From assembly GCA_045591885.1 (NCBI GenBank), contig JAZNTT010000047.1, positions 1 through 57,913 of the forward strand: 57,913 bases of DNA, in the 5' to 3' direction. The number at the start of each line of letters is the position of its first letter. Position 1 is the first letter of the stretch. Origin of the DNA: Eubacteriales bacterium (lineage in GTDB: Bacteria > Bacillota > Clostridia > Oscillospirales > CAG-272). Both the position numbers and the translations under genes were made by a program. This document shows, in pieces, positions 1 to 57,913 of the stretch. Below the pieces are notes generated by a model that did no database searches, had not been told where the DNA came from, and worked only from the letters and a program-made list of their open reading frames with translations.

Positions 1-1071
1 GGTGAAAAAATCGACCTGACAGGGTGATGACGACGGGATCAGGTCGTTTACACCGACGGTGACCGAGCGAAGCGGTGCGGAAAAATGATGCTTTTCGAGC
101 GTTAGGGCAAAGGCGCGCTTGGCGATCACGGAATAGCTGTCTGTCGGCATATCGAGGCGGCACTGATACTGACGTGTTTGAAGATTACAGTCACGAAGCG
201 CAATGTTGACCGAGCACGCTTTTCTTTTTAGCGCGAGAAGCCGATGTCCAAGCTCCTCGCAAAGCGCGAGCATAACGGTCTTTATCTCCTCGCGTGTGCA
301 AAGATCACGCGCGGCTGTTGTGCCGTGGCTCATGCTCTTTATCGGCTCGGCGTTTTCCTCGGAAATTACGGGCGAGACGTCTCTGCCGTTAGCGATTTCG
401 ATAAGTGAAAGTCCATTTTTGCCGAGCGCACTTTTCAGCATCGGCGGATAAGCGTTTGCGATCTGCCCGATCGTGTGAATACCGAATCGCGCAAGCGCGG
501 CGCTTGTCGCGGGGCCTACGCCCATAAGATCGGAGGCGGGCAGATGCCAGATTTTTTCTCTGAACGATTCGTAGGGAATGACCGTCACGGCATCGGGCTT
601 TTTCATATCCGAGCCAAGCTTTGCGAACATTTTGTTGAACGAAACGCCAACCGAGATCGTAAGTCCAAGCTCCTTTTTTATGCGCTCTCGAACCGTGTTT
701 GCAATAGTCTCGCCGTCACCGAAAAGCGCGTGGCTTCCTGTCACGTCAAGCCAACATTCATCAGCGCCGAAAGGCTCAACAAGGTCGGTATAGGAAAGAT
801 ATATCTCCTTTGCCAAGCGCGAAAAATACATATATTCGTCGTAATGCGGCTCGGCAATTATCAGATCGGGGCATTTCTGCTTCGCGCGAACGACGGGCTC
901 GCCGGTCACGATTCCGTATTTTTTTGCGACGTAATTTTTTGCAAGCACTATCCCGTGCCGCTCTTCAATGCTTCCGCATACCGCGACGGGCAGCGAAAAA
1001 AGCCGAGGGTCCTTTCGACACTCGACGGATGCGAAAAAGTTGTTCATATCGCAGTGCAAAACGGTTCTCAT
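1..1071 (-). CDS. dinB: DNA polymerase IV (Y-family translesion polymerase); the 3' end of the gene lies beyond base 1
   Basis: Absent from the ORF track because the reverse frame stays open to base 1. Reverse translation from the ATG at 1071-1069 reads MRTVLHCDMNNFFASVECRKDPRLFSLPVAVCGSIEERHGIVLAKNYVAKKYGI..., a canonical DinB/UmuC N-terminus. I found no in-frame stop down to base 1. SOS boxes lie in its promoter. Confidence 0.9.
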   Translation of the reverse strand, partial: MRTVLHCDMNNFFASVECRKDPRLFSLPVAVCGSIEERHGIVLAKNYVAKKYGIVTGEPVVRAKQKCPDLIIAEPHYDEYMYFSRLAKEIYLSYTDLVEPFGADECWLDVTGSHALFGDGETIANTVRERIKKELGLTISVGVSFNKMFAKLGSDMKKPDAVTVIPYESFREKIWHLPASDLMGVGPATSAALARFGIHTIGQIANAYPPMLKSALGKNGLSLIEIANGRDVSPVISEENAEPIKSMSHGTTAARDLCTREEIKTVMLALCEELGHRLLALKRKACSVNIALRDCNLQTRQYQCRLDMPTDSYSVIAKRAFALTLEKHHFSAPLRSVTVGVNDLIPSSSPCQVDFFT

Positions 1072-1097
1072 CAAAAACATCACCCCCCACATACCCG

Positions 1098-1149
1098 ATT
1101 ATAACACGAACGGGTGTTCTTTGTCAATACGAAATCAAACATTTGTTCG
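1098..1149 (-). promoter_or_regulatory. dinB promoter with two LexA (SOS/Cheo) boxes
   Basis: The reverse strand reads TTGACA (1127-1122), an 18-nt spacer, then TATAAT (1103-1098). CGAACGGGTGTTCT at 1107-1120 (GAAC-N4-GTTC) lies inside the spacer. CAAACATTTGTTCG at 1136-1149 is one mismatch from the Firmicute consensus CGAAC-N4-GTTCG. Confidence 0.7.
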
Positions 1150-1339
1150 GTAATATCTGGTAATAACGGAGAGTAAAGCCAATGAAGTGAAAACAGCAAA
1201 ATAAGACACATAAGAAGCAAAATAGATTATTGACAAGGCGGCACTTCTTGGCGTTTCGATGCTCGGCCACGATATAACGGGCGGGCAAAGTGGCGTTAAA
1301 AACGGAATCGGATACGCTTGCCTTCCCCCTCGCTGCCAT

Positions 1340-1364
1340 AAAAAAAAGACGGGTCACGCCGTCT
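1340..1364 (-). terminator. Rho-independent terminator after the dtxR-gtrA pair
   Basis: Hairpin AGACGG/CCGTCT (1347-1364). On the minus strand it is followed by a run of 8 T (A-run 1340-1347 on the plus strand), just downstream of the stop at 1372. Confidence 0.7.
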
Positions 1365-1371
1365 GTCAATT

Positions 1372-1785
1372 TTATTTATTCGCGCTGTCGATGCTCTTTC
1401 CGAACACGAAAAATCTGTCGAAAAGATACTCGGAGACGAAATTGATAAGCATCGTCATTATAAGAACGACGTAACCGTTCCAGCCGACCTCGGAACCGGT
1501 AAGCATAGCTGTCCACCAGGTCGAAAGGGGAGTGAATACAAGATAAAATCCCGCGACCTTCAGCATCGCGATCGGTACGTTACTTGCCGAGCAGAAGGTG
1601 AATTTGCGGTTGAGGGTAAAGTTCCAAAGCACCGAAAGAACGAGCGAAAGCAGGTGTGCAATCCATTCCTTAAAATGAAAAAGATCGAAAAACACCGCGT
1701 ACGATGCGAGCTCTATTGCGCCCGCACTTATCGAAAAGAGGACGAACTTTACTGTTCTTAAAAGCTCTTTTTTCTTATCGCTCAT
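1372..1785 (-). CDS. GtrA family membrane protein
   Basis: 137 aa with four hydrophobic segments. FVLFSISAGAIELASYAVFF...WNFTLNRKFTF matches the GtrA-like pattern. The start overlaps the upstream stop (ATGA at 1782-1785). Confidence 0.75.
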   Translation of the reverse strand: MSDKKKELLRTVKFVLFSISAGAIELASYAVFFDLFHFKEWIAHLLSLVLSVLWNFTLNRKFTFCSASNVPIAMLKVAGFYLVFTPLSTWWTAMLTGSEVGWNGYVVLIMTMLINFVSEYLFDRFFVFGKSIDSANK

Positions 1786-2147
1786 CGGCTTTTCTCCGTG
1801 AATTTCTTTATCGCGTCAAGCGTTTCAGGACTGATAACGTGCTCGATCTTGCAGGCGTCGTCGGATGCGACCTCGGCGCTGACGCCAAGCCCGACAAGGA
1901 ATTCTGCGAGGACCGTATGACGCTCAAAAACATTCTTCGCCCTTTCCTCGCCCATCTCGGTAAGTATCAGATTTCCGACGCCGTCAACGGTAAGGTAACC
2001 GCCCTTTTTGAGCAGACCCACAGCACGGCTTACGCTCGGCTTGCTGTAGCCCATCTCCTCGGCAACGTCGATGCTTCGCACCGCGCCCTTTTGGGAGAGG
2101 ACGTATATTGTTTCGAGATACATCTCGGCAGATTCGTGAAGATTCAT
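1782..2147 (-). CDS. DtxR/MntR-family metal-dependent transcriptional repressor (short form, no SH3-like domain)
   Basis: MNLHESAEMYLETIYVL...MGYSKPSVSRAVGLLKKGGYL...HTVLAEFL is the typical DtxR-family HTH plus dimerisation/metal-site region. It is divergent from feoAB. Confidence 0.85.
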   Translation of the reverse strand: MNLHESAEMYLETIYVLSQKGAVRSIDVAEEMGYSKPSVSRAVGLLKKGGYLTVDGVGNLILTEMGEERAKNVFERHTVLAEFLVGLGVSAEVASDDACKIEHVISPETLDAIKKFTEKSR

Positions 2148-2223
2148 AAAAAACTCCTTGAGTCGTTCTTAACTAATTTTATCATATAATTAAAAAATTT
2201 GCAATAAAAATATAAAAAACCAC

Positions 2224-2252
2224 TTGACAAATGGGGATCAAGGTGCTAAAAT
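2224..2252 (+). promoter_or_regulatory. sigmaA-type promoter of feoA
   Basis: TTGACA (2224-2229), a 17-nt spacer, then TAAAAT (2247-2252). Confidence 0.65.
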
Positions 2253-2260
2253 ATACCACG

Positions 2261-2276
2261 GTTAGCGGATGCTAAC
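2261..2276. promoter_or_regulatory. Putative DtxR-family operator (GTTAGC-N4-GCTAAC), copy 1
   Basis: Perfect inverted repeat GTTAGCggatGCTAAC immediately downstream of the -10. The half-sites resemble the TTAGGTTAGCCTAACCTAA-type DtxR/IdeR box. The same repeat recurs at 2559-2574. Confidence 0.55.
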
Positions 2277-2305
2277 TGACGTAAAACGTCAATAAGGAGC
2301 AAAAA

Positions 2306-2518
2306 ATGACACTCAAACAGGCAGAAGAGGGAATTGAATATATCGTAAAAGCCATCGAAACCGACGATGAGGAGCTTAACGCGTTCCTTTTCACGCTCGG
2401 CTGTTACGCAGGCGAGCCGATAACGGTCATCTCACGTCGCAAGAGCGGACTTACGGTGTCGATCAAGGACGGCAGATACAGTATTGATCCCCAGCTTGCC
2501 GACGCGATCATAATTTAA
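2306..2518 (+). CDS. feoA: FeoA family ferrous iron transport protein
   Basis: 70-aa SH3-like FeoA pattern (GEPITVISRRKSGLTVSIKDGRYSI). It sits directly upstream of feoB, with RBS AAGGAG. Confidence 0.85.
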   Translation: MTLKQAEEGIEYIVKAIETDDEELNAFLFTLGCYAGEPITVISRRKSGLTVSIKDGRYSIDPQLADAIII

Positions 2519-2522
2519 AAAA

Positions 2523-2549
2523 GCAGAGCGGCGCTCTGCTGATTATTTT
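2523..2549 (+). terminator. Terminator-like hairpin between feoA and feoB
   Basis: GCAGAGC-ggc-GCTCTGC (2523-2539), followed by the T-rich stretch tgattatttt. Confidence 0.45.
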
Positions 2550-2558
2550 CGCCCATCA

Positions 2559-2574
2559 GTTAGCAACGGCTAAC
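2559..2574. promoter_or_regulatory. Putative DtxR-family operator (GTTAGC-N4-GCTAAC), copy 2
   Basis: GTTAGCaacgGCTAAC, with arms identical to the 2261-2276 site, lies about 40 nt upstream of the feoB start. Confidence 0.5.
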
Positions 2575-2615
2575 CGACTAAAAGAATTAAAGTTATCCGA
2601 ACAGGAGTAAAATAA

Positions 2616-4544
2616 ATGAGAATAGCATTAGCAGGAAATCCGAACAGCGGAAAGACCACTATGTATAATGCCCTGACGGGCAGAAGCGAAAAGGTCGGAA
2701 ACTGGGCGGGAGTCACAGTCGACAAAAAGGAGCACGCGGTAAAGGGCGCATACGGAGAAAACGTTATCGCAGTCGACCTTCCGGGCGCATACTCGATGTC
2801 GCCCTTCACGAGCGAGGAGTCGGTAACGAGCGAGTACGTTAAGAACGAAAACCCCGATGCGATAATCAATATCGTCGATGCGACTAACCTCAGCAGAAGC
2901 TTGTTCTTCACAACACAGCTCCTTGAGCTTGGGATTCCCGTCGTCGTCGCGCTCAATAAGACCGATGCTAATAAGAAAAAGCACAATAAGATAGACGCCT
3001 CTAAGCTGAGCGAAAAGCTCGGATGCCCCGTAATTGAAACCGTTTCGACAACGGGCGAGGGACTTAAGGAGGTCGTATCCACTGCAGTAGCTTCTGTCGG
3101 CAAGGGACAGACCGCGCCTTATGTGGGAGCAAATGCGACCGATAAGAAATCGTCCGAAGAAGAGGATAAGCGCCGCTATAAGTTCGTAAATTCGATAGTC
3201 AAGGAAGTCGAAAGCAGAAAAACGCTTACGAAGAACAAGAACTATCAGGATAAGATAGACGCAGTACTTACCAATAAATGGCTCGGGATCCCGATTTTTG
3301 CAGTCGTAATGTTTGCTGTGTTCTGGATATCACAGGCAGGACCGGGCGTCTGGATCGCAGACTGGCTCGTCGGACTCCTTGAAAAGGGACAGGGCGCGCT
3401 CGGCAATCTTATGCTCGAGCACGACGTTGCCCCACTTCTCTACGAGCTTCTCGTTAACGGCGTTATCGGCGGAGTTATCGCCGTTATCGGCTTCCTCCCC
3501 CTCGTAATGATAATGTATTTTCTTCTCGCACTCCTTGAGGACTGCGGATATATGGCAAGAGTTTCCGTCGTGCTTGACCCGATCTTCAAAAAGGTCGGCT
3601 TGAGCGGAAAATCGGTCATTCCCTTTGTTATCGGAACTGGATGCGCGATCCCCGGCGTTATGGCTTGCCGCACTATAAGAGATGAAAGAGAACGCCGTGC
3701 GACCGCGATGCTCGCACCCTTTATGCCCTGCGGTGCGAAGCTTCCAATAATCGCGGCATTTGCAGGCGCGTTCTTCAAGGGCTCCTCGTGGGTTGGACCG
3801 CTTATGTACTTTATGGGCATCGTCGTAATACTTATCGGCGCGCTTATCGTGAACGGTATCACGGGCGCGAAGAGAAAGTCCTTCTTCATAATCGAGCTTC
3901 CCGAGTATAAAGCACCCTCGTTTTGGGGCGCGATCAAGAGCATGTGTCAGCGCGGCTGGTCCTTCGTCGTCAAGGCGGCAACCATTATTCTGCTTTGCAA
4001 TACCGCAGTACAGATAATGCAGACCTTTACCTGGTCGTTCAAGGTGGCAACGGAAGCAAACGATTCGATCCTTGCTTCAATAGGCGGACCGTTCGCATAC
4101 CTGCTCGTCCCCGTTATCGGCTTCCACGCATGGCAGATGGCGGCAGCGGCGATAACCGGCTTTATAGCTAAGGAAAACGTAGTCGGAACCCTCGCGGTAT
4201 GCTTCGCAATCTCTGACGTTGCAACCGAGCTTCCCGGCGCAAGCCCCGAGCTTACGACGGTTGCGGCACTCGCTTATCTGATGTTCAACCTCTTCACACC
4301 GCCTTGCTTCGCGGCAATCGGCGCGATGAACTCCGAAATGAAGAGCGCGAAATGGCTCTTCGGCGGTATCGCGCTTCAGATCGCATTTGGATATACGATC
4401 GGCTACCTCGTTTATACCGTTGGAACGCTTATAGTTTCCCCCGTATCGCTCGCAATCACACCAGCGATCATCGGCGGAATTGCCGTAATGACGTTTGCGG
4501 TGATCATAACGGCGCTCATAATAAGAGCGAGGAAAAAGGCATGA
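2616..4544 (+). CDS. feoB: Ferrous iron transporter FeoB (GTPase plus permease)
   Basis: N-terminal G-domain MRIALAGNPNSGKTTMYNALTG...DLPGAYS...ALNKTD, followed by a polytopic membrane domain. Confidence 0.95.
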   Translation: MRIALAGNPNSGKTTMYNALTGRSEKVGNWAGVTVDKKEHAVKGAYGENVIAVDLPGAYSMSPFTSEESVTSEYVKNENPDAIINIVDATNLSRSLFFTTQLLELGIPVVVALNKTDANKKKHNKIDASKLSEKLGCPVIETVSTTGEGLKEVVSTAVASVGKGQTAPYVGANATDKKSSEEEDKRRYKFVNSIVKEVESRKTLTKNKNYQDKIDAVLTNKWLGIPIFAVVMFAVFWISQAGPGVWIADWLVGLLEKGQGALGNLMLEHDVAPLLYELLVNGVIGGVIAVIGFLPLVMIMYFLLALLEDCGYMARVSVVLDPIFKKVGLSGKSVIPFVIGTGCAIPGVMACRTIRDERERRATAMLAPFMPCGAKLPIIAAFAGAFFKGSSWVGPLMYFMGIVVILIGALIVNGITGAKRKSFFIIELPEYKAPSFWGAIKSMCQRGWSFVVKAATIILLCNTAVQIMQTFTWSFKVATEANDSILASIGGPFAYLLVPVIGFHAWQMAAAAITGFIAKENVVGTLAVCFAISDVATELPGASPELTTVAALAYLMFNLFTPPCFAAIGAMNSEMKSAKWLFGGIALQIAFGYTIGYLVYTVGTLIVSPVSLAITPAIIGGIAVMTFAVIITALIIRARKKA

Positions 4545-4681
4545 TTAACGTAATTGTAATTTCGGTTATCGTCATTATCATTCTCGGCGCATTGTTCTAC
4601 ATAGTAAGAGAAAAGAAAAAAGGACGTAAGTGTATCGGTTGCCCGCATTCGGGCGAATGCTCAAAAAAGAACTGTCACTGA
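4541..4681 (+). CDS. FeoB-associated Cys-rich small membrane protein
   Basis: The ATG at 4541 overlaps the feoB stop (ATGA). The 46-aa product MINVIVISVIVIIILGALFYIVREKKKGRKCIGCPHSGECSKKNCH has one TM segment and a Cys-rich tail. The longer track ORF from 4304 is an in-frame artefact inside feoB. Confidence 0.75.
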   Translation: MINVIVISVIVIIILGALFYIVREKKKGRKCIGCPHSGECSKKNCH

Positions 4682-4710
4682 AAACAGGCGGACGTTGTCC
4701 GCCTGTTTTT
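4682..4710 (+). terminator. Rho-independent terminator of the feo operon
   Basis: ACAGGCGGAC-gtt-GTCCGCCTGT followed by TTTTT. Confidence 0.85.
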
Positions 4711-4773
4711 ATGCAGTAAGCAAAATCCCCAAAACATTACCTGCTATGATAATAAATTTTTTCGCCTCCCTTA

Positions 4774-4802
4774 TTGATTTTAGTTCGTTAATATGATATA
4801 CT
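4774..4802 (+). promoter_or_regulatory. Candidate glyA promoter
   Basis: TTGATT (4774-4779), a 17-nt spacer, then TATACT (4797-4802). A TGtTATAAT extended -10 also follows at 4804-4812. Confidence 0.4.
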
Positions 4803-4843
4803 ATGTTATAATGAGAATTTTTTTGATATGTGAGGAAAAAACA

Positions 4844-6085
4844 ATGGTAGAAGAAACACTCCGTTACCTGACAGAATGTGATCCCGAGGTCGGAAAGGCA
4901 ATAGAAGCCGAGTTTGAGCGTCAGTGCGACGGCATCGAGCTTATCGCATCTGAAAACTTCGTTTCGCCCGCAGTAATGGCGGCGGCAGGAACCATTCTTA
5001 CTAATAAATACGCAGAGGGCTATCCGGGAAAGCGTTACTACGGCGGCTGTGAAAAGGTCGACGTTGTCGAGGACATCGCGCGTGAACGCGCAAAGAAGCT
5101 CTTCGGCGCAGAGCACGCAAACGTTCAGCCGCATAGCGGTTCGCAGGCGAATACCGCGGTATACGTAGCGCTTCTTCAGGCAGGAGATACCGTTATGGGT
5201 ATGTCGCTTGCGGACGGCGGACACCTCACACACGGAAGCCCCGTAAACATTTCGGGTCTTTACTATAATTTCGTTTCCTACGGCGTTGACCCCGTAACTC
5301 ACCTTATCGATTACGATAAGCTCGAGCAGCAGGCAATGGAAGTCAAGCCGAAGCTCATCGTCGCAGGCGCGTCGGCATATCCCCGCGTTATCGACTTTGA
5401 GAGAATGGCTGAGATCGCAAAGAAGTGCGGAGCGTACCTGATGGTAGATATGGCTCATATCGCAGGACTTGTAGCGGCAGGACTTCATCCGAACCCCGTT
5501 CCTTACGCTGATGTCGTAACGACGACCACTCACAAAACGCTTCGCGGTCCGCGCGGAGGACTTATCCTCTGCCGCGAGGAGCTTGCGAAGAAGATAGATA
5601 AGGCGATCTTCCCCGGAATCCAGGGCGGTCCGCTTCTCCACATTATCGCTGCTAAGGCAGTCTGCTTCGGCGAGGCGCTCAAGCCCGAGTTCAAGCAGTA
5701 TCAGGAGCAGATCGTAAAGAACGCAAAGGCTCTTGCAGATACTCTTGTCGAAGAGGGCTTCGACCTCGTGTCGGGCGGAACCGATAACCACCTTATGCTC
5801 GTTGACCTCCGTAACTTCAACGTAACCGGTAAGGAAATGGAGCACCGTCTCGATGAGGTACATATCACTGCAAATAAGAACGCGATCCCGAACGATCCTC
5901 AGAGCCCGTTTATCACAAGCGGTATCAGAGTAGGAACTCCCGCCGCAACGACGAGAGGACTCAAGGAAGAGGATATGGTAACGATCGGTAAGCTCATTAA
6001 GCTCACAGCGGCAGATTTTGAGAACTCCGCAGATTATATCAGAGCCGAAGTCAAGAAGCTCTGCGAAAAGTATCCCCTCTATTAA
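4844..6085 (+). CDS. glyA: Serine hydroxymethyltransferase
   Basis: [27 protein letters not shown]...ELIASENF...[14 protein letters not shown] (PLP-lysine motif). I chose the start at 4844, behind RBS GAGGAAAAA, rather than the track start at 4793. Confidence 0.95.
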
Positions 6086-6090
6086 AAACG

Positions 6091-6122
6091 AAACTCCGTT
6101 TTCCCTGAAAACGGAGTTTTTT
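6091..6122 (+). terminator. Rho-independent terminator of glyA
   Basis: AAACTCCGTT...AACGGAGTTT stem followed by a T-run. Confidence 0.85.
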
Positions 6123-6153
6123 GAGGAAAAATAAAGACAGACAAGGAAAAAGT

Positions 6154-7068
6154 ATGCAATACATAGTCCTCGACCTTGAATGGAACCAAGCGCTGTCGCG
6201 CGAGCAGTTCGTGACCGAGCCGGTCAAGCTGCGCGGTGAGATCGTGCAGATCGGTGCGGTGAAACTCGATGATGGCTTCAATCCGATCGACACGTTCAAA
6301 ATAATGGTTTCCCCTCGTCACTACAAAATAATGAACTATAAGGTGCGCGAACTGACGGGAATACGAACCGCAGACATAAAGCGCGGTCTCAGCTTTCCTA
6401 TTGCTTTCGGATTTTTCAAAAAATGGTGCGGAAGCGAATGTACTCTCCTCACCTGGGGCTGTGACGATATTCCGATGCTGAAGGACAATATGACGCTCCA
6501 CGGAATCGACACAGAGTTGCTCCCTCCGCATTATGACGTCCAGCCGATATTCGACTCGCAGGTAACTAAGGAAAAACGCCAGCACTCTCTCACAAGCGCG
6601 ATGGAGCTGCTCGGTGAACCGCCCTTTGAGGCTCACGATGCGTTGAACGATGCGCTAAGCACGGCGGCGGTCTGCCGACATCTCGATATGGAAGCGGGCT
6701 TTCTCGGGTACGAGGACATCACGAGAAGCTCAAAGCTTCCGACGATCGGCAAAAGCTTTACAAGGTTCAGTGAGATCATACGCGACGAGGAAGTCAATAC
6801 CCTTGTCTGTCCCGAATGCAGAAAGCTTGTTCATGCAGGCGAATGGATATCATGCCGCCGCGGAAAGCTGATGGCTAAAAACGATTGCGGGTGCGGCGAA
6901 AGGTATCTGACCTTCCTCTTTTGCATCAAAAACAAGGACGGTACGTATCGCGTCGGCAGAAAAATGCAGAAGCGCGAGGAGGCAGACGATGTCTACTACG
7001 AAAAGAAACGCGCAAAGAATGAGGAATGGCGCAAAAAGAAAACGGAACGGATTCTGACACACGCTTAA
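6154..7068 (+). CDS. DEDDh-type 3'-5' exonuclease (DnaQ/RNase T-like) with a C-terminal Cys-rich zinc-ribbon-like region
   Basis: YIVLDLEWN (ExoI), WGCDDIPML (ExoII) and HDALNDA (ExoIII, DEDDh). CPEC...C...CGCG follows near the C-terminus. The start at 6154 (MQYIVLDLEW, RBS AAGGAAAAAG) avoids overlap with the glyA terminator. Confidence 0.8.
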   Translation: MQYIVLDLEWNQALSREQFVTEPVKLRGEIVQIGAVKLDDGFNPIDTFKIMVSPRHYKIMNYKVRELTGIRTADIKRGLSFPIAFGFFKKWCGSECTLLTWGCDDIPMLKDNMTLHGIDTELLPPHYDVQPIFDSQVTKEKRQHSLTSAMELLGEPPFEAHDALNDALSTAAVCRHLDMEAGFLGYEDITRSSKLPTIGKSFTRFSEIIRDEEVNTLVCPECRKLVHAGEWISCRRGKLMAKNDCGCGERYLTFLFCIKNKDGTYRVGRKMQKREEADDVYYEKKRAKNEEWRKKKTERILTHA

Positions 7069-7082
7069 GGGTTAAAAAAGTC

Positions 7083-7111
7083 TTGATTTTTTTGCTGAAA
7101 TAGGTTATACT
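7083..7111 (+). promoter_or_regulatory. sigmaA-type promoter
   Basis: TTGATT (7083-7088), a 17-nt spacer, then TATACT (7106-7111). Confidence 0.5.
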
Positions 7112-7137
7112 GAGAAAAAGCGAAAAGGAGAATCCTT

Positions 7138-7779
7138 ATGCCGACAGAAAACATTTCGAAGTTCAAAACGAATAAAAGTAATCTATATTTGCGCGTTGCA
7201 CGCGGTCACTTTGCGACGAGCCATAGCCATACTAACTATTATATAGACGTAACTAAGCAAAAGACACGTCTTTCAGAGGCGAAGGCTGTTGGAGCAGAGC
7301 TCGCGGCGCATTATACGGGAAGCTCTATTGTAGATACCGTTCTTTGTCTTGACGGCACCGAGGTCATCGGTGCTTGCCTTGCAAACGAGCTGACAAAAAC
7401 CTCGTACGCAGGTCTTAATTCAAACCAGACGATAAACGTCCTGACCCCCGAGCATACCTCGGGAAGCCAGCTTCTGTTCCGCGACAGCATTGCCCCGATG
7501 ATAAAGGGCAATCATGTGCTTATTCTTGCGGCATCGGTCGTAACGGGCTTCACGGCACGCGGCGCGATCGAGGCGATCCGCTACTACGGCGGTGAGGTCG
7601 TCGGTGTCTGCTCGATATTTGCTATCGCTGATGAATGTATGGGCTATCCGGTACGCTCGATATTCGACCTCAAGGACCTGAACGATTACGTCAGCTACGG
7701 CTCTCATGAGTGCCCTATGTGCAAGAACGGTCAGAAGATCGATGCACTGATAAACCGCTTCGGATATTCAAAGCTTTGA
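7138..7779 (+). CDS. Phosphoribosyltransferase-like protein (orotate PRT-like fold) with a degenerate PRPP loop
   Basis: GHFATSHSHTNYYID resembles the PyrE-like N-terminus. A PRT signature-like VLILAASVVTGFTARGA is present, but the usual acidic pair is replaced by AA. There is a C-terminal CPMC. Confidence 0.6.
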   Translation: MPTENISKFKTNKSNLYLRVARGHFATSHSHTNYYIDVTKQKTRLSEAKAVGAELAAHYTGSSIVDTVLCLDGTEVIGACLANELTKTSYAGLNSNQTINVLTPEHTSGSQLLFRDSIAPMIKGNHVLILAASVVTGFTARGAIEAIRYYGGEVVGVCSIFAIADECMGYPVRSIFDLKDLNDYVSYGSHECPMCKNGQKIDALINRFGYSKL

Positions 7780-7787
7780 TATTAGAA

Positions 7788-7812
7788 GAACCCTCAACCG
7801 AGGGTTCTTTTT
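7788..7812 (+). terminator. Rho-independent terminator
   Basis: GAACCCTC-aacc-GAGGGTTC followed by TTTTT. Confidence 0.85.
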
Positions 7813-7946
7813 CCTTGCCTTCCCCTCAGGGGAAGGTGCTGAACGAAGTGAAGCGGATGAGGTGTAGGCGGCAGCGCCGCCGTTAACAAACCAATGTAAC
7901 ATCGCTTTACACGGGCGACCATTGTGTTTCCCGTCTATTTTACCGC

Positions 7947-7978
7947 AAAAGAAAACCGCCCCATGTTTGGGCGGTTTT
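7947..7978 (-). terminator. Rho-independent terminator of murI
   Basis: CCGCCC/GGGCGG stem with a minus-strand T-run (the plus-strand A-rich stretch at 7947-7955). Confidence 0.75.
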
Positions 7979-7979
7979 C

Positions 7980-8768
7980 TCAATACTCATTTATATTTAT
8001 CTTCTCAACCGTTCCGTTTATCTCACCGCCAAGGAAAAGCGAGGCTTGTGACACAAACATCGTTGGGTCGTCGCTGACGTAGTAGCTGACGGATCCGTTT
8101 CCGCCGTTTTCCGTTTTGCCAAGTACGCTGAGCGCTTTTTTTGCCGCCTCGGCACCCGAGCTGATCAACGTGACGTTCGGCAGCACCTTTGAAATGATCC
8201 CGGCAATTATCGGATAGTGCGTGCAACCGAGGATCAGGGTGTCAGCACCGCTTTCTCTTATCTTCGTAAGATAATGCTCTGCGGCAAGTCGGGTGATCTC
8301 GCAGTCCTCCTGCACGAATCCGTTCTCGACAAGTGGGACGAAAAGCGGACAAGCCTGTGTTATGACCTCTGTGTCGGGCGAAAGCTTCTTTATCTCGCGC
8401 TCAAACGCACCGCTTCTTATCGTCGCGGCAGTTCCGATGACGGCGATCTTGCCGTTTTTGGTCGTATTGACCGCCGCCTCTGCGGAGGGTTCAACAACGC
8501 CGATAACGGGTATCGGAAGCGTTTCCTTGAGGTGCGAAATGGAGGTGGTGCTTACCGTTCCGCAGGCGACGACGATCGCGTCGACGTTTTTGCTCATCAG
8601 AAACGCCGCATCCTGGCACGCGTATTTGGTTATCGTGGCAGACGAACGGTTTCCGTACGGAACGCGTCCAGTGTCACCGAAATATATAAGCTCTTCGTGT
8701 GGTGAAAGCTTTATCATTTCCTTAACGGCGGTAAGTCCGCCGAGACCGCTATCGAAAATTCCTATCAT
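7980..8768 (-). CDS. murI: Glutamate racemase
   Basis: MIGIFDSGLGGLT...VVACGTVS...LGCTHYP carries both catalytic Cys motifs. Confidence 0.95.
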   Translation of the reverse strand: MIGIFDSGLGGLTAVKEMIKLSPHEELIYFGDTGRVPYGNRSSATITKYACQDAAFLMSKNVDAIVVACGTVSTTSISHLKETLPIPVIGVVEPSAEAAVNTTKNGKIAVIGTAATIRSGAFEREIKKLSPDTEVITQACPLFVPLVENGFVQEDCEITRLAAEHYLTKIRESGADTLILGCTHYPIIAGIISKVLPNVTLISSGAEAAKKALSVLGKTENGGNGSVSYYVSDDPTMFVSQASLFLGGEINGTVEKININEY

Positions 8769-8779
8769 AATAACCTCAA

Positions 8780-9355
8780 TTAAAGCTCGTCAAGCGAATA
8801 AGAGAACGCTTCAAGCATGTTTTCTCTGAAGTAACGAAGCTCGTCACTGTTGATACCGTCAAGAATCGCTTCAGTCGACTTTCGTGCGGCGGTAAATTCA
8901 CGGTTGCCTGCCGCCTCCTCGGTCAGACACTTGATGTAAGCGCAGAGCTTGTCGGCAATCTTCACGAGCTTAACGCTCTCGGAATCGGCTTCGGTCGGGG
9001 TGAGCAGATTCTCATAGGTCGGGCGAAGCTCGGGCGGAAGCTTTGAAAGCATGCGCTCGATCGAGTGGCGCTCGATCTCGGCGTAATCGCGCTTCGTTTC
9101 GGGACTGAAATATTTGATCGGTGTCGGAAGATCTCCCGTAAACACCTCAGCGGCATCGTGGAAGAGGGCAATGGCGGCGACGCGCTCGGGATCGTAGCCC
9201 TTGCCGTAAACGGTGTTTCCAATAACGGCGAGCGCGTGAGCAATGACTGCCGCCTCCGCTGTGTGCTCGGCGAGGGTTTCACGCGTGACTGAACGCATAA
9301 GCCCCCATCTCGTTATGTATTTTTGTCTGAAAAGCAATGCGAAAAAGCTGTTCAT
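8780..9355 (-). CDS. HD-domain 5'-deoxynucleotidase (YfbR-like)
   Basis: RWGLMRSVTRETLAEHTAEAAVIAHAL...LFHDAAEVFTGDLPTPIKYF...KIADKLCAYIKCLTEEAAGNREF is collinear with E. coli YfbR as I remember it. Confidence 0.85.
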   Translation of the reverse strand: MNSFFALLFRQKYITRWGLMRSVTRETLAEHTAEAAVIAHALAVIGNTVYGKGYDPERVAAIALFHDAAEVFTGDLPTPIKYFSPETKRDYAEIERHSIERMLSKLPPELRPTYENLLTPTEADSESVKLVKIADKLCAYIKCLTEEAAGNREFTAARKSTEAILDGINSDELRYFRENMLEAFSYSLDEL

Positions 9356-9785
9356 CGTTGTATGTCCTCATTTTGCAATTTGCTTCCTTATTATATCATC
9401 ATATGCACACATTGTCAAGGCGGTGAATGAGGTGTGAAAGGGCGTAAGAACGGCACTAAAATGCTATTGTCGTATTTGTAGAAAATTATGTTCACAATTT
9501 GTGGGGATTGCACAAAACGGGAAAAATGTCGAATTTGTTGTGAAAAGTGACAACTAAAACAGCAAAGGTAAATACAAATTACTCTAAAACGCCTTTAGCG
9601 GCGTAAAAATAAGGCTCCTGTATACTTGCAAAGCGCCAAAAAGTAAATTAAAATTACCCACAATGATTTTTCAGAGCTGTAAAAACAGAATTTGCTACCC
9701 CCAAAAACGCTTTGAAAATGTTCAAAACTTCCGATTTTTGCACCGAAATGCATCCTACCGCTTGAAAACATGCGTTGCACGCGCC

Positions 9786-9814
9786 TTGACAGTACGGAAA
9801 AAGTATGCTATTAT
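9786..9814 (+). promoter_or_regulatory. Near-consensus sigmaA promoter driving the 10127-22373 locus
   Basis: TTGACA (9786-9791), a 17-nt spacer, then TATTAT (9809-9814). Confidence 0.65.
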
Positions 9815-10126
9815 ATTATAGTATAAAAATCAAAGGGGATATTCTGCCCTTTTTTAGGGTTTTGAGTGTCTCCGGGGGCCCCCTTTCGGATGAAATTTCT
9901 TATCCTGCCTCCCGCCGTGATGCCTGTTTGCGGCAGGGTAGAAAAGGATAGTGATAGGAACGGTTTGATGCCGACCGGTTCAGAGGAACAAACGGCATAA
10001 AAGGTCACTTTCGGCATTTTCCGAGTTGCGAACGGAAAAACCAAGCGCATCCCCCGTATCCAGCAAAGCCGCAACGGCGGATTTTCCTTACCGTTGGCGG
10101 CAAATTCTCACAGGAGGAAAAGATTG
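9815..10126 (+). promoter_or_regulatory. Long (~300 nt) structured 5' leader, class unknown
   Basis: Several stable hairpins: AAAGGG..CCCTTT followed by T's near 9832-9855, CCTG..CCGC/GCGG..CAGG near 9903-9936, ATGCCGA..TCGGCAT followed by TTT near 9969-10021, and GCCGCAACGG..CCGTTGGCGGC near 10068-10101. No credible ORF. Confidence 0.3.
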
Positions 10127-13100
10127 ATGCAACATTCATTCTTCACGAAGGTACTTTCGGGATTTCTCTCGTTTGTCCTTCTGTTCGGCGGTATCTCCGC
10201 GCTGCCTGCAAGTGCGGCAGAGTCGGAGGCAGATGTAATTGCCGATCTGCTTACCGACATACCGTTCCATGACAATCTTGCGACCGGCGATGCCGGCCAG
10301 CCGTATCTTTCGTACACCGAAAAGCACCAGGCTCCCCTTGCCGAAGCTGAAAAGGTGATAAACGTTGTCGAGGATCTCGACGATGCGAACACTACGGCTG
10401 AGGTTGAGGTTATTGGCAGCCTCGATGGCAAGGAGAACGTTCTCTATATGCCCGAATCGGGAAAGACGTCATGGAAGGTAAATATTCCGAAGACCGCTAA
10501 ATACGCAATAAAGATTGAGTACTACCCGATCGCAGAGAAGGACGGCGTTAAGGTCTCCACGCTCACAACAATCGAGAGAACTCTCTATATTGACGGCTAT
10601 ATTCCTTTCTCGGAGGCAAGATATTTCTACTTCCCGAGAAACTGGGCGTATACCGAGTTCAATTACCGCAAGGACGGAACCTGCATATTCCCGACCGACG
10701 CGGCAGGAAACGATATCCGTCCTATTCGTTACGAGAAGCCCGAGTGGCAGGAGTATTATCTCCGTGACTGGCTCGGTTATACGATGGAGCCCTTCCAGTT
10801 CACGCTGACTGAAGGCGATCACGTAATTACCTTTGAGGCAAACCGTGAGCCGATCGTTATCTCGAAAATAACCCTTTACCCCTACGAAGCGCCTCCCACA
10901 TACTCGGAATTTATCGAGCAGAAGAAGGCAGAGGGCGTAAAGATCATTGAAAAGGCGCTTGGCGGAAAGATCAAGGTTCAGGCAGAAAACCCGACCCTTA
11001 TCTCGAGCGCGAACCTTTATCCGCAGAATGACCGTACCTCGTCTCTTACCCAGCCGCAGGACCCTCAGCAGATCAGATATAACATAGTTAACTCTTCGAC
11101 GGTCAACGAATGGATGAAATACACGGTCGAGGTTCCCGAAACCGGTCTTTACCGCATAGCTATCCGCTTCCGTCAGAACTCGCTCATCGGTATGTTCACG
11201 TCAAGACGTATCCTCGTAAACGGCGAGCTTCAGTTCCAGGAGGCATCGAACATCCGATTCAAGTACAGCTCGTCCTGGCAGTCGACCTACGCGTCGGACG
11301 GCGAGCATAAGTTCCTATTCTATCTCGAAAAGGGTACTAACGAAATAACCTTTGAGACAGTCCTCGGCGACATGACCGAATACGTTTACGAGATCGGCAA
11401 CATGATCGATAAGCTGAATATCGCATACAAGAAGATCCTTCAGCTCACAGGACCTACTCCCGACGCTTACCGCGACTACGGCTTCAAGCGTCTCGTTCCC
11501 GATGCTATCGATACTATCGTTCAGGCATCGAAGGACCTTTACCGCATTGCAGATGAGCTCGAGGCAATTACGGGCGAGCTTGGCGACCAGGTCGCAACGC
11601 TTAACACCATCGCAATGCTCTTTGCGAAGATGAATGACGAATACAAGATCGCTCCCAACTTCGTAACCTTCAAAAACTACATAATCGCTCTTTCGAACTG
11701 GCTCTATGCCTCCCTTTCTCAGCCCCTTAAGGTCGACTACTTCACCGTACAGGGAACTAAGGACGGTCTTCCCAAGGCAAAGGCAAACTTCTTTGAAGCA
11801 ATCTGGTTTGAGATAAGAGCGTTTATCGGCTCCTTCTTCATGGACTATACAACGGTCGACTTCAAGGTCAAGAAGGGCGAAAAGGTCGATAAGAGCATGG
11901 TAATCGAGCAGTGGATCACCTCCGCTCTCGGCCGTGAGGACGCGCTTATAACGCGAGGACTTATTGACGAACACTTTACGTCTCAAACGGGAATACAGGT
12001 CAAGATGAAGGTCATAACCGTCGGTCTTACCGAGGCGATTCTGGCTAACATGGGACCCGATATTGCCCAAATGTCCTCCGTCGATACGATAACCTGGGGC
12101 CTGCGTGACGCGGTCAAGGAGCTTGACACGATGGACGGCTTCGACGAGGTAATCGCAAACCTCGACCAGGCGGCAGTAACTCCTCTCCAGATGAAGAACG
12201 CGAAGGGCGAGTTCCATACCTACGGAATCCCCTCCTCTATGGACTTCTACATGATGTTCTACCGCGCGGACGTTCTCTACGAGGCAGGCGTTAAGGCTCC
12301 GAACACATGGGATGAGCTTTACGATATTCTTCCCGCGCTTCAGAGCGCCGACCTTGAAATCGGTATGCCCGGTACAGTTACGGGAACGAGCGTGTCGGTC
12401 GACGGTCTGACCGGTCTTAAGATATTCCTCTATCAGATGGGCGGCGAGCTCTATGAAAAGGACGGCTACCGCGTAAGCCTTGACGGGAACACCGCGCTTG
12501 ACGCGTTTGAAACGCTCTGTAATATGTTCTCGAAATATAAGTGTTCGGTCAACTATGACCTCACCCGTTTCCGTACGGGAGAAATTCCGATCTACTTCGG
12601 AACCGCCGTCACTACCTATAACACTCTTATGTCCTACTACGATATCCGCGGACTTTGGGAAATGGCACCTTTGTGCGGCGTTGAAGAAAAGAACGAGGAC
12701 GGTACGATAACCATTAACCGTACCTCTCACGTAGCAGTTTCCTCAAGAGTTATCCCGAGAGGCGGCTCGAAGAAGGCTGTTCAGAATTCCTGGCAGTACA
12801 TCAAGTGGATGGCAGAGCCGGAGACTCAGAAGCTTCTCGGCCGCGAGACCATCATGGTAAGCGCAAACCCGACGACGAAGTATAACGCTCCGACGATCGA
12901 CGCGCTTCTCGGTCAGGCGTGGACTGAGAAGGAGCTTGCAACTCTTCGCGAGCAGACACAGTGGCTTGCGGGTATCCCCGAGTATCCCGGTAACTACATT
13001 ATCGGTACCTATGTAAATTCCGCATTCATGAACGTTTACAACACATCCTCCGATGCTACCGAACAGCTTCAGGACCGTGTTGTTTACATCAACAAGGAAA

Positions 13101-13198
13101 TCGCCCGTAAGAGAGACGATTTCAAGATGGACTACATTGACATTGAGGGCAAGTATCACAAGGGCAGATACTATAAGAACCCCGAATATGCGAAATAA
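10127..13198 (+). CDS. Giant extracellular solute-binding protein: signal peptide, ~550-aa N-terminal extension (CBM-like beta-sandwich modules plus a helical region) and a family-1 sugar SBP domain
   Basis: The start at 10127 follows RBS AGGAGG. The signal peptide is MQHSFFTKVLSGFLSFVLLFGGISALPASA. The C-terminal part has SBP-1 hallmarks (YGIPSSMDFYMMFYRADVLYEAGVKAPNTWDELYDILPAL). The N-terminal part has two CBM-like stretches (WKVNIPKTAKYAIKIEYYP; WMKYTVEVPETGLYRIAIRFRQN). Confidence 0.8.
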   Translation: MQHSFFTKVLSGFLSFVLLFGGISALPASAAESEADVIADLLTDIPFHDNLATGDAGQPYLSYTEKHQAPLAEAEKVINVVEDLDDANTTAEVEVIGSLDGKENVLYMPESGKTSWKVNIPKTAKYAIKIEYYPIAEKDGVKVSTLTTIERTLYIDGYIPFSEARYFYFPRNWAYTEFNYRKDGTCIFPTDAAGNDIRPIRYEKPEWQEYYLRDWLGYTMEPFQFTLTEGDHVITFEANREPIVISKITLYPYEAPPTYSEFIEQKKAEGVKIIEKALGGKIKVQAENPTLISSANLYPQNDRTSSLTQPQDPQQIRYNIVNSSTVNEWMKYTVEVPETGLYRIAIRFRQNSLIGMFTSRRILVNGELQFQEASNIRFKYSSSWQSTYASDGEHKFLFYLEKGTNEITFETVLGDMTEYVYEIGNMIDKLNIAYKKILQLTGPTPDAYRDYGFKRLVPDAIDTIVQASKDLYRIADELEAITGELGDQVATLNTIAMLFAKMNDEYKIAPNFVTFKNYIIALSNWLYASLSQPLKVDYFTVQGTKDGLPKAKANFFEAIWFEIRAFIGSFFMDYTTVDFKVKKGEKVDKSMVIEQWITSALGREDALITRGLIDEHFTSQTGIQVKMKVITVGLTEAILANMGPDIAQMSSVDTITWGLRDAVKELDTMDGFDEVIANLDQAAVTPLQMKNAKGEFHTYGIPSSMDFYMMFYRADVLYEAGVKAPNTWDELYDILPALQSADLEIGMPGTVTGTSVSVDGLTGLKIFLYQMGGELYEKDGYRVSLDGNTALDAFETLCNMFSKYKCSVNYDLTRFRTGEIPIYFGTAVTTYNTLMSYYDIRGLWEMAPLCGVEEKNEDGTITINRTSHVAVSSRVIPRGGSKKAVQNSWQYIKWMAEPETQKLLGRETIMVSANPTTKYNAPTIDALLGQAWTEKELATLREQTQWLAGIPEYPGNYIIGTYVNSAFMNVYNTSSDATEQLQDRVVYINKEIARKRDDFKMDYIDIEGKYHKGRYYKNPEYAK

Positions 13199-13235
13199 CG
13201 GCTGCCCGAATTACATCGAAAAGGAGTAAATCATT

Positions 13236-14204
13236 ATGACCAAAACTGAAAAAGATGTAAAGCGTCAGCAGCCGAAGAACCAAAAGTATGCCGGAAAGGC
13301 AATGACGAGAGGAAGATATATCCGCTCGCAGATGAAGAGAAACTGGGTCGGTTACGTAATGGTAGCGCCGTTCCTTATCATGTTCATTGCATTCACGGTC
13401 GTACCCGTCGTTCTTTCGATACTTCTCAGCTTTACGTCCTTCAATATGCTTCAGTTCCCCGAGTGGAAGGGCCTTGACAACTACGTTCAGCTCTTCCTCG
13501 CGGACGATCTGTTTATCACGGCGTTCTCGAATACGATGCTCTTTGCAATCACGACGGGTCCTGCTTCGTTTATCCTGGCGTTCATCGTCGCGTGGTTCAT
13601 AAACGAGCTTTCGCCGCGTCTCCGTGCATTTGTAACGCTCATCTTCTATGCACCGTCCATCGCGGGTACCGCGTACCTCGTCTGGGGTATCTTCTTCAAG
13701 GGAGATATTTACGGATACGTAAACGGTTGGCTCTTAAAGATGGGTATGATAAGTGAGCCGATCGTCTTCTTCAAGGACGTTGACTACATAGTACCGCTTT
13801 GTATCGTCGTCGCTATCTGGACGTCACTTGGTACAACGTTCCTTTCCAATATCGCAGGTCTGCAGGGCGTCGACCGTTCGCTTTACGAGGCGGGCGCGAT
13901 CGACGGAATAAAGAACCGTTGGCAGGAGGCGTGGTATATTACGCTTCCCTCGATGCGTTCGATCCTTCTCTTCGGAGCAGTCCTTGCGATCACCGGCTCC
14001 TTCGGATTCGGTGCCATAGTTAACAACCTCTGCGGAAACCCCTCGACAGACTACGTCGCATGGACACTTCAGCATCATTTGCAGGAGTACATGGGAATAC
14101 GTTTTGAGTACGGTTACGCATCTGCAATTGCCGTCGTCCTCTTTGCAATAATGATGGGCGCGAACGCGCTTGTGCAGAAATTCCTTTCGAAGGTGGGTGA
14201 GTAA
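13236..14204 (+). CDS. Sugar ABC transporter permease (MalF/CUT1 type)
   Basis: Six TM segments and an EAA loop, SLYEAGAIDGIKNRWQEAWYITLPSM. Confidence 0.9.
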   Translation: MTKTEKDVKRQQPKNQKYAGKAMTRGRYIRSQMKRNWVGYVMVAPFLIMFIAFTVVPVVLSILLSFTSFNMLQFPEWKGLDNYVQLFLADDLFITAFSNTMLFAITTGPASFILAFIVAWFINELSPRLRAFVTLIFYAPSIAGTAYLVWGIFFKGDIYGYVNGWLLKMGMISEPIVFFKDVDYIVPLCIVVAIWTSLGTTFLSNIAGLQGVDRSLYEAGAIDGIKNRWQEAWYITLPSMRSILLFGAVLAITGSFGFGAIVNNLCGNPSTDYVAWTLQHHLQEYMGIRFEYGYASAIAVVLFAIMMGANALVQKFLSKVGE

Positions 14205-14205
14205 T

Positions 14206-15075
14206 ATGGCGATAAAGAAATTAAGAGTTCGCGGACACCGCGTCGTTCTTAACCGCTCAAAGGGCGGAGACGTCGGAATTACCATAATGCTCATTCTCCT
14301 CGGAGCACTCATGTTCTTGCCTATGTGGTATCTTCTCATTGAGTCGCTTAAGCCGCTTGGTGAAAGAAACATAACACCGCCGCTTCTCTACGTTATGAAG
14401 CCGACGGCGCAAAACTTCATCGACCTTTTCTCGAACATTAACAGTACTTGGGTACCGATCAGCCGTTACCTCTTCAATACGATAATTATATCGGTTTCGG
14501 CAACCTTCGGCTGTCTCGTATTCGGCTCTCTTACTGCTTACGCGCTCTCGAAGATCAAGTTCCCGGGACGCGTTGCAATGTTCAAAATGATCCAGTGGTC
14601 GCTCATGATCAGCTCGACCATCACCGGTATTACCAACTTCTTTATCTTCATTTGGCTCGGTTGGCTTAATACCTATTGGATCTCGATAATTCCCGTATGG
14701 GCATCGACCCTCGGCCTTTACCTTATGAAGCAGTTTATCGACGCAAACGTCTCCGACGAAATGATCGAGGCTGCACGAATCGACGGCGCGGGAGAATTCA
14801 GAATCTACTGGCAGATAGTAATGCCGCTCGTTAAGCCGGCATGGCTTACGCTTCTCGTTACCACCTTCCAGCAGGTATGGAACGCAGGTGCTTCGACTTA
14901 CGTTTGGTCCGAGCAGCTCAAGACCTTTAACTCGGCAATCGCATCGATAAGCGGCGTATCCGTCGGAGCATCGAGTGCGGGCTCCGTCGTAATGATGAGC
15001 GTGCCGATCATAATCTTCATTATAAACCAGTCCCAAATCGTCGAAACAATGGCTTCGTCGGGTATGAAGGACTAA
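14206..15075 (+). CDS. Carbohydrate ABC transporter permease (MalG/CUT1 type)
   Basis: The ATG at 14206 lies one base after the upstream stop. EAA loop MIEAARIDGAGEFRIYWQIVMPLV. Confidence 0.9.
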   Translation: MAIKKLRVRGHRVVLNRSKGGDVGITIMLILLGALMFLPMWYLLIESLKPLGERNITPPLLYVMKPTAQNFIDLFSNINSTWVPISRYLFNTIIISVSATFGCLVFGSLTAYALSKIKFPGRVAMFKMIQWSLMISSTITGITNFFIFIWLGWLNTYWISIIPVWASTLGLYLMKQFIDANVSDEMIEAARIDGAGEFRIYWQIVMPLVKPAWLTLLVTTFQQVWNAGASTYVWSEQLKTFNSAIASISGVSVGASSAGSVVMMSVPIIIFIINQSQIVETMASSGMKD

Positions 15076-15087
15076 AAGGAGGTCGCA

Positions 15088-17205
15088 ATGAAAAACAGAT
15101 TTACAAAATTTATTGCGGTCCTCATCGCAGTCCTTACGCTTCTCCCGATGGCGGTTATGGCGGAGCCGTATCAGACCTATACTTACAGTATAGACGGAGA
15201 GCAGCTTTCTTCTCCCCACGCATATACGCCTAACGTCATTCTTGACTCCGGCGATATGGGGCTACCGGTAACGCTCAAAAAAGTATCTGACATGGTCGTA
15301 GACAAAAAGGGTAACGTATACCTTGCAGATAAGGATGCGAACGCCATTTACGTCCTCGACAGAAACTTTAAGTACCGCTTTACGATCAATGCCTTTATCA
15401 ACAGCAACGGTATTGAGGACTCATTCAATAATCCCAACGGTTGTTTTGTAACGGAGAGAAATATCTACGTTGCAGATACCGATAACAGGCGTATCGTAAT
15501 TTTCGACCTTGACGGTAACTATGTAAGGCATCTGGAAGAGCCGAAGTCGGATATCTTCGAGGATAACGCAAATTACCGCCCGACCGCTATCGCAGTTGAT
15601 GCTTCCGACCGTATCTACGTCGTATCCCCCGATATCTATCAGGGTATTCTTTCGCTTGATGCGAACGGTCAGTTCCAGGGATATCTCGGTGCGCAGAAGG
15701 TATCGTATAACGCTTGGGAAATCTTCTGGAGAACCTTCCAGACCGCAAAGCAGAGAAGCCAAGGTAAAAAGAACCTCTCGACATCGTATAACAATATAAC
15801 GATCGACGATGAGGGCTTCATCTACTGTACTTCTTCGGCAATTAAGGCGGACGACCAGCAGGCGTCTATCATGAACAAGACCGCAGACTATTCGCCGATC
15901 AGAAAGTTTAACGCCGCAGGTAAGGATATCCTCGGACGTAACGGCTTCTTCGGCCCCGGCGGTGAAGTCAAGATTCAGGGAGGCGAGCTTTCAAATAAGC
16001 CCTCGAGAATCGTTGACGTAGCCCTTGGTCCGTCCGGCTCCTGGTCGATAATCGACGCAGACCGCTCGAAGATATTTACTTACGACCAGTACGGTAATCT
16101 TCTCTTTGCCTTCGGCGACCGCGGAGACCTCCTCGGTAACATAAGCAATATGGCAGTTGCCATTGCATACCAGGATACCAAGCTCCTCGTGTTCGACGGC
16201 CTTCTCCAGACTATTACAGTCTATACCCGTACAGAGTACGGTGACGTCCTTATAAGAGCGCTTCAGAACGAAATCGACCGTAAGCACGGCGAGGCAGTTA
16301 ACGACTATCAGGACATTCTTAAGAGAAACAGTAACTTCGACGCAGCATACATCGGTATCGGTAAGGCGCTTTACCGTCAGGGTGAGTATGAAGAAGCCAT
16401 GAGGATGTTTGCAAGTGCGTACGAGACCGAAAACTATTCTAAGGCACTGAAGGAGCTTCGTCAGAATTGGGCGGATAAGTACTTTATACTCATTCCGATC
16501 GTCGTCGTGGCATTCCTTTTTGCGGTCGTTAAGTTCTTTGGATACGCAGGCAAGGTAAACAAGAAGACCGCTCTCAAGAAGGGCAAAAAGACCTTCAAGG
16601 AGGAAGTTCTTTATGCCTTCCATATCATATTCCACCCCTTCGATGGCTTCTGGGATCTGAAGCACGAAAAACGCGGTTCGGTCAGAGGTGCACTATTCTG
16701 GCTCGCGCTTGCACTCGTTGCAGTTTGCTACCAGTCGGTAGGCAGAGCTTACGTATTCAATCCCCGTGCGTCCTATACCTCAATGTTCGGCTCACTCCTT
16801 TCGCTCTTGGTGCCTGTCGCACTGTGGGTAGTCGGAAACTGGTGCCTTACTACTCTGTTTGAGGGCGAAGGAAGCATGAAGGATATCTTCATTGCAACCT
16901 GCTACTGTGCAGTACCGCTCGTGCTGCTTCTCATTCCCGCAACGGCAATAACCAATATTCTCACGCTCAGTGAGGCAACGATCTACGAAATGCTCGTGTC
17001 GATAGCATGGGTATGGGTAGGACTCCTTCTGTTCTTCGGAACGATGGTTACCCACGATTATCCTCTCGGTAAAAACGTCCTTACCTGTATCGGAACTATT
17101 ATCGCAATGGCAGTCATCATATTCTGTGTACTGCTCTTCTCGACACTTATAATGAAGATGATATCCTTCATTACGGGTATCGTGGTCGAATTGTCGTATC
17201 GGTAA
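15088..17205 (+). CDS. Signal peptide, NHL-repeat beta-propeller, TPR, and a C-terminal Yip1-family multi-TM domain
   Basis: Repeated NHL-like blades (GNVYLADKDANAIYVLD; RNIYVADTDNRRIVIFD; DRIYVVSPD). TPR-like AYIGIGKALYRQGEYEEAMRMF. This is followed by one TM segment plus a 5-TM Yip1-like block (HPFDGFWDLKHEKRGS...). Confidence 0.75.
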   Translation: MKNRFTKFIAVLIAVLTLLPMAVMAEPYQTYTYSIDGEQLSSPHAYTPNVILDSGDMGLPVTLKKVSDMVVDKKGNVYLADKDANAIYVLDRNFKYRFTINAFINSNGIEDSFNNPNGCFVTERNIYVADTDNRRIVIFDLDGNYVRHLEEPKSDIFEDNANYRPTAIAVDASDRIYVVSPDIYQGILSLDANGQFQGYLGAQKVSYNAWEIFWRTFQTAKQRSQGKKNLSTSYNNITIDDEGFIYCTSSAIKADDQQASIMNKTADYSPIRKFNAAGKDILGRNGFFGPGGEVKIQGGELSNKPSRIVDVALGPSGSWSIIDADRSKIFTYDQYGNLLFAFGDRGDLLGNISNMAVAIAYQDTKLLVFDGLLQTITVYTRTEYGDVLIRALQNEIDRKHGEAVNDYQDILKRNSNFDAAYIGIGKALYRQGEYEEAMRMFASAYETENYSKALKELRQNWADKYFILIPIVVVAFLFAVVKFFGYAGKVNKKTALKKGKKTFKEEVLYAFHIIFHPFDGFWDLKHEKRGSVRGALFWLALALVAVCYQSVGRAYVFNPRASYTSMFGSLLSLLVPVALWVVGNWCLTTLFEGEGSMKDIFIATCYCAVPLVLLLIPATAITNILTLSEATIYEMLVSIAWVWVGLLLFFGTMVTHDYPLGKNVLTCIGTIIAMAVIIFCVLLFSTLIMKMISFITGIVVELSYR

Positions 17206-17222
17206 CTACTAAAGAAGGAGAG

Positions 17223-20200
17223 ATGAAAATGAAAACTTATAAGAAATTTTTATCGGCTGTTATGGCCTTCTGTATGTTGCTTGGTACGCTTTCCGTTATC
17301 TTGGCGCTTCCTGCATTTGCCGCCGAGGAAACCGAAACCCCGCAAGAACCGATAAACGCTGTCGACTTTTTCACTTATGAATTTAATACAAAAGAGGAAA
17401 AGGTCGCATCGATGGACCTTATGGCAGAGCGCTATGAATATAAGCTCTACGCCGAGCCGCTGACAGGCGAGGTCGCAATCGTTAATACGAAAACAGGCGA
17501 TATACTTATGACAAACCCCTACGGTGTCGGTTCACTTAAAGCTGCCGATGCCGTAAAGAAAAACCTGCTTTCGCAGGTCATAATCAACTATCAGAGTGTT
17601 GACGGATTGATTGAAGCCAGCAACATGAGCAGCTTCGAAAGTGCTGCCGAGCTCAAGCAGATAAAGGTAAAGCCGATCAAAAACGGTACCCGTGTTGAGT
17701 ATGTAATCGGTAAGCAGGAAACACGTTATCTCTTCCCCGAGCAGATCGAGAAGAGCCGTTTCGAAGAAGAGCTGCTCGGCAAGATCCCGTACGATCCCAA
17801 TACCTATGATTCAAAAACCGCTACCTACGAGGAAAAACAGGCGCGTCTTCACTACAATAAGCTGAAGGCATCCTACGTTCTCAAGGACCCGACCGATGAA
17901 AGCGTTCCGGAATCCGTTCGTGTCGGTATGCTCACACAGTATCCGGTTCTTGACAAAACCTCCGATGTCGGTAAGAACAGCCCGGTTAAGGCACTTTATG
18001 TGTTTGATACGAAGGCAAATGTGAAGCTCAAGAACGAGATTGAGTATATCATCAAGCTGTACTGCCCGAACTACACCTATGAGGATAAGCAGTACGACCA
18101 TGATCTTTGCGCTTATGAGGAAAAGAGACAGAACCCCGTTCAGTTCAGAATTGCTCTTGAGTATTATATTGACGATACCGGTCTCCGCGTAAGAATACCC
18201 GCTAACGGTATCCGTTACGATCAGAGCACCTATCAGCTCAATAAGTTGACCTGTCTTCCTTACATGGGAGCGGCTGACTCTAACTTCACCGGCTATACGA
18301 TGTTCCCCGACGGATCCGGCACTCTTACCAGATTCGAGGATATAAAAGCGGGAGGACAGTCCTTTACTCTTTATGCAACTCCCTACGGACAGGACCACGT
18401 ATACAGAAACACGAAGCAGATACCGAAGAATATGATGCCGACTCGTATGCCGGTATTCGGTATGGTTGAGGATACTCAGTATACTACTACCGACGAAGCA
18501 AGCGGTGAAAGCTCGACTTACGTTCGCAAGAGCGGCTACTTCGCTATAATCGAAGAGGGCGAAGCGCTTGCGAAAATATGTGCGACCCACGGCGAAAAGG
18601 GACATCACTATTACGCTACCGCGATAGAGTTTGAGCCGCGTCAGAAGGATAGCTTCTCGCTCAGCTCGATCGTATCGGTCGGCGGAAGCGGAAACTTCGT
18701 AGGTGTTCTTGACCGCAGATACACCGGTAACTTTACGATTCGTTACATAATGCTTTCTGACCTTGAGTACGGTCAGAATCATGGAATTGATATGACGGGC
18801 TGCTTCGATACAAGCTATCTCGGAATGGCACATGCGTACCGCTCCAGACTTGTGACGACGGGCGCTCTCATTGACGAGAAGCTCGAGGAAGGCGATATCC
18901 CGCTCTACCTCGAAGCTCTCGGCGCAATGAGCGTTCAGGAAAAGTTCCTTTCGATCCCGGTAACCGTCAAGAAGGCGCTTACCACGTTCAACGACGTTAA
19001 GAAAATCCACGCAGAGCTTGGCGAATCGGGCATAACAAACATTGTTTTCAAGCTCACGGGATTTATGAACGGCGGTCTTAAGGGCACGCTTGCCAATCAG
19101 ATCGACGTTGAAAAGGTCGTAGGCGGAAATTCGGGCTTGAAGAAGCTCCAGAAGTATGCAAACGAAAAGAGCTTCGAGATATATCTCGACGCAGACTTCT
19201 CGTATACCTATAAGGACACTCTCTTCGACGGCTTTAACCGCCGCAAGGATGCGCTCCGCGCAATAGATGACCGCTTCGTTCAGAAGCAACAGTATGATGC
19301 AGTCCTTCAGAAGTTCACAAGCACGGGCTTGCTCGTAATTGCTCCCTCTTCGTTTGAGAGCATCTTCAATAAGCTCCATAAGGATGCTAAGAAGCTCAAG
19401 CTTGAGGGCCTCGCTCTGGGCGCTCTAGGTTCCGACCTTTCCTCCGACTTTAACGAGGATGAGCCGTACAACCGCGAGGACTCAAAGCAGCAGGTGCTCG
19501 ACACTCTTGACAAGGTTCGTAAGGCAGGCTACGATCTTATGATAGACGGAGGTAACGCTTACGCGGTTTCTTACGCGAAGCATATCCTTAATATCCCGCT
19601 CGTATCCTCTCGCCGTGCGCAGGCATCGGAGGCGATCCCCTTCTTTGCTCTCGTTTACCACGGATATATCAATTATGCAGGTTCGCCGACCAATATGGCG
19701 GGTGACATGCGTTACGAGACACTTAAGATTCTTGAAAACGGTGCAAACCCCTACTTCATTCTCGTTTACCGCAACTTCGAGAAGCTGAAGGAGGATAAGG
19801 ATCTTTCCAAGTACTTCTCCATCTCCTACCAGAACTGGAAGGAAGACCTTATTGAGACCTATACGGCTATTAACAAGGCGCTTTCTCCCGTAAGAAGCTC
19901 GACAATCGTCGGTCACGGCTTCCTTACCGGTATGAGAATGCCGACCGCAGAGGAGCTTGAGGCTGACCTTCTCGAAAAGGAGCAGGCAGACAAAGAGCAG
20001 GCGGATAAGGAACAGGCAGAGAAGGATGATGCCGAAAGAGAAGAACAGCTCAAGGATCATCTCGGAAATAACTATATACCTAACGATACCGAAACGGAAA
20101 AGCCTGAGATTGCCGCTCCGACCGAAACCGTTTCCAAGTATCTGGTTGACAACGGAATGATAGTTAAAGTAACGTTTGAGAACGGCTATAGCTTCATTCT

Positions 20201-20327
20201 TAACTACAACTATTTCGACGTAACCGTTGAAGAACTCGGAGATACCGTTATTTCGGCTCTCGGATACGTTGTGCTTAACGCAAACGGCGAAATAGTAGTC
20301 AACAGCGGAGAGGAGGCGGCAGCATGA
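17223..20327 (+). CDS. Large secreted protein of unknown function (DUF5696-like by recollection)
   Basis: Signal peptide ...ILALPAFAAEE. I recognise no catalytic motif with certainty. The FPDGSG and LDADFSY stretches resemble DUF5696 proteins that co-occur with Yip1-family genes. The alternative start at 17229 has better RBS spacing. The stop overlaps the next gene's ATG. Confidence 0.65.
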   Translation: MKMKTYKKFLSAVMAFCMLLGTLSVILALPAFAAEETETPQEPINAVDFFTYEFNTKEEKVASMDLMAERYEYKLYAEPLTGEVAIVNTKTGDILMTNPYGVGSLKAADAVKKNLLSQVIINYQSVDGLIEASNMSSFESAAELKQIKVKPIKNGTRVEYVIGKQETRYLFPEQIEKSRFEEELLGKIPYDPNTYDSKTATYEEKQARLHYNKLKASYVLKDPTDESVPESVRVGMLTQYPVLDKTSDVGKNSPVKALYVFDTKANVKLKNEIEYIIKLYCPNYTYEDKQYDHDLCAYEEKRQNPVQFRIALEYYIDDTGLRVRIPANGIRYDQSTYQLNKLTCLPYMGAADSNFTGYTMFPDGSGTLTRFEDIKAGGQSFTLYATPYGQDHVYRNTKQIPKNMMPTRMPVFGMVEDTQYTTTDEASGESSTYVRKSGYFAIIEEGEALAKICATHGEKGHHYYATAIEFEPRQKDSFSLSSIVSVGGSGNFVGVLDRRYTGNFTIRYIMLSDLEYGQNHGIDMTGCFDTSYLGMAHAYRSRLVTTGALIDEKLEEGDIPLYLEALGAMSVQEKFLSIPVTVKKALTTFNDVKKIHAELGESGITNIVFKLTGFMNGGLKGTLANQIDVEKVVGGNSGLKKLQKYANEKSFEIYLDADFSYTYKDTLFDGFNRRKDALRAIDDRFVQKQQYDAVLQKFTSTGLLVIAPSSFESIFNKLHKDAKKLKLEGLALGALGSDLSSDFNEDEPYNREDSKQQVLDTLDKVRKAGYDLMIDGGNAYAVSYAKHILNIPLVSSRRAQASEAIPFFALVYHGYINYAGSPTNMAGDMRYETLKILENGANPYFILVYRNFEKLKEDKDLSKYFSISYQNWKEDLIETYTAINKALSPVRSSTIVGHGFLTGMRMPTAEELEADLLEKEQADKEQADKEQAEKDDAEREEQLKDHLGNNYIPNDTETEKPEIAAPTETVSKYLVDNGMIVKVTFENGYSFILNYNYFDVTVEELGDTVISALGYVVLNANGEIVVNSGEEAAA
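19977..20021 (+). repeat. Three tandem 15-nt coding repeats, (K-E-Q-A-D/E)x3
   Basis: aaggagcaggcagac / aaagagcaggcggat / aaggaacaggcagag. They encode EKEQADKEQADKEQAEK in an acidic linker near the C-terminus of the 17223-20327 product. Confidence 0.7.
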
Positions 20328-21316
20328 CGGCGGTAAAAAAGAAAAAAAGCGTCAAGAAACGCAAGAAGATAGTCTCGCTTGATAAGAAAAAGGCAAGATC
20401 CGGCTGGCTGTTCGTTCTTCCCTTTATTATCGGAATTATCCTTATATATCTTCCGATAGTTGTTGATTCTATCACATACAGCTTCACGAAAATAGTACCG
20501 ATTCCTATGTCCAAGGGCGGCGGATACCGTCTCGAGTCTGTCGGTTTTGAGCATTACTACAAGGCGCTGACAGAGGATCCGAAATTCACCGAGGTGCTTA
20601 TCTCGGGCGTTAAGGACCTCGTGTTTGATATTCCCGCGATAGTAATCTTCTCGCTCTTTGTAGCGGTACTTCTTAACAAGAAGATCCTCGGACGCGCAGC
20701 GTTCCGTGCGATATTCTTCATTCCTGTCATTCTTTCGACAGGACTTATAAACGAGATAACGGGCCTTGCTTCGGCAGGTCAGGAATACATGGGACAGACC
20801 GGCACCGTTGACGATGGATCAGGCTCATCCTCGGCAGACGGAATTTCGCAAATAGTATCTGTAACCGATTTCAGATGGCTATTCCAGAATATGCAGGTTG
20901 GTAACGGACTTATCAAGTATGTAACGGGCATTGTAAACGATATCTATAACATCATCAACCGCTCCGGTGTACAGATGCTTATTTTCCTTGCCGGACTTCA
21001 GTCTATCTCCCCCGCGATATACGAGTCCTGCTCGATAGACGGCGCGACGGGATGGGAAACCTTCTGGAAGATAACGTTCCCGATGATAAGCCCGATGATC
21101 CTCGTAAACGCGATCTACACGGTTATTGACTCCTTTACGTCGAGCGATAGCCAGATAATGTCGTACATCAGCGAAAAGGCGACGGACATCATGGGAGGCG
21201 GCGGACGAGAGATCGCTACCGCAATGTCGTGGCTCTACTTCCTCATAGTTATTGGAATAATTGCTTTGGTAGCGGCTGTTCTTTCGGCTTATATCTTCTA
21301 CCAGAGACGTGATTAA
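20324..21316 (+). CDS. Sugar ABC transporter permease (MalF type), second pair
   Basis: ATGA overlap with the upstream gene. Lys-rich N-terminus, then TM segments. EAA loop AIYESCSIDGATGWETFWKITFPMI. Confidence 0.9.
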   Translation: MTAVKKKKSVKKRKKIVSLDKKKARSGWLFVLPFIIGIILIYLPIVVDSITYSFTKIVPIPMSKGGGYRLESVGFEHYYKALTEDPKFTEVLISGVKDLVFDIPAIVIFSLFVAVLLNKKILGRAAFRAIFFIPVILSTGLINEITGLASAGQEYMGQTGTVDDGSGSSSADGISQIVSVTDFRWLFQNMQVGNGLIKYVTGIVNDIYNIINRSGVQMLIFLAGLQSISPAIYESCSIDGATGWETFWKITFPMISPMILVNAIYTVIDSFTSSDSQIMSYISEKATDIMGGGGREIATAMSWLYFLIVIGIIALVAAVLSAYIFYQRRD

Positions 21317-21329
21317 GGAGGGGACTGTT

Positions 21330-22373
21330 ATGAATAATGCTAAAACAAACTCTCCGGAGATCAAGAGAGAATCCAAAAACAAGATAAGAGTAGATTTTGA
21401 GAGAACGAGCTGGTGGACCCGTTTCCGCCTTCGTTTCCTTACGGGAACCGCGGTTGCTAAGGGTCTTGCATGGCTGTTCAGATTCCTTCTTCTCCTCGGA
21501 ATCTCCTACGTAATTCTCTTCCCGTTCTATACGAAGATCGCTTCGTCTTTCATGGGACGTAACGACTTTATCGACGTAACGGTAAAGCTTATTCCGAAGA
21601 GACCCACGCTTGATACCTATAAGGCGGTAATCGAGCATCAGGAGTATTTTGACGGACTGGTGGGAACGGCTACGCTGTCGCTTATCTGTGCAGTCCTTCA
21701 GACTTTGATTTGCGCAATAATCGGTTACGGCTTTGCAAAGTATAAGTTCAAGGGCAGAAAGCTTCTTTTCGCGCTCGTTGTATTTACGATGGTCATTCCT
21801 CACGAGACGCTTCGTACGTCGATGTTCATGAAGTTCCAGAATTTCGATATAGGAATGGGTAACTTTGGCATTCTGAAAATGCTGGGTATCGAGCCAATGG
21901 ATATGACCGAAAGCTATATACCGATGATTATGCTTTCTGCAACGGGACTTGCGTTTAAGAACGGACTCTTCATATTTATGATGAGACAGTTCTTCTCGGG
22001 CGTGCCCGATGAGCTTGAGGAGTCGGCGTATATTGACGGCTACGGCCCGTTCAAGACGTTCTTTAAGATCATCATTCCGATTTCGATTCCGATGCTTATA
22101 ACGATATTCCTCTTCTCGTTTGCATGGCAGTGGACAGATAACTTCTACGTTACTCTCTTTAACCTGCAGCAGAACGATAACATTTTCCTTCTTAACGATA
22201 TAAAGGGTGTTCCTGCAGTACTGAAGGTAAAGGATTATCCGGGTGAAGCACTCTTCACCTCTGCGGTTTACAGTACCGAAGCAATTCTCGTAATGCTTCC
22301 TCTCGTTGTACTCTACCTCTTCTGCCAGAAGTACCTCGTTCAGGGTATCGAACGCTCCGGTATCGTCGGCTAA
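21330..22373 (+). CDS. Carbohydrate ABC transporter permease (MalG type), second pair
   Basis: The start at 21330 follows RBS AAGGAGGGG. EAA loop ELEESAYIDGYGPFKTFFKIIIPIS. Confidence 0.9.
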   Translation: MNNAKTNSPEIKRESKNKIRVDFERTSWWTRFRLRFLTGTAVAKGLAWLFRFLLLLGISYVILFPFYTKIASSFMGRNDFIDVTVKLIPKRPTLDTYKAVIEHQEYFDGLVGTATLSLICAVLQTLICAIIGYGFAKYKFKGRKLLFALVVFTMVIPHETLRTSMFMKFQNFDIGMGNFGILKMLGIEPMDMTESYIPMIMLSATGLAFKNGLFIFMMRQFFSGVPDELEESAYIDGYGPFKTFFKIIIPISIPMLITIFLFSFAWQWTDNFYVTLFNLQQNDNIFLLNDIKGVPAVLKVKDYPGEALFTSAVYSTEAILVMLPLVVLYLFCQKYLVQGIERSGIVG

Positions 22374-22383
22374 CAAAAAAGAA

Positions 22384-22416
22384 AATCGCTCGTATGGCTT
22401 CATACGAGCGATTTTT
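22384..22416 (+). terminator. Rho-independent terminator of the ABC locus
   Basis: AATCGCTCGTATG-gctt-CATACGAGCGATT followed by TTTT. Confidence 0.85.
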
Positions 22417-22425
22417 AATAAGAAG

Positions 22426-22451
22426 AAAAAACACCCGAAAGGGTGTTTTTT
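22426..22451. terminator. Bidirectional terminator hairpin
   Basis: AAAAAACACCC-gaaa-GGGTGTTTTTT, with A-run and T-run flanks on both sides. Confidence 0.75.
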
Positions 22452-22454
22452 CTA

Positions 22455-22481
22455 TGGTGCGGGTAGCAGGGGTCAAGAACC
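22455..22481 (-). repeat. Orphan copy of the tRNA-Leu 3' end (acceptor 3' strand plus part of the T-arm)
   Basis: tggtgcgggtagcaggggtc (22455-22474) is identical to 22619-22638. Similarity continues (..aaGAACC versus ..GAACC) after a 2-nt indel. There is no matching 5' half. Confidence 0.75.
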
Positions 22482-22581
22482 GGCTTTTCGGGGAATGATA
22501 GTATGATTTTGTCCGTTTCCGTGCGAAAAGCTGTCTTTCGCCAAGGCGAAAGAGAGAACCGACCGTGGTAACTCTCATGAT

Positions 22582-22617
22582 GATTAAAAGAGGAGGCGAA
22601 TGCCTCCTCTTTTAATC
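22582..22617 (-). terminator. Hairpin terminator directly after tRNA-Leu
   Basis: GATTAAAAGAGGAGGC-gaat-GCCTCCTCTTTTAATC, a 16-bp perfect stem. Confidence 0.6.
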
Positions 22618-22618
22618 A

Positions 22619-22705
22619 TGGTGCGGGTAGCAGGGGTCGAACCTGTATGACCGTGAAGTCACTAGAACCTGAATCTAGCGCGTCTGCCAATTCCGCCATA
22701 CCCGC
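22619..22705 (-). tRNA. tRNA-Leu (anticodon CAG), long variable arm, CCA encoded
   Basis: The reverse strand reads GCGGGTATGGCGGAATTGGCAGACGCGCTAGATTCAGGTTCTAGTGACTTCACGGTCATACAGGTTCGACCCCTGCTACCCGCACCA. It has a 7-bp acceptor stem, an anticodon stem CTAGA/TCTAG with loop TTCAGGT, a variable-arm stem GAC/GTC, and a GGTTCGA T-loop. Confidence 0.9.
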
Positions 22706-22778
22706 ATATTAAATTGTAGATTATAATATACGGGTTTCCGCGAAGCTCCCATGCTTGGCAGCCGCGCGCGTGTCTGCA

Positions 22779-22837
22779 GTAGAAAAGCAAGCTTTTCTAC
22801 GTTAAGAATGCTACGCATTCTTCCCGACCTACGGTCG
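22779..22837. other. Three consecutive perfect hairpins in the tRNA-Leu upstream intergenic region
   Basis: GTAGAAAAG-caag-CTTTTCTAC (22779-22800), AAGAATGC-tac-GCATTCTT (22804-22822) and CGACC-tac-GGTCG (22825-37). None has a T-run. Confidence 0.5.
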
Positions 22838-22958
22838 ATTCCGCTATACTCGCATATAAAATCATACAACGCAAAATATTATATCATTTGAACGCAAATT
22901 TGTCAAGAGCAGAAAAGAAGTTTTAATTCGTTCAAAGATAGCTCGTAAAAAAGAAATA

Positions 22959-23035
22959 TTTTCCCCTTGGTGCAATTTCTTTTGGATAGGTTCGCGAAGC
23001 AAAACTACCCGATCATTTGCACGAGCAAAGAAAGG
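22959..23035. repeat. Intergenic repeat motif shared with 40801-40858
   Basis: TTCCCCTTGG..TTTCTTTTGGA...TTTGCACGAGCAAAGAAA recurs at 40801-40858 in the same order and orientation, with ~30 extra nt here. Confidence 0.5.
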
Positions 23036-23118
23036 CGAAACAACCACTGCCCGCACCCTATGAAACCATGTCAACAGCACTGCTTTTTTATTTTTTATGT
23101 ACAATTTTGAATTTTTTC

Positions 23119-23152
23119 TTGCACTTTTCTTGTGAATATGTTACTATATAAT
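23119..23152 (+). promoter_or_regulatory. Candidate promoter of the GPH-GH2 operon
   Basis: TTGCAC (23119-23124), a 17-nt spacer, then TACTAT (23142-23147), overlapping TATAAT (23147-23152). Confidence 0.4.
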
Positions 23153-23199
23153 TAACCTTTGATCATACTATTATTACAATAATAAAAGGGAGATTATTT

Positions 23200-24792
23200 A
23201 TGAAAAAGGAAAAACAGCTTGACTCAAACGGTCAGCGAAAATTCGGCATACGAGACAAGCTCGCTTATGCGGCGGGAGATCTCGGCTGTAACATGAGCTT
23301 CTCGCTCAAAAACACGGTTCAGACATTCTGGCTCGTGTATATGATGCTCGAAACAGGGCTTCTTTCGATACTCCTTCTTCTCGTTCAGATCTGGGATGCG
23401 GTAAATGACCCGATGATTGGAACTCTTATCGACAACGACAGAAGAAAATACAAAATGGGCAAATTCAAGACCTATATTCTCATAGGTGCTTGCGGTCTGC
23501 TTGTCGGCGGAGCGGCAGTATTTCTTCCGTTCCCGGGCGCTCCGAAGGTTCTCAAAGCGATCCTTTTCGTGCTCGGATATATCGTATGGGACGCATTCTA
23601 TACGATTGCAAACGTGCCATACGGCTCAATGCTCTCGATCGTTACCGAGGATGTCGGTGAACGCGCACAGCTTTCGACGTGGCGCTCTATCGGCTCTATG
23701 ATCGGTAATATTCTCCCGAGCACTATTCTGCCTTTCCTTATTTGGCGTAAGGTCAAATTCGACGGCACGACCGACTTCCTCAGCAAAATCGAGATCCCGA
23801 AGGACGCGGCGGACAAATTCAGCCCCGATAATATTATTATCAATCCCCTAACGAAAAAGCCTTATGAAATAGGCGACGAAGTATTAAGCCCCCTTACGGG
23901 TAAGCCTCTTGAGGTTCTGCTTGGCGACAGAGTATTCTGGGCGGCGCTCATTATGGGAATCATCGGCTTCCTCGCGTTCATATTCATGATAAAGAATATA
24001 ACTGTCCGCGTTGACGAAAACACCGTCAAAACGAATGAAAAAACCGAAAAGTTCAACATCATAAAGGCATTCGGTAAGTTTATGAAAAACCGTCCCGCAG
24101 TCGGTGCGACGTTGGCGGCAATGGGTATGTTCCTCGGCATGAACGCGGCGGCAACCGCTACGACGATCATGTTCGCGACCTACTTCAATATGGCATCGCT
24201 TTCGGGGCTTGTACAGATGATAGGCTTCCTGCCGATGTTCTTCTTTATGCCGTTCATCACGAAGATCGTTAAGAAATACGGTAAAAAGGAAGCGTCGGTC
24301 GTCGGCACCGCGATATCGCTTGTCGGCGGCGTTATAATGCTCATCTTCCCGATGATAAGTAACGTAAAGACCTCGCTTGTCGTATATCTGCTCGGACTTG
24401 TTATCTACGGTATCGGTATGGGCTTCTACACCTGCGTATCGTGGGCAATGATGGGCGACGCTATCGACTATAACGAATGGAAATTCGGCACCCGTGAAGA
24501 AGGAACGGTATATTCGCTCCACTCCTTCTTCCGTAAGCTCGCACAGGGAATCGGCCCGTCTATGGTTCTTCTTCTTATGGGCTGGCTCGGATACAAGGCG
24601 AAGTACGGCACTATCGGACAGTCGGCGGCAACCTCGCACAATATGTGCTGGCTCGTAGCGGGACTTTATATGTTCAGCGCAGTGCTTCAGTTTATCGGCA
24701 TCGCGGTTATATATAACCTCGACAAGAAAACTCTCGATAAGATGAATACAGAGCTTGCAGAAAGAAAGGCAGAGGCAGAACAAGGAGAATAA
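23200..24792 (+). CDS. Glycoside-pentoside-hexuronide (GPH):cation symporter family MFS transporter
   Basis: KLAYAAGDLGCNMSF...IWDAVNDPMIGTLID is the GPH signature region. It has 12 TM-like segments and an enlarged central loop. Confidence 0.85.
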   Translation: MKKEKQLDSNGQRKFGIRDKLAYAAGDLGCNMSFSLKNTVQTFWLVYMMLETGLLSILLLLVQIWDAVNDPMIGTLIDNDRRKYKMGKFKTYILIGACGLLVGGAAVFLPFPGAPKVLKAILFVLGYIVWDAFYTIANVPYGSMLSIVTEDVGERAQLSTWRSIGSMIGNILPSTILPFLIWRKVKFDGTTDFLSKIEIPKDAADKFSPDNIIINPLTKKPYEIGDEVLSPLTGKPLEVLLGDRVFWAALIMGIIGFLAFIFMIKNITVRVDENTVKTNEKTEKFNIIKAFGKFMKNRPAVGATLAAMGMFLGMNAAATATTIMFATYFNMASLSGLVQMIGFLPMFFFMPFITKIVKKYGKKEASVVGTAISLVGGVIMLIFPMISNVKTSLVVYLLGLVIYGIGMGFYTCVSWAMMGDAIDYNEWKFGTREEGTVYSLHSFFRKLAQGIGPSMVLLLMGWLGYKAKYGTIGQSAATSHNMCWLVAGLYMFSAVLQFIGIAVIYNLDKKTLDKMNTELAERKAEAEQGE

Positions 24793-24793
24793 A

Positions 24794-27073
24794 ATGAGAA
24801 ACACAGTATCCCTTAATAAAGATTGGCTATTTGTAAAAAACACGGCAGACATCACCGCGCGCGAAGGCGAGGCGGTGAACCTTCCTCATTCATGGAACGC
24901 TATCGACGGTCAGGACGGCGGAAACGACTACTTCCGCGGCACCTGTCTTTACGTCAAGACCCTTATAAAGGAGGAGCTTCCGACGGCGGACAGATACTAC
25001 GTTGAGCTTCGCGGAGCAAACTCCTCGGCGGACCTCTACGTCGGCGGCAAAAAGCTCGCGCATCACGATGGCGGATATTCAACGTGGAGAGTAGATATAA
25101 CGGAGGAAATGACCGATAAGACCGAGATAGCTGTATTGGTCGATAATTCCCCCTCAGATACGGTCTATCCGCAGATGGCAGACTTCACGTTCTATGGCGG
25201 AATCTACCGCGACGTCAACCTTATTTGCGTGAACGAGACACATTTTGACCTCGATTATTACGGCGCTCCCGGTATTGCGATCACTCCGACGGTAAACGGT
25301 GCAGAAGCGAGCGTTGAGGTCGAGGTGTACGTTACGAATCTCAAAGAGGGACAGACGATCGTCTATACCGTCTACGATAAGGAAGAAAACGAGCTTTATA
25401 AGATAGAATCGACCGAGACAAAGGCGGTGTTCGACATGAAGAGCGTGCGCCTCTGGAACGGACGTAAGGATCCTTACCTCTACTGCTGTGAAGCGGAGAT
25501 AATGGAGAACGGCGAGGTCGTTGATAACGTGTGCAGCCGTTTTGGCTGCCGTACATTCAAGATCGACCCCGAAAACGGCTTCATACTCAACGGCGAGGAA
25601 TATCCTCTGCGCGGCGTTTCGCGCCATCAGGACAGATGGGGCGTCGGCAACGCGCTTCTTCCCGAGCATCATGAGGAGGATATTGACCTTATCTGTGAGG
25701 TCGGTGCAACCACGATCCGACTCGCTCACTATCAGCACGATCAGTATTTCTTCGATCTCTGCGACGAACGCGGTCTCGTTATATGGGCGGAGATCCCCTA
25801 TATCTCGAAGCACATGCCTCTCGGACGTGAGAATACTGTCTCACAGATGAAGGAGCTGGTATATCAGAACTATAACCACCCCTCGATCGTCGTATGGGGA
25901 CTCTCGAACGAGATCTCGATCGGCGGCTCCGACGATGATCTGCTCGAAAACCACAGAATCCTGAACGACCTCGTTCACGAGCTCGATAAGACACGTCTGA
26001 CGACCATCGCGGCAGTTTCGATGTGCAAGATGGACGACCCGTATCTGCTTATCCCCGACGTTGTTTCCTATAACCACTATTTCGGCTGGTACGGCGGAGA
26101 TACCTCGATGAACGGCCCGTGGTTCGATAAATTCCACGAGGTTCACCCGAATATTCCGATAGGCTGCTCAGAGTACGGCTGTGAAGCTCTTAACTGGCAT
26201 ACCTCCGACCCGAAGCAGGGCGACTATACCGAGGAATATCAGGCATACTATCACGAGGAGCTTATAAAGCAGCTCTTCACCCGTAAATATATCTGGGCAA
26301 CGCATGTATGGAATATGTTCGATTTCGGCGCGGATGCGAGAGCCGAGGGCGGCGAGAACGGACAGAATCATAAGGGTCTTGTCACGATGGACAGAAAGTA
26401 TAAGAAGGATTCCTTCTATGCTTATAAGGCATGGCTCGTTTCCCCGGAGACTGATCCGTTTGTCCATCTCTGCGGAAAGAGATATGTAGACAGAGTTGAG
26501 GACGTTACAAAGGTAACGGTCTACTCGAATCTCCCCGAGGTCGAGCTTTTCGTAAACGGCGAAAGCATCGGCAAAAAGACCGCTCCCGATCATTTCTTCT
26601 ATTTTGACGTCAAGAACACGGGCGAGAGTAAGATCGTAGCAAAGGCAGGCGAGCTTACCGACGAGGGAATCATTCGCAAGGTCGATACGATGAATATGGA
26701 CTACGTCCTCGTCGAAAAGGGCGCGGTTCTGAATTGGTTCGATATCACCGCTCCCGAGGGACGCTTCTCGCTCAACGATAAAATATCCGATATTATCGAG
26801 ACAAAGCGCGGAAAGCTCTGGCTCATCAGCATGGGACTCAAGCTCAAAAAGAAGATGAACGCAAACAAGAAGCAGAAGGACGGCGAAAAGAAGTCGGGAG
26901 GCTTCGACGTCGACCTCAGCGGAGGAGCAGAAAGCGGCATTATGCAGATGCTCGGCGGCTTCTCGGTGCTTCGTCTTTCGAGCATGATGGGAATGATGAA
27001 TATTTCCTTTACCAAGGAAGAGCTTCTCAAAATGAATAAGAAGCTTAATAAGATCAAAAAACCGAAGAGATAA
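24794..27073 (+). CDS. Glycoside hydrolase family 2 (beta-glucuronidase/beta-galactosidase type)
   Basis: The start at 24794 follows AAGGAG. WGLSNEIS is the acid/base region, YNHYFGWY is present, CSEYGCE is the nucleophile region, and WNMFDFGAD...GQNHKGLVTMDRKYKKDSFYAYKAW carries an N-x-K motif. There is a ~150-aa Lys-rich C-terminal extension. Confidence 0.85.
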   Translation: MRNTVSLNKDWLFVKNTADITAREGEAVNLPHSWNAIDGQDGGNDYFRGTCLYVKTLIKEELPTADRYYVELRGANSSADLYVGGKKLAHHDGGYSTWRVDITEEMTDKTEIAVLVDNSPSDTVYPQMADFTFYGGIYRDVNLICVNETHFDLDYYGAPGIAITPTVNGAEASVEVEVYVTNLKEGQTIVYTVYDKEENELYKIESTETKAVFDMKSVRLWNGRKDPYLYCCEAEIMENGEVVDNVCSRFGCRTFKIDPENGFILNGEEYPLRGVSRHQDRWGVGNALLPEHHEEDIDLICEVGATTIRLAHYQHDQYFFDLCDERGLVIWAEIPYISKHMPLGRENTVSQMKELVYQNYNHPSIVVWGLSNEISIGGSDDDLLENHRILNDLVHELDKTRLTTIAAVSMCKMDDPYLLIPDVVSYNHYFGWYGGDTSMNGPWFDKFHEVHPNIPIGCSEYGCEALNWHTSDPKQGDYTEEYQAYYHEELIKQLFTRKYIWATHVWNMFDFGADARAEGGENGQNHKGLVTMDRKYKKDSFYAYKAWLVSPETDPFVHLCGKRYVDRVEDVTKVTVYSNLPEVELFVNGESIGKKTAPDHFFYFDVKNTGESKIVAKAGELTDEGIIRKVDTMNMDYVLVEKGAVLNWFDITAPEGRFSLNDKISDIIETKRGKLWLISMGLKLKKKMNANKKQKDGEKKSGGFDVDLSGGAESGIMQMLGGFSVLRLSSMMGMMNISFTKEELLKMNKKLNKIKKPKR

Positions 27074-27082
27074 GCGTAAAGA

Positions 27083-27106
27083 CCTCGGCGAAAGCCGAGG
27101 CCTTTA
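27083..27106 (+). terminator. Probable terminator after GH2
   Basis: CCTCGGC-gaaa-GCCGAGG with a weak T tract. Confidence 0.45.
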
Positions 27107-27275
27107 CTATGTTGGCGCGCTTCGGATTTCCTTACTATATATAAATACCGCCAAAATGTCGGTGTTTGCATAAATAGTTGCAAAAATATCACACCTATAA
27201 TGCAAAATACCGAGGATTTCTCGGCATTTTTCTACATTTATTGAATGATATTTCGCCTAAAATTGTAAAAGGTGG

Positions 27276-27304
27276 TTGACAAACGAAATTTTCCGTGATA
27301 AAAT
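27276..27304 (+). promoter_or_regulatory. sigmaA-type promoter of the Opp-type operon
   Basis: TTGACA (27276-27281), a 17-nt spacer, then TAAAAT (27299-27304). A TGtTATAAT also follows at 27305-27313. Confidence 0.6.
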
Positions 27305-27438
27305 TGTTATAATCATATACTCCTATAGTTGTTTCGTTATGCAAATAGGTTTTAATGAGGGTAAAGCCGTTTGCGTGATGGGCCGATTGTGTGGGTAAGT
27401 GAAAGAACATTTTTTAATCCGTTAATGGAGGACATATC

Positions 27439-30198
27439 ATGAACAAGAAATTTAGATCCATTCTTGCGCTGGTACTGTGCTTCGTAATGGTATCAGCTGT
27501 TGCAACCGGCTGTGCAGACAACGGCCCCCGCGACACTTCCGTTACCTATAATACGACCACTACTACCATGCCCAGCAACTGGAACGAAATGACCTATGCT
27601 GATAACAATGATACTCAGATCATGAGCTACATTGGATCTTCCTTCTTCGATTACGACTACAAGTTCGAAAACGACAAGAAGTATAACGAAGACGGTACTA
27701 TCAACAAGGCAGGCATCGTTCCCGGCGCATACACCACCAACTACTCCGCAGCAACCAAGCTCGAGGACGTTACCTCGACTGTTGACGCAAAGTGGGGCTA
27801 TACTGACGCTCAAAAGGCACAGGGCGGCTACGCTTGGAAGATCACTCTCCGTGATGACCTTAAGTGGGACGACGGAACGCCCATTAAGGCAGCTGACTTC
27901 GTATATTCCATGAAGCAGCAGCTCGATCCTGCGTTCATGAACTTCCGTGCAAACACCTATTATGATACCCTCAGAATCAAGAACTCGAAGGCATACTTCT
28001 TCTCCGGCGCTCCTATCTATGAGAACGCTCCTTGGCTCGTATACGACGAGAAAGAAGAATGGTTCACCGAAGAGAGCTACCTCACCGAGTACTCCTTTGA
28101 CGATGACGGTTACGCATACGTAACTATCGACGGCGAGAAGGTTCCGCTTTACCTTTCTACCGTTCTCGTTAACAACTGCTTCGGCGCTGACTGGGCTACC
28201 ATTCACACCGAGCTCGGCTACGGTGCTGCAGGTTACTTCTATAAGCCTTACGAGGGCGAGACCGGCGAAGGCGTTAAGCTTCCTGCATACGTTGTAGCTA
28301 AGGAAAAGGCTGTAGACGCTGACAAAGACGGCAAGGGCGACGTTGACGCTGAAGGTAAGCCCGTTACCGAAACCGTTTACTATGAGGATCTCTACCTCAA
28401 GCTTTCCGCTAAGGAAAACGACCGTAACGTATTCCAGCCTAAGAAAGAGGACATGGACGACATCGAGGTTCTCTGCCAGAACTTTGCTGCTTTCGGCGCT
28501 GAATGGAACCTCTTCGTATTCCAGCTCACCGGCTACGGCGACAAGGTTGAGTGGGACACCGTTGGTATCTACTCTATCGACGCAGAGAACGCAATCGTTG
28601 TCTGCCTCGACGTAGCATTCAAGCTTATCAACGAAGACAACACTCTTAACTATCAGGCGGCATACTATATGTCCAGCCTTCCCCTCGTTCACCAGGCAAA
28701 GTATGAGGCATCCAAGAAGGAGCCCGCTGAAGGCGCTACTCTCTGGACTTCCAACTACAACTCTTCTCTTGAGACCACCGCTTCTTGGGGTCCCTACAAG
28801 CTCGTAGAATTTGAGGCAGGTTCTCACTACAAGCTCGTTAAGAACGAGAACTGGTACGGTTGGAACATGGAGCAGTACAAGGGTCAGTACAATATTGACG
28901 CTGTTTACTGCCGTAAGGTTGAGGAATGGAATACCGCATGGATGGGCTTCCTTAACGGTACCTACGACGACGCTTCTCTCCAGACTGATAACGCAGCAGA
29001 GTACGTAGACTCCAAGTACGTTTACTACACCTCCACCTCTACCGGTACCTTTGGTATGCAGCTCTTCTCGGACCTCAACGTCCTCAAGAACAGCGAAAAC
29101 AACAACGGTATCCTTGCTATCAAGGACTTCAGACACGCATTCAATCTCGCTCTTAACAGAAGCGACATCGTTGAAAAGATCTGGCCCGGCTCCGCAATTC
29201 CTTGCTTCGGTCTCGTAAACGTTGCATACTACTACGATATCGAAAACTCCTCTACTCTTGCTGACGGCGGTCAGTACAGAAACACCGAAATCGCTAAGGC
29301 AGGTATCCTCCGCGCTTACGGCTTCACCGAAGCTGACGGCAAGTGGTCCTCCGGCGAGCTTAAGGACCTCTCTCTTGACGAGGCATACGAGGCTCTCACC
29401 GGTTACAACCCTGTTCTTGCGAAGGAAAAGTTCGCAGCAGCCGTTGCTGAGCTTACTGCTAACGCAGACAAGTACGGCTACGACGCTACCAAGGACATCA
29501 CTCTCGTTTACGGTTCTTCCGCAGATACCGACAAGCAGAGATTCCGCGCTAACTACCTCCAGGAGATCCTTTCCGACCTCGCTAAGGGTACTTCCCTTGA
29601 AGGTAAGATCAAGGTTAAGTTCGACGCATCCGCAGGTTCTAAGTGGGCAGAAGCATTCCGTTCCGGCAAGACTCAGATCGGCTTCGGTTACGGCTTCTCC
29701 GGTAACCCCTTCAACCCCTTCGATATCATCGGCGCATTCGTTAACCCTGATGACGATCTCAACTACCACATGTACTGGGATACCTCTAAGATCGATATGA
29801 CTCTCACCATGCCCGCAGGCGACTACGAAGGCGCTGGCGAGACCATCACCATGAGTGTACAGAACTGGTACTTCTGCCTCAACGGCCTCGCAGAGTCCGA
29901 AAAGCAGGCAAAGACCTACAACTGGGGCGCTGGCTTTGCTCCTACCGAAGCACGTCTTATGATCCTCTCCGCACTTGAAGAGCTCACCATCGGTGAGAGC
30001 CGTTCCGTTATGCTTATCGCTGACTCCGGCGGATCCTTCCTCGGTGCTAAGTTCTCCTACTTCTCTTCTGAAGAGAACGTATTCATGGGCTTCGGCGGCA
30101 TCAGATACATGGAGGTTAACTATAACAACGCTGATTGGGCTGACTACGTTAAGTCCATGGGCGGTAAGCTCGAGAAGGAATACAAGAAGTCCGAGTAA
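27439..30198 (+). CDS. Oversized (919 aa) family-5 (peptide/oligosaccharide, OppA-like) ABC substrate-binding lipoprotein
   Basis: Lipobox VATGC at the end of the signal peptide. SBP-5 core pattern (YAWKITLRDDLKWDDGTPIKAADFVYSMKQQLDP). Strongly biased codon usage. Confidence 0.85.
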   Translation: MNKKFRSILALVLCFVMVSAVATGCADNGPRDTSVTYNTTTTTMPSNWNEMTYADNNDTQIMSYIGSSFFDYDYKFENDKKYNEDGTINKAGIVPGAYTTNYSAATKLEDVTSTVDAKWGYTDAQKAQGGYAWKITLRDDLKWDDGTPIKAADFVYSMKQQLDPAFMNFRANTYYDTLRIKNSKAYFFSGAPIYENAPWLVYDEKEEWFTEESYLTEYSFDDDGYAYVTIDGEKVPLYLSTVLVNNCFGADWATIHTELGYGAAGYFYKPYEGETGEGVKLPAYVVAKEKAVDADKDGKGDVDAEGKPVTETVYYEDLYLKLSAKENDRNVFQPKKEDMDDIEVLCQNFAAFGAEWNLFVFQLTGYGDKVEWDTVGIYSIDAENAIVVCLDVAFKLINEDNTLNYQAAYYMSSLPLVHQAKYEASKKEPAEGATLWTSNYNSSLETTASWGPYKLVEFEAGSHYKLVKNENWYGWNMEQYKGQYNIDAVYCRKVEEWNTAWMGFLNGTYDDASLQTDNAAEYVDSKYVYYTSTSTGTFGMQLFSDLNVLKNSENNNGILAIKDFRHAFNLALNRSDIVEKIWPGSAIPCFGLVNVAYYYDIENSSTLADGGQYRNTEIAKAGILRAYGFTEADGKWSSGELKDLSLDEAYEALTGYNPVLAKEKFAAAVAELTANADKYGYDATKDITLVYGSSADTDKQRFRANYLQEILSDLAKGTSLEGKIKVKFDASAGSKWAEAFRSGKTQIGFGYGFSGNPFNPFDIIGAFVNPDDDLNYHMYWDTSKIDMTLTMPAGDYEGAGETITMSVQNWYFCLNGLAESEKQAKTYNWGAGFAPTEARLMILSALEELTIGESRSVMLIADSGGSFLGAKFSYFSSEENVFMGFGGIRYMEVNYNNADWADYVKSMGGKLEKEYKKSE

Positions 30199-30241
30199 TT
30201 TCGGATACGAACCCGTTAGGAATTATTAAACCCTAATAAAA

Positions 30242-30273
30242 AGCGGTGGGCGAAACTCCTTTCGCTCACCGCT
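30242..30273 (+). other. Intercistronic 14-bp hairpin after the SBP gene
   Basis: AGCGGTGGGCGAAA-ctcc-TTTCGCTCACCGCT (one G-U pair) with no T-run. It lies in a 306-nt gap before the permease genes. Confidence 0.5.
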
Positions 30274-30504
30274 GACTTCGTCTTTGCAATAAGACAAAAA
30301 ACGCACAATAATCCCCATATAACAGTAAAATCGCACTGAACAAGATAAAAAAAGACAGCATACGGCAGAACAGCTTGGCTGTAATTTTGTTTTCTGCCAA
30401 GCTCCCTCACAAATCTCCCCAACACGGTTGCGTTGGAGAGGACTGTGACGGTTTTTACCGTAATTTTTAAGCAGGAAAATAACAATAACAGAGGAGAAAG
30501 ACCT

Positions 30505-31512
30505 ATGTATATGTTTAAATATGTGACGAAGCGTCTTGGCTTGATGTTGTTCACCTTCCTCATCATTTTTACGATGTGCTTTACACTCATCAAGCTCCTT
30601 CCTATCCCGACGAACGCACTTCCGGGACAGGACCCCGAGATCGTCATGAAGACTCTCGAAGGACGCGGCTGGATCACAAACATCCGTCCGGCGGCTAACG
30701 GAACGTATGATTACGACAGAGTTCCGATACTCATCCAGTTCGGAAACTATATCAAGAGAATATTCACCGAGGGCGACTTCGGTATCGTAACTACCTACGG
30801 TGAGTATATGAACATGAATATTTGGGAGGTTTTCGTAGAGCATCTTCCCCCTACGATCCTCATCAATATCTACTCGACCCTGATCGGCGTACCGATCGGT
30901 CTCGGTCTGGGTATTTTGGCTGCGCTCAAAAAGAATAAGTGGCAGGATCAGCTTATCAACGTTATCATAATTCTTTTGATATCCATGCCTTCCATCGTAC
31001 TTGCGCTCATGCTCCAGTACATATTCTGCTTCACGCTCGGCTGGTTCCCGCTGACGATGTCAACGAGTAACGAGTATTTCACGTGGGAAGTATTTCATTC
31101 GATGATCCCCGCAGTCTTCGCGCTTTGTCTCGGCTCTATTGCCGGCTACGCACGTTTCACCCGTGCAGAGCTTTCCGAGGTCTTGACGGGCGAGTTTATG
31201 CTCCTTGCGAGAACGAAGGGACTTACGAAGCGTCAGGCGATCATGCGCCACGCTATGCGTAACTCGATGGTCGTAATCTTCCCGTCGATCCTTAGTGAAT
31301 TTATCTCGGTCCTTTCGGGCTCGCTCATCATCGAGAAGATGTTCGGAATCAACGGTGTCGGAGGACTTTACCTTAACTCTATCACCTTCCAGGACTATGA
31401 TTTCTTTATGCTTCTGTCGGGCTTCTATACCTTGGTCAGCTTGACCGCAGGTATCGTTATCGACATAAGCTACGGCTTCATCGACCCGAGAATCAGAATG
31501 GGGGCTAAATAA
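30505..31512 (+). CDS. Opp/Dpp-type ABC permease (OppB-like)
   Basis: The start at 30505 follows GAGGAGAAAG. MFKYVTKRLGLMLFTF is a typical OppB N-terminus. Also LLARTKGLTKRQAIMRHAMRNSMV. Confidence 0.9.
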   Translation: MYMFKYVTKRLGLMLFTFLIIFTMCFTLIKLLPIPTNALPGQDPEIVMKTLEGRGWITNIRPAANGTYDYDRVPILIQFGNYIKRIFTEGDFGIVTTYGEYMNMNIWEVFVEHLPPTILINIYSTLIGVPIGLGLGILAALKKNKWQDQLINVIIILLISMPSIVLALMLQYIFCFTLGWFPLTMSTSNEYFTWEVFHSMIPAVFALCLGSIAGYARFTRAELSEVLTGEFMLLARTKGLTKRQAIMRHAMRNSMVVIFPSILSEFISVLSGSLIIEKMFGINGVGGLYLNSITFQDYDFFMLLSGFYTLVSLTAGIVIDISYGFIDPRIRMGAK

Positions 31513-31514
31513 TT

Positions 31515-33104
31515 ATGGACAAGACAAAGAACATATATGATATCCCCGCCGAAAAATTTCAGTTTGCACGAAGAAACGACCTGCTCCACGACAGTAAGTT
31601 CGACACCAAGCCGGTAAGCTATTTCCAGGGCGCATTCCGCCGCTTCTGTAAAAACAAGGGCGCGGTCGTTGGCGGAATTATAATCGTAATATTAATACTT
31701 TTCGCAATAATTGCACCCTTCTTCACTCCCTTCCAGCCCAAGTACTATGATATGTCGTACGCACACGTCGAGCCCAAGAACGAGTTCTTCGTAAAGCGCG
31801 GCTTCGATTTCTGGGACGGCTGCAGAGAGAAGAAGACCAACTACCTTGGATATATCAAGGACTGTGCTCTTGCTCAGGAAACGGGCAGAGAAGTAATTAA
31901 GAACGGTAAATATTCGGTAAGTGAAGACGGTACCAACTATACCTACCGTTACGATACCTACTACGGCGTCGGCTTCGGTAAATATAAGGTCATCTCCCGA
32001 GAAAAATTCGAGGCGATACAGAAGTATCAGCTCGAGACCGGCAGACAGGTGCTTTATCCCGTCGTCAAGTTCTCGGACAGACCCACGCACACCAAGAACC
32101 AGTACGAGGCAGCATACTATTACCAGGTAGAAGACCAAAAGGCGGCTACCTTGCGTCCCAAGGTTGATGAAAACGGCAAGGTAATTCCCAACTATTGGAA
32201 ATACGAGGCAAACGACGTCTCGAACCAGATAGCAGAGTACAATTCTCTCCGTATCGAAGGCGAAAACGGTATAACGGGTGAGGACGGCAAGCAGTACTTC
32301 TATGCTTACGGCCGTAAGGTCGACGGAGGTATAGAGGTCAGAGCCGAATACTACGAGTACTATATCTACGAGCATACACAGGAAAAGAAGGATGGTATCA
32401 CCAAGCCGGTATTCTGGTTTGGTACGACCAGCACCGGTAAGGACATCTTCGCATGCCTTGCATACGGTGCAAGATTCTCCTTTATTTTCGCCAGCGTCGT
32501 TGCAATTGCAAACTTCATAGTGGGAGTTATCTGGGGATCCATCTCCGGTTACTTCGGCGGAAAGATCGACCTTTTCATGGAAAGATTTTCCGAGATACTC
32601 GGCTCCGTGCCTACCATGATCGTTATTACGCTTCTCAAATATCACATGGGCTCGTCCAGCCAGGCGCTCGTCCTGTTCATCGCGTTCTTCGCGACGGGAT
32701 GGATCGGTATGGCAGGCAGAACCCGTATGCAGTTCTACCGCTTCAAGAATCAGGAGTACGTTCTTGCGGCAAGAACGCTCGGCGCACGCGACACGAGAAT
32801 CATGTTCAAGCATATCTTCCCGAACGGTCTCGGAACGATCGTTACGAGCTTTGCTCTTGTCATTCCCGGTATGATCTACTCGGAGACCAGTCTCTCCTAC
32901 CTTGGAATCATCAATCTCGAAGCAGGAAACACGACTTCGGTAGGTACGCTTATTGCAGCGGGACAGCAGTCCATCATTGCTAACGCGGCATACGTTGCAC
33001 TCTTCCCGTGCTTCTTCCTGGTTCTGTTGATGCTCAGCTTCAACTTGTTCGGTAACGGTCTGCGCGATGCGTTCAACCCGTCACTCAGAGGTTCGGAGGA
33101 TTAA
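31515..33104 (+). CDS. Opp/Dpp-type ABC permease (OppC-like) with a ~240-aa extracytoplasmic insertion between TM1 and TM2
   Basis: The TM1 block VVGGIIIVILILFAIIAPFF is followed by a long hydrophilic region up to FSFIFASVVAIANFIVGVIWG. Conserved VLAARTLGARDTRIMFKHIFPN. Confidence 0.85.
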   Translation: MDKTKNIYDIPAEKFQFARRNDLLHDSKFDTKPVSYFQGAFRRFCKNKGAVVGGIIIVILILFAIIAPFFTPFQPKYYDMSYAHVEPKNEFFVKRGFDFWDGCREKKTNYLGYIKDCALAQETGREVIKNGKYSVSEDGTNYTYRYDTYYGVGFGKYKVISREKFEAIQKYQLETGRQVLYPVVKFSDRPTHTKNQYEAAYYYQVEDQKAATLRPKVDENGKVIPNYWKYEANDVSNQIAEYNSLRIEGENGITGEDGKQYFYAYGRKVDGGIEVRAEYYEYYIYEHTQEKKDGITKPVFWFGTTSTGKDIFACLAYGARFSFIFASVVAIANFIVGVIWGSISGYFGGKIDLFMERFSEILGSVPTMIVITLLKYHMGSSSQALVLFIAFFATGWIGMAGRTRMQFYRFKNQEYVLAARTLGARDTRIMFKHIFPNGLGTIVTSFALVIPGMIYSETSLSYLGIINLEAGNTTSVGTLIAAGQQSIIANAAYVALFPCFFLVLLMLSFNLFGNGLRDAFNPSLRGSED

Positions 33105-33109
33105 GTCAG

Positions 33110-35338
33110 ATGAATAAAGAAGTAAAATTATCAGTCAATAATTTGAAGATCTCCTTCCGTACCGATGCAGGAAAGGTGCAGGCAGTAAGAGACATTTCCT
33201 TCGACCTTTATAAGGGCGACACGCTTGCGATCGTCGGAGAATCCGGATCGGGCAAATCGGTTACTTCGAGAGCAGTTATGGGTATTTCGGCAGTAAACGC
33301 CATCTATGAGGGCGGCGAAATACTTTATGACGGTCAGGACCTCGTCCGTATACCGGAGGAGGAGATGCATAAGCTTCGCGGAGACAAGATCGCGATGATC
33401 TTCCAGGACCCGCTTTCCTCGCTTAACCCTATTATGCGAATCGGTAAGCAGATCACAGAGGCAATGCTCCTTAAAAATAAGGCAAACCGTAAAGAGGGCC
33501 GCGAGACCTTCAATAATACGCTTGCAGCACTGTCCGGCGTAATAAAGGAAGCGCTTGCTAAGAGCGGTAACGATACCGTTTCCGCAAAAGACGTAGACGA
33601 TTATATCAAGACCTTCGATAACTTCAATATCCAGGCGATCAAGCTTGAAAACAGCTATAACAATGCACGCACAGAGGCGGAGGAAATGATCGCGATCATA
33701 GAGGATCTTCTTTTCCTTACCGAAAAGAAGCAGAAGGTCGACGTTATCGCAACGCTCAAGCTCGTAAAGCGCAAGCTCGAATCGATCGAGGATAAGTATT
33801 TTGCAGGCAAGTATATGGACGTACTCAAGGACCATATAGCAAGCCTGGAGAATGCAAAGCGCGCAGAACGCAAGAAGGTAACGATAAAGGATTCTGCAAA
33901 GAAGGCAATGGGTGCGGGAGCATCCAAGAAGGAAGCATCCGAAGAGACCGTCGCAGTTCTCAAGGCGATCAAGGAGACCGCTTCCGAAATGCTTGCTCAG
34001 CCACAGTATAACTTCTTCAGAATCGGTTACTACGTGTATAAGCATCCCGAAACGGACCTTAGCCGGATGTCTGCCGACGAGGCAAACGAGATGGCAGTGA
34101 AGTTCCTCGACGAGGACTTTATGGATTCGTTTATGGCGCTTCAGAAGATCGCAGTACAGTATTCCTTCGATAAGACTCTCGAGAATAAGAAGGAAGCAAT
34201 TGAAGCGCTCAAGAACGCAGTTGACTTCTTCAAGGCAGGAAACTTCACTTCGCATGATGCCGATGCTGTCTGCAAGAGCGTCAATAAGAAGGTACTCGCA
34301 TCGATCGATCCTCTTGCGATCGTAAAGGATAACGTAGCGTATACCTTCCTCGGCGCTCTCGAAAGAGAAGTTGAAAAGTACTTCTTCTATATCAAGAATA
34401 ATCCGAAGGAAGAAGCTCGCTTCGCTAAGCAGACCGCAAAGAGAGAAGCTCTCATTGCAAAGGGCAAGACGGTGGACTGGAGCGTTGTTCCGAAGTCCGT
34501 TATCGAGCCCGAGGTGCAGATCGAGACTATCGTTTCGGTACTCTCGCGCGTAATGAATAAGTTCCGTGCAGACGTTAATAACGCAAATAGCTTTGACGCT
34601 GATAAGCGTTGCCTTGAGATAATAGATTATCTCAAGGAAAAGGCATCGCAGGTCGTTAATACGCTTACGAAGCGTATCGCAAAGGAAAAGGCGATCAAGC
34701 TTATGGACGAGGTCGGTATTCCCGAAGCGAGAATGCGTTTCAGACAGTATCCGTTTGAATTTTCGGGCGGTATGCGTCAGAGAATAGTTATTGCGATCGC
34801 ACTTTCCGCAAACCCCGATATCCTTATCTGTGACGAGCCGACGACGGCGCTTGATGTTACTATTCAGGCGCAGATCCTCGAGCTTATCAACCGCTTGAAG
34901 AGAGAGAGAAACCTCTCCATCATATTCATAACGCACGACCTCGGTGTTGTTGCAAATATGGCGGACAGAATTGCCGTTATGTATGCAGGTAAGATCGTAG
35001 AGTACGGTACCTCCAACGAGGTATTCTACAACCCGCAGCACCCCTATACCTGGGCGCTCCTTTCCTCTATGCCTGACCTTGATACCAACGAAAAGCTCGA
35101 CGCTATCCCCGGCACGCCTCCGAATATGATCTATCCTCCCGTAGGCGACGCATTTGCCGAAAGAAACAAGTACGCAATGGAGATCGATTACGAGATGCAG
35201 CCCCCTATGTTCGAGGTTTCGCCTACTCACTATGCGGCAACCTGGTTGCTCCATCCCAACGCGCCTAAGGTAGAGATCCCGAAGATCATTACCGAGCGTA
35301 TCAAGCGTATGAAAGAAAGAGGTGGCAACAATGACTAA
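33110..35338 (+). CDS. Opp-type ABC ATPase (OppD-like), 742 aa, with a ~400-aa insertion between the Q-loop and the signature motif
   Basis: Walker A GESGSGKS, Q-loop IAMIFQDP, then ~400 K/E/A-rich residues before FSGGMRQR, LICDEPTTALD and the C-terminal oligopeptide-ATPase motif NPQHPYTWALL. Confidence 0.9.
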   Translation: MNKEVKLSVNNLKISFRTDAGKVQAVRDISFDLYKGDTLAIVGESGSGKSVTSRAVMGISAVNAIYEGGEILYDGQDLVRIPEEEMHKLRGDKIAMIFQDPLSSLNPIMRIGKQITEAMLLKNKANRKEGRETFNNTLAALSGVIKEALAKSGNDTVSAKDVDDYIKTFDNFNIQAIKLENSYNNARTEAEEMIAIIEDLLFLTEKKQKVDVIATLKLVKRKLESIEDKYFAGKYMDVLKDHIASLENAKRAERKKVTIKDSAKKAMGAGASKKEASEETVAVLKAIKETASEMLAQPQYNFFRIGYYVYKHPETDLSRMSADEANEMAVKFLDEDFMDSFMALQKIAVQYSFDKTLENKKEAIEALKNAVDFFKAGNFTSHDADAVCKSVNKKVLASIDPLAIVKDNVAYTFLGALEREVEKYFFYIKNNPKEEARFAKQTAKREALIAKGKTVDWSVVPKSVIEPEVQIETIVSVLSRVMNKFRADVNNANSFDADKRCLEIIDYLKEKASQVVNTLTKRIAKEKAIKLMDEVGIPEARMRFRQYPFEFSGGMRQRIVIAIALSANPDILICDEPTTALDVTIQAQILELINRLKRERNLSIIFITHDLGVVANMADRIAVMYAGKIVEYGTSNEVFYNPQHPYTWALLSSMPDLDTNEKLDAIPGTPPNMIYPPVGDAFAERNKYAMEIDYEMQPPMFEVSPTHYAATWLLHPNAPKVEIPKIITERIKRMKERGGNND

Positions 35339-36593
35339 TAACAATGAAGTATTGTTGAAAGTAGACCATCTTTGCCAGTATTTCCGCTTGGGACGTAAGG
35401 ATCTTAAGGCAGTTGATGACGTAAGCTTTGATATAAAAAAGGGCGAAGCGTTCGGACTTGTCGGCGAGTCGGGATGCGGAAAGACGACTACAGGCCGTTC
35501 GATCATAAAGCTGTATAACATTACCTCGGGTAACGTATACTTTAAAGGTCAGAGAATCGGCGCAGGAACCCGCTCCTATAAGGACGCGATCTCGAAGGCG
35601 CGTAACGAGGCGGCAAAGAAGATCAAACTTCTTCGCGCCGAAAAGAACGTCGACGAGGCAAGAAAAGAGGAAATAAAGGCGGAGATCGAGAAGATCAATG
35701 ATGACCTTTATGAGACTGTTTCAAAGAACAGAGCGCTGATAAGAGACGCAAAATCCGACAGCAGAGCGGTCGATAAACAGCATTCCGCTTCTCTCGTCAA
35801 GGAGCTTGAGGCAGAATATGCCGAAAAGTTCAAGCTGGCTGAGGGCGATAGCGAAAAGCTCAGAACGCTCAAAAAGGAATACAGAAACCGCCTTCGCGTT
35901 GCTAAAAAGAGCCGACTTATCACCCAGATACAGATGATCTTCCAGGACCCGATCGCATCGCTTGACCCTCGTATGACGGTGCGCGATATCATCGCAGAGG
36001 GACTGGTAATCAACGGCATTACCGATAAGGAATACATCAACGAAAAGGTTTACGAGATCCTTGAAACAGTTGGTCTCGTTCGCGAGCACGCAGACCGTTA
36101 TCCTCACGAGTTCTCGGGCGGACAGCGTCAGCGTATCGGTATCGCAAGAGCAGTTATCATGCAGCCCGAAATGATAATCGCCGACGAGCCCATATCGGCA
36201 CTCGACGTGTCCATTCAGGCACAGGTAATCAACCTGCTAAACGACCTCCGTGAGCGTATGGGTCTTACCATTCTCTTCATCGCGCACGACCTTTCGGTAG
36301 TAAAATACTTCTCTGACAGAATCGGCGTAATGTATTTCGGAAAAATGGTTGAGCTGGCAGACTCGGATGAGCTGTTCAAGAATCCGCTTCATCCCTATAC
36401 GAGATCGCTTCTGTCTGCAATTCCGCTTCCGGACCCCGTGTATGAGAAGCAGCGCACGAGAATAGTTTATAATCCCATAGCGGAGCACGATTATTCAACC
36501 GACGCGCCCTCCTTCCGCGAGATCACACCCGGACACTTCGTTCACTGTAACGATGCAGAGGAAAAGAAATACAAGGAAATGATAAATCAGTAA
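35331..36593 (+). CDS. Opp-type ABC ATPase (OppF-like) with a ~110-aa insertion before the Q-loop
   Basis: The ATG at 35331 follows AGAGGTGG and overlaps the upstream stop (ATGACTAA). Walker A GESGCGKT, a charged insertion (AGTRSYKDAISKARNEAAKK...RLRVAKKSRL), then IQMIFQDP, FSGGQRQR, IIADEPISALD, NPLHPYTRSLL. Confidence 0.9.
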   Translation: MTNNNEVLLKVDHLCQYFRLGRKDLKAVDDVSFDIKKGEAFGLVGESGCGKTTTGRSIIKLYNITSGNVYFKGQRIGAGTRSYKDAISKARNEAAKKIKLLRAEKNVDEARKEEIKAEIEKINDDLYETVSKNRALIRDAKSDSRAVDKQHSASLVKELEAEYAEKFKLAEGDSEKLRTLKKEYRNRLRVAKKSRLITQIQMIFQDPIASLDPRMTVRDIIAEGLVINGITDKEYINEKVYEILETVGLVREHADRYPHEFSGGQRQRIGIARAVIMQPEMIIADEPISALDVSIQAQVINLLNDLRERMGLTILFIAHDLSVVKYFSDRIGVMYFGKMVELADSDELFKNPLHPYTRSLLSAIPLPDPVYEKQRTRIVYNPIAEHDYSTDAPSFREITPGHFVHCNDAEEKKYKEMINQ

Positions 36594-36612
36594 GGATCGA
36601 CGGATACAGCCA

Positions 36613-37038
36613 ATGAAACAGGAAAATAAATCGCGTTTAATCAAATATATAGTTTGTATTTGTGTCGCATCCTTGATCACGCTCGTGGTTTTTTGGATCC
36701 AGGGCTTTTTCACTCACAGTGTTGCGCGGAACCTGCAGGTTCTGGGCGACGGCTTTACCGTATCGGGAGCATTGTTTCTGATGTTTGCAGGAATGATGTT
36801 CATAAGCGGAGAGGGTGCTCTTATAGGAATAGGTTGGGTACTCAGAAACGCATTTCTGACGTTCGTTCCGATGGGAAGAAAAAGGCACGAATTATATCGT
36901 GATTATAGAGAGAGAAAGCTAAAAAACGCAAAAAAGTCAAGCGATCATTGCCTGCTTGCAGTAGGTCTTGTATTCTTTTTGATCGGCGTTGCGATTACCC
37001 TTATCTGGCATTATAATTTCTATAACGTAACAGCTTAA
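36613..37038 (+). CDS. DUF3899-like small membrane protein
   Basis: 141 aa with four hydrophobic segments and a basic loop RKRHELYRDYRERKLKNAKK. The family name is from memory. Confidence 0.6.
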   Translation: MKQENKSRLIKYIVCICVASLITLVVFWIQGFFTHSVARNLQVLGDGFTVSGALFLMFAGMMFISGEGALIGIGWVLRNAFLTFVPMGRKRHELYRDYRERKLKNAKKSSDHCLLAVGLVFFLIGVAITLIWHYNFYNVTA

Positions 37039-37041
37039 TAC

Positions 37042-37070
37042 AAGCCCCTCTATGTGAGGGGCTTTGCTTT
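37042..37070 (+). terminator. Rho-independent terminator
   Basis: AAGCCCCTC-tatgt-GAGGGGCTT followed by a T-rich stretch. Confidence 0.7.
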
Positions 37071-37075
37071 ATATT

Positions 37076-37105
37076 AAAAAGCACTTGCGTAGGCAAGTGC
37101 TTTTT
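37076..37105. terminator. Bidirectional terminator between convergent genes
   Basis: AAAAAGCACTTGC-gtag-GCAAGTGCTTTTT. Confidence 0.8.
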
Positions 37106-37109
37106 AATA

Positions 37110-38039
37110 TTACTTTGATTTCTTTTCCTTCTTCTTTTTGACCCTCTTTTTCTTGTCTATATCGGGATCCTCGAAAACCACCTCGGGAGCGCTGTCGAGA
37201 AGCCACGGATTGGCAAGATAACGGCGGAAGGTCTTGAAAGCAGATGCGTAAGCGAAGCCGTCACAAATACGCTCGTCGGTGACGACAGTATAGTCAATAT
37301 ACTTGCGGCGAACGGGATTTCCGTCGAGATCAAGCTCGCAAACGTGACGTTTCGTGCCGAACGCAATAAACAGCGGAACGTTACCGAAATTGTAAAGATG
37401 ATGGTATATCGGCGGGATACCGAGCGAACCCATCGAGGTAATGAACATCGAGCCGTGGAACGGGCTTACCTGCGTAAGACCGCCGGGGAGAAGTCCGAAA
37501 TAATCAAGCATTTTGAGTATCCAGACGACGAACTTCTTAATAAGACCGGGAACGTAGTTAAGAATACGTGCAACGCCGTCAAAAGCGTTCTCGCCGCCCG
37601 AAAAAGCATCGTTATAGGTCTTGGTAAAACGCTCGTAAACCTGCTCCGCAGTGTCGGCAGGCTCAAAAACCGCCTTGATAACGGTGTTGGTATTGGCGGA
37701 GGTCAGCTCCTCCTTTACCGCCATATTCACCTGAATGTTCTTGCGGGCGAAGATCTTCTGACCCGAGAGGAATCGGTTAAGATACGGCTTCTGTGAAACG
37801 GTGCGGACGTAGGCGGCGAGAATAACGTGCATAATGCCGAAATTCTTCAAGCCCTGCTCGCGCTTTTCTTTAACGTATTTTTCCGCCTGTGTCGTTTCAA
37901 ATTTATCGGAGAAAAAATTCGTCGCATCGTTGCGCTCGACCATTATGTAGGGAGAAACGTAATCATACGGATCGAGTCCGCGAACCTTGAATCCGTCGGC
38001 GCGGTCGCCGAGCTTTCTTCTTCTTTTTTCGTACATCAA
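37110..38039 (-). CDS. Stand-alone 2-oxoacid dehydrogenase E2/CAT-like acyltransferase catalytic-domain protein
   Basis: VVTDERICDGFAYASAF resembles the DHRxxDG catalytic motif of the E2/CAT superfamily. There is no lipoyl domain. It ends in a Lys-rich tail. Confidence 0.7.
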   Translation of the reverse strand: MMYEKRRRKLGDRADGFKVRGLDPYDYVSPYIMVERNDATNFFSDKFETTQAEKYVKEKREQGLKNFGIMHVILAAYVRTVSQKPYLNRFLSGQKIFARKNIQVNMAVKEELTSANTNTVIKAVFEPADTAEQVYERFTKTYNDAFSGGENAFDGVARILNYVPGLIKKFVVWILKMLDYFGLLPGGLTQVSPFHGSMFITSMGSLGIPPIYHHLYNFGNVPLFIAFGTKRHVCELDLDGNPVRRKYIDYTVVTDERICDGFAYASAFKTFRRYLANPWLLDSAPEVVFEDPDIDKKKRVKKKKEKKSK

Positions 38040-38288
38040 TATAATCCTTTCAAGGGTTGTATGGTGTTATCCTTAGAATTATATCAAAAAAAATTTGATA
38101 TGGCAACAGTTTTTTCATTATTTAAGTGAAAATCCTTAATAAACATAGAGCAAAACAAAATCGTTCGTCCAAAACCATCTGCAAAAACGAAACTGCGCCA
38201 CGGTTTTATCTTTTTTTCGCGCGAAAAACGAGGTAAGTATAAAACCACCCTAATATCGTCAAAAAGAGTTAAAAGGTGATTGAGCGAC

Positions 38289-38322
38289 TTCGACAGACTG
38301 TGCGTCCGACTTAGTGTAAAAT
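38289..38322 (+). promoter_or_regulatory. Candidate spoIIE promoter with a Spo0A box
   Basis: TTCGACA (38289-38295) is the reverse complement of the 0A-box TGTCGAA. TAAAAT at 38317-38322 is a possible -10. Confidence 0.35.
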
Positions 38323-38354
38323 GTGAAATACTAAAACAAAGGACGGACAAAAAA

Positions 38355-40712
38355 ATGGAAAAAACGGGCTATGAGAAGAAAAAAGAAAAGGGAATTTTGG
38401 GCGGACTATCAAAATGGGTCGGTACATATATCAAAACCGAAAAGAAATCGGAAAAAACGGAGGGCAAGGTCGCCGAAGCGGGAATAAGGGGCATTTTCTC
38501 ATTCACCCTCGCATTTGTGCTTTCGCGTGCCGAGGTGATGGGCGGAACGATGCCGTTTGGTCTATCGTATCTGTGCGGAAGCGAAAAGCACGTTGGCTGG
38601 GTGCTTAGCGGGATATTGCTTTCAAGCCTTTACGGTGAAAAACGAACGATATATTTTGTCGCCGCATTGCTTATCGCAACACTTCGCCTTGCGGTGTCTT
38701 ACATACTTGAAGGCAGGCGCGAAAGGATATTTTCCGAGCCTATATCGCTCAGGCTCGCTGTCGGTGCGGCGGGAGGCTTTGTCTGCGGAATTTACGGAAT
38801 TTTCGCAGGAGGCTTCAGAAAAGAACAGCTCTTTCAGGCAATCTTTTTGATATTTGCAGTGCCGCTTGCGGCATATCTTTATTCAGGTGCAACGAGTGAA
38901 AAGGGAATCGGCGAAACACAGCGAGAGCTTGGATCGTTTACGATTTATTTATCGTTTCTTATCGGTCTGAGCAGCTTCAATTTTCTCGGCTTTTCTCCCG
39001 CCACCGTTGTCGGCTCGCTTATGACCTTGACGACAGCTCTCAGCGGCGGAAGCGTCAAGGGAGGCCTTATCGGAATGGCGGGCGGACTCTGTATTAACGC
39101 TCCGCAGGCGGTCATGATGGGACTGATGGGCGCGATCACGGGAAGCCTAAGGCGTTATTCGCAGATCGCGGCGGTAGGCGGCGGATGTGCGGGCGGAGTG
39201 ATATTTGCGCTGCTCACGGGCGGAAGCGCATCGCTTATGACAACGGTTCCAGCGCTTTTGTGGGGCGGGGCAATATGTCTGCCGATAGTGCGCTTCGGCG
39301 GAGCGGGGAAGCTGAATATCCTCGGAAGCAGAACGCTTATGAGCGAGGAGGCATCGAGCAGTACGATGCTGATAGCGCAAAAAGAGGAGGCAATGGCGGC
39401 TCGTTTGAGCGCGCTATCCGATGCCATGACCTCACTGTCGGGCGTTTTCTATGCGCTCTCAAACCGCCTGACCTCGCCGGGCGCGTGGCAGGTAAGAGGA
39501 ATATGCGAGGCATCGTTCAAGAAGTACTGCAAATCCTGTCAGCAGAGTACCGTCTGCTGGGGACGTGAATACGAAAGAACCGCAGACGTGATGAATAAGC
39601 TTGCAAACGCCGTCGTGCTCCACGGCAACGCCGATTCCTCGTACGTTCCGAGCCACTTTCTCGACGTGTGTCCGAATACGGTAAAGGCGCTTTCGGAGGT
39701 CAACCTCTCCCACGCGCGGCTGCTTGAAAATGCCGCACGGCAGAATAAGACGGAGGTCTTTGCCCTCGATTACGAGGCGATGGCAAAGCTGCTCTCCGAG
39801 GCATCGGAGGAGAACGCGCAGGAGTACGTTCTCGACAACGCACTGACTGAAAAGGTACGAACGGCGGCGCTCGATATGGGAATGGGCTTTCACAGTATAG
39901 CGGTTTACGGAAAAAGAAAAAAAACCGTCATCGGCGGCGGGATCGACCTTGAAAACGTACGTATCTCAACAGAGGAAATGAGAGAGATCTTCTCATCCGC
40001 TTGCGGAGTAGAGCTGACGTCTCCCGAGTTCAAGCTCGATGAGGATTATACGACAATGCTTGCGACGGCAAAAAGAAATATAGGCTGTGAATCGGCACGC
40101 GCCTCGGTAAAGAAGAAGGGCGAGGAGGTAAACGGTGACAGCGCGATAGTATTTGAAAACCGAGAGGACAAGTATTACGCATTGATAAGCGACGGAATGG
40201 GAAGCGGAGAGGACGCTTCGATGACCTCTAAAACAACGGGAATATTTCTCAGTAAGCTCCTGTCTGCGGGCAATAAAAAGCACACCGTCCTCAAAATGCT
40301 CAATAACTTCATAAGAAACAAGAACCTCGAATGCTTTGCAACCGTCGATCTGCTTGAAATTGATATGCTGACGGGAGAGGCATCGTTCATCAAAAGCGGT
40401 GCGGCGGCGTCGTACGTGATACGAAAAGGCCGTCTTTTCAAAATCGCATCGACCTCGCTTCCTATCGGAATAACCCGAGAAATTGCTTCGGAGGAGGTCA
40501 AGTTCAAGCTCGAAAAGGACGACCTTATCGTGATGGTCAGCGACGGCGTCAGCCAAAGCTTTGAGGACGGCGCGTGGCTTCTTTCGATGCTGTCGGACGA
40601 GATCGACCCGAAGGGCCCGCTTGCGAATATCGCCCGTTCAATTCTCGAGCAGGCGAAGAAGAAAAACGAGAGAAGCGACGATATGACGGTCGTCGCAGTC
40701 AGAGTCATTTAA
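38355..40712 (+). CDS. spoIIE: Stage II sporulation protein E (multi-TM PP2C phosphatase)
   Basis: A ~10-TM N-terminal half and a C-terminal PP2C domain (GDSAIVF...YYALISDGMGSGEDASMTS...FATVDLLEIDMLTGEASFIKSGAAASYV...DLIVMVSDGV...DDMTVVAVRV). The start at 38355 is preferred over the track start. Confidence 0.9.
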   Translation: MEKTGYEKKKEKGILGGLSKWVGTYIKTEKKSEKTEGKVAEAGIRGIFSFTLAFVLSRAEVMGGTMPFGLSYLCGSEKHVGWVLSGILLSSLYGEKRTIYFVAALLIATLRLAVSYILEGRRERIFSEPISLRLAVGAAGGFVCGIYGIFAGGFRKEQLFQAIFLIFAVPLAAYLYSGATSEKGIGETQRELGSFTIYLSFLIGLSSFNFLGFSPATVVGSLMTLTTALSGGSVKGGLIGMAGGLCINAPQAVMMGLMGAITGSLRRYSQIAAVGGGCAGGVIFALLTGGSASLMTTVPALLWGGAICLPIVRFGGAGKLNILGSRTLMSEEASSSTMLIAQKEEAMAARLSALSDAMTSLSGVFYALSNRLTSPGAWQVRGICEASFKKYCKSCQQSTVCWGREYERTADVMNKLANAVVLHGNADSSYVPSHFLDVCPNTVKALSEVNLSHARLLENAARQNKTEVFALDYEAMAKLLSEASEENAQEYVLDNALTEKVRTAALDMGMGFHSIAVYGKRKKTVIGGGIDLENVRISTEEMREIFSSACGVELTSPEFKLDEDYTTMLATAKRNIGCESARASVKKKGEEVNGDSAIVFENREDKYYALISDGMGSGEDASMTSKTTGIFLSKLLSAGNKKHTVLKMLNNFIRNKNLECFATVDLLEIDMLTGEASFIKSGAAASYVIRKGRLFKIASTSLPIGITREIASEEVKFKLEKDDLIVMVSDGVSQSFEDGAWLLSMLSDEIDPKGPLANIARSILEQAKKKNERSDDMTVVAVRVI

Positions 40713-40751
40713 TTGATCGCAGGGGGAGCTTCCTTAAATCGAAAGGGGTAT

Positions 40752-40856
40752 CCAAAGGGGAAAACGTGTGCAGAATTTTGCAAAGGCAAAATTCAAGCCC
40801 GTTTCCCCCTTGGCGTGTTTTCTTTTGGAACTTTTCTTTGCACGAGCAAAGAAAAG
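40752..40856. repeat. Nested hairpin element plus the repeat motif shared with 22959-23035
   Basis: An outer imperfect stem CCAAAGGGGAAAACG (40752-66) / CGTTTCCCCCTTGG (40800-13) encloses the perfect GAATTTTGC-aaag-GCAAAATTC (40773-94). It is followed by an 11-bp perfect hairpin CTTTTCTTTGC-acga-GCAAAGAAAAG (40831-56). Confidence 0.55.
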
Positions 40857-40867
40857 TGGAAAGAACG

Positions 40868-41372
40868 TTACATTTCCTTCTTTATCCTCTCAATTGCTCC
40901 CTTTTCAACCCTCGAAACCTGTGCCTGCGAGATCCCGATCTCCGACGCGATCTCCATCTGCGTCCGTCCCTTGTAAAACCGCAAATTCAAAATAGTCTTT
41001 TCACGCTCCGAGAGATTTTTAAGCGCCTCTCGGAGCGCGATGCTTTCAAGCCAGCTCTCCTCTGATGCAGTATCGTCACGAAGCTGATCCATAACGTAAA
41101 GGGAATCGTCACCGTCACCGTAAACGGGATCGTAGATCGAGATCGGCGCTGAAATCGCTTCAAGAGCGCGCGAGACCTCTTCTTTTGTTTTCGTATCGCC
41201 TTCCTTGTTAAGCTCCTCGACGATCTCATCAATTGTCGCATCCTTGCAGTCGCGCCGCGAAATGATCTCCTTTGCCTGTAAAGCGCGATAGGCGAGATCG
41301 CGTAGCGAACGGCTTACGCGGACAGAGTTGTTGTCGCGTAAATACCGCTTTATCTCACCAATTATCATCGGC
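40868..41372 (-). pseudogene. 5'-truncated sporulation-type sigma factor (SigG/SigF-like); only regions 2.4-4.2 are present
   Basis: PMIIGEIKRYLRDNNSVRVSRSLRDLAYRALQAKE...EREKTILNLRFYKGRTQMEIASEIGISQAQVSRVEK aligns by eye with the C-terminal two-thirds of Bacillus SigG. The ~90 N-terminal residues (core-binding and -10 melting regions) are absent. An in-frame TAG lies 5 codons upstream of the TTG at 41419. Confidence 0.65.
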
Positions 41373-41412
41373 ATGAATATACCGAGGCGAAAAAAGAAAT
41401 TTATCAAAACTA

Positions 41413-41441
41413 TTGCCAATGAGGGGGAAATGCGCTATAAT
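41413..41441 (+). promoter_or_regulatory. sigmaA-type promoter of metY-metA
   Basis: TTGCCA (41413-18), a 17-nt spacer, then TATAAT (41436-41). The leader to the ATG is only ~30 nt. Confidence 0.6.
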
Positions 41442-41474
41442 TATTCTAATAAACCCCTAAAGGAGCAAAACCAA

Positions 41475-42755
41475 ATGGCAGATAAAAGAAAAGTAGGCAC
41501 AGTATGCGTTCAGGGCGGATACACACCCGGAAACGGCGAGCCGAGACAGATACCGATAATTCAGAGCACGACGTTCAAATACGCGATGGGCGAGGCGATG
41601 GGAAAGCTATTCGACCTCGAAGCGTCGGGATATTTCTACTCGCGCCTTCAGAACCCGACCTGCGACACGGTTGCGGCAAAAATTTGCGAGCTTGAGGGCG
41701 GAACTGCCGCTATGCTCACCTCCTCGGGTCAGGCGGCGTCCTTTTACTCCATTTTCAATATAGCGTCCTGCGGCGACCACATCGTGTCAAGCGCTTCTAT
41801 CTACGGCGGAACGTATAACCTTTTCGCCGTTACTATGAAGCGAATGGGAATCGAGTTTACCTTCGTTTCCCCCGACTGCTCCGACGAGGAGCTTGAAAAG
41901 GCGTTCAAGCCTAATACCAAGGCGGTGTTCGGTGAGACAATTGCAAACCCCGCGCTTACTGTTTTCGATATCGAAAGATTTGCGAATGCCGCACATAAGC
42001 ACGGCGTTCCGCTGATAGTTGATAATACCTTCGCGACCCCCGTAAACTGCCGTCCGTTCGAATTTGGGGCAGATATAGTAACTCATTCGACGACTAAGTA
42101 TATGGACGGTCACGGCGCGGCAGTCGGCGGATGTATCGTCGACTCGGGTAAGTTCGACTGGACGAAATACCCCGACAAATTCCCCGGTCTCTGCACGCCC
42201 GACGATAGCTACCACGGCGTGACCTATACCGAGCGCTTCGGACTCGAAGGCGCGTATATAACGAAGGCGACCGCACAGCTGATGCGTGACTTCGGCTCGG
42301 TTCAGTCGCCACAAAACGCATTCATTCTCAACCTCGGTCTTGAAAGTCTGCACGTGAGAATGAAGCGTCACTGTGAAAACGCCGAAAAGATCGCAAAGTA
42401 TCTTGAAAACAACGACAAGATCGCGTGGGTAAACTATCCCTCGCTTGAATCCTCACCTTATTATGACCTCGCTAAAAAGTACCTGCCGAACGGCTCATGC
42501 GGAGTCGTAAGCTTCGGCGTAAAGGGCGGACGCGAGGCGGCGCAGAGCTTTATGGGCAAATTGAAGATCGCCGCTATCGAGACGCACGTCGCAGACGCGC
42601 GCTCCTGCTGTCTGCACCCCGCCAGCACGACTCACCGTCAGATGTCCGACGAGGAGCTTGAAAAGGCAGGCGTTCCCTCCGACCTCGTTCGTCTTTCCGT
42701 TGGTCTTGAGGACGCTGACGACCTTATAGCAGACATCGAGCAGGCGCTGAATTAA
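41475..42755 (+). CDS. metY: O-acetylhomoserine aminocarboxypropyltransferase (sulfhydrylase), PLP-dependent
   Basis: [36 protein letters not shown]...[11 protein letters not shown] (PLP-Lys)...[16 protein letters not shown]. Confidence 0.9.
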
Positions 42756-42837
42756 CAAGTTACATTGTTTTTGGAACGGCGGGAGCAAGCCCCCGCCCTA
42801 CAACAGTAGCTTAATATTAACCCAAAGGAAAACAAAA

Positions 42838-43764
42838 ATGCCGATAAAGATACCGAATAATCTCCCTGCCGCCGAGATCCTATCACGCGAAAACATATTC
42901 GTGATGGATGAAACGCGCGCGGAGGGGCAGGACATACGACCGCTTCAGATACTGATTCTGAACCTGATGCCGAAGAAGATAGAGACCGAAACACAGCTTT
43001 CGCGTCTGCTTGGAAACACGCCGCTTCAGGTTGAAATGGAGCTTATAAAAACGAGCACCTACGAATCGAAAAACGTAGCGAAGGAGCACATGCTCAAATT
43101 CTATAAGACGTTCTCCGACGTAAAGCACCGCAACTTCGACGGAATGATAATAACGGGCGCGCCCGTTGAGCAAATGCCGTTCGAGGAGGTCGAATATTGG
43201 GAGGAGCTTTGCGAGATAATGGAGTGGAGCAAGACCCACGTTCACAGCACCTTCCACATCTGCTGGGGCGCGCAGGCAGGTCTCTACTACCATTTCGGAA
43301 TTGAAAAGCGCGCTCTTGACAGCAAGCTTTCGGGCGTATATCCGCACCGCGCCGATTATAAGAATTCAATGCTTCTGCGCGGATTTGACGACGTTTTCCC
43401 CGTTCCGCAGAGCCGTCATACGACGGTCGACCGCGCCGACGTTGAAAAGGTCGAGGGACTTAAGATCCTCGCATCGTCGGATGAATGCGGAGTCTACGCG
43501 ATGGCGACGAAAAACGGCAAGCAGATATTCATAACGGGTCATAGCGAGTACGACGCATATACGCTCTCGGACGAATATTTCCGTGACCTCGACGCAGGGA
43601 AAAATCCCCATATTCCGGTAAATTACTTCCCGAACGACGACGTTTCGAAGCCTCCGATAGTGACGTGGCGCTCACACGCAAATCTGCTCTATTCGAATTG
43701 GCTTAACTACTTCGTCTACCAGACGACCCCGTTCGACCTTTCAAAGCTCGACGAAAAGGAATAA
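42838..43764 (+). CDS. metA: Homoserine O-acyltransferase (MetA family)
   Basis: [23 protein letters not shown]...[20 protein letters not shown]...FHICWGAQA is the typical MetA pattern. Confidence 0.92.
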
Positions 43765-43770
43765 TGAATC

Positions 43771-43802
43771 AAAAAAACAGACGGCATAAGCCGTCTGTTT
43801 TT
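43771..43802. terminator. Bidirectional Rho-independent terminator
   Basis: AAAAAAACAGACGG-cataag-CCGTCTGTTTTT lies between the convergent metA and GH2 genes. Confidence 0.85.
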
Positions 43803-43820
43803 GCGTGTCGTGATGTTGTT

Positions 43821-45527
43821 TTATATCTTTAATTTCTCTCCAATATCGGCAAATTCCTCGGGAGTTACCTTAATAACGGCGCGGTCGTAGGTGATAAGAC
43901 CGTTAATTTCGTCCTCAACGTCGGTAAGCTGCGTGTAGACCGAGGCACAAAGACCGTCTTTGGCAAGGGGGATTATCTCATTTTCGTAGAGCTTGCGAAG
44001 TGATGAAACGAATTCCTCACGGCTTTCGCATTTTCCGTATCCGTACGCCTTGTCGGGATTGAAAACGTGGTTTTCAACGCGGTAGCTGTAACCGCCGAAT
44101 TCCGATAGGAACAGAGGCTTGCTTCCCGCCTTCAGCTTCACCTTTCGGAAGTAAATGTGACGGCTGTCGAGGTCGGTTTCTTTACAACGGTACCAGCCCG
44201 ATGCGGTGTCGATATATCGGGTCGGATCAAGCGCCTTCAAACGGCGGTAAGCGGAGTCACCGTCAAACTGTCCCCAGCCCTCGTTGAATATCGTCCAAAG
44301 GCAGATTGAGGCATGGTTTTTGAGAAGTGCGACAGTCTCGTCAAGGTGCGAAAGGAACGCCTTTCGGCTTCGCTTGTCGGGGTGGAGCTTCTTGTCACTA
44401 CGCGAAATAAGTCCGATAGTCGGAAGCGCAGTATCTAAGAAAAACGAGTATTTTCCGTTGTTGACCATGTCCTGAAAAACGACGATACCGTGCTTGTCGC
44501 AAAGGTGGTAGAAATAGGGATGTTCGACCTTTATATGCTTGCGTAGCATGTTAAAGCCGAGGGCTTTTGCTTGAAGAATGTCGTTTTCAATGCACTCAAC
44601 CGATGCGGGAGTGAAGATGCCGTCGCTGAAGTATCCCTGATCGAGAAGCCCGTGGAAGAAATAGGGCTTTCCGTTCAGACACAGACGCTGATGCGAATCA
44701 ACTGTCTTGATCTCAAGCGAGCGGAGAGCGAAGTAGGAGCGCACGGTGTCGCTCTCGGTAACAATTTCAAATTCATATAAATAGGGGTCCTCGGGTGACC
44801 ACAGACGGGGAGAATCAAGCTTTACCTCGGCTTTTCCGTCCTTGAGAGGGAAAACGACCTGCCCGTCGGGAGTACTTACCGTGACCGTTCCGTCCTCAAT
44901 TTGACCGCTAAAATGCGCGGTAATTATAGGATTATCGGGCGTAGTCGGAAGATCAAGACGCTCAATGTAATTTTCCTTCACGCTTTCAAGCCAAACGGTC
45001 TGCCAGATACCGCTGACGGGCGTGTACCACATTCCGCCGCGCTTATTTGATTGCTTTCCGTAAGGGAGAATAAGAGATGAAAGACGGTCGCGGACGAAGA
45101 CGGCGAGGGTATTGTTTTCGCTCAAATACTCGGTAATATCAAAGGAAAACGGAGCGTAGCCGCCGATATGCGAGCCGAGCTTGTTTCCGTTAAGAAAGAC
45201 CTCGGCAACCTGATCGACAGCGCCGAAATGAAGAATAACGCGTCCGACCTTAAAGCCGTCGGGAATCGAAAACTCGCGCTTGTAGCAGAGCGTTTTGCTT
45301 TCGTCGAAGACCTCGTTTATCCCCGAAAGAATCGACTCGGGCGGATAGGGAACGAGTATCTCGCGGTCAAAGACCGGGTTTTCTTGAGAGTCGCAAACAC
45401 CGAAGCTCCACTTGCCGTTGAGATTTATAAACGAATCACGAACGAGCGTCGGACGCGGATATTCGGGAAGCGGAATATCGCCGATGCTCTCGGCGAAGGG
45501 GGTCAAAAGCTGATTAAATTCAGACAT
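43821..45527 (-). CDS. Glycoside hydrolase family 2 (compact, 568 aa)
   Basis: N-terminal sugar-binding domain pattern (LNGKWSF...FLNGNKLGSHIGGYAPFSFDIT). TIM-barrel motifs WTIFNEGWGQ (acid/base) and LSEFGGYS (nucleophile). Confidence 0.85.
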   Translation of the reverse strand: MSEFNQLLTPFAESIGDIPLPEYPRPTLVRDSFINLNGKWSFGVCDSQENPVFDREILVPYPPESILSGINEVFDESKTLCYKREFSIPDGFKVGRVILHFGAVDQVAEVFLNGNKLGSHIGGYAPFSFDITEYLSENNTLAVFVRDRLSSLILPYGKQSNKRGGMWYTPVSGIWQTVWLESVKENYIERLDLPTTPDNPIITAHFSGQIEDGTVTVSTPDGQVVFPLKDGKAEVKLDSPRLWSPEDPYLYEFEIVTESDTVRSYFALRSLEIKTVDSHQRLCLNGKPYFFHGLLDQGYFSDGIFTPASVECIENDILQAKALGFNMLRKHIKVEHPYFYHLCDKHGIVVFQDMVNNGKYSFFLDTALPTIGLISRSDKKLHPDKRSRKAFLSHLDETVALLKNHASICLWTIFNEGWGQFDGDSAYRRLKALDPTRYIDTASGWYRCKETDLDSRHIYFRKVKLKAGSKPLFLSEFGGYSYRVENHVFNPDKAYGYGKCESREEFVSSLRKLYENEIIPLAKDGLCASVYTQLTDVEDEINGLITYDRAVIKVTPEEFADIGEKLKI

Positions 45528-46806
45528 TCTTTTCGTCCTTTTTGAGATTTGTTAAAATGAGATATACGGCAAGAACGACCGATACGATAAGCGCCCAAAC
45601 AAAAATGCGCTCGTCGGGTAAAAACGATTTCGTGCCGTCGCTGTTAATTATCTCTTTCGCGTTTTCAAGCACCTTAGCGCCGATTGCCGGCCCGATAACG
45701 CCGGGAATAAGCACCTGACAAACGATTCGTAAGCCCTGAAACATTCCCGCCTTGCCCTCTGGTGTCCTGTCACGGAGCATCGCGCCGAAAACGGCGTTAC
45801 CGCAAAGATAACCGACCATGACGAGCAGGGAGCCGATAAACACGGGAACGGTGGCCTTTACAAAGCACATAATAACGTATCCAATGGCAAGCGTGGTAAC
45901 GGCGGGGAAAATCACCTTTTTGTACCCGAAGCGGTCATAAAGCCGTCCGTAAAGCACCGAAGCTGCCGCCGCAATTATAATGGCGGGCGCCATTATGAGA
46001 ACGTAGTTCTCCATTTTCAGAGACACCTCATAATAGATTATGAGGTACGGCATGAACACCTGTATCGAAATTCCGAAAAGCGCAAAGGCAATAAGGGTAA
46101 TATAAAGCCCCTTGTTCTGCCTTATAACCGACGGGCGGAAGCCGTAGATGATGTTGGCGAAATACTTCGAGTTTTCCTCGCGCCGAGTGGTACTTTCCTT
46201 GATAAGAAAAAGTCCGAGAATACCGATAATAAATACCGCAATACCGATGATAAGGAAAATCGCAGTCCAGCTCGAGCCGCGGTCAAGATCAAAAGCCATA
46301 AATCCGCCGAAAACTGCAAGCATCGCAATAAGCGGCATAACTGCATTTACGCCCTCAGCCGCACCGCGGTTTCCTTCCGAGGTCTCGTCGGTCAGCCAAG
46401 CGTTAAAGGCGGCATCGTTCGCACTTGATCCGAAAAAGGTCATAACGCAGTCGATGATTATGGTAAGCGACACGCCGATCGACGCCGCCGATAAGGTCGG
46501 GAAAAGGGAATTAAGAACGCCGTTGTTTATAAGCGCAAAGGACATGATCGAAAGTCCCCACGCAATATAGCCTCCCGCCATAAATATCTTTCGCTTACCG
46601 ATCTTGTCGGAAAGCGCACCGATAATTACCGTGGTCAGCGTTGCCGTGACCGCAGAAGCGGCGACCATGAGGGAAATATCGTCAGGTCCCGCCGCGAAGC
46701 GCTTGTATATGAATACGTTAAGGTACATATTCTCGATGACCCACGCGACCTGTCCGATAAGGGAAAAGACGGTAAGGGTCAGCCAGAATCTCTTTTTACT
46801 GTTCAA
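45520..46806 (-). CDS. MFS transporter
   Basis: 12 TM-like segments. TTG start behind AGGAGG. It overlaps both neighbouring genes (8 nt and 11 nt). Confidence 0.8.
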   Translation of the reverse strand: MNSKKRFWLTLTVFSLIGQVAWVIENMYLNVFIYKRFAAGPDDISLMVAASAVTATLTTVIIGALSDKIGKRKIFMAGGYIAWGLSIMSFALINNGVLNSLFPTLSAASIGVSLTIIIDCVMTFFGSSANDAAFNAWLTDETSEGNRGAAEGVNAVMPLIAMLAVFGGFMAFDLDRGSSWTAIFLIIGIAVFIIGILGLFLIKESTTRREENSKYFANIIYGFRPSVIRQNKGLYITLIAFALFGISIQVFMPYLIIYYEVSLKMENYVLIMAPAIIIAAAASVLYGRLYDRFGYKKVIFPAVTTLAIGYVIMCFVKATVPVFIGSLLVMVGYLCGNAVFGAMLRDRTPEGKAGMFQGLRIVCQVLIPGVIGPAIGAKVLENAKEIINSDGTKSFLPDERIFVWALIVSVVLAVYLILTNLKKDEKNV

Positions 46807-47848
46807 CCTTGCTTTCCTCCTTTTTGGGAGCTAAATTTCCGCCGAACGGAGCAGGTACGATAAATTTGTCGACTATCGGCATGGCAACGTCGACAAGAAT
46901 GACCGCAATAAGCGCAGTCAGACCCGCGGCGACGTATCCGCGCAAAAGCATCGTGATTAAACCCGCGGCAATACCGCAAAGAGCAGTACCAAGAGTAGTC
47001 TTAGCCGCTCTTCGTGGCTCGGACATCAGAAATACGGCAACGAGAAGAGTATTTGAACCGAGCATATTGTAAATTGCGCCGTCAAAGGCGATAAAGTCGG
47101 ATGCTGCCTCAAGCGACGGAGAAAGATACGCATAAACTCCGACAGTAAGAATAAAGATCAGCGGCAAAGCGATCTTGACGGTTTTTCTTACCAGAAGATA
47201 AATCAAGCCAATAATTAGAACAAGACCCGATATTTCACCGATGCGCGCGGAATTAAGTCCGAAGAATACTTCAAATGTCGTCGTGTCGGGAAGGAAGCCC
47301 GATAAAACCTTTTCAAGCGGAGAAGCAGGTATCGCCCTGAAGGACTCAAGCTCAAAGGCGAAGGGGTCAAGATTCTGTCCGACCTCGGGAATGACGTTCG
47401 TTATTCCGGGAAAAAGAAGAAATACGAGCAGAACAGAAGCGGCAACGTGCGAAACGGAGAACCTGAGCTTGCCGCATCCGAGCTTGATCGCGGTTGCGAA
47501 GACGGCGGTCATTATCGGAAGCCAGAGAGGGGAAGATGCGGGTAGAAAAAGCGCGATAATAACGCCGCTTACCGCAGGTGTAATATCAAAGTGCGCTTCT
47601 TTTTTCAATACGGTCCTTGAGGCAACGTCAAGGCCCATCATCATTACCGCCGAGATAAGTGCGATGGTAATGGGTCTGAATCCGTAGTGATAAACGCTTA
47701 ATAAGAAAAGGGGAATGGTTGCAATAATGGTATCAATGCGAAGCGATCGCGCACGTTCGGGAAGCGGAAGCAGAGGATAACGCGTAACTTCCTTAAAGCT
47801 TTTGGGACGGCGCGACGGACGGAGGCAGTGATTCCGGTTACTGTTCAT
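46796..47848 (-). CDS. RnfD/NqrB-family membrane protein (orphan)
   Basis: FLMSEPRRAAKTTLGTALCGIAAGLITMLLRGY...AVILVDVAMPIVDKF matches the conserved C-terminal RnfD/NqrB block (FMATDxxTxP...G..G...R...N...P..D). The start at 47848 follows GGAGGTGG. Confidence 0.75.
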   Translation of the reverse strand: MNSNRNHCLRPSRRPKSFKEVTRYPLLPLPERARSLRIDTIIATIPLFLLSVYHYGFRPITIALISAVMMMGLDVASRTVLKKEAHFDITPAVSGVIIALFLPASSPLWLPIMTAVFATAIKLGCGKLRFSVSHVAASVLLVFLLFPGITNVIPEVGQNLDPFAFELESFRAIPASPLEKVLSGFLPDTTTFEVFFGLNSARIGEISGLVLIIGLIYLLVRKTVKIALPLIFILTVGVYAYLSPSLEAASDFIAFDGAIYNMLGSNTLLVAVFLMSEPRRAAKTTLGTALCGIAAGLITMLLRGYVAAGLTALIAVILVDVAMPIVDKFIVPAPFGGNLAPKKEESKVEQ

Positions 47849-49118
47849 TTTCAGCCACCTCCATATCGCCATCGTAAAAATCGGGATCCTCGCCGTCAAT
47901 ATCGACAGAAACGAGTCCGCTGTCGTGACGGAACTTGATTATCGTTTCGGCAAGCGGGATGTCGGACGGACAAACGTAAGAACATGAGCGGCACTCAAAA
48001 CAGCCCGCCGCGTAGAGAGCGAGGGAAGAGTCTCCCTTTCCGTTTTTGACCTTGGAAAAAATGTCAATGGGCGAAAGCCGTGCAGGACAAACGCCGGAGC
48101 AACGGCGGCATCCGATACAGCTGATCTCCTCCCTTTCCTTTATCGGCTCAACGGGCATTACCACGATGGCTTCAGTGCGTTCGGTCATCGTTTCGCCCGT
48201 TATCTCCGCGCCAAAGAGATTTTCTGCGCAGACAGCGCGTTCACCGTCGCCAAGAGAGGCAACCTCCTTCAGCGGAGAGCCGAAGGGAAGGGTGAAAACG
48301 TCGACCTCGCCGCCAAGCTCGGCAACCGTCAGATAGCCTCGGCAGAACGGAATACCCTCAACGAGTGCGCGGTAGCAGGCAAAGCAGAGAAGCGGCGATA
48401 TTACGGGATAGCCCGCATCGAAAATATCCTTTGCGGCATTTATCTCGACGTTATAAAGCGCGGAAAGAGTGAGCTGCGGAATTGCCGCAGGGAGCTTGTC
48501 CTTCGTCAGAACTATCTTAAACATCTTGCTCTTTTTCGGTATATGCGTGTAAAGATTTTCTGCGGCGGTAAGATCGGAACGGGGAATTGCAAAATTGCAG
48601 GTTCTCGCGCCGAGCAGCTTCATAATTATTTTCGCGCCGAGAAGCACCTTTTCGGGGAAATTGCGAAGTATAAACAGACGGCTGTCGTTATAGAGTGATC
48701 CGCCGCAGTCAACGGTGAGGTGTCTCGGGTCACGCTTGCCTTTTTTTATGGGAGCGATACCGCGTTCGAGCAGAAGAGAGGAAAGCTCACTTTCCATCAT
48801 GTCTGCAATATTTTTTTTCGGCGCGTCAAAAGGCGCTTCGGCCTCCGCCTTTGCGTCGGTAAGAAGCGTTATATCAACCCTGTTTCCGATGTGGTAGATC
48901 TGCTCCACCTTACCGCCGACACCCGCAAAAACCGCGGGAGAGGTATCGGTTGCGCGTGCGATCAATCCGAACTGCTTAACGGTGTCGCCCTCATTGAGAA
49001 CGCATTCAGCCCCGTTTTTGAGTGAGAGGAACAACCGCTCGGGCAGGTGATTTATTGACTCCTCGGGCGGAGCGTATTTTCTTGCGAACGGAATGCCTCC
49101 GCGATAGCTTTTAGCCAT
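47838..49118 (-). CDS. RnfC-like protein with two 4Fe-4S ferredoxin motifs and no recognisable NADH/FMN glycine-rich motif
   Basis: RnfC-type N-terminus (YRGGIPF...GDTVKQFGLIA...FAGVGGKVEQI). CIGCRRCSGVCP and CFECRSCSYVCP are present. The start at 49118 follows GGGAGAA. Confidence 0.75.
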   Translation of the reverse strand: MAKSYRGGIPFARKYAPPEESINHLPERLFLSLKNGAECVLNEGDTVKQFGLIARATDTSPAVFAGVGGKVEQIYHIGNRVDITLLTDAKAEAEAPFDAPKKNIADMMESELSSLLLERGIAPIKKGKRDPRHLTVDCGGSLYNDSRLFILRNFPEKVLLGAKIIMKLLGARTCNFAIPRSDLTAAENLYTHIPKKSKMFKIVLTKDKLPAAIPQLTLSALYNVEINAAKDIFDAGYPVISPLLCFACYRALVEGIPFCRGYLTVAELGGEVDVFTLPFGSPLKEVASLGDGERAVCAENLFGAEITGETMTERTEAIVVMPVEPIKEREEISCIGCRRCSGVCPARLSPIDIFSKVKNGKGDSSLALYAAGCFECRSCSYVCPSDIPLAETIIKFRHDSGLVSVDIDGEDPDFYDGDMEVAENEQ

Positions 49119-49341
49119 AATTTCTCCCGAATAAAGAAAATTTATATTACCATTATACCTTAATTCCATATAAATTACAATAATAAAGAGCTATTTTCTT
49201 TTGTTATGTAAAATATGACGGCTTTTTTGCAAAAAAAGTGCCGCAAACGGTTATATGATACCGTATGTTCAAGATTTGTTTATATTTCCGTGCTATACTG
49301 TATGAGTGAAAATTTGTCAACCGATAATGGGGGATATATAA

Positions 49342-50322
49342 ATGATTAAAATACAAAATCTGACAAAAAGCTTCGGCAGCAATATAGTGCTGAATAACGT
49401 TAGTTTTGAAATAGGAACGGGTGAAATAGTCGGCTTCCTCGGGCCTAACGGCGCAGGAAAAAGTACCACCATGAATATTTTGACGGGCTTCCTTTCCTTT
49501 ACCGAGGGAAAGGTCGAGGTCGACGGTCTTGATATGTTCGATTTCCCGAATGAGGCAAAGAAGAGCATAGGCTATCTTCCCGAAACGCCCCCGCTCTATC
49601 CCGAGATGACTGTAACCGAATACCTCAATTTCGTATACGAGCTTAAAGGCTGTACCCTCGATAAGAAGAAGCACATCGAGGAAATACTTGAGGTCGTCAA
49701 GCTCACCGATGTAAAGAAGCGCGTGATCGGTCACCTTTCAAAGGGATACCGTCAGCGTATAGGAATCGGACAGGCGCTTATCGGAAACCCGAAGGTAATA
49801 ATCCTCGACGAGCCGACAGTAGGTCTTGACCCGAGACAGGTAGTTGAGATAAGAAACCTTATAAGAACTCTCGGCCTTAACCACACCGTTATCCTCTCGA
49901 CACACATTCTTCAAGAGGTTCAGGCGGTATGTGACCGAGTTATCGTAATAAACCGCGGAAAGATAGTTGCGGATAAGCGCACAGAGGACCTCGCGTCGGC
50001 AGTTGAGGGCAACCGCCGTTTGAGCGTCAAGGTCTGCGGCCCCGAAAAAGAGGTAACGCAGGCGCTTCGCGCACTTCCGGGCGTATATTCGGCGGAGTGC
50101 CTCGGAAATCTCGATTCCGACAGCTACTCCTTCGTTATCGAGAGCGATTCCGCTATTGATATAAGAAAACCGCTCTTTTCAATGCTTGCCCGCAACGGCT
50201 GGCCGCTGATCGGAGCTGAAGCTTCAAACGTCAATCTTGAGGACGTATTCCTTTCGCTGATAAACAACGGAAGCGACGATAACAAGAAAAAGCGCAGAAG
50301 CAAAAAGCGTAACGCTAACTGA
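49342..50322 (+). CDS. ABC transporter ATP-binding protein (ABC-2/GldA-like subfamily)
   Basis: Walker A GPNGAGKST, signature LSKGYRQR, Walker B IILDEPTVGLD. Confidence 0.92.
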   Translation: MIKIQNLTKSFGSNIVLNNVSFEIGTGEIVGFLGPNGAGKSTTMNILTGFLSFTEGKVEVDGLDMFDFPNEAKKSIGYLPETPPLYPEMTVTEYLNFVYELKGCTLDKKKHIEEILEVVKLTDVKKRVIGHLSKGYRQRIGIGQALIGNPKVIILDEPTVGLDPRQVVEIRNLIRTLGLNHTVILSTHILQEVQAVCDRVIVINRGKIVADKRTEDLASAVEGNRRLSVKVCGPEKEVTQALRALPGVYSAECLGNLDSDSYSFVIESDSAIDIRKPLFSMLARNGWPLIGAEASNVNLEDVFLSLINNGSDDNKKKRRSKKRNAN

Positions 50323-50339
50323 AAGGTAGGGCAAAAATA

Positions 50340-51119
50340 ATGTTTGCAGTATTTAAAAGAGACTTCGTGTCCTATTTTACAACCCCGATAGGCTACGTCT
50401 TCATGGCGATCTTCCTTGCGGTAAACGGCGGACTTTTCTCGCTCAGTACCCTTCAGGCAGGCGCCGAGGCGAGCATTTCGGGATACTTCTCAATGGTGAC
50501 CCTTATCATCGCAGTCGTCATTCCCGTGCTTACGATGAAGAGCTTTTCCGAGGAAAAGAAGCAGAAGACGGAGCAGCTTCTTATGACCTCCCCCGTCAGC
50601 ATCGGCAAGATCGTTATGGGAAAATTTCTCTCGGTATATACGATATTCTCTGGCACCTTCATTTTCGGAACGATATTCAATTTCTCGGTCTATCATGAAT
50701 TTGCCGATTCGCTCTATCTCTGGGTCGTTGAGGACGCAAAGAGAGAAGGAGCAATAACGAGATGGGACGTCTTTTCCCACTTTGCGCTTTCGATAATCGG
50801 CCCGACGATAGCTGTTCTTCTTATCGGCGCGGCGTTCGCGGCGATCGGAATATTCATTTCCGCACTTTCCGAAAACCAGCTCGTATCGCTTATCGGAACG
50901 ATCGCGATCCTGCTTTGCTTTATGTTTATCGCCTCGTTCAATTACCTTATTCCCTTCGCACCCGTGCGCGAGGTTCTTGAATGGCTCTCGGTATACAGCC
51001 GAAACGGAAACTTCATTTACGGCATATTTGATTTTGCCGCAATAGTCTATTATATCTCGATATGCTTCGTATTCCTTTTCCTGACGGTACGCGTATATGA
51101 GAAGCGCCGTTGGGCATAA
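50340..51119 (+). CDS. ABC-2 type permease (GldF-like)
   Basis: MFAVFKRDFVSYFTTPIGYVFMAIFL is the typical ABC-2 permease N-terminus. Six TM-like segments. Confidence 0.85.
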   Translation: MFAVFKRDFVSYFTTPIGYVFMAIFLAVNGGLFSLSTLQAGAEASISGYFSMVTLIIAVVIPVLTMKSFSEEKKQKTEQLLMTSPVSIGKIVMGKFLSVYTIFSGTFIFGTIFNFSVYHEFADSLYLWVVEDAKREGAITRWDVFSHFALSIIGPTIAVLLIGAAFAAIGIFISALSENQLVSLIGTIAILLCFMFIASFNYLIPFAPVREVLEWLSVYSRNGNFIYGIFDFAAIVYYISICFVFLFLTVRVYEKRRWA

Positions 51120-51137
51120 GAGAGGAGAGATGATACG

Positions 51138-52643
51138 ATGAATATGAATTACGATCCTATCAAGGACATTCAGAAAAAGCGCCGCTTTAAGTACGGCACC
51201 TTTGCAGTCGCCCTCACGGTGACTGTCATCGCTCTCGTTGTCGTTATCAACGCGATCTTCACCGCCCTTTGCGTAAGGAACGGCTGGTATATTGATATGA
51301 CCGAGCGCGATCTCTATACGCCCGATCCGAACGCCATGGAGCTGCTTGAGCAGTACAGAGGAAGCGAGGAGTTCAACGTCGAATTTATCTTCTGTATGCC
51401 GGAGGATAAGCTCGTAAAGCATGATCTCTGCAATATGGTAAATAACGTATTGAAGCGCTACGATGAGGAATACGATTTCATCAGCGTAAAATACGTTGAC
51501 ATCAATAAAAATCCTCAGCTTCTCGATAAGTATCTTAACAATACCGCCGCATCTCCGAGCAAAACGAGTGTTATCGTGACTAACGGCAGAAATTCGATAG
51601 TCTACTCGATCGACACCTTCTTCGTAAGCAGTGACGGAAACGCGGATACCTTTTACGCGATCAACGCCGATCAGAAGATAGTATCGGCGGTAATGCGTCT
51701 TTCGGGAGACAATCCGATCGCATATTTTGTCACGAACCACGGCGAGGCGGTAGAGGGTACAGCGCTTCGTGAGCTTTTTGTTGACGCAGGCTATAACGTA
51801 AAGAATATCGACCTGACAGCAGAGGAGCTTGATCCCTCGGCAAAGGTCGTGGTCATCAATAACCCCAAGACCGATTTCTGGGGTGCGGGTCAGGCGGTAA
51901 ACGAAATAAAGAAGCTTGACAATCTCCTCGACGGCTCGGCGGGACTTATGGTGTTCCTTGACGAAACGGCAAACGAGCTTCCTGTTCTTGAGGACTTCCT
52001 TGAGCATTGGGGAGTAAGATATGAACGCCAGAGCGTCCGCGATTATGAAAGCAGCGTTCCGGGCAGCGACGGAAAGATAATATACGCGAAGTATGTAACG
52101 GAGGGTACCGCCGCAGCTATCACAAAGTCGCTTCGGAATAGTTCAAGCCCTCAGAAGCCGGTCATCACTAACTGCCGTCCGATAACTCTGCTCTACGATG
52201 AAAAGTATTTCAGTAATAACGGCGCCTCGCGTATCGCATCGAGCGTTCTCGTTACGACAAGCAACGCCGAAGCGTATCCTCTTGAAGAGGGCGGCGAATC
52301 GAGCAAGGGTATTATGAATGTTCTTACCCTTACCGTTCAGAACAAAATGAAGGACAACGTTCAGCAGCAGTCCTTCCTGCTTGCGGGCGGAACAAATGCG
52401 TTCTCCGACAGCCAATATATAAACGGAAGCTCCTATGCAAATAAGGATATCCTTTACAACGCAATGAAGATATTTGCGAAGAAGAACGTACCTGTCGGAA
52501 TGACCGCAAAGGTGTTCAGCGACGATTCCCTTACGATAACCGCTGAGGAAGCAAACAGATGGACGGTTATATGTACGGTAGTATTCCCCGCAATCATTGC
52601 GGTGGTTGGTATCGTGGTATACGCAAGGAGACGCTACCTATGA
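51138..52643 (+). CDS. GldG-like ABC-transporter auxiliary protein
   Basis: An N-terminal TM segment, a large extracytoplasmic domain and a C-terminal TM anchor (VVFPAIIAVVGIVVYARRRYL). The position after the ABC-2 ATPase and permease matches GldA/F/G-type systems. Confidence 0.7.
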   Translation: MNMNYDPIKDIQKKRRFKYGTFAVALTVTVIALVVVINAIFTALCVRNGWYIDMTERDLYTPDPNAMELLEQYRGSEEFNVEFIFCMPEDKLVKHDLCNMVNNVLKRYDEEYDFISVKYVDINKNPQLLDKYLNNTAASPSKTSVIVTNGRNSIVYSIDTFFVSSDGNADTFYAINADQKIVSAVMRLSGDNPIAYFVTNHGEAVEGTALRELFVDAGYNVKNIDLTAEELDPSAKVVVINNPKTDFWGAGQAVNEIKKLDNLLDGSAGLMVFLDETANELPVLEDFLEHWGVRYERQSVRDYESSVPGSDGKIIYAKYVTEGTAAAITKSLRNSSSPQKPVITNCRPITLLYDEKYFSNNGASRIASSVLVTTSNAEAYPLEEGGESSKGIMNVLTLTVQNKMKDNVQQQSFLLAGGTNAFSDSQYINGSSYANKDILYNAMKIFAKKNVPVGMTAKVFSDDSLTITAEEANRWTVICTVVFPAIIAVVGIVVYARRRYL

Positions 52644-54187
52644 TAAAAAGGCAAACTATCATCGCGGCAATATGCGCCGTCCTTGCAATTGCTCTCGGAA
52701 TCGTGTATTTCGTGACGGTGAAGCCGATGCTGATACCCGAGGAGGAAAAGGTAACGCCGATTGAGCTTATCGATCCCCTCGAGGTTCGCACCTATGATCA
52801 GGAAAGAGTATATCTCTTCCCGCCTCTTGAAAGAGCGAGAATAAAAAAGATAGAGGTTCATAATAAGAACGGCGGGTACACCTTCTATAAAGCGAAGAAC
52901 GATACCTTCTATATCGAGGGAATGACGCAGGCGCCCTATAACCTTATGGCACTTACCTACCTCATTACAACAACAGGCTCAGGAATTGCATCGGAAAGAT
53001 ACCTTATTGATGATAATACCGACCTTTCGGTATACGGCCTTGCCGCGTCCGATGACCCGGCATACTTCATTATAACCGATGATAATGACGTGTCGCACAG
53101 AGTCTGGGTGGGAAACAAAGCTCCGACGGGCGATGGTTATTACTGCCAGTATGATGAAAGAAAAGCGGTGTATCTTATAAAAACCGCGGGCTTCGATGTG
53201 CTTCTTTCCGACGTTTACGGAATCATGACTCCGACTCTCGGACTTCCAATACCGGAAAACGCATATTCGCAGGTATCCCTTATGGGAGCGATAAAGAACG
53301 GAGTTCCGCTCTTTGAGATCAAAACCCTGTCTCCCGAGGAAAACGGAAGCGATAAGACCGAGAAGCCGACGTATAGCTACGAGTTCACCTTTAAGGCACT
53401 TAAGGCGTTTAATCCGAACGTGTCGATGCGCGACTACGTATTGAGTCTCCTTTCGGGGCTTTCCGGAAAGCGTGTTGTTGCGCACGGGGACGAAATAACC
53501 GAGGAATCTCTTAAAACCAAATACGGTATTGATATAGGCAATCCTTATTACTGTATCTACTATAAGTATACGGAAGATGCGTATATCTTCCTTTCCTCGC
53601 CCGACAAGGACGGTAACTGCTATGCGTATTCGACGGTGTATAATACCGTAACGACGATATCGCTGTCATCAATGCCCGTCTACTATTTCGGCGTGCACGA
53701 TTTTGTCGAATCGAATATTGTAAACACTATTATTTCGAATGTCAGCAAGGTTGAGGTTAAGGGCTCGATACCCGACGAGGGAATCGAGGTTGATTCCGCT
53801 TACGGAATCGAGACCACGTTTATCGAGAACTCCGAGCAGACGGTGCAGTCGGTATGGAACATCAAGACCAATAAGCACTTCTCGGACGACGAGGTCAGAA
53901 ACTTCAAGCAGATATACGGAGATATGGTCCGCCTTTATATTGAGGGCGAGGTCAATGTCAGCAAGATAGAGGAGTCGGAGCATATCGCAACGGCAACCAT
54001 AACGCTTACCGACGGAACCGTAAAGAGATACGATTTCTATGCGTATAACAACACACGTTGCTATTTTACGGTAAACGGTGCTCTTCATGAAAACTATTCC
54101 TTCTACGTTAACAGGGATAATGTTGAAAAGCTGATCCGCGATACCTATCGCTTCGATCTCGGCTACACGATCGACCCGAACGTATGA
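52640..54187 (+). CDS. DUF4340-like membrane-anchored extracytoplasmic protein
   Basis: ATGA overlap with the upstream gene. An N-terminal TM segment (IIAAICAVLAIALGIVYFV), then a ~490-aa beta-rich ectodomain. The DUF4340 name is from recollection of GldG-neighbouring genes. Confidence 0.6.
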   Translation: MIKRQTIIAAICAVLAIALGIVYFVTVKPMLIPEEEKVTPIELIDPLEVRTYDQERVYLFPPLERARIKKIEVHNKNGGYTFYKAKNDTFYIEGMTQAPYNLMALTYLITTTGSGIASERYLIDDNTDLSVYGLAASDDPAYFIITDDNDVSHRVWVGNKAPTGDGYYCQYDERKAVYLIKTAGFDVLLSDVYGIMTPTLGLPIPENAYSQVSLMGAIKNGVPLFEIKTLSPEENGSDKTEKPTYSYEFTFKALKAFNPNVSMRDYVLSLLSGLSGKRVVAHGDEITEESLKTKYGIDIGNPYYCIYYKYTEDAYIFLSSPDKDGNCYAYSTVYNTVTTISLSSMPVYYFGVHDFVESNIVNTIISNVSKVEVKGSIPDEGIEVDSAYGIETTFIENSEQTVQSVWNIKTNKHFSDDEVRNFKQIYGDMVRLYIEGEVNVSKIEESEHIATATITLTDGTVKRYDFYAYNNTRCYFTVNGALHENYSFYVNRDNVEKLIRDTYRFDLGYTIDPNV

Positions 54188-54245
54188 TTTTTCAAGAATA
54201 AGGGCTACCGCTTAAGCGATAGCCCTTATAATGAAAGGCAAGAAA

Positions 54246-55229
54246 ATGAAAAAGATAATTTCTGTGCTTATGGCAGTTGTCATGCTGTCAACGATCCTCA
54301 TGTCCTGCGGAGATAAGGTAGCAAGGCTTCCGAAGGCGGAAAACGGCAAAACGGTGTTTACCCTCGGGGGCAAGAAGATAAATTACGATTATGTAAGATA
54401 CGTCTACCTTAACACAAAGGCGGATATGGAATACGGAGAGGACGAGGGCTATTGGGAGAATAATCCCGATGCTCTTAACGAGCTGAAGCGGGCTACTCTT
54501 GATACAATAGCTCATAACCGCGCGATCGAAATGCTCGCAGAGCGTTATAAAATAACTCTGACAGACGAGGAGAAAAACTCAGTAGGCGATCTTCTGAGCG
54601 ACCTTAAGAAGGACAAGAATGGCTGGGAGGAAGCAAAAAAAGAAAGCTTCCTTACCGATCATGCCTTTGCGTATCTCCAGCGCTTTTCGGTGCTTTGGGG
54701 CAAAATATACGACCATGTAACAGCTCCCGAAAGCGGAATAATCAAGAGTGATGACGAAACCGTATTTGAGGATATCCCCGTCAATTTCAGAAACATAAGA
54801 TATGTGTATATCGAGTACGACGAAACGAATAAGGCGCAAAAGAAGGCTCTTGCCGAGCAGGTGCTTGAAAAGGCAAACGGCGGCGAATCCTTTATTCAGC
54901 TTATAAAGGATTACGGCGAGGACACGACGATGGCTAATTTCATAGACATCGGTTACTATTATACCGTCGGCTCGATAGATCCGACCGTGGAGGCAGCGGC
55001 GGAAAAGCTTGATTTCGGTGAGATAAGCCCGATAATCGACGTAAAGACGGGCTTCTTTATCGTTCAGCGTTACGTGATCGACCTTGAATATGCCGATAAA
55101 AACATCGCAATATTCGTCGATTACTATCTCGGCAGAAAATTCAACGAAATGGTTGCGGAGATCGAGAAAAGCATGGAAATTGAGCTTTCCGATTTCTGGA
55201 ACAATTTAAGGCTTGACGATATATACTAA
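54246..55229 (+). CDS. PrsA/SurA-like parvulin peptidyl-prolyl isomerase lipoprotein
   Basis: Lipobox LMSCG. Parvulin-like C-terminal region ([11 protein letters not shown]...[19 protein letters not shown]). Confidence 0.75.
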
Positions 55230-55251
55230 AATGACATCGGAGGAGAAAATA

Positions 55252-56790
55252 ATGCTCCAAGTGATATACTCGGCAGGGCTTACGGGCGTTGACGGCTTTC
55301 CCGTCACGGTCGAATGTAACTGTGCAAACCGCCTTTCCAAATTCGAGGTGGTCGGACTGCCCGACGCGGCGGTAAAGGAAGCAAGGGAGAGAATAAAGGC
55401 GGCGGTCGAAAACAGCGGCTTTGAATTTCCCGAGGCTGAAATTACCGTAAATATGGCACCCGCCGATAAGAAAAAGCAGGGCTCGGCTTATGACCTTGCA
55501 ATGCTTATCGGAATACTTGCCTCCTGCGGCGCACTCTCGCTCCCAAAGGACATAGCCGATACTTGCTTTATAGGAGAGCTGTCGCTTTCGGGGGAGGTAA
55601 GAGGCGTTAAGGGCGTACTGTGTATGTGCCTTGCCGCGCGGAACGCGGGCAAGAAAAAGGTGTTTGTCCCTTACGAAAACGCAGGCGAAGCATCAGTCAC
55701 TGACGGAATCGAGGTCTACGGCGTAAAAAATGTCCGCGAGCTTATTCTCCACCTTAAAAATGAAGCACCGATCATGCCGACAGTGTTTGATATGAAGCTC
55801 TTTGAAGAGGGAAGCACCAATTTCGGCTTCGATTTTTCCGACGTAAAGGGACAGGAAAAGGCAAAAAGAGCGCTTGAAATTGCCGCCGCAGGCGGTCATA
55901 ACGTGCTGCTCATCGGCCCTCCCGGTACGGGAAAAAGTATGCTGGCGAAGAGAATACCGAGTATTCTCCCGCCGCTCCACTTTGAGGAAGCAATAGAAAC
56001 AACGAAGCTCCATTCCGTCGCGGGAATACTCCCCGAGGGTGTCTCGCTTCTCACAAGCAGACCGTTCCGCTCACCTCATCATACGCTTTCCCCGATCGCA
56101 CTTGCGGGCGGAGGAACTATTCCAATGCCGGGAGAAATATCTCTTTCGCATAACGGTGTTCTCTTTCTCGATGAGCTTCCCGAATACTCGAAGCAGTCTG
56201 CGGAGGTTCTCCGTCAGCCCCTTGAGGACCATAAAATAACGATAACGAGAGCATCGGGAAGAGTAACCTTCCCCTGCTCGTTTATGCTCGTCTGTGCGAT
56301 GAATCCGTGCAGATGCGGCTACTACGGACATCCGACGCGCCAGTGTACCTGCCGTAAAAAGGATATATCCGATTACTTACAGAAAATAAGCGGCCCGCTC
56401 CTTGACAGAATAGACATTCAGATAGAGGTTCCGTCCCTTTCCTACGACGAGCTTGCATCAAGCAAGGCGGAGGAAAGCTCTGAAACTATACGCGCACGCG
56501 TTGTTGAAGCACGCAGACGTGCAGTCAACCGCTTCCGCGCAAACGGAGAGACCACCTTTAGTAACGCGGGAATGGAATCGTCGCAGATAAGAAAATACTG
56601 TCAGCTTTCCGACACCGCGTCGAATCTGCTCAAAAATGCATTTGAAAAAATGGGACTTTCGGGTCGCGGATACGATAGGATCTTGCGCGTGTCGAGAACT
56701 ATTGCCGACCTTGACGGAAGCGAAAACATAGAAGCAAAGCATATAGCAGAGGCAATTCAGCTTCGCTCGCTCGACAGAAAGTATTGGTGA
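55252..56790 (+). CDS. comM: YifB/ComM-family Mg-chelatase-like AAA+ ATPase
   Basis: [21 protein letters not shown]...[16 protein letters not shown]...[20 protein letters not shown]...[10 protein letters not shown]...AMNPCRCGY. Confidence 0.92.
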
Positions 56791-56795
56791 GCGAA

Positions 56796-57913
56796 ATGCT
56801 GAAAAAGAATACGTATTACACCGTCACCGTCACCGATATGAACGACCTCGGCTACGGGGTCGCAAGGGTAGAGGGGATAGTCACGTTTGTTGACGGCGGA
56901 GTGACGGGCGACGAGCTGGAAATTAAAATTATAAAGGCGGCAAAGGATTACGCCGTATCAAGAATTGAAAAGATATTGACCCCCTCACCCCACCGCGTGT
57001 CTCCCGATTGCACGGTTTTTCCGCGTTGCGGCGGATGCTCCTTCCGACATATCAGCCGTGAATACGAGCTTGAGCTGAAGAGAAGCATCGTGGTATCGGC
57101 TTTCCGTAAAAACGGCATCGATGCCAAGGTCGGAAAGGTGCTGACCGACGAAAGAGTCAGCGGTTATCGCAATAAGGCGCAGTATCCGATAGACGAAAAC
57201 GGAAATATCGGCTATTTCGCGCGCCATTCTCACACCGTCATTCCCTGCGAAAAATGCGAACTCACCGCTCCCGAGCTGTCCGAGATCGCATCGTTCGTAT
57301 CGGACTATATAAGGAGCAAAAAATGGTCGGTCAAGCATATATATCTGCGAATTGCCGAGAAAACAGGGCAGATAATGACCTGCCTCGTCACGCCGAACGA
57401 ATCGCTTGACGGCGAAAAGGAGTTTGCGGAAGTGTTGACAACACGCTTCCCAAACGTAGTCAGTGTACTTCTAAATATACACCCCGAAGAAACGAACGTC
57501 ATACTCGGCAAAAAGATAAAGGTGCTGTACGGTGCCGACAGGATAGAGGATATCCTATGCGATTGCCGATTCGGCATATCGTCGCTGTCGTTCTATCAGG
57601 TCAACCGCTCCTGCGCCGAGCTTCTGTATAACGAGGCAATAAAGCGCGCAGGCGATGCAAAGAAGGCCGCAGACCTGTATTGCGGCGCGGGAACTATCGG
57701 AATTTCCTTTGCGAAATCCCGCCCCGACGCATCAGTCCTCGGTATCGAAATAATCCCGCAGGCGGTCGAAAACGCGAAGGCGAACGCCGAACTCAACGGC
57801 ATAGAAAACGCAGAATTTATCTGCGCCGACGCGATGACCTTCGAGATAGACGATTTCGACTGTGTGTTCATCGACCCGCCGCGTAAGGGTATGTCGGCTG
57901 AGCTGACCGATAA
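56796..57913 (+). CDS. rlmD: 23S rRNA (uracil-5)-methyltransferase RlmD/RumA family; the 3' end lies beyond the window
   Basis: Not in the ORF track because the frame is open to the window end. Translation reads MLKKNTYYTVTVTDMNDLGYGVARVEG (TRAM domain), CGGCSFRH (Fe-S Cys cluster), FYQVN, and DLYCGAGTIGISFA (SAM motif). Confidence 0.88.
   Translation, partial: MLKKNTYYTVTVTDMNDLGYGVARVEGIVTFVDGGVTGDELEIKIIKAAKDYAVSRIEKILTPSPHRVSPDCTVFPRCGGCSFRHISREYELELKRSIVVSAFRKNGIDAKVGKVLTDERVSGYRNKAQYPIDENGNIGYFARHSHTVIPCEKCELTAPELSEIASFVSDYIRSKKWSVKHIYLRIAEKTGQIMTCLVTPNESLDGEKEFAEVLTTRFPNVVSVLLNIHPEETNVILGKKIKVLYGADRIEDILCDCRFGISSLSFYQVNRSCAELLYNEAIKRAGDAKKAADLYCGAGTIGISFAKSRPDASVLGIEIIPQAVENAKANAELNGIENAEFICADAMTFEIDDFDCVFIDPPRKGMSAELTD

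Follow-up and report, generated by a model that had tools for sequence, protein, structure and literature searches.

Organization and conservation of the locus

The region between positions 10127 and 22373 of the window, i.e. the entire 57.9-kb stretch of DNA analyzed here, contains seven genes (g1 to g7) that an ORF check placed, all co-directional, on the + strand. These tightly spaced or overlapping genes form a cassette, preceded by a near-consensus promoter and followed by two terminators, whose products are two permease pairs of the MalF/MalG type, one solute-binding protein, a membrane protein combining NHL propeller, TPR and Yip1, and a DUF5696 protein. The following features were identified:

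9786..9814, + strand: promoter-like site of the sigma-70 type (TTGACA-17 nt-TATTAT, preceded by an upstream TG; 11 of 12 positions matched)
9890..10012 (about), + strand: conserved structured leader RNA between the promoter and g1 (conservation, compensatory changes)
10127..13198, + strand: g1, 1023-aa extracellular solute-binding protein (Pfam SBP_bac_8, AlphaFold model, Foldseek and PDB profile matches)
13236..14204, + strand: g2, MalF/UgpA-type ABC permease of the first pair (BPD_transp_1; paralogue of g6)
14206..15075, + strand: g3, MalG/UgpE-type ABC permease of the first pair (BPD_transp_1, NCBIfam)
15088..17205, + strand: g4, 705-aa membrane protein (Pfam NHL/SGL propeller, TPR and Yip1; PDB matches; hydropathy)
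17223..20327, + strand: g5, 1034-aa exported DUF5696 protein (Pfam DUF5696, E 7e-144; structure model; Foldseek)
20324..21316, + strand: g6, MalF/UgpA-type ABC permease of the second pair (BPD_transp_1; long extracellular insert)
21330..22373, + strand: g7, MalG/UgpE-type ABC permease of the second pair (BPD_transp_1)
22382..22452, + strand: two tandem intrinsic-terminator-like hairpins (22382-22416 and 22425-22452), each followed by a T run (sequence read directly)

The seven-gene arrangement with its promoter and terminator, described in the initial annotation, was confirmed. The reading frame of g3 extends from 14170, with the likely ATG at 14206, two bases past the g2 stop codon, and that of g7 from 21309, with the likely ATG at 21330; the start of g6 overlaps the end of g5 by 4 nt. 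In an alignment with five related loci, both promoter hexamers were invariant and no conservation was seen 5' of the -35 element; transcription probably starts at around position 9821. The cassette, found here in the genome of an uncultured gut Clostridia member, is a seven-gene operon undescribed in the literature searched.

All 84 related loci examined showed the same gene order and orientation as far as their contigs reached, down to 38% identity. The same held for every one of the 79 genome loci found via g5 whose flank allowed the comparison, and the order was also kept around DUF5696 proteins of 1626 and 2112 aa. An arrangement that recurs in every related locus of sufficient length is far beyond chance, and since the order is fixed while the flanking genes vary between loci, the cassette behaves as an autonomous, co-selected unit. 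The initial view of a real, tightly conserved unit is thus borne out by the 84 loci, with synteny, whose loss had been named as its refutation, retained throughout. Each of the 79 sampled genomes carries one cassette (the contig accession prefixes are all different), and the hosts are uncultured gut Clostridia that make up a broad clade (Oscillospirales-like metagenome-recovered genomes). MFS_2 and GH2 genes lie downstream of the cassette only in the window and one related locus (L003), and neighboring genes provided no substrate clue consistent across loci.

A cassette-specific leader RNA

The leader RNA contains a long-range helix, in which UUCUUAU pairs with AUAGGAA plus an extension, closing around a variable hairpin, and then a second hairpin with CCGGUUCAGAGGAACAAA in its loop region. 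Compensatory pair changes support these helices, and the leader sequence is nearly invariant among loci whose proteins share only 72-83% identity. The leader is specific to the cassette: its core 15-mer, searched with at most one mismatch on both strands, occurs 18 times in 1.57 Mb, each time 17-152 nt upstream of a g1 ORF start, and three of four leader matches in a metagenome scan lie directly upstream of g1-like genes. A comparison with Rfam returned no match at E<=1. We regard the leader as a candidate cis-regulatory element, which probably acts in the regulation of the cassette. The earlier statement that the locus lacks a regulator therefore stands for proteins, but not for RNA, as this conserved structured element between promoter and g1 had been missed.

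Two permease pairs and a composite binding protein

The four permeases can be assigned to two F/G-type pairs, because g2 is similar to g6 (E 1e-12) and g3 to g7 (E 1e-11), with no similarity across the two types. Judging from their sequences, the two pairs diverged anciently. Their BPD_transp_1 scores reach only 29-48 bits, and the best NCBIfam matches of g2 are UgpA and PotB. All four proteins contain the EAA loop involved in ATPase docking, which is kept in 68-76 orthologues each (68 sequences for g2), consistent with the proposal of two working translocators.

No genes for an ABC ATPase, an HTH protein or a two-component system are present in the cassette. The sole ATPases in the window belong to an Opp-type (33110-36593) and an ABC-2-type (49342) system, and in none of the 84 loci does an ATPase adjoin the cassette; the single match near related loci is to an ORF of the Opp type in one of them (L024), which lies at the edge of that locus, some 1.6 kb upstream of g1. 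In the CUT1 systems of Firmicutes, the ATPase is commonly encoded elsewhere. The absence of an ATPase is thus confirmed for the cassette, but its description as atypical does not hold, given that it is normal for such systems.

The Pfam SBP_bac_8 match of g1 is confined to aa 615-910 of its 1023 residues. The AlphaFold model (pLDDT 83.9) starts with an N-terminal hydrophobic segment and a flexible linker, continues with a pair of beta-sandwich (CBM-like) domains and a bundle of four helices, and then leads into a binding domain of the CUT1 oligosaccharide type (aa ~534-1000). Foldseek and searches with PDB profiles matched g1 to sophoro-, cycloisomalto-, cello- and malto-oligosaccharide binding proteins, with GltA among the matches. 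Like g4 and g5, g1 has an N-terminal export signal; a lipobox is absent from 61 of 64 orthologues. The two additional beta-sandwich domains in the model fit a role in glycan capture, in line with the surface capture proposed previously.

A predicted extracellular glycosidase

After an N-terminal hydrophobic segment and an extra N-terminal domain, g5 is predicted to form a beta-sandwich and a (beta/alpha)8 barrel (aa ~555-900), from which a long helix and an acidic linker lead to a small beta domain at the C-terminus. The best Foldseek matches of its model (pLDDT 80.5) are the GH129-like 3,6-anhydro-D-galactosidase DagB of Zobellia (5OPQ; E 1.5e-27) and NagBb, the Bifidobacterium bifidum alpha-N-acetylgalactosaminidase of GH129 (5WZN; E 1.5e-19), with TM-scores of 0.66-0.68 over the target, followed by GH101 (from rank 13), GH36 and GH31 enzymes. 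GH129 enzymes combine a beta-sandwich with a (beta/alpha)8 barrel (PMC5698469), a layout found also in g5, and the motifs LxGW/F-x-x-GG and GGxxGxxxL are common to both. In addition, residues 294-360 of NagBb score 34.8 bits against the DUF5696 profile of Pfam, above its cut-off, whereas a g5 family profile searched against the PDB reached NagBb only at E 2.6. No direct Pfam match to GH129 (PF11308) or GH101 (PF12905) was obtained for g5 even at E<=10, and the structural alignments with GH129 enzymes give an identity of only ~10-12%. Unlike these enzymes, g5 is exported, sits in a transporter operon and is ~400 aa longer, with an extra N-terminal domain, a long helix and a C-terminal beta domain.

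DUF5696 is thus a remote relative of the CAZy families GH129 and GH101, so that its initial portrayal as a domain without link to known function was too strong; DUF5696 (PF18952) is not mentioned in the literature searched. The family is very large, and its members are often fused to further extracellular domains, reaching up to 2545 aa. Several acidic residues on or near the barrel strands are conserved, including D742 (32 of 32 sequences), D738 (29 of 32) and the invariant or near-invariant D656, D658 and E564. Candidate catalytic residues are D738 or D742, together with D775, a position whose acidic character is kept in only 29 of 32 sequences. Based on the model, g5 most likely acts outside the cell as a retaining alpha-glycosidase, in an uncharacterized family related to GH129 and GH101. 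The earlier suggestion of an extracellular enzyme gains strong, if indirect, support from the GH129, GH101 and GH36 structural matches and the profile match to NagBb.

A Yip1-domain membrane protein

The g4 protein begins with a signal peptide, an extracellular NHL/SGL-type beta-propeller and a TPR region; a single TM helix then leads via a basic cytoplasmic loop to a Yip1 domain of five TM segments (48 bits in Pfam vs a cut-off of 28.6). Both the NHL propeller and the TPR region have matches in the PDB. Among the large proteins of the cassette, g4 is the best conserved, and its TPR-TM-Yip1 part, more strongly conserved than the propeller, outranks every other stretch of these proteins. Yip1 proteins had been considered devoid of an assigned prokaryotic function, which overlooked YknW, a Yip1 protein that serves the ABC exporter YknXYZ as an accessory subunit and is needed for complex assembly (PMC4887032). 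As in the YknWXYZ system of Bacillus subtilis, g4 is encoded alongside an ABC transporter (PMC4887032). However, YknYZ belongs to the MacB-type exporters and has a membrane fusion protein, whereas the partners of g4 are importer-type permeases, and YknW is devoid of a propeller and TPR ectodomain.

Proposed function and alternative interpretations

Collectively, these features make it reasonably probable that the cassette is a self-contained operon through which cells capture and cleave a glycan extracellularly and take it up, using an ATPase encoded elsewhere. Transcription would proceed from the promoter through the leader RNA, which probably gates expression. After export of g5, g1 and the g4 ectodomain, g5 would cleave a polymer or glycoconjugate, likeliest at an alpha-linked Gal/GalNAc-type linkage, to release oligosaccharides. 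The beta-sandwich pair of g1 may hold the glycan while its MalE-like domain binds the freed oligosaccharide and hands it to two distinct permease heterodimers, g2/g3 and g6/g7, both presumably powered by a shared MsmK/MsmX-type ATPase from elsewhere in the genome. Anchored via its Yip1 domain, g4 could use its propeller and TPR region to organize or retain the exported parts beside the permeases, much as YknW assists its exporter. The earlier interpretation persists in its conserved unit, extracellular enzyme, capture domains and EAA loops, with its statements on DUF5696, Yip1, the regulator and the ATPase corrected.

We know of no precedent for one binding protein serving two translocators; as far as we are aware, each translocator of the type I importers has a binding protein, or several, of its own. 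The gene order could accordingly be read as a binding protein with two permeases, then g4, g5 and two permeases, i.e. as two independent co-located importers, with g1-g2-g3 an ordinary CUT1 system, g6-g7 relying on a binding protein encoded elsewhere for another substrate, and g4 and g5 serving one of them. The deep divergence of the permease pairs would suit this arrangement. Yet neither module (g1-g3 or g4-g7) was seen alone among the 84 loci, in which the order is unbroken amid variable flanks, the related loci have no second binding protein gene within 10 kb, and the tight or overlapping genes have one promoter before and one terminator region after them, which makes two separate importers rather unlikely.

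Within the capture-and-cleavage scheme that we favor, the roles of g5 and g4 could also differ. It is improbable that g5 is an inactive glycan-binding protein or a transglycosylase/phosphorylase-like enzyme, with the cassette importing pre-existing oligosaccharides or recycling the cell's own envelope polysaccharide instead of degrading a polymer of dietary or host origin: its conserved acidic residues lie on or near the barrel strands, its closest structures are all active retaining glycosidases, and the size and domain fusions of its family are reminiscent of secreted glycanases. Still, its catalytic residues are candidates only, and a single cassette per genome, unlike the multi-copy diversified loci of polysaccharide foragers, could suit a housekeeping function. 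NHL propellers can act as extracellular sensor domains, and PknD (1rwi), whose sensor propeller has been proposed to bind a ligand, is among the PDB matches of g4. With no protein regulator in the cassette, g4 might thus mainly sense substrate or product and modulate the transporter instead of serving as a structural scaffold. However, we consider this very improbable, as Pfam and NCBIfam reveal no recognizable output domain (kinase, HTH or cyclase) in g4, its strongest conservation lies in the membrane part and the only studied bacterial Yip1 protein works in transporter assembly (PMC4887032).

Relationship to known uptake systems

The cassette shares with CUT1 importers (E. coli MalEFGK2, Firmicutes MsmEFGK-type) an SBP_bac_1/8-type oligosaccharide-binding domain as well as MalF/UgpA-like and MalG/UgpE-like permeases with EAA loops. 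It differs from them in having two complete permease pairs per binding protein, low BPD_transp_1 scores, two large non-transporter genes fixed between the pairs, and a non-lipoprotein, 1023-aa g1 with two beta-sandwiches and a helical bundle before the SBP fold. In Bifidobacterium longum, the GH101 endo-alpha-N-acetylgalactosaminidase EngBF frees an oligosaccharide for a CUT1 importer, the GNB/LNB ABC transporter with its GltA-type binding protein. This is the logic proposed for the cassette: EngBF is a large alpha-glycosidase that acts outside the cell and shares the fold superfamily of g5. However, such enzymes and transporters do not form one fixed operon in bifidobacteria, and the B. longum system has neither a Yip1 protein nor a second permease pair. 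Similar to Bacteroidota Sus-like and Gram-positive PULs, the cassette co-localizes genes for binding, cleavage and transport, which are presumably co-regulated. However, it contains no SusC/SusD pair or protein regulator and, unlike mosaic PULs, is invariant in composition and present in a single copy per sampled genome.

Results

Gene content of the cassette

ORF calling at 10127-22373 yielded seven ORFs of the same direction, which are separated by short spacers or overlap. They lie behind a promoter-like site (TTGACA-17-TATTAT, 9786-9814) and end at two hairpin-plus-T-run terminators that follow the g7 stop codon. The initial annotation had reported one substrate-binding protein, four permeases and two unknown proteins at this locus, without an ATPase or regulator gene. 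This description proved accurate for the ORFs, their Pfam content, the promoter-like site, the terminators and the lack of both ATPase and regulator genes in the cassette, and its interpretation as a machine for glycan capture, processing and import was, overall, supported in part.

Genes of the cassette
10127-13198, + strand: g1, binding protein of 1023 aa; Pfam SBP_bac_8 (58 bits), residues 615-910 only
13236-14204, + strand: g2, permease; BPD_transp_1 (about 29 bits)
ORF from 14170, likely ATG at 14206, to 15075, + strand: g3, permease; BPD_transp_1
15088-17205, + strand: g4, NHL/SGL beta-propeller, TPR and C-terminal Yip1 domain
17223-20327, + strand: g5, protein of 1034 aa; DUF5696 (E 7e-144)
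20324-21316, + strand: g6, permease; BPD_transp_1
ORF from 21309, likely ATG at 21330, to 22373, + strand: g7, permease; BPD_transp_1 (about 48 bits)

Conservation of the seven-gene order

An alignment of g5 relatives, used as the query, retrieved 79 genome loci, nearly all of them from uncultured Clostridia, Eubacteriales or Oscillospiraceae genomes of ruminant, bird and human guts. When the seven proteins of the window were used to search their translated ORFs, the order g1-g2-g3-g4-g5-g6-g7 on a single strand was recovered in every one of the 79 loci, as far as the contig reaches, and was kept down to a g5 identity of 37-38%. Looking up three long DUF5696 proteins (2112, 2545 and 1626 aa) added five loci; those of sufficient length (L080, L081 and L084) display the identical arrangement, and both contigs of the 2545-aa protein are too short to judge. 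A lack of conserved synteny in related genomes would have refuted the initial interpretation; the opposite was found in every locus long enough for the comparison. Each flanking gene family was found in at most 14 of the 79 loci, the recurring ones having housekeeping functions (aminotransferase, ROK, carbamoyl-phosphate synthase, AlaRS and HD phosphohydrolase), and the flanks contained no conserved neighbours pointing to a regulator or a substrate. Because the order is invariant across loci while the flanks vary, the cassette can be regarded as an autonomous, strongly co-selected module. The accession prefixes differ across all 79 contigs, which therefore stem from different assemblies, and within this sample the cassette seems to occur once per genome.

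Three loci with a full Clostridia-type cassette carry the labels Methanocorpusculum sp. (L049), Selenomonadaceae (L005) and Erysipelotrichaceae (L076), which probably reflect metagenome binning errors and, less probably, transfers. Directly downstream of the cassette, at 23200-27073 of the window, lie genes for an MFS_2 symporter of the glycoside-pentoside-hexuronide type and a GH2 glycosidase with a DUF4982 domain. This pair is located outside the conserved unit, recurs only in a close relative (L003, 15777-19722) and may act on the imported sugar.

Two permease pairs and one binding protein

The four permeases are divergent, as judged from their scores of only 29-48 bits on BPD_transp_1. Similarity was detected between g2 and g6 and between g3 and g7 (E about 1e-12), with cross-type comparisons near noise, and the nearest NCBIfam types are UgpA/MalF for g2 and g6 and UgpE/MalG for g3 and g7. 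On the basis of these comparisons, g2/g3 and g6/g7 are best described as two complete, anciently diverged F/G pairs. The permease set of a CUT1 importer (TC 3.A.1.1-type), composed of an F-type and a G-type BPD_transp_1 protein, each with an EAA loop, is therefore present twice. The EAA loops are strongly conserved in all four proteins (68-76 orthologues each), so that both pairs are expected to dock nucleotide-binding subunits and neither represents a decayed copy. There is no MalK/MsmK-type ATPase in the window, whose only ATPases are of the Opp type (33110-36593) and the ABC-2 type (49342), and no ABC ATPase adjoins the cassette in the 84 related loci examined; the lone match in this search, an unrelated ORF of the Opp type, lies at one locus edge (L024). 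CUT1 systems of Firmicutes usually lack a local ATPase and share MsmK/MsmX.

The binding protein expected of a CUT1 system, with an SBP_bac_1/SBP_bac_8 domain of MalE-like fold, is provided by g1, which matches sugar-binding proteins in PDB sequence and profile searches and, in Foldseek comparisons, reaches TM-scores of 0.69-0.79 over the targets. In its structural model (pLDDT 83.9), a hydrophobic N-terminus and a low-confidence linker of roughly 40 residues are followed by two beta-sandwich domains (about 70-250 and 280-412), the second of which shows faint similarity to Golvesin_C and CBM35, a four-helix bundle (416-530) and the MalE-type domain. The latter resembles binders of sophoro-oligosaccharides (Lin1841), cycloisomalto-oligosaccharides, cellodextrins and maltodextrins, and the N-terminal domains are conserved to the same degree. 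Most Gram-positive binding proteins carry a lipobox, a feature absent from 61 of 64 g1 orthologues. Among g5 orthologues, there is likewise no lipobox, LPXTG motif or C-terminal transmembrane helix. Both g1 and g5 have long N-terminal hydrophobic segments, which may serve as uncleaved anchors; otherwise, the two proteins would have to be retained by protein contacts.

A predicted GH129-like fold in the DUF5696 protein

The g5 product matches Pfam DUF5696 (PF18952) with 481 bits (cut-off 25.6). This family comprises 4223 clusters at 50% identity (E<=1e-3), with many members of 1200-2500 aa, and no mention of DUF5696 or PF18952 was found in the literature searched. Sequence searches with g5 returned no match in the PDB (phmmer) and none to GH129 (PF11308) or GH101 (PF12905) at E<=10; the barrel alone matched no glycoside hydrolase family in Pfam at E<=10, and NCBIfam provided no specific name for g1 or g5. 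A confident AlphaFold2 model based on 32 homologues (pLDDT 80.5, pTM 0.75) begins with a hydrophobic helix and an additional N-terminal domain, after which come a beta-sandwich and a (beta/alpha)8 barrel (about 555-900). The barrel is followed by a helix of 40 residues, an acidic linker that is disordered, and a small beta domain at the C-terminus. It contains the elements of the GH129 fold, namely an N-terminal beta-sandwich, a central (beta/alpha)8 barrel and a C-terminal beta domain, and agrees with the published architecture of DagB, a GH129-like enzyme of Zobellia (beta-sandwich, TIM barrel and Ig-like domain; PMC5698469). The best Foldseek matches (E 1.5e-27 to 1.5e-19) included DagB (5opq), 8rzk and NagBb, the GH129 enzyme of Bifidobacterium bifidum (5wzn), with TM-scores over the target of 0.66-0.68 for DagB and NagBb.

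Foldseek matches of the g5 model in the PDB
Rank 1: GH129-like 3,6-anhydro-D-galactosidase DagB; 5opq, E 1.5e-27
Ranks 4-5: GH129 alpha-N-acetylgalactosaminidase NagBb; 5wzp, E 1.0e-19, and 5wzn, E 1.5e-19
Rank 12 and below: GH36-type galactosaminidase, GH101 endo-alpha-GalNAc-ases, GH36 alpha-galactosidases, then GH31, GH13 and GH97; E about 1e-11 and weaker

At the sequence level, the link between g5 and GH129 is indirect, running via the DUF5696 profile on a NagBb fragment. A g5 family profile aligned with NagBb in the PDB at a non-significant E of 2.6, pairing the informative motifs LtGfangG with LDGWAQPG and VPflglvlHgy with VPLYNLVYHDC. The aligned 66-residue segment of NagBb, in turn, scored 34.8 bits on Pfam DUF5696 (E 9e-9, cut-off 25.6) and weakly matched GH101 as well, which places DUF5696 in the sequence neighbourhood of GH129 and GH101. 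A search with this fragment for full-length GH129 proteins retrieved three short fragments only. Two short metagenomic fragments (P0383 and P0384), 67-74% identical to NagBb, carry a precomputed PF18952 annotation; the Pfam DUF5696 model therefore overlaps GH129 sequence space.

Conserved carboxylates of g5 are located at or after barrel strands (E564, D656, D658, D738, D742 and D775), with the strand at 729-731 preceding D738 (29 of 32 sequences) and D742 (32 of 32). The catalytic Asp nucleophile of GH129 enzymes lies at the end of barrel strand 4 (D435 in NagBb, D486 in DagB). A phmmer search with residues 690-826 of g5, as well as extrapolation from the two NagBb segments that had aligned, left the choice between D738 and D742 ambiguous; either of these, together with D775, would be a natural candidate for the nucleophile and acid/base.

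A conserved leader RNA upstream of g1

The region between the promoter and g1 contains a leader (9821-10126, core 9890-10012). Its roughly 305 nt are almost invariant between the window and five loci, despite protein identities of only 72-83%, with conservation ending abruptly upstream of the -35 hexamer, and a leader profile also detected it ahead of g1 in another six, more distant loci. The core 15-mer CCGG[CT]TCAGAGGA[AG][CT], with up to one mismatch, occurs 18 times in the 1.57 Mb of the window and related loci, searched on both strands, and all 18 occurrences lie on the coding strand, 17-152 nt upstream of a g1 ORF start. Loci with the leader comprise the window and the related loci L001-L006, L008, L009, L026, L032, L033, L040, L042, L045, L050, L070, L085, L087 and L088. 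The other 47 loci with a full g1 (e.g. L010-L025) lack the 15-mer; ahead of their g1, they have in common another conserved promoter and leader start, TTGACTTTTTT...TATGATATTATATTTGTATGAAAAAATCGGCGG. A metagenome scan with the exact pattern returned four matches, three of them directly upstream of g1-like genes; the fourth looks like a chance match.

RNAalifold predicted a long-range helix (UUCUUAU/AUAGGAA plus an extension), with one hairpin, variable in length, inside it and a second hairpin after it. One pair of the extension is U-A in six sequences and A-U in five. The inner stem of the second hairpin alternates between GUUC/GAAC and GCUC/GAGC (11 versus 5 sequences) and is never broken, and its outer stem occurs as GCCG/CGGC, CAGCCG/CGGCUG, GGCUG/CAGCC, GGCUA/UAGCC and GCUGA/UCAGC. 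A search of the leader region (9300-10200) against Rfam gave no family match, its sole match being at noise level (E 0.8). The leader is thus a candidate cis-regulatory RNA that appears specific to one subclade of the cassette; it has a clear genetic context and may be new. The initial statement that the cassette has no regulator holds for proteins but overlooked this conserved RNA.

Discussion

Taken singly, the components of the cassette fall into established classes, with a CUT1 importer, a fold of the GH129/GH101 superfamily and an accessory protein of the Yip1 type. In the literature searched, its invariant seven-gene architecture with a doubled translocator appears to be undescribed, as do the Yip1-propeller protein embedded in it, the binding protein, which has several domains and is not a lipoprotein, and the dedicated leader RNA. 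The closest functional analogy is the combination of extracellular GH101 with the GNB/LNB ABC importer in bifidobacteria, although we do not claim the same substrate. By definition, a Gram-positive polysaccharide utilisation locus combines a transporter and a transcriptional regulator with an enzyme that degrades glycans. The cassette has a putative enzyme and a transporter. It encodes no protein regulator, nor is one conserved in its flanks, and this role may be taken by the conserved leader RNA.

The anatomy of the cassette was observed here, and the activities that we infer for its parts suggest, as the most likely mode of action, that the exported GH129/GH101-like enzyme g5 would produce oligosaccharides, to be captured by the CBM-bearing binding protein g1 and imported by two translocators driven by a shared ATPase. 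The Yip1-propeller protein g4 would organise this assembly, and the leader RNA would control expression of the cassette. It is tempting to go further and envisage all seven proteins as one surface machine of fixed stoichiometry, a Gram-positive counterpart of the Bacteroidota "utilisome", in which g4 docks g5, as the founder of a new GH family (DUF5696) remote from GH129, and the CBM-bearing g1 on two ABC translocators, with a new, cassette-only class of riboswitch-like leader as the switch, but we consider this full version unlikely.

Other readings concern the direction of transport, the role of g4 and the mode of regulation. An exporter role was rejected, since the cassette pairs BPD_transp_1 permeases with an SBP, and such combinations are importers. 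As for g4, its Yip1 domain (PF04893, residues 512-679) scored 48.3 bits (cut-off 28.6) and shows the five transmembrane segments of this family, with five hydrophobic segments within 530-689. Judged from hydropathy and the order of its domains, the propeller and TPR are extracellular and precede one transmembrane helix (466-484), a lysine-rich loop and the five-TM Yip1 domain. NHL propellers also serve as extracellular sensor domains, for instance in PknD, and a sensor role of g4 is therefore conceivable. Among the large proteins of the cassette, g4 is the best conserved, with a peak in the TPR-TM-loop-Yip1 part that would suit conserved contacts within the membrane. Its association with an ABC transporter is seen as genomic linkage, g4 being encoded between both permease pairs in every locus. 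As a bacterial precedent, the ABC exporter YknXYZ requires the Yip1-family protein YknW for its assembly (PMC4887032). Regarding the leader, its GGAUUGU sequence is similar to the beginning of RAT sites, but we set aside a PRD/RAT antiterminator, because a BglG-type protein and PTS genes are absent nearby.

An architecture this constant implies that accessory parts which are so far unexplained can belong to ABC sugar importers, here a further pair of permeases, a propeller protein anchored through Yip1 and a binding protein that brings its own modules for glycan binding. Moreover, the link to GH129/GH101 provides DUF5696, an abundant protein of never-cultured animal and human gut Clostridia, with a testable putative alpha-glycosidase activity, and the substrate of the cassette would tell the gut diet of widespread Oscillospirales-like organisms.

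Other features of the window

The presence of a SpoIIE gene at 38280-40712 identifies the host as a spore-forming Firmicute. At E<=0.001, Pfam gave no match for two ORFs, 475-1104 (209 aa) and 1704-2189 (161 aa). A cluster at 49342-54187, unrelated to the cassette, encodes an ABC-2-type ATPase, an ABC-2 permease, an ABC_transp_aux protein and a DUF4340 protein. Another ABC locus of unusual make-up, which belongs to the Opp/Dpp type, is located at 27439-36593. It encodes an SBP_bac_5 protein of 919 aa, an OppC-like permease of 529 aa and an OppD-like ATPase of 742 aa, in which a large insert interrupts the ABC_tran domain; a 423-aa OppF-like ATPase comes next.

Follow-up and report, generated by a model that had tools for sequence, protein, structure and literature searches.

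Gene organization of the locus

The sequence studied, hereafter the window, comprises 57,913 nt of Eubacteriales bacterium (GCA_045591885.1 JAZNTT010000047.1:1-57913), and its host belongs to the rumen-type Clostridia. Four genes on its minus strand encode an RnfC-like protein, an RnfD-like protein, an MFS transporter and a GH2 glycosidase, with the following features:

47838-49118, minus strand: RnfC-like protein (RnfC'), 426 aa from MAKSYRGG (ORF listing, Pfam and NCBIfam)
46796-47848, minus strand: RnfD-like protein (RnfD'), 350 aa, ATG chosen by match to the N-termini of homologues
45520-46806, minus strand: MFS_1 transporter, 428 aa, TTG start (Pfam)
43821-45527, minus strand: cytoplasmic GH2 glycosidase, 568 aa (Pfam, PDB matches)
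49152-49180, minus strand: sigma-70-type promoter, TTGTAA-17-TATAAT (promoter scan, conservation in relatives)
43766-43802, minus strand: intrinsic terminator, 13-bp stem, 4-nt loop and T7 run (direct read, folding)

The four genes form a real operon with one promoter and one terminator. Direct reading of the junctions confirmed the overlaps of 11, 11 and 8 nt, in the order RnfC'/RnfD'/MFS/GH2, that a previous reading made from the sequence only had noticed. That reading had also proposed a single translationally coupled operon between a promoter and a strong terminator, a proposal upheld by the promoter scan, by the GGAGG-type ribosome-binding site preceding each downstream start, and by the terminator hairpin (approximately 43773-43802, with its T-run; -21.7 kcal/mol, z = -6.3 versus shuffles). 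The start of the MFS gene was amended to TTG. The operon promoter is kept in all aligned intergenic regions, including those of L035 and L036, a distant high-GC relative among them. No riboswitch was found.

The stated absence of rnfGEAB from the operon was corroborated and extended, as tblastn with canonical queries returned no RnfG, RnfE, RnfA or RnfB homologue across the whole 57.9-kb window. Likewise, no Rnf-G/E/A/B-type domain was matched by Pfam among the window ORFs checked, nor was the ApbE flavin transferase that the sequence-only reading had suggested looking for.

RnfC' and RnfD' as relatives of Rnf subunits

The genes for the six Rnf subunits, rnfC, D, G, E, A and B, normally lie in one operon, and RnfCDGEAB is a ferredoxin:NAD+ oxidoreductase. 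In sequence and in fold alike, RnfC' and RnfD' are closest to the RnfC and RnfD subunits of this complex (9ERI, 7ZC6, 8AHX), and the pair shares the C-then-D order and the overlapping junction of the clostridial rnf operons (L004, L020, L021).

Pfam identified a Fer4 dicluster in RnfC', along with weak Complex1_51K and RnfC_N matches. The best Foldseek match of its AF2 model (pLDDT 89) is RnfC 9eri_C, with a TM of 0.81 (0.79-0.81 over RnfC structures), while NqrA is second-tier (0.62-0.65); the full RnfC fold is kept in this model. Our alignment revealed that all eight Fe-S cysteines (2x[4Fe-4S], CxxCxxCxxxCP) are invariant in orphan and canonical sequences alike, so that both [4Fe-4S] motifs of RnfC are also present in RnfC'. 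Unlike in canonical RnfC, the GxGGAxFP loop is removed by a 13-14-residue deletion in every member of the RnfC' family, and the NGAECEPY and KYPQGxEK motifs (FMN/NADH) are replaced in all of them. With all three motifs gone, RnfC' appears to have lost the FMN/NADH site, and because of this loss it could not serve as an NADH-oxidising RnfC. The protein also bears an acidic C-terminal tail and weakly matches PrdC in NCBIfam. With TIGR01945 (rnfC) it reaches 99.5 bits, where the cut-off is 246, and the earlier label "RnfC-like" is amended to note that the protein scores well under the curated RnfC cut-offs.

RnfD' is a polytopic membrane protein with the RnfD/NqrB fold and a family-specific insertion, PSLEAASD, that Rnf does not have. 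It passed PF03116 (135.6 bits, cut-off 27.7) and scored below the NCBIfam cut-off for TIGR01946 (rnfD; 83.5 bits, cut-off 207); its other Pfam match was a sub-threshold one to DUF1097, and the PF00175 domain was absent from the Pfam scan. Its AF2 model (pLDDT 83), in which the RnfD fold is complete, matches RnfD with a TM of 0.69-0.80, and across the pair the TM to NqrA/NqrB of 0.62-0.70 lies below that to RnfC/RnfD. At the position aligned to the flavinyl-Thr of [S/T]GA[T/S] the family has S, T, A, D or N, and the Gly and Ala before it are not conserved. Judged from this alignment, the covalent-flavin site of Rnf is not conserved in RnfD', which makes its former description as a "flavin-type membrane subunit" doubtful.

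Two RnfC'-linker-RnfD' fusion proteins, P0205 (886 aa) and P0207 (877 aa), which are 48% identical and come from different sources, indicate that RnfC' and RnfD' are a genuine two-subunit unit. Together with the tblastn results, they substantiate the earlier view of the pair as a two-subunit module without nearby rnfGEAB. The junction between the two genes overlaps in most loci having gene calls (L001, L003, L007, L008, L009), and the divergence of the two proteins runs parallel across loci. The RnfC' family is small: at 50% identity it falls into about 25 clusters, every one of them from gut Clostridia that have not been cultured, and gene-context data cover a minority of the clusters. The pair is a rare, lineage-restricted Rnf derivative; no such RnfC-like/RnfD-like pair without rnfGEAB was described in the literature searched.

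Four known systems were compared with the pair. Assignment as a Rnf complex was rejected, as the six-gene set is missing from the window and the FMN/NADH motifs, the flavinyl-Thr site and the curated scores are all wanting. In Na+-NQR, NqrA is an RnfC homologue that has lost its cofactor sites and nevertheless binds to NqrB, the homologue of RnfD. RnfC' shows an NqrA-type degeneration of the nucleotide/flavin domain, but keeps both of the Fe-S clusters that NqrA has lost; given these Fe-S motifs, the second-tier fold matches, and the absence of NqrC-F or any other Nqr gene near RnfC'-RnfD', assignment as NqrA/NqrB was also rejected. PrdC and PduS, RnfC homologues used outside Rnf, are not known to pair with an RnfD subunit or to have given up the flavin and NADH site; RnfC' would differ from them in its lost FMN/NADH site and its RnfD' partner. 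Finally, in the two-subunit Nqr/Rnf-like complex an RnfD-like protein carrying a fused PF00175 domain for NAD binding is paired with an RnfG/NqrC-like subunit that is flavinylated (Meheust et al. 2021; bioRxiv 10.1101/2024.03.13.584918). Like RnfC'D', it is a reduced Rnf derivative with a cytosolic redox input domain, built on an RnfD-like subunit without a conserved flavinylation site of its own. RnfC'D' differs from it in the Fe-S RnfC-like partner, the lack of PF00175 in RnfD' and the lack of an FMN_bind gene in the operon and flanks, and was not assigned to it.

Association with the transporter and glycosidase genes

The third protein matches MFS_1 (PF07690, 136 bits, residues 27-373), a profile that places it in the major facilitator superfamily (12 transmembrane segments); no solved relative was found. 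The fourth contains the Pfam domains Glyco_hydro_2_N, Glyco_hydro_2 and Glyco_hydro_2_C, its acid/base NE motif and nucleophile Glu align as NEGWGQ and SEFGG, and it matches BACCELL_01794 (7SF2, 1e-101) and the Streptomyces ORF1110-type beta-D-galactofuranosidases (9J6M/9J6N) at 1e-99 to 1e-101, with Galf-ase 2 (9J6N) at 9e-100. The furanosidase clade is defined in the literature as GH2 group III, and by homology the protein is an ordinary GH2 of this clade, of the beta-D-galactofuranosidase / alpha-L-arabinofuranosidase type. This refines the previous generic GH2 assignment.

The sequence-only reading had staked its proposal on the four-gene arrangement recurring in relatives, and the operon is conserved in at least 15 of them. 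L001-L003, L007, L008, L012, L015-L017 and L019 retain the order of the four genes, and L009 and L010 are only partly covered for it. Where contigs are long enough (L001-L003, L007, L008), the wider synteny of PrsA, ComM, TrmA, MetA, MetY and SpoIIE is kept as well, and the flanks of these five loci contain no Rnf-Nqr or FMN_bind Pfam matches. Because the whole flanking synteny is common to all, the four-gene loci trace back to a single vertical lineage and do not count as independent cases.

On the other hand, the two halves of the operon occur separately. In the distant L036, the genes next to the divergent ABC operon are RnfC' and RnfD'; after them come a small ORF and a terminator, and the MFS and GH2 genes are both missing. 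In other Clostridia (L039, L040), the orthologous MFS (66% identical) and GH2 (60% identical) genes make up a self-contained operon; they again overlap by 8 nt and are not accompanied by Rnf-like genes, while in the window they lie behind RnfC'D' with no promoter of their own. The GH2 gene (63% identical) is monocistronic in L037 and L038, and two MAGs (L011, L013) have RnfC'-RnfD'-GH2 with the MFS gene cleanly absent. Set beside this separability are the family sizes, at least 8000 homologues for GH2 versus about 25 clusters for RnfC'.

We consider it more likely than not that the locus is a composite operon in which two separable two-gene modules share one promoter. The modules are co-transcribed and translationally coupled, and the evidence points away from a shared biochemical function. 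Two observations count against the composite reading. RnfC'-RnfD' and MFS-GH2 have stayed co-transcribed even though the clade has diverged deeply, which could reflect selection for joint expression, and in L021 a GH2 homologue (42% identical) adjoins a canonical rnf operon, hinting at an old rnf-GH2 association.

These two-sided data bear on the idea that the RnfC'D' redox module acts on, or energises the uptake of, the glycoside handled by the MFS and GH2 proteins, all four forming one system. While the start/stop overlaps, the single promoter and terminator, the conserved four-gene order and the L021 arrangement speak for it, the functional or energetic coupling of the pair to an imported glycoside, as first proposed, is unsupported because the two halves are found apart (L036; L039/L040; L011/L013). 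Moreover, the four-gene loci are a single vertical lineage, RnfC' and RnfD' evolve 3-4 times faster than the MFS and GH2 proteins, and the catabolism of a free furanose requires no redox step. We regard this one-system model as unlikely.

Slightly less likely still is a partnership between RnfC'D' and the ABC-2 / GldG-like / DUF4340 transporter operon, with the pair perhaps acting as a redox/energy sensor or accessory of that exporter. This operon, divergent and adjacent in every locus reaching upstream of RnfC', is the only invariant neighbour of the pair, including in the distant L035 and L036, where its ATPase is 79% identical, and the shared intergenic region contains an invariant 19-nt motif. 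However, the motif lies over the -35 region of the ABC promoter, some 85 nt upstream of that of RnfC', the contexts at hand all come from one genomic setting, and the wider synteny is conserved too, so the adjacency may be plain vertical inheritance.

Selection on the pair and its possible function

The pair shows the fastest amino-acid divergence of the region (35-78% identity versus 90-97% for the ABC ATPase), and within the clade carrying the four-gene operon RnfC' identity falls to 35%, where dS is saturated. The dN/dS values of 0.13-0.19 for RnfC' and 0.11-0.26 for RnfD' are far below 1, also where two loci are close enough for dS to be unsaturated (L001/L015), and place the pair under purifying selection (0.11-0.26 overall). 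Its reading frames are still intact at 34% identity, and motifs such as GAKIIMKL and GYPVVSP are family-specific and invariant; with the dN/dS values, these features argue that the pair is functional and not decaying. It is thus very improbable that the pair is a non-functional remnant of an rnf operon in decay, with MFS-GH2 on an old rnf promoter as the selected unit: the lost cofactor motifs, the rapid divergence, the drift of the canonical ATD motif across the family (ATDP, LTDP, ASDP, SEPR) and a split RnfD' in L009, where an assembly gap is also present, would fit decay, but the low dN/dS, the intact ORFs, the invariant Fe-S cysteines and many invariant family-specific residues, the confident AF2 models, the independent fusion proteins and the persistence of the pair by itself in L036 do not.

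We give equally little credence to RnfC' and RnfD' being alternative subunits for a canonical RnfGEAB core whose genes lie in another part of the genome; although both folds are retained and related Oscillospiraceae MAGs have partial Rnf sets with RnfD-RnfE-RnfA trios (L022-L033), RnfD' lacks the flavin site required for the RnfG-to-RnfD electron step, a hybrid with RnfC' would have no NAD+ end for want of the NADH site, and rnfGEAB is missing from the window. A pattern-limited genome scan returned no second locus from the orphan-bearing MAGs.

Under the favoured composite reading, the RnfC'-RnfD' module would descend from the two leading genes of a clostridial rnfCDGEAB operon and be restricted to one lineage. 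The two proteins may form a complex resembling that of RnfC and RnfD within Rnf, in which RnfC' would sit on the cytoplasmic side of RnfD'. Our guess is that the pair is a ferredoxin-linked membrane module: electrons might move between the Fe-S clusters of RnfC' and a low-potential carrier, ferredoxin for example, and also between these clusters and a non-covalently bound cofactor in RnfD', with NADH not involved. The MFS-GH2 module would be an ordinary uptake-plus-hydrolysis cassette for a furanoside (a Galf- or Araf-containing oligosaccharide), which in the clade of the window sits downstream of RnfD' and would be transcribed from the RnfC' promoter. A more tentative reading, which we consider less likely than not, is that RnfC'D' is a minimal membrane redox module not recognised before, an Fe-S-only Rnf descendant of two subunits or sometimes a single chain. 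It would link a low-potential carrier of the cytoplasm (ferredoxin) to a cofactor or an ion path embedded in the membrane within its RnfD-type subunit, and would do so with neither NADH, covalent flavins nor the RnfA/E/G/B core. As such it would represent a surviving intermediate stage in cofactor loss of the kind seen between RnfC and NqrA.

To conclude, automatic "RnfC" and "RnfD" labels do not denote a ferredoxin:NAD+ oxidoreductase here, and tight operon coupling, even with overlapping codons, is by itself no proof of a common biochemical pathway. If RnfC'D' is an active complex, an RnfC-RnfD sub-assembly can exist and be selected alone, which would bear on the evolutionary assembly and dismantling of Rnf and Nqr, including the loss of cofactors in NqrA, and would add a new minimal membrane module to energy metabolism in uncultured Clostridia of the rumen and gut.

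Layout and control signals of the four-gene operon

The ORF listing placed four ORFs on the minus strand at the positions proposed by the sequence-only reading, and the Pfam and NCBIfam matches agree with its assignments. We refer to the RnfC-like and RnfD-like proteins as RnfC′ and RnfD′, or as the orphan type.

Genes of the operon, in order of transcription
47838–49118, minus strand: RnfC-like protein (RnfC′; ORF listing, Pfam and NCBIfam)
46796–47848, minus strand: RnfD-like protein (RnfD′; the ATG picked agrees with homologue N-termini)
45520–46806, minus strand: MFS_1 transporter (TTG start; ORF listing, Pfam and NCBIfam)
43821–45527, minus strand: GH2 glycosidase (ORF listing, Pfam and NCBIfam)

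Direct reading of the junctions bore out the overlaps of 11, 11 and 8 nt, and revealed a Shine–Dalgarno sequence at each of the three. The strong terminator is likewise real by its fold (−21.7 kcal/mol, z = −6.3), and the promoter expected upstream of RnfC′ was located as TTGTAA-17-TATAAT at 49180–49152, where it is kept in every relative. The operon has a single promoter and a single terminator, and its genes are translationally coupled. The RnfC′ leader is only about 30 nt long, and no riboswitch or leader RNA was found 5′ of RnfC′ in the window; an FMN riboswitch, had one existed, would have pointed to flavin transport. By-eye reading of the promoter region gave no convincing match to a Rex or cre operator.

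The intergenic region between RnfC′ and the divergent ABC operon contains a 19-nt motif, TATAAACAAATCTTGAACA (49266–49284, minus strand), which is nearly invariant (at most one mismatch) in 14 of 14 aligned loci, including the high-GC, distant loci L035 and L036. This motif covers the −35 region of the extended −10 promoter (TGnTATACT) serving the ABC operon, and is probably an operator. A 10-nt sequence, TGAACAGTAA, makes up both the RnfC′/RnfD′ (47838–47848) and the RnfD′/MFS (46796–46806) junctions, and for this reason RnfC′ and RnfD′ both end in -EQ while RnfD′ and the MFS protein both begin with M-N-S. The RnfD′/MFS junction of one relative, L001, is built differently, without overlap. 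The repeated junction could be due to chance or be a recombination scar.

Predicted cofactors of RnfC′ and RnfD′

RnfC′ scores 99.5 bits, far under the curated NCBIfam cut-off of 246 for RnfC, and RnfD′ scores 83.5 bits, under its NCBIfam cut-off of 207, while passing Pfam PF03116. The best matches among solved chains are RnfC and RnfD (sequence E-values of 1e-18 and 4e-20). Fold comparison of the AF2 models (pLDDT 89 for RnfC′ and 83 for RnfD′) gave TM-scores of 0.79–0.81 to RnfC and 0.69–0.80 to RnfD, with NqrA and NqrB second.

Alignment with canonical RnfC revealed three changes that extend over the whole family: a deletion of 13–14 residues removes the GxGGAxFP loop, NGAECEPY is replaced by VDCGGSPYN, and KYPQGxEK is replaced by KDKLPAxIP. 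Both [4Fe-4S] motifs keep every cysteine across the family (8/8). The loss of the FMN and NADH motifs, together with the retention of the eight cysteines, leads us to predict that RnfC′ is an Fe–S protein that lacks both the NADH and the FMN site. In RnfD′, the position of the threonine that bears the covalent FMN of RnfD is occupied by S, T, A, D or N, with loss of the surrounding consensus, which makes flavinylation unlikely; the "flavin-type membrane subunit" of the sequence-only reading is thus doubtful. RnfD′ also carries a family-specific insertion, PSLEAASD.... No homologue of RnfG, E, A or B is present in the window, and the Pfam scans run on the window ORFs gave no match to ApbE.

A new metal or disulfide site, formed by C138, C174 and C245, three conserved cysteines of the degenerate FMN domain of RnfC′, was rejected because C138 and C174 are missing in the wider family (protein clusters P0198, P0200 and P0203, and locus L035). 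Some relatives have an acidic, low-complexity RnfC′ C-terminal tail (about 150 aa, within L019 8436–10073) or a long, low-complexity RnfD′ N-terminal tail (an extension of about 330 aa, within L036 5163–7118). The window's own tails are short, one acidic and one basic.

Association with the MFS and GH2 genes

The four-gene order is kept in L001–L003, L007, L008, L012, L015–L017 and L019, all of them belonging to a single clade of MAGs from uncultured animal-gut Clostridia, so the arrangement does recur in relatives. Where the contigs reach, one flank of all these loci is made up of the ABC-2 operon, PrsA, ComM and TrmA, and the opposite flank of MetA, MetY, a sigma factor and SpoIIE. Given this common flanking synteny, they represent one vertical lineage and are not independent evidence.

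Outside this clade, the Rnf-like pair and the MFS–GH2 genes are separate. The L036 locus, with an ABC ATPase 79% and an RnfC′ 34% identical to those of the window, consists of RnfC′–RnfD′, a small ORF and a terminator, and both MFS and GH2 are absent from it; the small ORF, directly after RnfD′ (7282–7389), encodes a Cys-rich membrane peptide of 35 codons. Conversely, orthologous MFS (66%) and GH2 (60%) genes form an operon of their own, again with an 8-nt overlap, in L039 and L040, loci without Rnf-like genes, and the GH2 gene (63% identical) is monocistronic in L037 and L038. Within the clade, the MFS gene was cleanly lost in two MAGs (L011 and L013) and is frameshifted in L014. The MFS–GH2 pair is therefore an independent cassette. 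The proposal that the redox module is coupled to glycoside import and cleavage is not supported, given the separation seen in L036, L039 and L040; what was read as coupling most likely reflects two separable modules fused into one operon.

By its sequence, the GH2 enzyme, from a family with at least 8000 matches, falls among the GH2 furanosidases, a group known for β-D-galactofuranosidase and α-L-arabinofuranosidase activity; its predicted function is a routine catabolic one for a plant-fibre gut bacterium. GH2 genes also occur near other rnf genes. In L021 (6676–9980), an Oscillospiraceae MAG, a GH2 gene 42% identical to the operon's lies directly upstream of a canonical rnfCDGEAB operon, in divergent orientation, and more distant GH2 genes (27–28% identical) lie 3–4 kb from an RnfD-like gene in L025, L029, L030 and L032. 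This proximity could reflect an old rnf–GH2 synteny.

Further features of the window
10094–22373, plus strand: large cluster encoding two proteins of 1034 aa, one with a solute-binding domain and one with DUF5696, as well as four ABC permeases and a Yip1/NHL-repeat protein of 705 aa
23200–27073, plus strand: second, ordinary sugar-utilisation pair, an MFS_2 (GPH-type) transporter of 530 aa, then a GH2 of 772 aa with DUF4982, just 26% identical to the operon's GH2
40868–41419, minus strand: SigF/SigG-like sporulation sigma factor ORF, 183 aa, regions 2.4–4 only

The N-terminal half of the sigma factor was not found upstream in any frame, and a 166-aa gene is called at its place in L001 and L003; the sigma gene may have been truncated or split.

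The RnfC′–RnfD′ pair as a selected unit

Identity across the relatives is 90–98% for the flanking genes and 66–91% for MFS and GH2, but only 35–78% for RnfC′ and RnfD′. The two Rnf-like genes evolve fast, yet under purifying selection, with dN/dS values of 0.13–0.19 for RnfC′ and 0.11–0.26 for RnfD′, pairs with unsaturated dS included, and the proteins bear invariant motifs of their own. Two of the orphan-type clusters, P0205 (886 aa) and P0207 (877 aa), are RnfC′–linker–RnfD′ fusions with orphan-specific features and a mutual identity of 48%, providing Rosetta-stone evidence that RnfC′ and RnfD′ act together. The possibility that the genes are pseudogenes was rejected because of the dN/dS values, the invariant Fe–S cysteines and the fusion proteins. 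In the same genome pairs, dS is 1.0–1.3 in RnfC′ and RnfD′ (46796–49118), compared with 0.3–0.9 in the ABC ATPase, GH2 and MetA; codon-usage or expression differences, or recombination, could account for this.

Our analyses thus establish, at the sequence level, the pair as a selected two-subunit unit with predicted Fe–S clusters and without NADH/FMN or flavinylation motifs. The earlier interpretation is partly supported: its two-subunit unit stands, and its coupling to glycoside import and cleavage is unsupported.

RnfC′D′ descends from, and would work like, the RnfC–RnfD part of Rnf. RnfC′ would dock on RnfD′ as RnfC does in Rnf, and its Fe–S clusters may exchange electrons with ferredoxin-like carriers and, within RnfD′, with a non-covalent cofactor or a path. 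By the features that define Rnf the pair falls outside it: the set of subunits, the NADH/FMN site, the site of flavinylation and the curated scores all differ. NqrA–NqrB displays a parallel loss of cofactors, whereas RnfC′D′ retains the Fe–S clusters. The sole described two-subunit Rnf derivative consists of an RnfG-like flavoprotein and an RnfD-like domain in fusion with PF00175 (bioRxiv 10.1101/2024.03.13.584918), a composition different from that of RnfC′D′. Literature searches for an RnfC-like/RnfD-like pair gave nothing matching.

Twelve Oscillospiraceae/Ruminococcaceae MAG loci (L022–L033) match RnfD-like and RnfE-like proteins by tblastn, with RnfA-like in two, and RnfC, RnfG and RnfB unmatched. 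In L024 (9980–13832), Pfam confirmed an RnfD–RnfE–RnfA trio, with a putative glycosyl hydrolase (DUF4015/GHL6) next after it; the RnfE-like protein of the trio is extended at its C-terminus by about 150 aa. These loci seem to hold a further partial Rnf set, likewise undescribed.

When 1.84 billion representatives were searched exhaustively with a profile and the matches re-scored with orphan and canonical HMMs, approximately 24–28 clusters at 50% identity fell into the orphan type. The sampled clusters are all rare and all metagenomic, one being labelled Oscillospiraceae, and a scan of metagenomes for RnfC′ motifs retrieved two loci only. The remaining interest lies in the orphan RnfC′D′ family itself.
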